Below, piece after piece: positions 1 to 33,845 of a DNA stretch of 33,845 bases (positions are counted from its first letter, which is position 1; the number at the start of each line of letters is the position of its first letter). The stretch is from an uncultured Pseudomonadota bacterium (GTDB taxonomy: Bacteria > UBA10199 > GCA-002796325 > 1-14-0-20-49-13). The position numbers were made by a program, and so were the translations under genes. Location: contig CAZYHS010000021.1 of assembly GCA_964647545.1 (NCBI GenBank), positions 1,397 through 35,241 on the forward strand. Reading direction: 5' to 3'. Under the pieces are notes generated by a model that was not told where the DNA came from, ran no database searches, and saw nothing but the letters and a program-made list of their open reading frames with translations.

Positions 1-890
1 ATGTAACTGACCGGCTCTTCGGCGCTGCCGGAGGCATCGACAAGTTTTTCCAGCACCGGCAATTCAACAACGGCTGTGCTCATGTCTTCGCCTTCTCGCG
101 GAATGTAATAGAGAGTTTGCAATGTCGGGTCGAGATACCATTCGCCGGCTTCATCGAGGAATTCGTAAGCGTTCTCCCACCAGCTGAGCAGCTGAAAATT
201 CCACGGCTCGGGGAAAACGTTCACGTTCGTCCAACACGGCGTTTGCATCACAACGTCCGAAGCGCTGTTGATTTGGGCGATCGGGCAACGCATCATTTTC
301 CATTGAGTCACCGTGACAGCTTCTACCAGCGTTGGGTTGTTCCACACCGGAGGAATTTGCGGGTCGTCGCCTAGAATGTATTCGTAGAAATAGCCTGTCG
401 CGGTCCGCGAATAGTAGTTTGGATAATCAACCGTGCGTGCGCGGGTTGCGCGTGTGCCGTTAACAAAAAGCTGTCTCGGCATCGTTGTTGTTGCAACGGA
501 CGCACTCCAGATATTTTTTCCGGCGTCGTGAAGCGTCCAGCCGGTGACCTGTTCGGAGCCGATGATTGAAACGGTGGCGCCAGACACGGCCTTGTAAACA
601 ACGGGGGCCCCAGTTGCGCCGGAATCTTCCGACGTAAACGTAAGAGGTTCGGACAACCTGTAAGTCCCCTCTTCTATGTTCACGTTAATTGGAATAGTTC
701 CACGTGATGGGTTTGCGCGCACAACGTCGCGTGCGTGCGCGATTGTTTTAAATGGGGCATCTTGCGTGCCGGCGGCAGAGTCGCTACCGTCGGGCGAAAC
801 CCAGTAGTTAATGCCGCCAGAGCCTGATACGCAAGCATTTGCGACAAAACCCAAAAACAAAAGAGACAAAGCTATTTGCTTGAAATTCAC
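1..890 (-). CDS. Secreted right-handed parallel beta-helix (pectin-lyase-fold) protein. The N-terminal 296 aa are in the window and the C-terminus lies beyond the left edge.
   Basis: Minus-strand frame is open from the GTG at 890 to base 1, with an in-frame TGA just upstream of the GTG. N-terminus VNFKQIALSLLFLGFVANA|C is a signal peptide with an AxA site or weak lipobox. It is followed by YWVSPDGSDSAAGTQDAPFKTIAHARDVV...GTYRL, the typical opening of beta-helix proteins. The annotated short ORFs 117-374, 151-345 and 371-601 lie inside it and are rejected. Confidence 0.6.
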   Translation of the reverse strand, partial: MNFKQIALSLLFLGFVANACVSGSGGINYWVSPDGSDSAAGTQDAPFKTIAHARDVVRANPSRGTIPINVNIEEGTYRLSEPLTFTSEDSGATGAPVVYKAVSGATVSIIGSEQVTGWTLHDAGKNIWSASVATTTMPRQLFVNGTRATRARTVDYPNYYSRTATGYFYEYILGDDPQIPPVWNNPTLVEAVTVTQWKMMRCPIAQINSASDVVMQTPCWTNVNVFPEPWNFQLLSWWENAYEFLDEAGEWYLDPTLQTLYYIPREGEDMSTAVVELPVLEKLVDASGSAEEPVSY

Positions 891-1048
891 AGAGAAACTC
901 TCTCATATGCCAAGAGCTTTTAGGCAAGAAAAATATAACGACATTCAAAAAACCGGCGAGGGCTACAACCGAAAAAAACTAGCAACAATCTGGCAACTAT
1001 GCCGATAAACCAACAGTCAATAAAAACACAAACTACGGAGATGATTCT
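891..1048. promoter_or_regulatory. Divergent intergenic region carrying the promoters for the beta-helix gene (minus) and the 1049 gene (plus)
   Basis: 158-nt AT-rich spacer between divergently oriented starts. GGAG lies 8 nt upstream of the ATG at 1049. No strong -35/-10 pair is asserted. Confidence 0.4.
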
Positions 1049-1633
1049 ATGTTACCGGAAAAATGCGGCGCGGTAAGCGTCAGCCTGATGAAGAACGAAG
1101 TTAACAACGATGACTATCACGGTCAGATCACACTCAACCGTTGCGCAGTGACATCGCGCTGCGACCTCACCTTTGACGAGGTGGATGATCTTGAACCATT
1201 TAACTGCGTTGATGACGTTATGCTTCGCGGACAAGGGTTTAATAAGGTCGAAGCAGGAGAAGAGTATACGCAGAAAATAAAACGTTTTGTCGGACAGTTT
1301 ATTCAACAGGCAGGCGCAAACATTGGCTCTGCAATTCTTTCCGGTAACTTCAAATCGGGCGAAACATTCCGCGGCGAGTCTGGATATGTCACCTACAACT
1401 TGACCCTGTCATGCTACACAAACAACGCCAGCATCATCACCTACTATTCAAACCTGTTGCCCGACACAGGAAAAGTCGAAAGGCCTGTTTACGGCTACAT
1501 GCAAATTTCAAGTGAAGATGGCGGAAGTCTCGCTAACCTTGTCGATGCAGCATGCGGAGCCGTTGCACTGCAGAGTGCGGCAAGACATGCCCAAACGGCC
1601 ATCAATGCCCTAAAAGAGATCTTCACATTTTAA
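1049..1633 (+). CDS. Hypothetical 194-aa protein with no signal peptide and 7 Cys
   Basis: ATG at 1049 is preceded by ACGGAG. An in-frame TAG at 980-982 means there is no alternative upstream start. It is followed by a clear intrinsic terminator. I recognise no domain. Confidence 0.55.
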   Translation: MLPEKCGAVSVSLMKNEVNNDDYHGQITLNRCAVTSRCDLTFDEVDDLEPFNCVDDVMLRGQGFNKVEAGEEYTQKIKRFVGQFIQQAGANIGSAILSGNFKSGETFRGESGYVTYNLTLSCYTNNASIITYYSNLLPDTGKVERPVYGYMQISSEDGGSLANLVDAACGAVALQSAARHAQTAINALKEIFTF

Positions 1634-1654
1634 ACTTGATCCGATCGTTATAAA

Positions 1655-1690
1655 AAGCCCGCCCTGAAAAATTCAGGTCGGGCTTTTTTG
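1655..1690 (+). terminator. Rho-independent terminator after the 1049-1633 gene
   Basis: AGCCCGCCCTGAA-aaa-TTCAGGTCGGGCT stem with one mismatch, followed by TTTTTTG. Confidence 0.7.
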
Positions 1691-1748
1691 TTCATACTTA
1701 TTTGATATTTGGCCCAAACTATGACTAAGTGCCTTGGATGGAGGCTTC

Positions 1749-2876
1749 ATGAATAAGGTCCTTTTGCTCATAGCGATATTTTTTGTCTCAATTTTCACAA
1801 ATGCCGAGGCAAAACAGCAGCTGCCTCGCGATATGAACGACGCTGCCGACATCCGCAGCTCTATCGAACGTCAAATGCAAGATGCCGCCGTGATGGCCTC
1901 AACCGTAACGCGCGGCAACATCGCCGGCGACATAGCTCCGGCCTCGACCCCCGAAAAAGAGATCGAACGCAGACGGCGGCTGATAAACGGCGCCCACAGC
2001 GATTTCATGAAGCTAAAAGCCGATATGAGCGCCGCCGGTCCTAAATCGAATTATTCGCCTTCGCCGCAAGTGGGAGATAAAAAAGAGGGCGGCATAGCGA
2101 GCGCAAACAACGTCAAAGCCAATGCCGAGTTAGCGGCAGCAATAAGAGATGCGGCCGAACCTCCTAAAGCAATAGCAGTGGAAGGACGCGTAATTATCGA
2201 AGGAGGAGAAGCCGATAAACGCGCGCCAAACAACCAAGACGCCGGAGTGAAATATTCGATCGAAGAACGCTTCGTCGGAAATCTCATCATTGCGCCACCG
2301 GAAACTTCCGAGCAGCCAACTCTTGAAGAGGCCATCGCCGCCGGAACTCTTAAACCCGACGGAGTTGCGTCGGCGTCCGGCGGAAACAAACCTTCCACAG
2401 AATCTTCCGCAAAGTCGGCAAAAAACGCCGGCGGAATTCTTGCTCCCGATTATCAACTCGATACGATATCGACCGGCGTTAAGGTCCTCTCGCTTGGCGG
2501 CGGCGCCTGCGTCCGCTCTAATAGAGGGGGTGACGACGAATGCACTGAAAAAGACCCTTTCGTCACAAGTAAAATCGACAAAGAAAATAAATACGGCAAC
2601 TTTAACGACGGTGTTGTCGCGGCACAGAGAGAAGGAGACACGGTAAAGATCGAAGTCGCCTCCCCCGCCGTCTCTTTTGCGACGGCAATGAAAACAAAGA
2701 CCGCTGAAGTCGGCTGCTCAAACGCCATTTTTGAAATCAAAACCTCTGAATTTAAACAGATGATCGAAAACGGCGGCATGACGATCAGTAGATCATTTAG
2801 CGAAAGCGCACAGTCGGCCTCTTCGTGCCGTCATGGCTCAAAAATAACTCTGCACATGACCGTAAAAAACAAATAG
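1749..2876 (+). CDS. Secreted low-complexity (Ala/Gly/Ser/Lys/Glu-rich) hypothetical protein
   Basis: ATG at 1749 with GGATGGAGG 5 nt upstream. The listed TTG at 1734 is less likely. Signal peptide MNKVLLLIAIFFVSIFTNAEA|K. The rest looks compositionally disordered. The long antisense ORFs inside it (2051-2398, 2130-2456, 2453-2779) are GC/low-complexity artefacts. Confidence 0.6.
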   Translation: MNKVLLLIAIFFVSIFTNAEAKQQLPRDMNDAADIRSSIERQMQDAAVMASTVTRGNIAGDIAPASTPEKEIERRRRLINGAHSDFMKLKADMSAAGPKSNYSPSPQVGDKKEGGIASANNVKANAELAAAIRDAAEPPKAIAVEGRVIIEGGEADKRAPNNQDAGVKYSIEERFVGNLIIAPPETSEQPTLEEAIAAGTLKPDGVASASGGNKPSTESSAKSAKNAGGILAPDYQLDTISTGVKVLSLGGGACVRSNRGGDDECTEKDPFVTSKIDKENKYGNFNDGVVAAQREGDTVKIEVASPAVSFATAMKTKTAEVGCSNAIFEIKTSEFKQMIENGGMTISRSFSESAQSASSCRHGSKITLHMTVKNK

Positions 2877-2912
2877 ACCGGCATTAAGCCGGCTCTTTAA
2901 TATGGGGGCGAA

Positions 2913-4715
2913 ATGAGGAAACTACTGTTAGCGGCAACGACGGTCCTTTCGTTATTTCTTGCGACAACATCGACGGCAAAGGCAGAAAACATAACGGTCA
3001 CTCTCGACCCGACAACGTTCCCGACAACCGAAGCGTGCGACCCTGAACACTACGCGAACTGCCCGACGCAAACAATGGTGGCTACCCTTGAAGGAACCTA
3101 CGTTGACTTCAGGCACATCATGCGAATTACCGCAGTCTATATCGATTCCCTTGGCGGCTCCATCGCGATCACCGACGATAAATGCTCGGGTCAAAAGCTG
3201 CACATGCTCGGCACCTGCACGATTACAATGAGTTTCCAGCCGTTGCAGCCCGTAAACTATCAGGCAAATCTGGTGATTAATTATTCACTGGGGGCCCTTG
3301 CCGACAGCAAAGTCGTTGCAGTGTCTGGAAGCGGCTACGCCCCTGCCCCGCATCTCTATCCGGCATCGATAAACTTCGGCAAAAAATCTCTCAATTCGGA
3401 AAAAGAATGGCTCTACGTCGAAATTTTAAATCAGGCCCGCACAAGCATTGAAATTAACGACACCATTCTCAACGAACTTTTTTCAAACGAAGCTTTAGGA
3501 GTCGATACAACCTGCAAAGGAAAAGTTCTTGAGCCCGAAGTGATGCCTGCACAGGCATCGTGCGACATGGGAGTAAGTTTCTATCCGACCAACCCGACAA
3601 CGGTCGATCAACAGCTTGAAGGCTATGCGGAAATTTATGTCAACCATCTGCTGGGCGATCAGCAGGTGAACCTTCTCGGTACGGTTATTGCCGCTGACAG
3701 CAAAGATTTAAAAATTTCCGCCGCCGGCCTATACTTCGGCGACCAAACAATCGGAGAAGAGAGCGCAGTCAAGTCATTTACGATCACAAACGTTGGCACG
3801 TTAAACGTAGTAATGGGAGCCATCACCTCGGACGACGCGCAATTTGCGATAACCGACAACGACTGCCCCGGCGTCGGAGTCGAATTGAACCCAGCTGACG
3901 TCTGCACGGTAGAACTCACCTTCACACCCAGCGCACCGGCCGGCTTAAAAACTGCAACGGTCACAATTAATAACGACGCAGAAGACAACCCGCAAACGGT
4001 CGCCCTTCGCGGCAACGCCATTGACCCTGAAAATCCATCGGTCAGCCTCTCTTCGCGCAACCTTGACTTTGGAAATCAGACTGTCGGCATCTCGACAAAA
4101 CAATATGTCACGCTGGTAAATAAAGGCGGAACCAACCTTGTTATCGACACCGTGGAAGTCGAGGGCAACACCCAGCTTACCGTGGCCGAACCCGACACAG
4201 ACTGCGACGGAAACACAATTGCGCCGGAGTCCCGCTGCAAAATCGTAATTGAATACTCGCCGACGGAACCGGCGCCGGCCGAAGCGACAGTTTCAATCAC
4301 AGACAACGCCGACGACTCGCCGCAAACGATAGAGCTGGAAGGAACCGGAACACAGCCAAAAACCCCCGCAGTTCAACTGTCGGCTACAGATATAAATTTC
4401 GGGAATCAGACGATAGACACGTCAAAAACGCAAACGCTAACCGTGACAAACAACGGGACATCGGATTTGCAAATTTCTCTGACGGCTCTGGATGGAACGG
4501 GAGCCGCAAGTTTCAGCAAGCTCGACGGATGTATCGGCACGGTCGTTCAGCCGAACTCGACATGCAAGGTTGGGATATCGTTCTATCCAACCGAGTATCA
4601 AAGTTACAGCGCGACACTAAGCATTGCCGACAACGCCTCTGACAGCCCGCAAAGCGTGACATTAAGAGGCTACGGGGCATCGGCGCCGTCAAGCGGATGC
4701 TCGCTCATACGCTAA
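2913..4715 (+). CDS. Secreted 600-aa surface protein with four tandem choice-of-anchor-D-like repeats, ending in the tail ...SAPSSGCSLIR-COOH
   Basis: ATG at 2913 after a GGGGG run. Signal peptide MRKLLLAATTVLSLFLATTSTAKA|E. It has ~100-aa repeats of the form (L/I)xFGxQT(I/V)...(I/L)TNxGTxxLxI...C...P...C...V.FxP......A.(L/V)xIxxN(A/D)xDxPQ(T/S)(V/I)xLxG. The last six residues are GCSLIR, the same as the protein at 32427. Confidence 0.75.
   Translation: MRKLLLAATTVLSLFLATTSTAKAENITVTLDPTTFPTTEACDPEHYANCPTQTMVATLEGTYVDFRHIMRITAVYIDSLGGSIAITDDKCSGQKLHMLGTCTITMSFQPLQPVNYQANLVINYSLGALADSKVVAVSGSGYAPAPHLYPASINFGKKSLNSEKEWLYVEILNQARTSIEINDTILNELFSNEALGVDTTCKGKVLEPEVMPAQASCDMGVSFYPTNPTTVDQQLEGYAEIYVNHLLGDQQVNLLGTVIAADSKDLKISAAGLYFGDQTIGEESAVKSFTITNVGTLNVVMGAITSDDAQFAITDNDCPGVGVELNPADVCTVELTFTPSAPAGLKTATVTINNDAEDNPQTVALRGNAIDPENPSVSLSSRNLDFGNQTVGISTKQYVTLVNKGGTNLVIDTVEVEGNTQLTVAEPDTDCDGNTIAPESRCKIVIEYSPTEPAPAEATVSITDNADDSPQTIELEGTGTQPKTPAVQLSATDINFGNQTIDTSKTQTLTVTNNGTSDLQISLTALDGTGAASFSKLDGCIGTVVQPNSTCKVGISFYPTEYQSYSATLSIADNASDSPQSVTLRGYGASAPSSGCSLIR
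3367..4680 (+). repeat. Four tandem protein-level repeats (~100 aa each) inside the 2913-4715 CDS, at approximately 3367-3690, 3728-4030, 4058-4350 and 4388-4680
   Basis: Recurring INFG/LYFG/LDFG/INFG starts, paired Cys, and an (S/T)IxDNAxDSPQ(T/S)(I/V) ending. The repeats are diverged at nucleotide level, so this is a domain repeat, not a DNA repeat. Confidence 0.6.
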
Positions 4716-4737
4716 CCAAAAAGAATTCGCCTAAAGC

Positions 4738-4774
4738 AACGCCCGACCTGCGAAGAGTCGGGCGTTGTTTCTTT
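4738..4774 (+). terminator. Intrinsic terminator after the 2913-4715 gene, lying between convergent genes
   Basis: Perfect 10-bp stem AACGCCCGAC / GTCGGGCGTT with a 9-nt loop, then GTTTCTTT. Confidence 0.7.
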
Positions 4775-4814
4775 GAGAATGTTAAGCCTTAAAAAATGGA
4801 GAGTGCAAAAAGCG

Positions 4815-5798
4815 TCAAATTTTAACGGCTATTAAAGCTGCGGCAAACGGCGTAGAATCAAGCTCAATGCGGTTGTAACCGGTGTCTTTCAAAATGCTTC
4901 TCCCCTCAAAAATATATCTCCCGAATCGCCAGCCCCCCGACAGTTTGAATTCAATCTTTTTCTGCAGCCGTACGCTCAAAGATGCGCCGGAGGTCTTTTC
5001 AACGATAAATATCTGCCGGTTTTTTATCGCGCGGCCGGTCCTCCAAAAATGGTCATCGTCCCATTGAAAATAACCCGCCAACCTTAACCATCTTTGAGGA
5101 TTCCAACCGGCGTCAGCATAAAGGCGAATGATAGGGAAATATCGCAAATTGAAATTTAATTTCGAACGCGGCATAAGCTGAACGTTCATTGCAGGAGCCC
5201 CGATAAGCCCCCGCCCCCACTCTCTATTGAAAATATAACCGAACCCCGGAAGCGGCACATGCCTTAGAAAATCGCGATTGCTTGAATAGTTAAGAAAGAA
5301 AGCCCATGCGTCGCCATCTCCGGCCGGAACGAGCAGCGCGGCGTTTCCGGTGAATTCAAGCGTATTGAAATTCGCGAACGGCCGGTTGCTCGAAGAACCG
5401 GCAAGAGCGTTGCCACCTAAGATCCACCCGTTGGAGAATTTGTGACGGAATGCCGGCCCAAAGTTCACGTCACTAAAAATATCTGGGAGCATCCCCCCGC
5501 TTGAAGGGAGAAAAAGGTTGCGCCCCAAAGAGACAAGTTCTCCGGAAACCGCAAAACCGGCCTCGTTTGCGCCGCCATTAAATAGCGGCACATACCCCGC
5601 AAGAGATTCTTTCGTAAGCGATGTCGTCCCCGACGAGGAATCAAAGCGGCCTTCGATGGAGGTTCTCTGCCGCCCGAGCTGCGGGTCTAACAGAACTTCA
5701 TAAGCGTTCATCCCAATGGCAAAGGCTGGATAAAAATTGAGCAGAAAGACGAAGATGAAAAAAACACTTTTGGCGATAGCATTCCTAGGAATTTTCAT
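4815..5798 (-). CDS. Putative outer-membrane or periplasmic protein with a signal peptide. It is the last gene of the HK-RR-OMP operon.
   Basis: ATG at 5798 overlaps the upstream stop in an ATGA junction. N-terminus MKIPRNAIAKSVFFIFVFLLNFYPAFA. It is rich in Gly/Asn/aromatics with alternating hydrophobic residues, suggesting a beta-barrel. The C-terminus ...LIAVKI is not a canonical terminal Phe. Confidence 0.55.
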   Translation of the reverse strand: MKIPRNAIAKSVFFIFVFLLNFYPAFAIGMNAYEVLLDPQLGRQRTSIEGRFDSSSGTTSLTKESLAGYVPLFNGGANEAGFAVSGELVSLGRNLFLPSSGGMLPDIFSDVNFGPAFRHKFSNGWILGGNALAGSSSNRPFANFNTLEFTGNAALLVPAGDGDAWAFFLNYSSNRDFLRHVPLPGFGYIFNREWGRGLIGAPAMNVQLMPRSKLNFNLRYFPIIRLYADAGWNPQRWLRLAGYFQWDDDHFWRTGRAIKNRQIFIVEKTSGASLSVRLQKKIEFKLSGGWRFGRYIFEGRSILKDTGYNRIELDSTPFAAALIAVKI

Positions 5799-6157
5799 GC
5801 AACGAGTTTGTTGATTTTGGAAATGAGCTCTTCTGGATCGTATGGAATGGAGATATAATCTTCCGCTCCGGTCTCTTTTAGAATCTTCTCTTCATCTCCG
5901 GAATTGGCCGAGAACAAAACGACCGGAATATTTTTTAAGCTTAGATTCGATCTCATCTGTTTGCACACATCGTCGCCCCCCATCTCCGGCATCAGAATGT
6001 CAAGCAGCACAAGATCGCACCTGTGTTTTGAAAGCCATTTGAGGGCATCTTCGCCGCTGTAAGCCACGACAGTTTCAAAACCTTCGGCCTCAAGCATGTC
6101 TTTGGTGACCTCGGCGACATCTTCTTCGTCGTTAACTATCAAAATTATTTTTGGCAT
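5795..6157 (-). CDS. Stand-alone response-regulator receiver domain (CheY-like, 120 aa) lacking the conserved Lys
   Basis: ILIVNDEEDV acidic pocket, phospho-acceptor LVLLDILMP, and VVLFSANS. The usual D-Y-[LV]-x-K-P-F motif reads DYISIPYD here. Its start overlaps the kinase gene by 13 nt. Confidence 0.85.
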   Translation of the reverse strand: MPKIILIVNDEEDVAEVTKDMLEAEGFETVVAYSGEDALKWLSKHRCDLVLLDILMPEMGGDDVCKQMRSNLSLKNIPVVLFSANSGDEEKILKETGAEDYISIPYDPEELISKINKLVA

Positions 6158-8157
6158 AACGCTCCTGTTGCTAACGGAAGCTCAAAGTAAAAGACCGTCC
6201 CGCTGCCGAATTTCGATTCTGCCCATATCCTGCCGCCATGCGCAACGATAATATCCTTTGAAATCGCCAGCCCAAGCCCCGTCCCGCCGGGGATACGTTT
6301 TAGCTGTTCGAACTGTTTAAATAGTCTTGGCATATCGGCCTCATTTATTCCCGGGCCGGTGTCGGCGACCGAAACGAGCACGCGGCCATCTTTCATTTCC
6401 GACCTGACCTTTACCGTGCCGCTATCTGTTAGACGAATTGCATTGTTTACAATATTTATCAGAACTTCCGTAATCCTATCTCTATCGAACAGGGCTTTTT
6501 CACAGCCTTCGAATGTTTCACAGGTCATTTCAAGCCCCTTTTTAACTGCAAGCGGCGTCATAGTTTCGCAAACTTCTTTTATGACCTCGTTAATGTCGTT
6601 TGGTAAAATATTGAATTTAATTTTTCCGGACTGAAGGGCCTGATAATCGAGAACCTCGCCAAGCAATCGTGAAAGCCGGTCAACGTTCTTGCGTTCCATA
6701 TCAAGATGCTTCTGCTGCTTCTCATTTATCGGGCCAAGCAACCCCTTTGACATCAGATGAATGCTCTCTTTAATGACCGTTAAAGGCGTTCTCAATTCGT
6801 GGGAGACCATGCTTGTAAATGCCGACTTTGCCTCGAGTGCGCGCTTTAGCTCTTCCTCGGAACTCTTTCTTTCGGTAATATCGAACTCTATTCCATCCCA
6901 CGACGTCGAGCCGTCAGAAAGATACTTTGGAACCGAAACGAAATATGACCACCTCAACGAACCGTCGGGATTGAACATTCTGGCTTCGGTTTTCAAAGGT
7001 CTTTTATCTGCCAGAGCTTCAAGTTCGGCGGCGGCAACCCGCGCTTTGTCGTCCGGATGAACCTTACCGTAAAGGAGTGAAACATCATTCATCATTTCGG
7101 CCGGAGAGACCCCGTAAAATTCCTCCACCTTGCCGCTAACATAAGTGCATTTTCTCTTATCGTCGGGATATCTCACAATCTGGTAAAGCATCGCCTTGTC
7201 GAGGTTATCGCTGATATTTTGCAGCTGCATTTTTTGAAGTTTTAAAGCCTCTTCGGCTTTTTTTCTTTCGGTCACGTCGCGCACTATCGCCTGCAGCACA
7301 TCACCCTCTCCAAGCTCAAGCCTATTTAAACTGACCTCGGCCATGAAAGTTGAGCCGTCCAAACGGCGATGCTGCCATTCGAAAAACTGCGGCGTTCCAG
7401 ACAGCGCAAGGTTCATTTTTTCCATCGCAGATTCTACAGACAATCTGCCGTCAGGCTGCCTTTCGGGAGAAAAACTTTGCGGGGTCGCACCCAATATCTG
7501 CTCGCGCGTGCAGCCATAAACTTCGAGCGTTCGGTCGTTGCATTCTGCGAAGCAATAATTTCTCACGATGAATATAGCGTCATGGGCGGCCTCAAAAAGT
7601 GTTCTGTGTTTGAGTTCACTTTCACGTAGGGACTGCTCGACCATTTTGTGCTCGGTCACGTCGCGAACGATTTCGATAGCGCCGACCCTCTCTCCGCTGT
7701 CATTGTACAGCGGCCCTGCAACCACCCAGAGGTGAGCCCCTTTTCCGCCATGTAAAACGGGATTGAACGACTCGGCCAGAATCGTGTTTTTGCCTCGTCG
7801 CACGTATTTGTATAATTTTTCTATTTCAGGCTGAGGTTTGTCTAAAAGGTCGATGACCATCGGGCGTCTTTGTCCGAAAAAAGGCTCCGCGTAGGCAAAG
7901 TCCCCCTTGCCCAGCAGCTTATCTTTTTTAACGCCGGTCATGATTTCGCAGGCGCGGTTCCACACGACCACACGTTTGGCCTTGTCGATTACAAAAGTTG
8001 CATCCGGAAGAAATTCGACGATATTGAGCAGGCGTTTATAATCAAGAAACTCGGCCTCGGCTAACTTAAGCCCGTGCCGATCACTTTTAAAGCCGCAGAG
8101 CCCTTTCAAAATATTCGCAAGACTCATGACGGTTTTATACACCCGCAATAAGTGCAA
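6145..8157 (-). CDS. Cytoplasmic multi-PAS sensor histidine kinase
   Basis: Several PAS-like segments, an H-box MVSHELRTPLTVIKESIHLM, and HATPase_c motifs (NAIRLT..., DTGPGI, GGTGLGLAI). No transmembrane segment. The listed start at 8157 is a TTG. An ATG at 8127 (MSLANILKG...) is an alternative start. Confidence 0.85.
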   Translation of the reverse strand: MHLLRVYKTVMSLANILKGLCGFKSDRHGLKLAEAEFLDYKRLLNIVEFLPDATFVIDKAKRVVVWNRACEIMTGVKKDKLLGKGDFAYAEPFFGQRRPMVIDLLDKPQPEIEKLYKYVRRGKNTILAESFNPVLHGGKGAHLWVVAGPLYNDSGERVGAIEIVRDVTEHKMVEQSLRESELKHRTLFEAAHDAIFIVRNYCFAECNDRTLEVYGCTREQILGATPQSFSPERQPDGRLSVESAMEKMNLALSGTPQFFEWQHRRLDGSTFMAEVSLNRLELGEGDVLQAIVRDVTERKKAEEALKLQKMQLQNISDNLDKAMLYQIVRYPDDKRKCTYVSGKVEEFYGVSPAEMMNDVSLLYGKVHPDDKARVAAAELEALADKRPLKTEARMFNPDGSLRWSYFVSVPKYLSDGSTSWDGIEFDITERKSSEEELKRALEAKSAFTSMVSHELRTPLTVIKESIHLMSKGLLGPINEKQQKHLDMERKNVDRLSRLLGEVLDYQALQSGKIKFNILPNDINEVIKEVCETMTPLAVKKGLEMTCETFEGCEKALFDRDRITEVLINIVNNAIRLTDSGTVKVRSEMKDGRVLVSVADTGPGINEADMPRLFKQFEQLKRIPGGTGLGLAISKDIIVAHGGRIWAESKFGSGTVFYFELPLATGALCQK

Positions 8158-8219
8158 AACAATCTCATAATACCGGTTTTTAATTTGACTAGAGCGCCCT
8201 GCATGGTTAAATTTGCGGC

Positions 8220-9668
8220 ATGTATTTTATAGCGGCAATAATTCTTATTTCGATCGTCTTGACCGCCAGAGCAGCCAGCAGATGGCGTCTTCCTCTCGTC
8301 GTCATAGCCCTTGCAGCCGGCATAATATTCGGCAGTGACGTCCTCGGGCTTGTCTATTTTGACAATCCCGTCATGGCGAAAAAACTGGCCGACTTTGCTT
8401 TGATATTTGTCCTTTTTGCGGGGGGATTCGGCACAAGGAGAGAACTGCTAAAGCTTGTGTTCGGGCCCGCGATGGCACTTTCGACCTTGGGCGTGATCAT
8501 CACGGCGTTAACGACCGCGGCCCTCTTGTGGCTTGCGATAGGCGGCGGGATAATGCACGCCCTCATGCTTGGAGTCGTGGTCTCTTCGACCGACGCCGCG
8601 GCGGTGTTTTCTATCTTGCGCAGCCGTTCTCTTAACAGGCGTCTATCGGCCATCACAGAAATTGAATCGGCGACGAACGACCCGATGGCAATTTTATTGA
8701 CGGTTGCGGTCGTTCAGTTCGCAGGGGCTCAGCTGCAAAGCCCTGCAAATATCGGACTAATGATAATTTGGCAGCTATTGGCCGGAATAGGCACGGGGCT
8801 GGTCGTCGGCGAAATCGGCGTTTTTTTGTTCAAGCATTTAAAAACGATCGATCGCGGTTTTTTCTATCTCTTTTTAGTCGGAATAATCTTTTTGTCTTAC
8901 GGAGCTGCCGACATAATAGGCGCCAGCGGGATAATTTCGGCCTTCTTCGCCGGTTTTATCCTTGGCGATTCCAAGCTCCCGTATAAAAAGACCATGACGT
9001 CGTTCCTTGAGGCGCTGGCAACGATCGCGAACGTCGGCATTTTCGTTATGTTGGGGTTATTGGCGTTCCCGAAAGAACTCGGCAGCATCTGGAAAGAGGC
9101 CCTGATTCTATTTGCGATTTTAACGTTTATCGCACGGCCGGCCGCGGTTCTCATTTGCACGGCTTTCGGAAGTTTCTCTTTTAAGGATAAACTTTTTATA
9201 AGCTGGAGCGGGCTTCGCGGGGCGGTTCCGATCGTTCTGGCGACCTATCCTTACGCCGCCGGTATCGAGACCTCGCACGATATTTTCAATATCGTATTTC
9301 TTGCCGTTTCGCTCTCAATTGTCGTTCAAGGTTCGACCATCAGCAAACTTGCCGGCTGGCTGAAACTGGTCACAAAATCTAAACCTGCTCCCAGCCAAGT
9401 TATGGAGCTTGTAACTCTCGGCGACAGCGACCTTGAAATGTGCGAAATCCACATCGACGAGGCCCAGTATTCCGGAAGCATCGAAATTGCGTCGCTTAAC
9501 CTGCCGCACGGCACGACAATAACCATGATCAACCGCAACGAGGAGATCATCGCACCGCAGGGCTCCACAAAGATACACCCCGGAGACGTTCTCTATGTGC
9601 TGGTAAAAAGCGACAACATAGACACGGTCAACCTAGAAATTTCAGGAAAACTTATTCCAAAAGCGTAA
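8220..9668 (+). CDS. NhaP-type (CPA1) cation/proton antiporter with a C-terminal TrkA-C (RCK_C) domain
   Basis: A ~380-aa polytopic Na_H_Exchanger-like membrane core, followed by a ...MCEIHIDEAQYSGSIEIASLNLPHGTTITMINRNEEIIAPQGSTKIHPGDVLYV RCK_C domain. Confidence 0.85.
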   Translation: MYFIAAIILISIVLTARAASRWRLPLVVIALAAGIIFGSDVLGLVYFDNPVMAKKLADFALIFVLFAGGFGTRRELLKLVFGPAMALSTLGVIITALTTAALLWLAIGGGIMHALMLGVVVSSTDAAAVFSILRSRSLNRRLSAITEIESATNDPMAILLTVAVVQFAGAQLQSPANIGLMIIWQLLAGIGTGLVVGEIGVFLFKHLKTIDRGFFYLFLVGIIFLSYGAADIIGASGIISAFFAGFILGDSKLPYKKTMTSFLEALATIANVGIFVMLGLLAFPKELGSIWKEALILFAILTFIARPAAVLICTAFGSFSFKDKLFISWSGLRGAVPIVLATYPYAAGIETSHDIFNIVFLAVSLSIVVQGSTISKLAGWLKLVTKSKPAPSQVMELVTLGDSDLEMCEIHIDEAQYSGSIEIASLNLPHGTTITMINRNEEIIAPQGSTKIHPGDVLYVLVKSDNIDTVNLEISGKLIPKA

Positions 9669-9747
9669 TGAGCTTTTTTTGAGTAGCGGCCGGCGCAATA
9701 ATTCTACCGGCTTTACATTCGCTTTAAAATATGATGAATGGCCCGCC

Positions 9748-10299
9748 ATGATAAACGCAACCCAAATTAAGGCAGGCATATTTCTCAGAATTGACGGGGT
9801 TTTCTATCGCGCGCTAAAAGTCGCGCACCTCACCCCCGGCAAAGGAAACGCTCAAATTCAGGCCGACCTGCGCAATTTAAAAACCGGCATAAAAGTAAAC
9901 ATGCGCTTTCGCCCGATGGATTCGGTCGAAAAAATCGACACAAGCGAACGTGAAATGAGCTTTTTGTATCAGGACGGAACGATTTTTCACTTCATGGACC
10001 CAGAAACACACGAACAGATCGAGCTTCACGAAGAGCAAATCGAGGACATGCTCCCGTTTTTGCGCAGCGAGGCAAAAATTCTGATGTTGAGCTTTGAAGG
10101 TGAACCGATAAGCATCCGCCTCCCCGACAAAATGAGCTTCACAGTTGTTTCGTGCGATCCCCCGTCGAAAGGCTCGGCCGGAAATTTAAAAGATGCGACG
10201 GTTGAAACAGGGGCGACATTCAAGGTGCCGATGTTCATCAGACAGGGAGATGTGATCGTCATCAACACGGAAACCGGCGACTACGTTGAGAAAGGTTAG
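9748..10299 (+). CDS. efp: Elongation factor P
   Basis: MINATQIKAGIFLRIDG...TPGKGNAQ...KVPMFIRQGDVIVINTETGDYVEKG aligns along its full length to EF-P. I take the start as the ATG at 9748, not the ORF-track start at 9679. The loop has a Lys (KGN), not the Arg type. Confidence 0.9.
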   Translation: MINATQIKAGIFLRIDGVFYRALKVAHLTPGKGNAQIQADLRNLKTGIKVNMRFRPMDSVEKIDTSEREMSFLYQDGTIFHFMDPETHEQIELHEEQIEDMLPFLRSEAKILMLSFEGEPISIRLPDKMSFTVVSCDPPSKGSAGNLKDATVETGATFKVPMFIRQGDVIVINTETGDYVEKG

Positions 10300-10305
10300 C
10301 AGAAA

Positions 10306-10962
10306 TTACGGCATCAGTTGCAAGGCGTGATTTATAAGCTGCGCAGCCAAGACAAAACAAATTACGGCAATAATCCACTTCCCGAACCTGTCAAAAAATC
10401 TGCGACACGGCCCCATGATAAGGTTTGAAAGACCTGTCCGCGCACTTTCAACGGCAGCCGGAATAATCATTGGAAAAAGCCCCAGCACGAGGAATACAGC
10501 CAACGCCTCCAACGCAACAATTTTTGGCCCTGTAAACCCTGCCAAACGCCCGCCGGCCGCAACGGTAAGAGCGAGCAGCTTAATATTTACGACAATGATG
10601 GCCACGCCGATCAGAAGTGATAAAAAAGGTCCGATGTTCGTGGCACTGTGATGTTTTTTGTCTGCTTCATCTGTTTTTGCTTTCTTAAAAAGCGCTCTCA
10701 AACCCAGAAAAATAAGAATCGCCGCCACACTCACCCTGACATAAAAATGAGCCCACGAAGGATGCGAAACTTGAGCGGGCCCGATAAAATAGCCGATCGT
10801 TAAAAGCGAAAAATAGCCGACAACACCGCCAAAAAAATAGGCCCACGCTTTTTTGCGACCGCCAACCTGCGACGATGAAAGCCAAAGTCCAACCAAAAGC
10901 AGCTCGGGGCTTAAAGCCACCGCCGTGCCAAGAGACAACATTGAGCTGAAAATTTCATTCAT
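10306..10962 (-). CDS. Integral membrane protein (6 predicted TM segments, GAP/Sap-like hypothetical)
   Basis: 218 aa with six hydrophobic helices. No catalytic motif recognised. Confidence 0.55.
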   Translation of the reverse strand: MNEIFSSMLSLGTAVALSPELLLVGLWLSSSQVGGRKKAWAYFFGGVVGYFSLLTIGYFIGPAQVSHPSWAHFYVRVSVAAILIFLGLRALFKKAKTDEADKKHHSATNIGPFLSLLIGVAIIVVNIKLLALTVAAGGRLAGFTGPKIVALEALAVFLVLGLFPMIIPAAVESARTGLSNLIMGPCRRFFDRFGKWIIAVICFVLAAQLINHALQLMP

Positions 10963-11126
10963 GGCCGAAAAATATCACGGCAAACATCGCGTGCAAAGTT
11001 GAAATTCCGATTTTTATTGGGCTGTATAAAGTCTTGCGCTAACGCATATCATGTGCTCTTTTGCTGGCAGCATAACCGGCGAATCTAGCTAAACCGCATC
11101 GCCAGCAAAATATTGGAGATTAACTT

Positions 11127-12518
11127 ATGTTCTCAAAAGAGATCTATCGGCAAAGGCGCAACAGACTTAAAAAACTGGTCGGCGGCGGAATTGTTCTGTT
11201 TATGGGTAACGGCGACACAGCCATGAACTATCACGGCAACTCCTTCCGCTTTCGTCAGGATAGTAATTTTCTATATTTCTTCGGACTCGACCGTTCGAAC
11301 ATTGCCGGCATTATCGACATCGACAACGACCGTGAAATAATTTTCGGCAACGATGTCGATCTTGAAGACATCATCTGGATGGGCCCGCAGGAGGCGATCA
11401 AAGACAATGCCGCGCTGGCTGGGGTTTTAGACGTAAGACCTCTTGCTGAACTTTCGAGCTATCTAAAAGATGCAGTCGGCCGCAAGGTCTCAATCCACTA
11501 TCCTCCGCCGTATCGCAACGACACGAAAATATTTTTAAACGAAACGCTCGGTGTCCCTCTGAATGAACTTAAAAATCACGCGTCACTTGATTTAATTAAA
11601 GCGATCGTTGAGATGAGGTCGGTAAAAGAGCCTTGTGAAATTGAAGAAATTGAAAAGACAATGCTCACCGCGCGCGAAATGTTCTTAACGGCGATGCGAC
11701 TCGCAAAAGATGGGCTCTACGAATATGAGATAGACGGCGCTATCGAAGGGGTCATCATTTCAAAGCATGGCGGGGCTATCTCGTTTCCGGTCATCTGTTC
11801 GGTTCGCGGCGAAACACTTCACAATCATCACCATGGCAACAAAATGAAGAACGGCGATCTTCTTTTGATCGACGCCGGTTTTGAATCTGAGACGCATTAC
11901 AGCTCAGACCACACAAGAACGATTCCGGTCAGCGGCAAATTCACCGACAGACAAAAGGCGATTTACGAAATTGTGCTGAAGGCGAACACGACCGTCATCG
12001 ACATGATCAAGCCGGACCTGAAATATCTCGACGCCCATTTGAAGGCAGCGGAAATCATCGCGGACGGGCTTAAAGGGCTTGGGCTTATGAAAGGCGACAC
12101 GAAAGCAGCAGTAGCAGCAGGTGCTCACGCCCTCTTCTTCCCGCATGGCGTGGGACACATGCTCGGGCTCGACGCACACGACATGGAAGGACTTGGCGAG
12201 GACTTCGTCGGCTACGATGACGAAGTAAAACGAAGCTCGCAATTCGGCACTGCCTACCTGCGCCTCGGAAGAAGACTGCGTGAAGGCTTTGTCATCACGG
12301 TCGAACCGGGGATCTACTTCATTCCGGCGCTGATAGACCTCTGGCAGAAAGAGAATAAATTTGCCGAGTTCATAAATTACGACAAGGTCAACGAGTACCG
12401 CGGATTTGGCGGCATAAGGATCGAAGACAACGTTTTGGTTACAAACGACGGCCACAAGCTGCTTGGCGCCGACATCCCCAAAACAACAGCCGACATTGAA
12501 AGCGTGATGAGAAAATAA
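11127..12518 (+). CDS. Xaa-Pro aminopeptidase (M24B family, PepP-like)
   Basis: Creatinase/prolidase N-terminal domain plus the M24 core with HYSSDHTRTIPVSGKF, GHMLGLDAHD and VITVEPGIYF metal-ligand motifs. GGAG lies before the ATG. Confidence 0.85.
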   Translation: MFSKEIYRQRRNRLKKLVGGGIVLFMGNGDTAMNYHGNSFRFRQDSNFLYFFGLDRSNIAGIIDIDNDREIIFGNDVDLEDIIWMGPQEAIKDNAALAGVLDVRPLAELSSYLKDAVGRKVSIHYPPPYRNDTKIFLNETLGVPLNELKNHASLDLIKAIVEMRSVKEPCEIEEIEKTMLTAREMFLTAMRLAKDGLYEYEIDGAIEGVIISKHGGAISFPVICSVRGETLHNHHHGNKMKNGDLLLIDAGFESETHYSSDHTRTIPVSGKFTDRQKAIYEIVLKANTTVIDMIKPDLKYLDAHLKAAEIIADGLKGLGLMKGDTKAAVAAGAHALFFPHGVGHMLGLDAHDMEGLGEDFVGYDDEVKRSSQFGTAYLRLGRRLREGFVITVEPGIYFIPALIDLWQKENKFAEFINYDKVNEYRGFGGIRIEDNVLVTNDGHKLLGADIPKTTADIESVMRK

Positions 12519-12547
12519 TTTTCACCTATTACCGACGGAGAAAACCG

Positions 12548-12760
12548 ATGCTAAGATATATTTTACTGGGGGTTGTGATCTATTTCATCGTCAAGCTGGT
12601 GCGCGGAATAAAAATAATTACGCACTCAAAAAAGCCGGCTCAACCCCAGATCGAAGCGGACGAAATGGTACAATGCTCCCGCTGCAACGTTTATATCAGC
12701 AAGTCAACGGCTGTAATGCACGAAGGCAAATGGAATTGCGGCGACGACCGCTGCAAATAA
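12548..12760 (+). CDS. Small membrane-anchored protein with a C-terminal Cys4 zinc ribbon (70 aa)
   Basis: ACGGAG RBS 7 nt before the ATG. N-terminal TM helix YILLGVVIYFIVKLV, then CSRC...(16)...CGDDRC. Its stop lies 1 nt from the stop of the convergent SPFH gene. Confidence 0.55.
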   Translation: MLRYILLGVVIYFIVKLVRGIKIITHSKKPAQPQIEADEMVQCSRCNVYISKSTAVMHEGKWNCGDDRCK

Positions 12761-12761
12761 T

Positions 12762-13589
12762 TTACTGATCCCCTAAAATCAGCGGCAACCCGTCTTTTCC
12801 GCCACCCACCACCACTATTTTTGAGTTTTCACTCTTGGCAAGTTCTTTAGTCGCCTCTATGCCGCGCAATTTGAGGATATTTTCCGTGAGCCCCTTGCTT
12901 ACTTCGCTATTGTAATCGTTGATGCCCTTTGCTTCGATCCTTTTGCGCTCTGCTTCCTGACTTTCGCGCTGGAGGACGAATTTCATCTGCTCGGCCTGCT
13001 GTTCGGCTTCAAGCTTCTTTTCGATAGCGGTCGATAAAATATCGGGCAATTTCACCGCACGGAGCAAAAGGCCTTCAAGTTTAATGCCGCGGGCTTCTAT
13101 CATCGGCTTTAACTGCTCGAACATCTGGGTGGCAAGGGCTTCGCGTTCGGCCGTGTACAAGGCCTTTGCTTCGTAACCTGCCGTCACGCCTCTTACTACC
13201 GACCTAAGTTGCGGCACCACAATGACATCCACGTAGTTTGTGCCGACGGTTTTATATACGTCGGGAGCAAGGCGAGGGTTGAGGCTTATCAGGGCAGACA
13301 GGTCAAGATTGACCACGAGCCCCTCTTTTGAAGGGACCTTGGCGTCCTCAGTGATCTGATTGGTACGAATGCTCATTTTATGAATGCTCAACAACGGATT
13401 GACCAGATGAATTCCCGAATCTAACGACTTGTCATAAACATTCCCGAAAAACTCCATAACTCCGACATGCCCCGCCGGAATGATCGCGATCGACTTGAAA
13501 AGTATCAGCAGCGCAACAAGCACGCCTAGACCCAAGCGAACCACGCCCTTTGACAGTTTGATATCAAAATTCGGAACCATGTCTGACAT
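12762..13589 (-). CDS. SPFH/band-7 (prohibitin/stomatin-like) membrane protein
   Basis: N-terminal TM helix, then an SPFH domain and a coiled-coil EAEQQAEQMKFVLQRESQEAERKRIEAKG. Start taken as the ATG at 13589 (MSDMVPNF...), which has an AAGGAG 6 nt upstream. The ORF-track TTG at 13697 is less likely. Confidence 0.85.
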   Translation of the reverse strand: MSDMVPNFDIKLSKGVVRLGLGVLVALLILFKSIAIIPAGHVGVMEFFGNVYDKSLDSGIHLVNPLLSIHKMSIRTNQITEDAKVPSKEGLVVNLDLSALISLNPRLAPDVYKTVGTNYVDVIVVPQLRSVVRGVTAGYEAKALYTAEREALATQMFEQLKPMIEARGIKLEGLLLRAVKLPDILSTAIEKKLEAEQQAEQMKFVLQRESQEAERKRIEAKGINDYNSEVSKGLTENILKLRGIEATKELAKSENSKIVVVGGGKDGLPLILGDQ

Positions 13590-13716
13590 AAAGTCTCCTT
13601 TTGTGTGATTTGAGAATTCGACCCTATGGGAGAGAGCCGCATTTGTAAACAAAATCCGGAAATATCGAACTACAAAAAAACGCCCGCAACCTGCCAAAAT
13701 AAAATGAAAGAGCCGT

Positions 13717-14157
13717 CTATTTTATCTCAGAGGTGCAATAGGGGCACTTGGTCGCCTTAAGTGAAACCGTCGAAATACAATGCGGACACTGTTTTGTGTC
13801 AATCGGTTTGGGTTCCTCTTTGCGGCGAAGACGATTTATCTGACTTATGAGAATAAAAATCGCGAAGCTCACGATCAAAAAATCAACCACGTTGTTTAAA
13901 AATATCCCGTAATTTAGCGTTGAGGCGCCGGCGGCCTTTGCCTGCGCAAGAGTTTCATAACTTCCGCTCGAAAGGGTTAAGAAAAAATTGCTAAAATCCA
14001 TCTTGCCGATGACAAGCCCCAGCGGCGGCATAATTATGTCGCTGACCAGCGATGAAACAATTTTACCGAACGCCGCGCCGATAATAATACCGACGGCCAT
14101 ATCGATAACGTTCCCCTTCATTGCGAACTCTTTAAACTCCTTTATAAAACGCGGCAT
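13717..14157 (-). CDS. mscL: Large-conductance mechanosensitive channel MscL with a C-terminal zinc-ribbon extension
   Basis: [47 protein letters not shown] is near-identical in pattern to the MscL TM1. AGGAG RBS. The C-terminal 25 aa [19 protein letters not shown] carry CxxC...CxxC. Confidence 0.85.
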
Positions 14158-14253
14158 AAAATCTCCTTTATTAAAACAAGATACTTTCTAAACCATATAA
14201 TTTCAAATCTTTTGTCTGGCCAAGATTTTATGCTTGGGCTAGGAAAGGCCGCC

Positions 14254-15132
14254 ATGTGGATAATATATTCTCTTCTATCGGCTCTATTTTCGGCCCTCTG
14301 CGCAATTCTGCAAAAGAAAGCTCTCTTTAAGATCGGGGCTTTCGACCTCTCATTTGCACTCTATTTTTTTGAAGCTTTTATTTTTCTGGCGGCGGCAATA
14401 ATTTTCGGAACGACATTTGCCGGCATCTCAAACAGCGCGCTCGGGTTTATCTTTGTGAAAGCGGTTTTGAACGTTACTTCTTTCGTGCTCATCATGAACG
14501 GAATGAAACGCCTCGAACTCTCGGCGGGGCTACCGCTAATGCTTCTCTCTCCGGCGATCGTTGCGATCGCGGCCTATCTGCTACTTGGCGAAATGCTCAC
14601 GGTAAAAGAGAGCGGCGGCATCGTGATGATACTAATTGGAGCTTATCTGCTCGAATTCAAAAGCCCTTCCGAAATGCTGCTTCCGTTCAAAAAGATCATC
14701 ACGCACAGGGGCTACTTTTTTATGTTTTCCGCAGTCGCAATCATCACGGGCTCCGTGCTTTTAAACCGCTACATTCTCGTGGCCAAGGGGATCAAACCTC
14801 TGGCGTTTGCTTCGATCGAACATCTCATGGCGCTCCCGATAATTTTTATCGCGGCGCTTCTTTTCAAACGTCCTCTTTTTCAACTAAAGGCGTCGTTTAA
14901 ATCGATGCCGTTTATAATTTTCGCCGCCGCCTTCGGCACGGTTCTCTACCGTCTCTTTGAAGTTATGGCGACCGCACAAGTAAACGTGGCGCTGGTTGTA
15001 GCACTTAAAAGACTTTCGGTCGTAATGGCGGTGATCATCGGCGGGAAGCTATTTAAAGAAGAAAACCGCGCCAAGAGGATCGCCGCAACGGTGATCATGT
15101 TCATTGGCGCGGCTTTAGTTGCCGGAATTTAA
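14254..15132 (+). CDS. EamA/DMT-superfamily transporter (10 TM)
   Basis: Two EamA-like halves of five helices each. Start taken as the ATG at 14254 with AGGAAAGG upstream. Alternative in-frame starts are the TTG at 14212 and the ATG at 14230. Confidence 0.7.
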   Translation: MWIIYSLLSALFSALCAILQKKALFKIGAFDLSFALYFFEAFIFLAAAIIFGTTFAGISNSALGFIFVKAVLNVTSFVLIMNGMKRLELSAGLPLMLLSPAIVAIAAYLLLGEMLTVKESGGIVMILIGAYLLEFKSPSEMLLPFKKIITHRGYFFMFSAVAIITGSVLLNRYILVAKGIKPLAFASIEHLMALPIIFIAALLFKRPLFQLKASFKSMPFIIFAAAFGTVLYRLFEVMATAQVNVALVVALKRLSVVMAVIIGGKLFKEENRAKRIAATVIMFIGAALVAGI

Positions 15133-15139
15133 ATCAAGC

Positions 15140-16612
15140 TCAGCTCTTTCTGTTCTCCATCACATATTTCACAATGAACGGCCACACGATGGTCGCGTCT
15201 GTCTGAACCGTGGTGAAACGTCCGTTGATGTCCATCTTTCTCCACGTCATGCCTTCGCTGTAGGTACAGCCGGAGAGATGTCCCAAGTTCATCTGGTCGG
15301 GGCAGATCTTCGTGCCGTACCTGAACCGGTTCATCTTAAGGTCCATGCCGATGCGATAGTTCAGTAGTTCGATCTGAGGCGCAATGTTTTGAATGTAATT
15401 ACGCGGCACGCCTCCGCCGATCGTAAAGATGCCGGTGTGATCGACGTTCTGCGAAATATCGATAAGCATGCGCGTGTCAAGCTCGATATCGACGCGAATT
15501 CTTGGCTGCTTATTGATTTCGCGGCGATAGTTGTGGGCGTTAAGATCGTTTCCGATCTCCGAATCGGCAAACGCCGGAACAATGACAGGCACGTTCTTTT
15601 CGAAAGCCGATTTCAAAATCGCGCGATCGTGCGGGAATTTATTTTTGAGATACTCGCCCATCTTCTTATGTACGAACGAAGAGCTGACCGGAGAGCTCGG
15701 GTCGATGCTGTTGAAAATTTCGTCGAGCACCATCTGGATGTGGTTAAGGTTGTCCTCGGGCTCGAGAGTGTCGGTCACTCGGTTCATGAAATTTTCCGTC
15801 AGGAACTTATCGTCGTAACGAGGGTTGTGCTTGTAGTGCTTGAGGCCAACCGACTCGACAAGCCCGTGCGCCATGAGCGCTCCGGTCGAAGCGATGCACT
15901 GCACAAAGCCTTCGTCTATCATATCGCAAATCACGAGCCCCATTTTTGCGATAGTCATCGCCCCCGAAAGAGTGAGAAAAACGTAGCAATCTTTATCCTC
16001 GATCATCGCCTGAACCGTCTTTGAAGCTTCGGCGACCTGAGATGCGACCCCGCCGAATTTAGGAAGTGCGCTAAGCATTTCGGTGGTCGTGGTCTTTTTC
16101 CCTTCGATCATCTCAAGTAGGGAAAAATAAATCAGCGGCATAACGTAACGATGGTCGGCAAAAACCGCGTCGGGGAAAAAGCCGTCCATAACCTGACCGG
16201 GTTTGCAAAGATTTGCGTTGTTTATGAAGATCGCGCGTTCGGGCTTGTTGTAGATCGCGTCTTCGTTCATCTCCGGATAGAGGCCGATAACGACCGCGTG
16301 CTTTTCGGGGGTGGAATTTTCAGAAGCAAATGCTCCGCTTGAAACGACTCTGGTAAAATATCCCCTCTTCACCATGTCGTTTAACAAAACGCCGACCTCA
16401 GAATCGGGCTTTCCGTCATAAATTGCCACAGGGTTCTTTTTGTCCGTTACCCAGCCGCAAATCGTCGAAACGCATTCGCCAAGCATACGGGCGCCGAACG
16501 AACATCGCCCCATCGCGTTTACGATATCGGCAACCGTGTTGCACTTACGCAAATTGAGCTGCTCAAGCGCCTGAAGATCGGGCATATCTGTTTTTGCAAG
16601 TTTTACAGCCAT
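15140..16612 (-). CDS. Deoxyhypusine-synthase-like protein (DHS family, possibly a DHS-like homospermidine synthase), 490 aa with a ~140-aa N-terminal extension
   Basis: CYVFLTLSGAMTIAKMGLVICDMIDEGFVQCIASTGA, NVPVIVPAFADSEIGNDL and IGGGVPRNYI...EGMTWRKM...DATIVWPFIV align to the eukaryotic/archaeal DHS NAD-binding core. The long antisense ORF 15389-16024 is rejected. Confidence 0.75.
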   Translation of the reverse strand: MAVKLAKTDMPDLQALEQLNLRKCNTVADIVNAMGRCSFGARMLGECVSTICGWVTDKKNPVAIYDGKPDSEVGVLLNDMVKRGYFTRVVSSGAFASENSTPEKHAVVIGLYPEMNEDAIYNKPERAIFINNANLCKPGQVMDGFFPDAVFADHRYVMPLIYFSLLEMIEGKKTTTTEMLSALPKFGGVASQVAEASKTVQAMIEDKDCYVFLTLSGAMTIAKMGLVICDMIDEGFVQCIASTGALMAHGLVESVGLKHYKHNPRYDDKFLTENFMNRVTDTLEPEDNLNHIQMVLDEIFNSIDPSSPVSSSFVHKKMGEYLKNKFPHDRAILKSAFEKNVPVIVPAFADSEIGNDLNAHNYRREINKQPRIRVDIELDTRMLIDISQNVDHTGIFTIGGGVPRNYIQNIAPQIELLNYRIGMDLKMNRFRYGTKICPDQMNLGHLSGCTYSEGMTWRKMDINGRFTTVQTDATIVWPFIVKYVMENRKS

Positions 16613-16795
16613 TTAAGCCTCCGCTGTTAAAGTTATTTAAAAGCCGGTTAAAGCGCCAAGTGAGGGCTTTTACTGCTCAAAAGGAGCCGATTTGTCAAGC
16701 ATTATGCCACAATTTACGCAGGCTGAAATCGAGCTTGCGGTTTGGCAAAAAATGTAGAACAAGCCCACACGCCGAAACAATATTTGGAGGAACTT

Positions 16796-17116
16796 ATGGA
16801 CTGGCTATATCTTCTCATGGCGGGGCTGCTTGAAATTGCGTGGCCGATCGGTTTTAAATATTCCGACGGATTTAAAAAAATGATCTACGGCGTGCCGACC
16901 GCGCTCGCTCTTATGTTGAGCTTTTTCCTTCTATCGAAGGCTTCAAAAACGCTCCCGATAGGGACCGCTTACGCGGTGTGGACCGGCATCGGCGTTTTTG
17001 GAACGGCGATCTGCGGAATTATCCTTTTTGATGAATCTTTCACGCCTGTCAGACTTGTCTGTATTTTACTGATCTTCATCGGGATCGTCGGCTTGAAATT
17101 AAGCACGAACGCCTAA
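16796..17116 (+). CDS. sugE: SMR-family exporter of the SugE/Gdx (guanidinium exporter) type
   Basis: MDWLYLLMAGLLEIAWPIGFKYSDGF...LPIGTAYAVWTGIGVFG...GLKLST matches SugE rather than EmrE. GGAGG RBS before the ATG at 16796. The ORF-track start at 16742 is too long. Confidence 0.85.
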   Translation: MDWLYLLMAGLLEIAWPIGFKYSDGFKKMIYGVPTALALMLSFFLLSKASKTLPIGTAYAVWTGIGVFGTAICGIILFDESFTPVRLVCILLIFIGIVGLKLSTNA

Positions 17117-17147
17117 GTCACGTCTAGCGCACCTCCGGCCGGCCGTT

Positions 17148-19340
17148 TCAACCTAAAGGAATCTTCAGCGTAAAGACCGACCCTTTGCCGACCTCTGAAT
17201 TTACCGACACCGATCCTCCGAAAGTTTCGACTATCTTTTTTACGTATGCCAGACCAAGCCCGACACCTTCTACGTTTCCGGTGTAATATTTTTCTATCTG
17301 ATAGAATTTGTCGAAAATCCTGTCCAGAAATTCCGGCGGAATGCCGATGCCGTTGTCCGCGATGGAAATGACCGCGTTTGCTCCGGCGTGCTTGCAATCT
17401 ATTACGACCTTTGCCTGCCCGCTCATGTTGAATTTAAGAGCGTTGTCTATTAAATGTTTAACGATCATCGAAAGGTACTTCTGATTGAAATTAAGTTTTG
17501 TCAGATCATCGGCGACTCTAATTTCTATCACGGGATTTTTTTCTGAAAACCACGACCGGCACTCCTCCGCGGCCTGATTTATAACCCCCTTAAGATCGAT
17601 CTCCTCCCTGCTGGTGTCGAGATGTTCTTCATCGAGTGAAACAAAACTCACAAGACTCCCTATAAGATTGTTGAGCTTAGCAGTTTGATCCACCATTGAA
17701 GTAACAAGCTTAGACTGCTTTTCTTCAAGGTTTCCCGCCAGCCCGTCCTTGAGTATCATGAGCTTGCCCTGCAGCACAGTAAGCGGAGTGAAAAGTTTAT
17801 GACTCATCAACGAAAGAAAATCACGTTTTGAACGTTCTTCGGTCTCAAGCTCGGTGATGTTTCTCACCGAGAGAACGTGTTCACGCACGCCCCCCTCGTC
17901 GTCTCGTATCACGCGGGCCGAACATTCAAGATGGAGAGCCCCAAGCTCGGAGGCGTTGCGTCTTGCGATCTTGAAGGTCGCGTCTTTATCAAGACAATCG
18001 TTTGATTGAAGGAAGGGCATCTCCCCTTCAAAATGCAGCGCCAGATGCTCTTTGAAAGAGCCCTTCGCGGGGAGCATAAGATATTTTTCGGCCGACCTGT
18101 TGAACTCAACTACGTTGCAATTTACATCTAAAATCACAAGTCCGTCTGACATCTGCGAAAATGCGATGGCGAACATCTCCTTGTCGTCTTTAAGCTGTTT
18201 GAGCGAACCGGACAATGAGGCCCTCATTTTTTCAAATGTTCCGGCAAGCAATCCGACCTCGCCGCCGGTCTTTTTAACTTTGATCTGTGAACCGAGATCT
18301 CCCGAGGCGATTCTCTGCGCCGCCAGCGCGAGCGAGGTAATGGGCCCGCTTATTCGCGATGAAATTATAAATATCAGGACGAAAAGAAATATCAGACCTC
18401 CCATGCCGATCAAAATATTGTTGCGGTGCAGCGTTCTCATGTCGGCGAGCAGCTCGTCCTCGGGAAGCACAATGGCAAGAGACCAGCCGGTTGCCGGCAC
18501 GGGGCCGTAAACGAACCACGATTGCTTCCCGATCAGAGGGTTCATTATCGACACCAGCCCGTTTTTGCCGTCTATCATCTCTTTTCCAAGCGAATCCAAA
18601 AGAGGCGAATTCATCTCTCTTGCAATGTCGAAAATGGAACGCTTCAACTCGGAATCGGGGCGCTTCATCGAAAGAAACGTGCCGTTTTGATCGATAAGAA
18701 ACGCCAAACCGCCGCCGCCCGAAATAATGCCGTCAACTATCTTTGTCAAACGCCCGAGCGAAACGTCGATGGTAGAAACGCCCCACAATTCGCCGTCCTT
18801 GTAGAACGGATAGGCGTAAGTCACCATCGCAACGTCCCCGCCCCCCTTATCGATGTAAGGATGTGTCCAGTAAGGTCTTCCTGTCGAAGCCGGTATCCTG
18901 AACCAATCCCACTTTGGATAATTATATGATTCGGCGGCCAAATCGACAAATCCGACACCTGTTCCGTCCTTGAGCCTATGATAATAAGGAGCGAACAGCT
19001 CGCCGCCGTCGCCGAATTTTCCGGGGGCAAACGCCGCCGTCGAACCGTAAATGTCGGGGCTGGAATTGACGATGCTTTGAACTAGCGAATTGACTTCTCC
19101 GCGGGTCAGCCCAACCGATAGCCCCTGCATGGCAAGCGCTTCGTAAGTTGCGGCCTGAGTGACGTCTTCAAGTTTTGTGTTTAGCTGCAGCCGATATTTG
19201 TCCAGCATGAACGACGCCCGAGTTTCGATCTCTCTGACCAAAACCTTATGGCTCGTAGTGTAGCTCAAATAGATCATGCATGCGGTAATAACGAAAACGG
19301 TCGAAAGGATCAAAAGCAGCAGTTTATTGCGGATCTTCAT
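17148..19340 (-). CDS. Membrane sensor histidine kinase with a periplasmic double-Cache domain, HAMP, PAS, HisKA and HATPase
   Basis: TM1 (res 7-27), a ~270-aa periplasmic Cache-like region, TM2, HAMP, H-box LMSHKLFTPLTVLQG, and the G-boxes DNGIGIP and GVGLGLAY. GGGGGA RBS. Confidence 0.85.
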   Translation of the reverse strand: MKIRNKLLLLILSTVFVITACMIYLSYTTSHKVLVREIETRASFMLDKYRLQLNTKLEDVTQAATYEALAMQGLSVGLTRGEVNSLVQSIVNSSPDIYGSTAAFAPGKFGDGGELFAPYYHRLKDGTGVGFVDLAAESYNYPKWDWFRIPASTGRPYWTHPYIDKGGGDVAMVTYAYPFYKDGELWGVSTIDVSLGRLTKIVDGIISGGGGLAFLIDQNGTFLSMKRPDSELKRSIFDIAREMNSPLLDSLGKEMIDGKNGLVSIMNPLIGKQSWFVYGPVPATGWSLAIVLPEDELLADMRTLHRNNILIGMGGLIFLFVLIFIISSRISGPITSLALAAQRIASGDLGSQIKVKKTGGEVGLLAGTFEKMRASLSGSLKQLKDDKEMFAIAFSQMSDGLVILDVNCNVVEFNRSAEKYLMLPAKGSFKEHLALHFEGEMPFLQSNDCLDKDATFKIARRNASELGALHLECSARVIRDDEGGVREHVLSVRNITELETEERSKRDFLSLMSHKLFTPLTVLQGKLMILKDGLAGNLEEKQSKLVTSMVDQTAKLNNLIGSLVSFVSLDEEHLDTSREEIDLKGVINQAAEECRSWFSEKNPVIEIRVADDLTKLNFNQKYLSMIVKHLIDNALKFNMSGQAKVVIDCKHAGANAVISIADNGIGIPPEFLDRIFDKFYQIEKYYTGNVEGVGLGLAYVKKIVETFGGSVSVNSEVGKGSVFTLKIPLG

Positions 19341-19371
19341 TCATCCCCCGTTAAATGAACTCCATGGAAAT

Positions 19372-21333
19372 TTATTCGTACCTTAATGCTTCGACCGGGT
19401 CAAGCTCCGCGGCAGTGCGGGCCGGCCACATTCCGAAAATAAGCCCGACTGCAATTGAAAAGAACGTCGCAAGAAGAATAGAAAATAAAGATATCTTCAC
19501 GGCCCAACCGGCGGCAATTGAAAGGACCGCCGCCCCCGCCACTCCGACAACGACACCAATCACTCCGCCCGAAAATGTAAGGACCACCGATTCTATCAGA
19601 AACTGGGTCATAACGTCGATGTATCTAGCTCCGACAGCTTTTCTCAATCCTATTTCACGCGTCCTCTCGGTGACCGACACGAGCATGATATTCATGATCC
19701 CCATACCGCCTACGACGAGCGAAATTGCAGCGATAAATCCCAGCAGAAGCGTCATTGTCCTTGTCGTGCTTTCAAGCGTGCTCTGCAGATCGGCCATATT
19801 TCTTATCTGAAATGTCTTTTCGGAATCGGGGGGAAGACGTCGGCGCTTTTTTATAAGAGCCGATATTTCATCTTCGGCGGCGCTCATGAGCGCGGCATCT
19901 TTGACCTCGACGTCTATCGTATCGACATAATCGCGACCGAGCACCCGATACATCGCGGTGGTCACCGGAATAAGAACGATGTCATCTTCGTCTCTCATCA
20001 TCGAAGCCCCCTTGGCCGGCAGCACTCCGATAACCTGAAAGTTCGAACGATTTATTTTGATCCAATTGCCGATAGGATTGGCATCTCCAAAAAGCTCCCT
20101 TACGACCGTCGCGCCTATCACAGCGACACGCTTTCTGATTCTGGCTTCTTCTTCGGTAAAAAATCTGCCGGCCACCGGAACTGACGCCCGCATCTCGGCG
20201 TATGAGGTCCCGACTCCTTGAACCTGAGAATTCCAGTTTTTATTTTCAAAGACGAGCTGCCCTCTCCCCCTGACCGAAGGAGAGACCCGTCGTACGGCAA
20301 AAAGTTTCGCCATTTCGTCGGCATCGTCCATTGTAAATCTTGTGACCGAACCCGACTCCAAAGCCACGCCGTGCAAACGCTGCGAGCCGGGCATCACCAT
20401 AAGAAGATTGGAGCCCAAAGACGCGAGCCTGTCACGCACCGACTCTCTAGCCCCCTGCCCAAGAGCAAGCATCGCAATGACCGCAGCCACGCCTATCAAT
20501 ATTCCGAGAATGGATAGAGCCGAACGAAGTTTGTGGGACGAAATAGCCCAAAACGCCTGTTTGACGTGGTCCAAAAATTCGGCCTCTTTCATCCCCGACC
20601 TAGCCTGTGAAATAACCCGTTCGGCCGAAACATTGTCGGCATCTTTTCCGGCCTCTCCGACGGGCGCAAAACGCTCATCCGAAACTATTTTTCCGTCGCG
20701 CATGCGGATAATTCTTTTCGCATGTCTTGCAACGTCATCTTCGTGGGTGACCATAACTATGGTCTTCCCCTCGCCGTTGAGTTTTTTCAAAAGAGCGATT
20801 ATTTCGTTTTGATTTTTTGAATCGAGGTTGCCGGTCGGCTCGTCGGCAAGAATCAACACCGGATCGTTCACAAGAGATCTTGCGATGGCGATACGCTGCT
20901 GCTCACCGCCGGAAAGCTCGTTGGGCCTATGCCGAGCCCTATTTGAAAGACCGACGCGGGCAAGCATCTCCTGAGCTCTTTCTTTAAGATGTTTGCGTCC
21001 TGAATAGATAAGCGGCAGCTCGATGTTGTCAAGGGCTGTGACCTTCGGAAGCAAATGAAACTGCTGAAAGATAAAACCGATCAACCCGTTTCGCAAGACC
21101 GCCAGCTTTTCGTCGGGAAGCCCAGTTACGCTCCCTTTGCCGAGCAGATACTCTCCGCTGTCGGGTCGGTCAAGCAAGCCGATAATGTGCATGAGAGTCG
21201 ATTTACCGGAGCCCGACGGCCCCATAATGGCCACGAAATCGCCGGCATCGACCTTGAGCGACACGCCGTCCAAAGCCTTCACCGAAGCGGTGCCGACGCC
21301 ATGGATCTTTTTTATGTCGGTAAGACTGATCAT
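19372..21333 (-). CDS. macB: MacB-type ABC transporter (fused N-terminal ATPase plus FtsX-like permease)
   Basis: Walker [18 protein letters not shown], and a C-terminal 4-TM FtsX permease with a large periplasmic domain. Start taken as the ATG at 21333 (MISLTDIKK...). The ORF-track GTG at 21393 lies inside the upstream gene. Confidence 0.9.
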
Positions 21334-21334
21334 T

Positions 21335-22303
21335 TTATCTGGAACGCGGGCCCGTCGGCAGAAATGGATTTGACCCGTTCTTTTTTGTTTCACGCTGATA
21401 TTTTTGGACCGTCATTATGACCTTGTCTCCCTCCGAAAGCCCCGACAAAATCTCGCAGTTTCTCTCGTCGCAAAGCCCGCTTGTCACGGCGCGTCTTGCG
21501 GGTTCTTTACCCAGCCCGCGGCTTAGCTCCACGAACTCGCCTTCACTATCGCGTTTGACGGCGTCGATAGGAAGCGTCAAAACGTTCTCTCTGCTATTTT
21601 CGACGATCTCGATAGTTGCGCTCATGCCCGATCTGAAAACCTCTGGGACGGAATCGGGGGCGATGTAAACCTCGTAGGTTGTGACGTTATTTACGACCTT
21701 TGACTCGTAGGAGACATGTTCGACCACACCGGCAACATCGACCTCGGGGTATGCGTCAAGTCCCACTTTTGCTCTTTGTCCAATTCTTACCCTGCCGATG
21801 TCCGTCTCATCGACCTGAGCTTTAACGATAAGATGGTCTGAAATAACTATCACCGCCTCGTTCACCGTTACCGTCTGCCCCGGCTGATCGGTGCTGACGA
21901 TAACCTCACCGTTGATAGGCGCGATAAGCGGCGTCGGTTTGTAAGCGTCGCTCCAGTACTCCCACTCGTCTTTTCCCTTTGAACGGGCGGCGTCCAAAAT
22001 GGCCGCACGTTCTGTCGAGCTCATCCAAGCAACGATCTGACCTTCTTTAACGTAGTCGCCCTCTCTCACCAGAATTCGTTCGATCCGGCCCGCAACCGGA
22101 GGTTTCACTTCCAAGCGATTTTCGGGTTCAACGGCACCTGTGGCCGTCACCGATATTTTTATATGGCCTGCCGCCGGAGAAACCTCCATGAGGTTTCCGT
22201 CGGTCGAATCCCCGCCAAAAAGAAATAACGCCGCGACAACAATGCCCGCAAATATAATTAAGCCCGTCAACGCGAAGATTTTTTTATTTTTTATCGCTGT
22301 CAT
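21335..22303 (-). CDS. macA: Periplasmic adaptor/membrane-fusion protein (HlyD/MacA family)
   Basis: N-terminal TM anchor, a biotinyl-lipoyl-like beta-barrel with alpha-hairpin segments. Start at the ATG at 22303 with AAAGGGGGGA upstream. Its stop is 1 nt from the macB start. Confidence 0.8.
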   Translation of the reverse strand: MTAIKNKKIFALTGLIIFAGIVVAALFLFGGDSTDGNLMEVSPAAGHIKISVTATGAVEPENRLEVKPPVAGRIERILVREGDYVKEGQIVAWMSSTERAAILDAARSKGKDEWEYWSDAYKPTPLIAPINGEVIVSTDQPGQTVTVNEAVIVISDHLIVKAQVDETDIGRVRIGQRAKVGLDAYPEVDVAGVVEHVSYESKVVNNVTTYEVYIAPDSVPEVFRSGMSATIEIVENSRENVLTLPIDAVKRDSEGEFVELSRGLGKEPARRAVTSGLCDERNCEILSGLSEGDKVIMTVQKYQRETKKNGSNPFLPTGPRSR

Positions 22304-23618
22304 ATTCAAGCGTCCCCCCTTTTGCCTGAACCCACGCGGCCTCAGCCTCAAGAGCCGCGATCTGCGAGTTTATGTAGGCGGTCTTTGCGTTGACCAGATT
22401 ATCTTCGATGATGATCCAGTTGTCGAAAAGTATAAGACCGTTGGAATATTGCGCGTCGGCAATTTTGGCGCGCGTTTGTGTGGCTTCAAGATATTGCCGC
22501 TGCACGTTGACGTTCTGAATGGCGTCTTTAAGGCGCGACCAAGTATCTGTCAGATTGACAATGATTTCGTCCTTACCGCTTCTTTCGACCGCCTTAGCCT
22601 GCTCAAGTGCGGCGCGGGCTTTATCGACCTGTGCCTTGGTTAACCCGCCTTGAAATATCGGGACCGAAAGATCCAATCCGGCGACCCATTGAGATTTGTT
22701 TGGAGGCCAGCTTGAGTTCGCCTGACCATAGCCGGCGCTGGCCGTTACCTGCGGAAGATACGACGCCTTTGCCGCTTTCAAACTCATGTCGGCCGCTTCA
22801 CGCTGGGCTATGCGTTCCTTGAGAAACGGATTTGAATCGGCGACCTTATAAAAATCGGGTTGTCTTGAAGGGAAATCACTTACGGAAAAATTGCCGGTGG
22901 CGCGAACCGGCGAAAAAAATCTCCGTCCCATGGCTTTGACAAGTTTTTGCTGAGCACGGAGCAGACTGCTGTTTGCGACCTCAAACTGCAATTGAGCCTT
23001 TGCGACGTCGGCTTCGGCGGTCATGAGAGAACCTTTATGTTCGCGTCCGCCTTGATATCTCAACCTCACCAGACCGAGATTATATTTTCTTCGCTTAATG
23101 ATATCTTCGGTGACCTTTACCGACTCCTGCGCGCCGAGCAATTCGGCGTATGCGTTGCGCAGCGCCAATCTGACGTCCGAAGAGACAACATCGAAATTAA
23201 AGCGCGCCGCGTTGACGGTTTTTTGCGCGGACGAAATATCGAACGCAGTTTTAAATCCGTCGAACAAAAGCTGGTTTCCGGTGACGCTGTAATCGTAATT
23301 ATTGGAAGTCGCCGACGTGGCAGACTTTCCGCGGGAAGCACCCGCGTTTCCGGTTATCTGCGGCAGAATTGCGCTGGTGGTTATCGCCTTTGATGCGCGG
23401 GCCTCACCAAGTTTCTGCTGGGCGGCGATAAGCTGAGGCTGGTTTTGTAACGCCTCTCTTACGCATTCTTCCCAAGTCAGAACTTCGACCGACGACAAGT
23501 TGGCAGAATCGCCACCGTTTGTCGCTTCGAAATTCGCGCTTTCGGCAGACGCAAAGCCGCAGAAAAAAAGACACAAGACAGTAACCGCTGATATGACTTT
23601 TGCTGTAAGCCTGAACAT
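22284..23618 (-). CDS. TolC-like outer-membrane efflux protein
   Basis: Signal peptide MFRLTAKVISAVTVLCLFFCGFASA, then two OEP repeats. Start taken at 23618, not 23696. It overlaps the macA start by 20 nt. Confidence 0.8.
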   Translation of the reverse strand: MFRLTAKVISAVTVLCLFFCGFASAESANFEATNGGDSANLSSVEVLTWEECVREALQNQPQLIAAQQKLGEARASKAITTSAILPQITGNAGASRGKSATSATSNNYDYSVTGNQLLFDGFKTAFDISSAQKTVNAARFNFDVVSSDVRLALRNAYAELLGAQESVKVTEDIIKRRKYNLGLVRLRYQGGREHKGSLMTAEADVAKAQLQFEVANSSLLRAQQKLVKAMGRRFFSPVRATGNFSVSDFPSRQPDFYKVADSNPFLKERIAQREAADMSLKAAKASYLPQVTASAGYGQANSSWPPNKSQWVAGLDLSVPIFQGGLTKAQVDKARAALEQAKAVERSGKDEIIVNLTDTWSRLKDAIQNVNVQRQYLEATQTRAKIADAQYSNGLILFDNWIIIEDNLVNAKTAYINSQIAALEAEAAWVQAKGGTLEYDSDKK

Positions 23619-23622
23619 AAGC

Positions 23623-24858
23623 TTAGTGACGAATCGAGGACCTCGATTTAAAACCTCTTCCGGAACGCCTGCTCCCTCTTTTTCCGATAAAACCAAAACG
23701 CGGAGCGGCCTCTCTGAAAAACTGTTCTTTAGGAAATTCGGGGTGCTCTTTAACCGGTAGTGTAGATTTCATGAGACGCTCGATGTTCTTTACGTCTCTG
23801 CCTTGGTCGGGAGTGGCAAAGGTCATCGCCTTGCCGAGCTTGCCGGCACGGCCCGTGCGGCCGATGCGATGGATGTAGTTCTCGGCGTCATCGGGTAGAT
23901 CGAAATTGATGACAAGCTCGATCCCGATAACATCGATTCCGCGAGCCGCGATATCGGTCGCGACAAGCACGCGATATTTGCCGGTCTTAAATCCCTGCAA
24001 TGCGTCCTTTCTCTGCCCAAGAGTTCTATCGGAATGTATCTCGGCGGCGGTGTGTTTCATCTCTTTAATAGCCTTCACGACTTTTTTGGCGCCGACCTTT
24101 GTGCGCGTAAAAAGAAGAACGGGGCCATGATATTGCCCAAGGACCTTTGCAAGCAGCTTGGTCTTCATCTCTTTTTTGACAATGAAGAGCTCCTGTTCGA
24201 CCCCTTCGGCCACAGTACCCTGAGGAGCCACTTCAACGCTAACCGGCAACTTCATGTAAGATCTTGCTATTCCGACAATTGTCGATGGCATCGTCGCCGA
24301 AAATAGCATGGTCTGTCTTTCTTTAGGAATTCCCTGCAAAATACGTTTGATTTGCGGTTCAAATCCCATGTCGAGCATGCGATCGGCCTCGTCTAAAACA
24401 AGGACGGCGACATCTGAAAGGTTCACCTTCTTCTGCTGCATATGATCCATGAGCCGACCCGGAGTTGCAATTATGACTCTCGGCTTTCTTTTCAGATCCT
24501 GTATTTGATGGAACATTGAAGCGCCGCCGATCAAAACCGCGGTCTTCATGCCAAACGGCTGAGCGATCTTAAGGAAGCTTTCGTTGACCTGAATCGCCAA
24601 TTCGCGGGTGGGGACAAGCACAAGGCCGCGCCCTCCGGTCTGGGCCAGCCTTTGCACCATAGGAATGGCGAAAGCGAGCGTTTTACCCGTGCCGGTCTGG
24701 GCTATGCCGATAAGGTCTTTCCCCTCAATTGCCGCAGGAATTGATTTGTGCTGAATGGGGGTAGGATTCTTGAATTTTAGTTTCTCTAACGTTTCCAAGA
24801 TCTTTGGTGCGATACTTAACCCGAAAAAGTCGGGCTTTTGCTGCTGATTGTTTGTCAT
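23623..24858 (-). CDS. DEAD-box ATP-dependent RNA helicase (RhlE-like)
   Basis: Q-motif PTPIQ, AQTGTGKT, DEAD (LVLDEADRM), SAT, HRIGRTGR, and an Arg/Gly-rich C-tail. AAGGAT RBS. Confidence 0.9.
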   Translation of the reverse strand: MTNNQQQKPDFFGLSIAPKILETLEKLKFKNPTPIQHKSIPAAIEGKDLIGIAQTGTGKTLAFAIPMVQRLAQTGGRGLVLVPTRELAIQVNESFLKIAQPFGMKTAVLIGGASMFHQIQDLKRKPRVIIATPGRLMDHMQQKKVNLSDVAVLVLDEADRMLDMGFEPQIKRILQGIPKERQTMLFSATMPSTIVGIARSYMKLPVSVEVAPQGTVAEGVEQELFIVKKEMKTKLLAKVLGQYHGPVLLFTRTKVGAKKVVKAIKEMKHTAAEIHSDRTLGQRKDALQGFKTGKYRVLVATDIAARGIDVIGIELVINFDLPDDAENYIHRIGRTGRAGKLGKAMTFATPDQGRDVKNIERLMKSTLPVKEHPEFPKEQFFREAAPRFGFIGKRGSRRSGRGFKSRSSIRH

Positions 24859-24974
24859 TAGTTTATCCTTTTTTTCATTTAGTTCCGACGAGCCTACATC
24901 AATAACCCTCTAAAGTATATTGATATTTTGGCTCATTTCGGTTAGCAAATTGCAACAAACACAGGAGAAACGTT

Positions 24975-25682
24975 ATGAAAAAAGTCATGTTCACGGCGTT
25001 GTTTATATCGGCAATGCTGCTTGTTTCGTCACTTGCCGTTGCAAAGGTCAAAATTGTCTCAAAACCGGACAAAAATTACGATTTTAAAGGAGTTAAAAAG
25101 ATCGTCGTGCTTGCCCCAACCAACAAGGATTGCGACTATGGCAAAGTCTCTCCCGACAGAAGGCCAAAGATCGACGCTATTCTGAAAACGATTAAAACAA
25201 ATCTGCAAAAACAGATGATCGAGGGTTCAAAGGCTTCAAAAACGACAATTCCGTTCGTGGCAAGAGCGCTAAAAAAAGAACCGGCCTCAACTCTCATACT
25301 TCAGTACAATTTCACAAAGTTCGATAACGGCAATGCCGTGGTCAGAGGGCTTTCCCCTGTCGGCGGAAAATCGAAGGTCGAACTTAACGTTAAAATGCTC
25401 AACGGCGCAAACAGAGAGGTCGTCGCCGAAGTTGTCGCAAAAGGTTCCGCCAAAGGTGGGATCGTAGCGGGGGGATTGGATTCGGAGGTTCTCTGGGAAG
25501 CCACAAACATTGCAAACGCCGACGTTTACAGCTTCTTGAAAAAACAGACGGGCCTTGATTACGATTTCTGGGCCGGCGTAACAAAAGGGACGAAAATGGG
25601 AGTTAAATCCTACACAGACGTCGCAAAAGAAGAAAAAGCCGAACCGGCGTTAAATCGAGGTAAGAGCCGCTATAAAAGATAA
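24975..25682 (+). CDS. Secreted or periplasmic hypothetical protein (235 aa, Lys-rich)
   Basis: AGGAGA RBS. Signal peptide MKKVMFTALFISAMLLVSSLAVA|K. No recognised domain. Confidence 0.6.
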   Translation: MKKVMFTALFISAMLLVSSLAVAKVKIVSKPDKNYDFKGVKKIVVLAPTNKDCDYGKVSPDRRPKIDAILKTIKTNLQKQMIEGSKASKTTIPFVARALKKEPASTLILQYNFTKFDNGNAVVRGLSPVGGKSKVELNVKMLNGANREVVAEVVAKGSAKGGIVAGGLDSEVLWEATNIANADVYSFLKKQTGLDYDFWAGVTKGTKMGVKSYTDVAKEEKAEPALNRGKSRYKR

Positions 25683-25704
25683 ACATCCTTTGACGGCCGG
25701 CCTA

Positions 25705-26190
25705 TCATTTAAGCCTAACCAGCTGATCCCAGCTGTGCTCTGGAGTTGAACGCGAAAGATACCAGATCTCTTTGAACCTGCATTTTGGAACTTTAAAGCC
25801 GACCTTGTATTTCATTAAAGTGTGAACATCGAAGAGCTTGGAAAAATCCCTTATCACAAGAATTAATTCGTGGTCGCAATCGTAGAATTGCCCGACGAAC
25901 GCCTTTTTCTTTAACACATAATTTACGACCTTGGCGTGGTCGGCCGTATTGATGATGCCGTGAAAATTGCTTGGGTCACGGCCTAGCATCATCATCGCCT
26001 CTTTTTTGTCGTGAAAAATATGGCAGATCTCGACGCCTAGGGTCTTTCCAGTCCCCTGATTTCTGATTTCAAAGTCGGGGCGTTCGCGCTTTCTTAAAAG
26101 CTTAAAACGCGAGCGGCGTTTCTGATTGTAGTACTGCAGAAAAAAAGAGAGAGCTTCACGTTCGATGCGTTCTTTTTCGTCCACACCCAA
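25705..26190 (-). CDS. Hypothetical 161-aa basic protein (orphan, start uncertain)
   Basis: It is the only long ORF in an otherwise unexplained 560-nt gap downstream of purA. The listed start is a TTG with no SD. The first ATGs are at residues ~66-68. No domain recognised. Confidence 0.4.
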   Translation of the reverse strand: MGVDEKERIEREALSFFLQYYNQKRRSRFKLLRKRERPDFEIRNQGTGKTLGVEICHIFHDKKEAMMMLGRDPSNFHGIINTADHAKVVNYVLKKKAFVGQFYDCDHELILVIRDFSKLFDVHTLMKYKVGFKVPKCRFKEIWYLSRSTPEHSWDQLVRLK

Positions 26191-26267
26191 AATTTAGCGC
26201 GAAAAGCCGCAGACTGTCAACTTTACTGTCAACGTTTCGGGGCTTCCTTCGAATCCTCGAAAACATC

Positions 26268-27515
26268 TTAGTTGCGAAAAGGATTTTTAATTATGATATC
26301 GCGCCCGCGCTGCGGCCCGAGAGATATCATCACGATAGGAATTTCAAGAAAATCTTCGATGAACTTCACATAGTCACGGGCATTTTCAGGCAGAGAAGCG
26401 ACGCTTTCGCAATCTGCCAGATCGCCGGTCCACCCTTTGAATTCTTTATAGATCGGCTTGCCGTTTGCATCGTAAGAGACGCACACAAAAATCTTCTCTA
26501 GGCCGCCGAGCACGTCGAGTTTGGTCAATGCGATACCGGTCAAGCCGTTTATCATTTTCGAACGACGCAAAAGCTCGAGGTCGAGCCAACCGCATCGTCG
26601 CGGTCGACCGGTTGTCGCTCCGAACTCGCCGCCGTTTTTACGCAACCATTCTCCCGTTTCATTTTCAAGCTCCGTGGGAAACGGGCCGCTGCCGACACGA
26701 GTTGTATAAGCTTTGGCGATGCCGATAACCTCTTTGATGGCGGTAGGCCCCACGCCGGAACCCGACGCAGCTCCCGCCGACACGGTCGTTGACGACGTTA
26801 CGAATGGATAGGTGCCGTGATCGATATCGAGAGCGGTCCCCTGCGCCCCTTCGAACAAAACGTTCTGCCCCGTCGTGATCGCACGGTACAAAATTTCGGT
26901 CGAATCGCAAAGATAGCGTTTGAGCTGCGCCCCAAGCGACACCAGCGGAGCGTAAACCTCTTCGAACGATTCGCCCTTGCCGCCAAGCACACGTTCGATG
27001 AAAAGATTTTTTTGCGGTAAAATCTGAAGAAGGCGTTCTTTCAAGCGCTGTTCATCGCAGATGTCGGCGAACCTGATACCGAGGCGCGCGACCTTGTCTT
27101 CGTAACACGGCCCGATGCCGCGTCCCGTCGTCCCGATTTTTCCGGCGCCCGCCTGCTCTTCGCGCAGTCTGTCGATCGTCTTATGATATTTCATGACGAT
27201 GTGGGCGTTCCCGCTTATCATGAGCTGCGAGTCGTCGTTTAGATAACCGGCCTCCTTTAAAGATGCTATTTCGGCTAGGCAGGTCTCCGGATCGATGACA
27301 ACGCCGTTACCGATAATGCAGCGCACCCCTTTGTGCAACACGCCCGACGGAAGAAGATGCAGCACGATCTTTTCTTCTCCAACAACTATCGTGTGTCCGG
27401 CATTGGCGCCCCCCTGATAACGGACGACGTAAGAGGCGTTCGGGGTCAAGACATCGACTATTTTGCCTTTTCCTTCATCGCCCCACTGGGCGCCGACTAT
27501 CGCAACTGTTGTCAT
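26268..27515 (-). CDS. purA: Adenylosuccinate synthetase
   Basis: MTTVAIVGAQWGDEGKGK P-loop, GGANAGHT, and full-length 415-aa conservation. Confidence 0.95.
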   Translation of the reverse strand: MTTVAIVGAQWGDEGKGKIVDVLTPNASYVVRYQGGANAGHTIVVGEEKIVLHLLPSGVLHKGVRCIIGNGVVIDPETCLAEIASLKEAGYLNDDSQLMISGNAHIVMKYHKTIDRLREEQAGAGKIGTTGRGIGPCYEDKVARLGIRFADICDEQRLKERLLQILPQKNLFIERVLGGKGESFEEVYAPLVSLGAQLKRYLCDSTEILYRAITTGQNVLFEGAQGTALDIDHGTYPFVTSSTTVSAGAASGSGVGPTAIKEVIGIAKAYTTRVGSGPFPTELENETGEWLRKNGGEFGATTGRPRRCGWLDLELLRRSKMINGLTGIALTKLDVLGGLEKIFVCVSYDANGKPIYKEFKGWTGDLADCESVASLPENARDYVKFIEDFLEIPIVMISLGPQRGRDIIIKNPFRN

Positions 27516-27540
27516 TTACTTAGCTCCTTGGCGCAACAAG

Positions 27541-28455
27541 TTAGGCCATTAATTTTTCCATGATCGCTTTTTGGACGTGAAGTCTGTTCTCGGCCTGATC
27601 AAAGACCCTCGAATTGGGGCCGTCCATAACGTCGCTTGTGATCTCCTCTTCGCGGTGCGCGGGGAGGCAATGCAGCACGATCGAATCTTTTTTAGCGTGG
27701 GCCATCATTTTTGAATTGACCTGAAACGGCATGAAAAGGGCCTTCTTTTTCTCGACTTCGTCCCCCTCCTGCCCCATCGATATCCAAGTATCGGTGTTGA
27801 TGACGTCGATACCTTCAACTGCCGCCATAGGATCGTCGGTCAGTTTGATATTTGAATATCCGCCGCTCTTGATTTTTTCCAGTATCATTGCGGGGGGTTC
27901 GTATCCGCGCGGGCAGGCAAGTCTTAACTCAAAGCCGAAAATGATAGCGGCCTGAATCCACGTATTGGCCATGTTATTGCCGTCGCCGATCCAAGCTATC
28001 TTTTGCTTTGAAACGTCCCCTTTATGTTCTTCCACGGTCAGCATATCGGCCATGATCTGGCACGGATGCAGCAAATCGGTCAAACCGTTGATGACCGGCA
28101 CGCTTCCGCCTTTGGCGAGTTCTTCGCAGTTGGACTGGGCAAACGTGCGGACCATAATTCCGTCCACGTAACGCGAAAGGACGCGCGCGGTGTCGGCGAA
28201 AGTTTCGCCGCGACCGAGCTGGCTGCCGGAGCTTGTTATGTTGAGAGCGTGACCGCCGAGCTGAAACATGCCGACTTCAAAAGAGACGCGGGTTCTCGTC
28301 GATGATTTTTCAAATATCATTGCTAGCGTTTTGCCTTTGAGCGGCTGATGAACATTTCCCTCTTTCTGCTGCTTTTTGAGCCATTTCGCGCGCTCCAAAA
28401 TGTCGCGAAGCTCTTCGCGGTTATAATCGAGCAGACTTAAAAAATGTTTGGTCAT
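27541..28455 (-). CDS. argF: Ornithine carbamoyltransferase
   Basis: STRTR carbamoyl-phosphate motif, HCLP ornithine-site motif. Start at the ATG at 28455 (MTKHFLSLLDY...) with AAGGAGA upstream. The ORF-track start at 28512 is rejected. Confidence 0.9.
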   Translation of the reverse strand: MTKHFLSLLDYNREELRDILERAKWLKKQQKEGNVHQPLKGKTLAMIFEKSSTRTRVSFEVGMFQLGGHALNITSSGSQLGRGETFADTARVLSRYVDGIMVRTFAQSNCEELAKGGSVPVINGLTDLLHPCQIMADMLTVEEHKGDVSKQKIAWIGDGNNMANTWIQAAIIFGFELRLACPRGYEPPAMILEKIKSGGYSNIKLTDDPMAAVEGIDVINTDTWISMGQEGDEVEKKKALFMPFQVNSKMMAHAKKDSIVLHCLPAHREEEITSDVMDGPNSRVFDQAENRLHVQKAIMEKLMA

Positions 28456-28521
28456 AAAAAAATCTCCTTGTTGTTGGTTGTGCGCCAGACTTCGCACAAG
28501 AAGCGTGGGCAAGTCAACGCC

Positions 28522-28560
28522 GCAAATAAAAATCCCCGCACATTTTCATGAGCGGGGATT
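28522..28560 (-). terminator. Intrinsic terminator of the recombinase gene
   Basis: 9-bp stem AATCCCCGC / GCGGGGATT with a 12-nt loop. On the minus-strand transcript it is followed by TTTTTATTT. Confidence 0.7.
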
Positions 28561-28580
28561 GTTGATGCACTTAAAAATCA

Positions 28581-29486
28581 TCAGGCCTTGGGATGAGTCT
28601 TTTCGTAAACTTCCATGAGCTTATCGACGCTGACGTGAGTATATTTTTGCGTGGTCGAAAGGCTCGAGTGCCCAAGCAGCTCTTGAATACCGCGAAGGTC
28701 CGCACCCGAGTTAAGCATGTGAGTTGCGAACGAATGACGCAGCACGTGTGGCGTCACCTCTTTTTGTATGCCCGAACCGCGCAGATATTTTTGAACCATG
28801 CGTTCGACGCTTCTGGCCGTGATGCGAGTCCCCTGACGATTGAGGAAAGTTGCATTGTTTGGTCTGGCCTTGTCGAGAAGCTCTTCACGACGCGCTAGAT
28901 AGGCAGCCATTGCGGTCTGCGCTTTCGAGCCGATCGGAACGATTCTCTCCTTGCGACCTTTGCCAAGCACCTTCAAAACACCTTCGCCCAAAGCGACGTG
29001 TTCGATATCAAGACCGACAAGTTCGCTAACACGAAGCCCGCTCGAATACATAACTTCCATCATCGCCTTATCACGCAGCGACAGGACGTCGTTATCAGAC
29101 GGGCCGCTAAGTAAAGAGGTAACTTCATCGACAGTAAGAAATTTCGGCAATCTCTTAGGAACTTTTGGCGTAGCGACATCTTTGGCCGGATTTGAACTTA
29201 AAGCCCCTTCTTTAATCCAGTACTTGAAAAAAGACCTCAAAGAGGCCAGTTTTCTGGCGATGGACGCCGGATTATTTTTGTTGAATAGCGTCCCAAGATA
29301 GCCCCTGATGACATTGTGATCGATCTGATCTAGAGACGACCTGCCACCTGAATAGATGTTGGGCTGGTTTGTCTTTAGATACTCCGCGAACTGATGCAAA
29401 TCCGCCAGATAATTTTTGGTGGTGTGCTGGCTCGCGTCCTGCTCGTGCTTTAGATATTCCTCAAACTTATTCAGTAGTTCTTGCAT
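28581..29486 (-). CDS. Tyrosine site-specific recombinase, XerC/XerD family
   Basis: N-terminal SAM-like core-binding domain, ARRDKAMMEVMYSSGLRVSEL, HVLRHSFATHMLNSGADLRGIQELLGHSSLSTTQKYTHV, C-terminus ...THPKA. GGGGGGAG RBS. Confidence 0.9.
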   Translation of the reverse strand: MQELLNKFEEYLKHEQDASQHTTKNYLADLHQFAEYLKTNQPNIYSGGRSSLDQIDHNVIRGYLGTLFNKNNPASIARKLASLRSFFKYWIKEGALSSNPAKDVATPKVPKRLPKFLTVDEVTSLLSGPSDNDVLSLRDKAMMEVMYSSGLRVSELVGLDIEHVALGEGVLKVLGKGRKERIVPIGSKAQTAMAAYLARREELLDKARPNNATFLNRQGTRITARSVERMVQKYLRGSGIQKEVTPHVLRHSFATHMLNSGADLRGIQELLGHSSLSTTQKYTHVSVDKLMEVYEKTHPKA

Positions 29487-29605
29487 ATTATCTCCCCCCT
29501 TAGCGATGTATCGTATAAAACAATCTTTAAATATTCAAGTAAAATTAATAGGTTTTTTAGTCTTTTTTACCCTGTTTTTGCTTTCCAACGGTCAATTTAT
29601 GGCCT

Positions 29606-29947
29606 ATGTGTCGGCAAAACCTTATGGCGCGTAATTCCAACAGAAAATTCGATTCGGTCAAAGATATTCTTGCGGGGGTCTTAAATAACCCGAAAATATC
29701 GAAAAAACTCACACAGTACGCGGTTTTAGACCTTTGGCCGGAGATCGTGGGGAAAGCGCTGGCCGAAAAGACCCGCCCCGACAGGGTTAGCGGCGAAACC
29801 CTCTACGTTGAAGCCAAAAATGCCGCATGGGTGCAGGAATTGACCTTTATGAAAGGGCTGATTTTGCAGAAAATTCGCGAAGAATGCCCCGACTCAAAGA
29901 TAGTCGACTTAAAATTTTTCGCAAAGAGAACCAAGCTGAACTGGTAA
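29606..29947 (+). CDS. DUF721-family small protein (DciA-like)
   Basis: SNRKF..V..IL...L..W..IVG..A..T.P.....G.L.V.......QEL...K..I...I motif arrangement typical of DUF721. Alternative start at the ATG at 29624. Confidence 0.65.
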   Translation: MCRQNLMARNSNRKFDSVKDILAGVLNNPKISKKLTQYAVLDLWPEIVGKALAEKTRPDRVSGETLYVEAKNAAWVQELTFMKGLILQKIREECPDSKIVDLKFFAKRTKLNW

Positions 29948-29948
29948 G

Positions 29949-30584
29949 TCACGACTGGAAGATTTTAATGACCTGATCGGACGGAATTGCGCCGTCGCGA
30001 ACGATCGCCATGGTTTCGTCGGCGACGTCAACGACCGTCGAGCCTTTCGACGGCTCGCACTCTCCGCCGTCAAGCGTCATGTCGATTCGATCCTTAAAAT
30101 ATTTCTGCACGTGCTTGATAGTAAGCGACGGCGGATAGCCCGACAAATTCGCGCTGGTCGTCGTAATTGGCCGCCCAAGCTCCCTGACGATCGCCGTGGC
30201 GACAGGATGGGACGAAATTCGCACGCCGATCTTTCCGGTATTGGTCGTCAGCGATTTAGAGATCTTTTTGCCGGCGGGGAAAAGAATGGTCAAAGGCCCG
30301 GGCCAAAATGCGTCGATCAAACTTACCGCCTGCTCGGGTATGTGATCGATGTACTCTTGCAACATCGCCTTATCGGAAACCAAAATCGACACGGGCAACC
30401 CGTAATCGCGCCTTTTTAAATCGTAAAGGTGTTTGATCGCCTTTTCGCTTGTGACGTCAACGCCGAGGCCGTAAAAAGTTTCGGTCGGATAGCAGATGAC
30501 CTTGCTGTCGCGCAAAAACTCGACCGCCTGCTCCACTATTTCGGCTTCGGGATTATTCGGATCGACCGTCAAATGTATCGGCAT
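29949..30584 (-). CDS. tsaC: L-threonylcarbamoyladenylate synthase (YrdC/TsaC type)
   Basis: YrdC fold motifs YPTETFYGLG, LKRRDYGLPVSILV, TTSANLSG. Single-domain 211 aa, so not the Sua5-extended form. Confidence 0.9.
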   Translation of the reverse strand: MPIHLTVDPNNPEAEIVEQAVEFLRDSKVICYPTETFYGLGVDVTSEKAIKHLYDLKRRDYGLPVSILVSDKAMLQEYIDHIPEQAVSLIDAFWPGPLTILFPAGKKISKSLTTNTGKIGVRISSHPVATAIVRELGRPITTTSANLSGYPPSLTIKHVQKYFKDRIDMTLDGGECEPSKGSTVVDVADETMAIVRDGAIPSDQVIKIFQS

Positions 30585-31075
30585 TGGATGCTCTCGTTTT
30601 TAGCTTCGATCTCTTTTACCATTTTTGCGCGATAATCGCAAAGGGCCTTTGTAAGTTTTTCGTCGGAAACCGCGAGAATTTCGATCGCCAGCAACGCCGC
30701 GTTCTTAGCTCCGGCTTTGCCTATCGTAACCGTCGCAACCGGAATGCCGCCCGGCATCTGCCCCATTGCCAGCAACGCATCGACTCCGGCCAGCGGAGAG
30801 ACGGCCAGCGGAACTCCTATGACCGGCAAAACGGTGTAAGCGGCTATCACGCCGGCAAGATGAGCCGAAAATCCGGCGCCGGCAATAATTACCTTCACCC
30901 CGCGACCGCTCGCCTCTTTGGCAAATTTCGCCGTCGAATCGGGCGTTCTGTGGGCTGAACTTACGATTACCTCGTGACCGACGCCAAACTCTTTAAGCAT
31001 CTTTGCGGCCTCTTCCATGATCGGCAAATCGGAATCGCTCCCCATCACAATGCTGACCTTGATGTCTTTTGTCAT
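30569..31075 (-). CDS. purE: N5-carboxyaminoimidazole ribonucleotide mutase
   Basis: [12 protein letters not shown] and AHRTPD signatures. AAGGAGA RBS. It overlaps the tsaC start by 16 nt. Confidence 0.9.
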
Positions 31076-31076
31076 T

Positions 31077-32348
31077 TTATCTCCTTAATGCCCTGTGGGC
31101 TATGTCTTTGCGATATTGAACACCGCGCCAGCTTATGTCTGCCACGGCTTTGTATGCGCGGTCAACCGCCTCTTTGTAGTCGTGCCCTATCGCGGTCACT
31201 CCAAGTACCCTTCCGCCGTCCGTAACGAACTTTCCGTTCTTTAAACCGGTCCCCGCGTGAAACACCACAACGCCGGGGATCTTTTCGGCGGCCTCTATGC
31301 CGTTTATCACGTCCCCCTTTTCCACAATTGCGGGGTATCCTTTAGCTGCCATGACAACGCACACGCTTTTCGACTCGTCCCACCTGATATCGTAACGAGA
31401 AAGTTTGCCGTCGATAGCGGCATTTATCATTTCGACCAGATCGCTGCGCAGCCTGACCATGAGAGGCTGCGTTTCGGGGTCGCCCATGCGAACGTTGTAT
31501 TCAAGCACGCGAGGCGCGCCGTTAGAAATCATCAGCCCCGCGTAAAGAAAACCTACAAACGGCCGGCCTTCGCTGGACAATCCGGCAACCGTCGGCTTAA
31601 TGACCTCGCGCATGATCCTTTCGCGCAGTTCGTCGGTGACCACAGGGGCCGGAGAATATGCCCCCATTCCCCCTGTGTTGGGGCCTTTGTCGCCGTCGAA
31701 GGCCGCCTTGTGATCCTGACTGGAAGCAAGAGGCACGGCGGTCTTGCCGTCGCAAATGCAGATGAATGACGCCTCTTCTCCTTCAAGAAATTCTTCGATA
31801 ACTATCTTTGCGCCGGCCTCGCCAAAATCGCCGTGCTTTAAAAAAGTGTCGATCGCGGCGAACGCTTCAGCCTCGTTCTTGCAGATGAGCACCCCTTTGC
31901 CGGCCGCAAGCCCGTCGGCTTTAACCACCAGCGGCAGTGCGTTCGACCTGACAAACTCTCTCGCCTGCTCGACGTCGGTAAAAACGCCGTAATTTGCGGT
32001 CGGAATTTTGTAGGTCTGCATGAAGGTCTTTGAATAGGACTTCGAACCTTCGAGCTGCGCGGCACGTTTGTCGGGGCCGAATACTTTTAGATCGTTCCTT
32101 TTGAAAGCGTCAACGACTCCGGCCACAAGGCTAACCTCGGGGCCGACAATTGTCAGGTCGATCTTTTTCTTTTTGGCAAATTCGACAAGTGTCAGAACGT
32201 CGTCCGGCTTGATATTCACGCACTCGGCAAGCTTTGCAATTCCGGCGTTTCCGGGGGCGCAAAAGATCTTTTTGACTTTGGGACTTTGCGAAACCTTCCA
32301 GACTATGGCGTGCTCTCTGCCGCCGCCACCGATCACTAGAATGTTCAT
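31077..32348 (-). CDS. purD: Phosphoribosylamine--glycine ligase
   Basis: MNILVIGGGGREHAI, ATP-grasp core, 423 aa. Confidence 0.95.
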   Translation of the reverse strand: MNILVIGGGGREHAIVWKVSQSPKVKKIFCAPGNAGIAKLAECVNIKPDDVLTLVEFAKKKKIDLTIVGPEVSLVAGVVDAFKRNDLKVFGPDKRAAQLEGSKSYSKTFMQTYKIPTANYGVFTDVEQAREFVRSNALPLVVKADGLAAGKGVLICKNEAEAFAAIDTFLKHGDFGEAGAKIVIEEFLEGEEASFICICDGKTAVPLASSQDHKAAFDGDKGPNTGGMGAYSPAPVVTDELRERIMREVIKPTVAGLSSEGRPFVGFLYAGLMISNGAPRVLEYNVRMGDPETQPLMVRLRSDLVEMINAAIDGKLSRYDIRWDESKSVCVVMAAKGYPAIVEKGDVINGIEAAEKIPGVVVFHAGTGLKNGKFVTDGGRVLGVTAIGHDYKEAVDRAYKAVADISWRGVQYRKDIAHRALRR

Positions 32349-32368
32349 AGGTGGCGCTCATCTAGCCT

Positions 32369-32406
32369 ACAAAAAAGGGCAAATCAATTAAAATTGATTT
32401 GCCCTT
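32369..32406 (-). terminator. Intrinsic terminator of the Cys-rich secreted protein gene
   Basis: Near-perfect palindrome AAGGGCAAATCAATT-aa-AATTGATTTGCCCTT. On the minus-strand transcript it is followed by a TTTTTT run. Confidence 0.75.
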
Positions 32407-32426
32407 TGCGATAACAAATAAGTCCG

Positions 32427-33845
32427 TCACCTTATCAAGGAACACCCAAAACCAGACTTTCCTCCGCTTGTCGGACCGACATAATAGAGCGGCATAATAT
32501 TGTAGGCCGCCTCGTTATTTCCAACCGCGTTGCTGACCCGCATATATTCGTCCCACGGATAGATCTCGTTGGCGTCGCGCATTGCCTTAGAGAAATTGGG
32601 GATCTTAATGTTGGCCGGCTGCTTGGCAAGAGCCTCGGCAAACGCGTCGAGGAAAAGGTTTGGATCGAGGTTGCGAACGGTCGAAGCCTGCGCCGGCGGA
32701 GCATAGAACTGCCCGACGTCAAGCCCTGCGCGTCCGATCACTTCGATTATCAAGTCTTTTTGTTCGTCCGTCCCGTAAGGAGAATATTCCGCCCCGACAT
32801 AGCCCATGCTCGCCTTAAAAGCTCCGGCAGCGGCATCGTTACTGGGCCTTACTTTGACCATCATGTAGGGCTCGGACTCGCTCTTTCCTATCGAAACGCT
32901 AAACGAACCGTTGGAGCTCGATAGCGACGGGGTCAAGCTGGTGTTCACAAACTGCCGCTTGGCGGCTTTAACAATGGACGGGAGAAAATCTGTCGCGATG
33001 TTGGTGGCAAGAATTGCCTTGCCGGTAGAAGACTGAGCTCCGGTCCCCGAAACCGCAAACAGGCGAGTTGCCGTATTGGTCAGATAGGTCTTGCGGGACA
33101 TCTTGTTGCCGTCCGGTAGATCGATCTCCTCGGGAAGCTGTCCGGCACGGAAGCCGTCTTCGCCGTAGAAGTCGGGCCCGATGGGGAAACCGCTTATCTG
33201 CCACACGCCTAAATTATCGGCCGGCGGCTGCACACATTTGAACGAGTAAACTCCGAGCTCGCCGACGAAAATATCGCGCGGGTTCTTTTCAGGATCGCAA
33301 ACTCCTCCGCGCTTCACAACTTCTTTACAGTAGATCTCGCTGGAACGGCGGTTCAATAACCGAACGTAATTATCGTAATCTGTCCCGACCGCCCAGTCGC
33401 CGACCGCGGGCCGCCCGTTCTTACCGACCAGCAGAACACAATCTCCGCTCACGCCTGCAACGGTTTCGCACTTGTCGGCAACGCCGTTTCCGTTGGTGTC
33501 GAAGAAATCCTGCGGATTCGGACACGCGCTTCCGCGCATGACATAATCGTCGCATGTGCAATCGACCGGAGGGGGAGGAATTACGGTGACACAATTTGCA
33601 TATTCGCCGGTGACAGGGTCTTGCGGGCCAAGCGCTGTCGGGTCGCATGGACCTGGGCCTTTAACCGTCTCGCAAGTGCAGACCGGCAATTTGGTCTCCA
33701 CACAAACAGATGAGTCAAAGTTTTCGCAGCCTGCGATTCTATCATGATTAATGCAGTTACAGGTGATTTTTGATTCTATGCAATTTTCATATTTACCCAA
33801 ACGTGGATAGTATGTGCCCAGAGGAGTTACATCGCACTTGTTCGG
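32427..33845 (-). CDS. Cys-rich secreted surface protein. It is partial, with the N-terminus beyond the right edge, and ends in the tail ...SGGKSGFGCSLIR-COOH.
   Basis: The frame is open to the window edge. The listed M at 33800 is a TTG inside the ORF. More than 25 Cys in the first ~200 aa are spaced as in EGF or Cys-knot modules. A thrombospondin-type-3-like Ca-binding stretch DTNGNGVADKCE is present. The terminal GCSLIR is identical to that of the 2913-4715 protein. Confidence 0.65.
   Translation of the reverse strand, partial: PNKCDVTPLGTYYPRLGKYENCIESKITCNCINHDRIAGCENFDSSVCVETKLPVCTCETVKGPGPCDPTALGPQDPVTGEYANCVTVIPPPPVDCTCDDYVMRGSACPNPQDFFDTNGNGVADKCETVAGVSGDCVLLVGKNGRPAVGDWAVGTDYDNYVRLLNRRSSEIYCKEVVKRGGVCDPEKNPRDIFVGELGVYSFKCVQPPADNLGVWQISGFPIGPDFYGEDGFRAGQLPEEIDLPDGNKMSRKTYLTNTATRLFAVSGTGAQSSTGKAILATNIATDFLPSIVKAAKRQFVNTSLTPSLSSSNGSFSVSIGKSESEPYMMVKVRPSNDAAAGAFKASMGYVGAEYSPYGTDEQKDLIIEVIGRAGLDVGQFYAPPAQASTVRNLDPNLFLDAFAEALAKQPANIKIPNFSKAMRDANEIYPWDEYMRVSNAVGNNEAAYNIMPLYYVGPTSGGKSGFGCSLIR

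Follow-up and report, generated by a model that had tools for sequence, protein, structure and literature searches.

An in silico link between cysteine-containing sorting signals and CPBP/Rce1-like proteases was made in 2023 (Haft 2023, bioRxiv 10.1101/2023.06.07.544157), and an experimental one followed for MrtX in 2025 (Guo, Haft and Wall 2025, PMC11980579). The invariant cysteine is required in this signal class, and cleavage of TraA by MrtX has been shown. The cleavage site is predicted to lie just distal to the cysteine, after lipidation (PMC11980579; bioRxiv 10.1101/2023.06.07.544157).

Two tripartite signals of this kind are considered here. JDVT-CTERM is found at the extreme C-terminus of exported choice-of-anchor D proteins, directly after a Gly-rich linker. 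It comprises a short signature with a single cysteine (G-C-S-I-A-R), a nearly invariant Asp-Pro approximately nine residues past the cysteine, and a transmembrane segment with an Arg-rich cluster. There is usually one client per genome, adjoining the MrtJ gene. MYXO-CTERM (TIGR03901, formerly GC_trans_RRR) comprises a cysteine motif (often GCGC), a helix and an Arg cluster, and is carried by large adhesin-like surface proteins. Several unrelated clients occur per genome, and the sorting enzymes (the myxosortases MrtX, MrtC and MrtP) are encoded away from them. To our knowledge, reports of MYXO-CTERM are confined to Myxococcota and Bradymonadales. The lipidating enzyme proposed for it is Lgt; lipidation is so far only predicted, even for this signal. 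In all described members of the class that we know of, the precursor depends on its helix to stay in the membrane.

The eukaryotic CaaX box is a very short C-terminal cysteine tag of cytosolic, prenylated proteins, with the cysteine at position -4, aliphatic residues after it and no membrane helix. An extended C(x)3X form exists and is processed by the CaaX protease Rce1, a member of the same CPBP family as the Mrt enzymes. In bacteria, we know of no prenyl- or acyl-transferase that acts on a tag of this kind.

Two proteins with a common C-terminal hexapeptide

The DNA analysed (the window) comprised 33,845 nucleotides. Translation confirmed the claim of an earlier note on this DNA, that two otherwise unrelated exported proteins have the identical end G-C-S-L-I-R-stop (Table 1). 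Protein 1 ends in ...RGYGASAPSSGCSLIR and the minus-strand ORF ending at 32427 (protein 2) in ...GPTSGGKSGFGCSLIR, each followed by the stop codon. No similarity between the two was found except the tail hexapeptide and the position of the stop. The tail codons differ, as had been noted: GGA TGC TCG CTC ATA CGC TAA in copy 1 and GGG TGT TCC TTG ATA AGG TGA in copy 2. Five of the six amino acid codons are changed, all synonymously, and the isoleucine codon ATA is common to both. The cysteine is invariant, as the note had it, and its position was corrected from fourth to fifth residue from the end. With four residues after the cysteine, the tail therefore has the length C-x3-X and is not a strict CaaX box.

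Table 1. Positions of the two tail-bearing genes and their parts within the window.
Feature	Position	Strand	Remarks
Protein 1	2913..4715	+	600 aa, exported; four choice-of-anchor D repeats; bears tail copy 1
Sec signal peptide of protein 1, MRKLLLAATTVLSLFLATTSTAKA/E	2913..2984	+	Read by eye from the translation
Gly/Ser/Ala/Pro-rich linker ahead of tail copy 1	4678..4694	+	Start coordinate given in the earlier note falls here
Tail copy 1, G-C-S-L-I-R, Cys596	4695..4712	+	Stop TAA at 4713-4715
Terminator-like hairpin with U-rich run	4734..4770	+	Approximately 20 nt past the protein 1 stop
Terminator-like hairpin with U-run after protein 2	32374..32407	-	From fold energy against shuffles
Tail copy 2, G-C-S-L-I-R	32430..32447	-	Stop TGA at 32427-32429
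Protein 2, large Cys-rich surface protein	32427..33845	-	C-terminal 472 codons; gene continues past the window end; bears tail copy 2

Protein 1 matched the choice-of-anchor D model NF012200 in four stretches (201.9 bits, cut-off 45), which protein 2 did not, and the Pfam families Cep192_D4, HYDIN/VesB Ig-like and ASH. Its N-terminus has a positively charged start, a hydrophobic core and an A-K-A motif, and is probably cleaved before E25. Protein 1 contains 13 cysteines. Twelve lie in the domains as six pairs of near neighbours, and Cys596 is the thirteenth; as the odd one out, it is therefore probably free for modification.

Protein 2 was searched against Pfam and NCBIfam with no match, and Sec export is inferred for it, not read from a signal peptide. 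Word-index searches with protein 2 and with its 1081-aa orthologue from locus L085 also returned no match. Three remote homologues were retrieved, by the full HMMER scan only. One of these (P0142) is a full-length homologue, a 2051-aa TSP3-repeat protein carrying PF02412. The TSP3-like nature ascribed to protein 2 earlier is thus borne out indirectly, through this homologue, and not by a domain match of protein 2 itself.

Both stops are followed by hairpins. The hairpin after protein 1 has a fold energy of -27.4 kcal/mol (z = -5.6) and that after protein 2 of -20.9 kcal/mol (z = -4.8); in each case 0 of 200 shuffles folded as well. Neither was flagged by a simple terminator scan. No membrane helix is encoded downstream of either stop in any frame. 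Both protein ends are real, given the terminator hairpin past each stop and the lack of a helix in any frame beyond it.

Conservation of the tail

The tail is kept in the protein 1 orthologues P0001 (96% identity), P0002 (83%) and P0003 (53%). It is also unchanged in the protein 2 orthologue from L085/L086, which is at least 1081 aa long and identical at 431 of 472 residues (91%). Throughout this lineage the stop codon is fixed and the tail has no hydrophobic helix, in agreement with the earlier description. Four codon sets for the tail were found among the protein 1 orthologues and protein 2, and every codon varies synonymously (for example Ser, TCG/TCA/AGC/TCC; Leu, CTC/CTT/CTG/TTG; Arg, CGC/CGT/AGA/AGG). 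Ahead of the invariant tail, the linker varies in length and sequence, being GASAPSS in both the window and P0002 but VNSSSGGG in P0003. Conservation was said to be at the peptide level, and synonymous codon variation beside a diverging linker agrees with this. Because four synonymous codon sets are used while the linker changes length and sequence, the comparison indicates that purifying selection acts on the tail peptide.

No other ORF in the window ends in GCSLIR. The chance that any two of approximately 30 genes have the same C-terminal hexapeptide is about 2e-5, and chance is a poor explanation of the matching tails. The same tails are present in independent assemblies, from JGI and ENA metagenomes.

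Relationship to JDVT-CTERM and MYXO-CTERM

The earlier note did not connect the motif with any described sorting system. This did not hold: the tail aligns both with the JDVT-CTERM signature and with the ...GCGRCSL... segment of protein 2 homologues. Five homologues of protein 1 (P0012, P0017, P0027, P0029 and P0031) scored 38-45 bits against the JDVT-CTERM model NF033191 (cut-off 27). Their C-termini read ...GGGCSIA[RQ]G-x4-DP-helix-RRR or ...GGGCSMIDG...DP-helix-RRR, where protein 1 reads ...SSGCSLIR-stop. In locus L209 the P0017 gene lies directly after an MrtJ gene (NF033192, 76.9 bits, cut-off 75) and is followed by TlpA-like, DUF4266 and DUF3570 genes, a neighbourhood of the type described by Haft 2023 (bioRxiv 10.1101/2023.06.07.544157). 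The protein 1 family is a genuine client of the JDVT-CTERM/MrtJ system, because the P0017 gene adjoins the MrtJ gene in L209.

Protein 2 homologues P0142 and P0143 end ...GCGRCSL[ND]GRE-helix-RRR (the family tail being written ...GCGRCSLNGRE-helix-RRRR), a two-cysteine motif, helix and RRRR that resemble MYXO-CTERM. The BLASTP alignment of the L085 protein with P0142 extends right up to GFGCSL / GCGRCSL. The tail thus stands exactly where distant homologues carry their C-terminal sorting signal, as the 'choice of anchor' logic of the earlier note had it. Long C-terminal extensions, which that note had taken as the mark of a strain-specific stop codon, are present only in distant homologues (at most 41% identity) and absent in orthologues. 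They explain the origin of the tail and do not point to a strain-specific stop.

As in JDVT-CTERM, a single cysteine and the residues next to it (GCS-L-I-R against GCS-I-A-R) follow a Gly-rich linker, and ...SSGCSLIR-stop, ...GGGGCSLIR-stop and ...GFGCSLIR-stop align with ...GGGCSIARG. The tail proteins stop four residues past the cysteine, short of the Asp-Pro, and have no helix and a single Arg in place of the transmembrane segment and Arg-rich cluster. The 34 kb contain two or more clients, and no MrtJ gene adjoins them. NF033191 was searched against the full proteins (E up to 1) and 30-residue tails (E up to 10) with no match, below its 27-bit cut-off. The likeness of GCSLIR to GCSIAR is six residues long, so that the case for it is made by position and context and not by a significant score. 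The tail shares with MYXO-CTERM the Gly-Cys on large adhesin-like proteins and the presence of several unrelated clients with no sorting-enzyme gene beside them, but lacks the helix and Arg cluster; TIGR03901 matched neither protein. Judged from the alignments, GCSLIR reads as a tripartite signal of the JDVT/MYXO type reduced to its cysteine signature motif, ended after the first arginine. The Gly-rich linker, Cys, Ser, two aliphatic residues and Arg would be retained, and the DP motif, transmembrane helix and Arg cluster lost. We place the tail with the described cysteine-containing signals that are processed by CPBP/Rce1-like proteases.

Other named signals were compared in the same way. The tail resembles the CaaX box in being short, helix-free and aliphatic after the cysteine. 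It has the cysteine at -5 (C-S-L-I-R) and is borne by Sec-exported proteins, so any modification of the cysteine must occur outside the cytoplasm. With the N-terminal lipobox ([LVI][ASTVI][GAS]C; Lgt/LspA) it shares a Gly before an invariant, possibly lipidated cysteine, and would share the removal of the peptide on one side. It differs in being C-terminal, with inverted polarity, no adjacent hydrophobic region and no Leu at -3. A strict CaaX box and an N-terminal-type lipobox were both rejected on the position and spacing of the cysteine. The PEP-CTERM, LPXTG, GlyGly-CTERM, T9SS CTD, Synerg-CTERM and CGP-CTERM models (NCBIfam, Pfam) matched neither protein.

Gene neighbourhood

The 34-kb window and related loci were searched for a CPBP/Rce1-like gene (PF02517, MrtJ-like) or another candidate processing enzyme, and none was found. 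Neighbours of the tail genes were negative for CPBP protease, TlpA, DUF4266, ApbE and DsbD. Thiol-disulfide oxidoreductase genes (TlpA-like, DsbD) are present beside the JDVT-type homologues in L209 and L210. A neighbouring 327-aa protein has the look of an outer-membrane protein and contains no cysteine; when tested as a relative of DUF3570 it was negative.

Proposed processing and alternatives

We propose that GCSLIR is a functional, lineage-specific C-terminal tag, descended from JDVT-/MYXO-CTERM tripartite signals, whose cysteine is lipidated and whose SLIR residues are removed by a CPBP protease. We give this proposal as a whole about an even chance of being right. Both proteins would be exported by Sec, as read from the signal peptide of protein 1 and presumed for protein 2, and the flexible linker would expose the tail on the periplasmic side of the inner membrane. 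By analogy with the described signals, a separate enzyme would modify the unpaired tail cysteine, most likely by lipidation, and a CPBP/Rce1-like intramembrane protease encoded elsewhere would remove SLIR. The mature protein would then be anchored at the cell surface by its new C-terminal cysteine, in a process like eukaryotic CaaX processing but extracytoplasmic. We know of no bacterial enzyme that modifies a soluble periplasmic C-terminal cysteine.

The tail could instead serve as a disulfide tether or oligomerisation handle, neither cleaved nor lipidated, whose free cysteine binds a partner or another tail protein and so holds the adhesins at the surface. The unpaired thirteenth cysteine of protein 1, the TlpA-like and DsbD genes at L209 and L210 and the want of a processing enzyme near either gene are all consistent with such a role. 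A tether would, however, constrain the cysteine alone and not six residues and a stop across 53%-identical orthologues and two unrelated proteins. The adjacent outer-membrane-like protein has no cysteine to offer, and no TlpA or DsbD gene lies within the window; we consider a tether unlikely. We put at the same low level a tag read by some machinery outside the CPBP family, such as a periplasmic C-terminal-binding transpeptidase, a peptidase or a secretion adaptor, with the JDVT likeness being a reused inherited remnant. The tail does lack the DP motif, helix and Arg cluster that are thought to contact the intramembrane protease, and it has at least two clients here where JDVT typically has one per genome. 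No CPBP gene is nearby, and JDVT clients normally adjoin MrtJ, but multi-client (housekeeping) enzymes such as MrtX are likewise not encoded beside their clients. In two independent families, moreover, the residues kept coincide exactly with the signature next to the cysteine of CPBP-processed signals.

Loss of function by nonsense mutation, with the ancestral tripartite signals cut short and the proteins merely released, would fit the full-length signals of the distant homologues and the released forms known for the clients TraA and VesB. It would require two unrelated genes to lose everything past the same residue and to converge on CSLIR, where homologues have CSIARG and CSLNGRE. Against it, too, the tail is identical in orthologues as far apart as 53% protein identity, although each of its six codons has changed synonymously and the linker has diverged; we regard this reading as improbable. 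Far less probable still is an origin by chance, recent DNA duplication, or an assembly or readthrough artefact, which has the shortness of the motif and nothing else in its favour. Against it stand the low probability calculated above, the five differing tail codons, the unrelated flanks and the independent assemblies with the same tails. Readthrough and a frameshift that conceals a helix were rejected, as were DNA duplication and chance, on the codons, the downstream frames and the hairpins, the last of which lie past both stops with no helix downstream.

Implications

A bolder reading, which we put forward tentatively and think less likely to be correct than the proposed processing itself, is that bacteria have here a first CaaX-like sorting signal that works outside the cytoplasm, a natural minimal substrate whose cysteine signature suffices by itself, with neither membrane helix nor Arg cluster, for lipidation and CPBP trimming in the cell envelope. 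If so, the tail would be an evolutionary intermediate in form between prokaryotic tripartite cysteine signals and the eukaryotic CaaX box, and bacteria would be able to use a tag as short as CaaX extracytoplasmically. The tail would, in addition, show where enzymes of the Mrt family probably recognise and cleave their substrates. A natural signal without a helix bears on how the cysteine is modified, where cleavage falls and what the membrane helix does. It would define a minimal recognition element, G-C-S-aliphatic-aliphatic-R, and supply a simple peptide substrate for biochemistry. Current HMMs miss six-residue tags, and the surface proteomes of uncultured lineages may therefore be under-annotated.

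Searches for further copies of the tail

A set of 5550 ORFs, each 80 codons or longer, served as a rough negative control; it came from 1.2 Mb of sequence comprising 80 PurD loci from other phyla and four short loci of this lineage. No comparable tail was present among them except in the protein 1 orthologues of L001-L004. A text search of the literature for 'GCSLIR' found no paper. No protein 1 orthologue was found among 185,579 species genomes. A motif-only profile of the tail gave simulated E-values of at least 1e3 against a 5.8-billion-protein database. A metagenome collection was searched with a narrowed DNA pattern for the tail. Among the matches listed, at least 120 in number, the known JGI tail copy was absent and the only long in-frame match was L178, seemingly a coincidence within an unrelated, cytoplasmic-looking protein. 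Tail-bearing proteins in the sequence examined belong to two families only. A Logan (SRA-run) assembly carries the neighbouring genes. The best PurD match of this lineage was at 58% identity, to MAGs labelled Thermodesulfobacteriota, Myxococcales and Nitrospina.

Features of the tailed proteins

Protein 1 and protein 2 ended in ...GASAPSSGCSLIR and ...TSGGKSGFGCSLIR, respectively, so that the same GCSLIR tail on two otherwise different proteins, as described in the earlier note, was recovered in both translations. The tail codons were also different as claimed there: five of six differed, all synonymously (Ile was ATA in both), and the DNA flanking the two copies was unrelated. No third ORF in the window had a GCSLIR ending. 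Choice-of-anchor D was assigned to protein 1 with NF012200 (201.9 bits). Coordinates are collected in the table.

Coordinates of features in the window and on other contigs
Feature	Position	Strand	Description
194-aa and 380-aa genes	1049-2876	+	No Pfam match; directly upstream of protein 1
Protein 1	2913-4715	+	600 aa; typical Sec signal peptide; four choice-of-anchor D stretches
Tail copy 1	4695-4712	+	GCSLIR of protein 1
327-aa protein	4815-5798	-	Signal peptide; no Cys; convergent with protein 1
Response regulator and multi-PAS histidine kinase	5795-8157	-	Directly after the 327-aa gene
Site matching L001:11347-13406	9668-9679
Elongation factor P	9679-10299	+
Deoxyhypusine synthase-like	15140-16612	-	PF01916; 490 aa; N-terminal extension of ~180 aa
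MacB-type operon	19372-23696	-	Efflux/export
Protein 2	ORF end 32427	-	Runs past the window end, 5' part outside
Tail copy 2	32430-32447	-	GCSLIR of protein 2
JDVT-CTERM clients and neighbours	L209:7531-15951
JDVT-CTERM clients and neighbours	L210:8001-16878
TSP3-repeat paralogue	L212:7183-8706		507 aa; groundwater contig
P0144	L214:105-851		Remote protein 2 homologue; ENA ERZ4903137

Genuineness of the protein ends

The stop codons were TAA (protein 1) and TGA (protein 2). Each was followed shortly 3' by a strong hairpin with a U-run (-27.4 kcal/mol, z = -5.6 for protein 1; -20.9 kcal/mol, z = -4.8 for protein 2), neither of which was flagged by a simple terminator scan. No hydrophobic stretch was present in any frame within 200 nt downstream of the stops, in the window or in related contigs. 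Readthrough or frameshifting into a hidden membrane anchor was therefore excluded.

Conservation of the tail

The best PurD identity for the source lineage among 185,579 species genomes was 58%, with matches at this level scattered over MAGs labelled Thermodesulfobacteriota, Myxococcales and Nitrospina. Metagenome orthologues of protein 1 were P0001 (96% identity, JGI), P0002 (83%, two ENA assemblies) and P0003 (53%, JGI). All ended in GCSLIR, preceded by a PSSG linker in P0001 and P0002 versus GGGG in P0003. The protein 2 orthologue, on two JGI contigs (at least 1081 aa, 431/472 residues identical), had the same tail, so orthologues of both proteins conserve it, in line with the earlier proposal. 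Across the protein 1 orthologues and protein 2, four distinct codon sets encoded the tail, with synonymous variation at every codon. This conservation reflects purifying selection on both the tail and the position of its stop codon.

Distant homologues

No GCSLIR ending occurred in choice-of-anchor D homologues with identities of 41% and below, which carried a terminal Cys motif, hydrophobic helix and Arg cluster instead. P0012, P0017, P0027, P0029 and P0031 scored above the JDVT-CTERM cut-off (38-45 bits versus 27), as did a second client gene in L210. When the alignment was anchored on the Cys after the Gly-rich linker, JDVT members read GGGCSIARG-x4-DP-helix-RRR, versus SSGCSLIR* or GGGGCSLIR* in the window lineage. 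On contig L209 the P0017 gene lay directly downstream of a MrtJ-equivalog gene (NF033192, 76.9 bits versus a cut-off of 75) and was followed by TlpA-like, DUF4266, DUF3570, ApbE and DsbD genes, the neighbourhood reported for JDVT-CTERM clients (Haft, bioRxiv 10.1101/2023.06.07.544157). L210 had the same order of clients, TlpA-like thioredoxin, DUF4266, DUF3570 and DsbD without ApbE; its two clients were in tandem, and no CPBP gene was found within 8 kb upstream.

Word-index searches with protein 2 and with its orthologue returned no homologue; a full HMMER scan returned three remote ones. P0142 (2051 aa, TSP3 repeats, groundwater metagenome) and P0143 ended in ...GCGRCSL[ND]GRE-helix-RRR(R). 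By BLASTP, the L085 orthologue and P0142 aligned in their N-terminal and C-terminal domains, up to GFGCSL / GCGRCSL. The TSP3-repeat paralogue downstream of the 2051-aa homologue had a signal peptide and no C-terminal sorting signal. P0144, which matched the C-terminal domain of protein 2, ended in ...APTAGCSCTECR* with its TGA overlapping the next ORF's start; it had no membrane helix, so helix-less Cys tails may have more than one origin.

Identity of the tail

Judged from the endings of these homologues, the tail occupies the signature-motif position of a Cys-containing tripartite sorting signal in two unrelated families, and resembles that motif in sequence. In both families it stops right after the first basic residue of the motif. 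Both have converged on a lineage-specific CSLIR, where homologues have CSIARG and CSLNGRE. The tail had been put forward as a candidate new tag apart from described sorting systems; this view was not supported, since the tail aligns with the tripartite Cys signature in both families.

The tail is a real feature under selection, a minimal, helix-less Cys sorting tag with its origin in the JDVT/MYXO class, and by analogy would act in a similar way. Two client families are known to carry it. Unlike that class it lacks the DP motif, helix and Arg cluster, and no HMM matched it to the class. Gene context also differs from JDVT-CTERM, as no MrtJ adjoins the tail clients and there are at least two of them. 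A strict CaaX box is ruled out as well, by the position of the Cys (-5) and by the export of both proteins. The literature found on JDVT-CTERM and MYXO-CTERM did not describe any helix-less member of the class.

Proposed mechanism and alternatives

In Cys-containing tripartite signals the invariant Cys is essential (PMC11980579; bioRxiv 10.1101/2023.06.07.544157). The C-terminal segment is removed by a CPBP/Rce1-like intramembrane protease, as found experimentally, in E. coli too, for the action of MrtX on TraA (PMC11980579); prior Cys lipidation and cleavage just distal to the Cys are predictions (PMC11980579; bioRxiv 10.1101/2023.06.07.544157). Long signals are processed by the same protease superfamily as the short CaaX box, and genes for multi-client sorting enzymes typically lie away from their clients (Haft, bioRxiv 10.1101/2023.06.07.544157). 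For a tail whose conservation, position, homology in context and missing helix were observed here, our best explanation, given about an even chance, is the following route: the proteins would be exported by Sec, the tail Cys would be modified, and SLIR would be cut off by a CPBP-type protease encoded elsewhere, leaving a surface protein anchored at its C-terminus. No relatives of CPBP, TlpA, DUF4266, DUF3570 or DsbD were present in the window or lineage loci. Recognition of the tail by machinery outside the CPBP family is considered unlikely.

About equally improbable is a disulfide tether through a free Cys. The tail Cys of protein 1 is its thirteenth and is probably free, because the remaining twelve are arranged as six pairs of near neighbours within Ig-like domains. 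A tether would not account for the constraint on the stop position and on each of the six residues. A non-functional remnant of truncated signals is very unlikely, as two families would need identical truncation plus convergence, and changes in the tail were synonymous only, down to 53% identity. Chance or artefact is given almost no weight: the chance probability of any two among approximately 30 genes sharing a C-terminal hexapeptide is ~2e-5, and, protein 1 orthologues in L001-L004 excepted, a rough control of 1.2 Mb (80 PurD loci of other phyla and four short source-lineage loci) had a comparable tail in 0/5550 ORFs.

Other observations in and around the window

In L001 and L002 the 380-aa gene, whose product has a signal peptide, was conserved upstream of the protein 1 orthologue. 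The 194-aa gene was conserved there in L001, L002 being too short to tell. Both may form an operon with protein 1. The 327-aa protein had a Gly/aromatic-rich composition typical of beta-barrels, with no Pfam match and no detectable DUF3570 similarity.

Chromate transporter and FGE-sulfatase-domain genes lay between the Na+/H+ exchanger and elongation factor P genes in L001 (a 96%-identical strain) and were absent from the matching site in the window, indicating a small strain-level insertion or deletion. About 5 kb separate the deoxyhypusine synthase-like gene from that for elongation factor P, a hint that the source lineage may modify EF-P by an unusual pathway. The MacB-type operon comprised an ABC transporter, HlyD-family adaptor and TolC-like outer-membrane factor; its called ORFs overlapped at 21335-21393 and 22284-22351, which suggests that start codons were called too far upstream.
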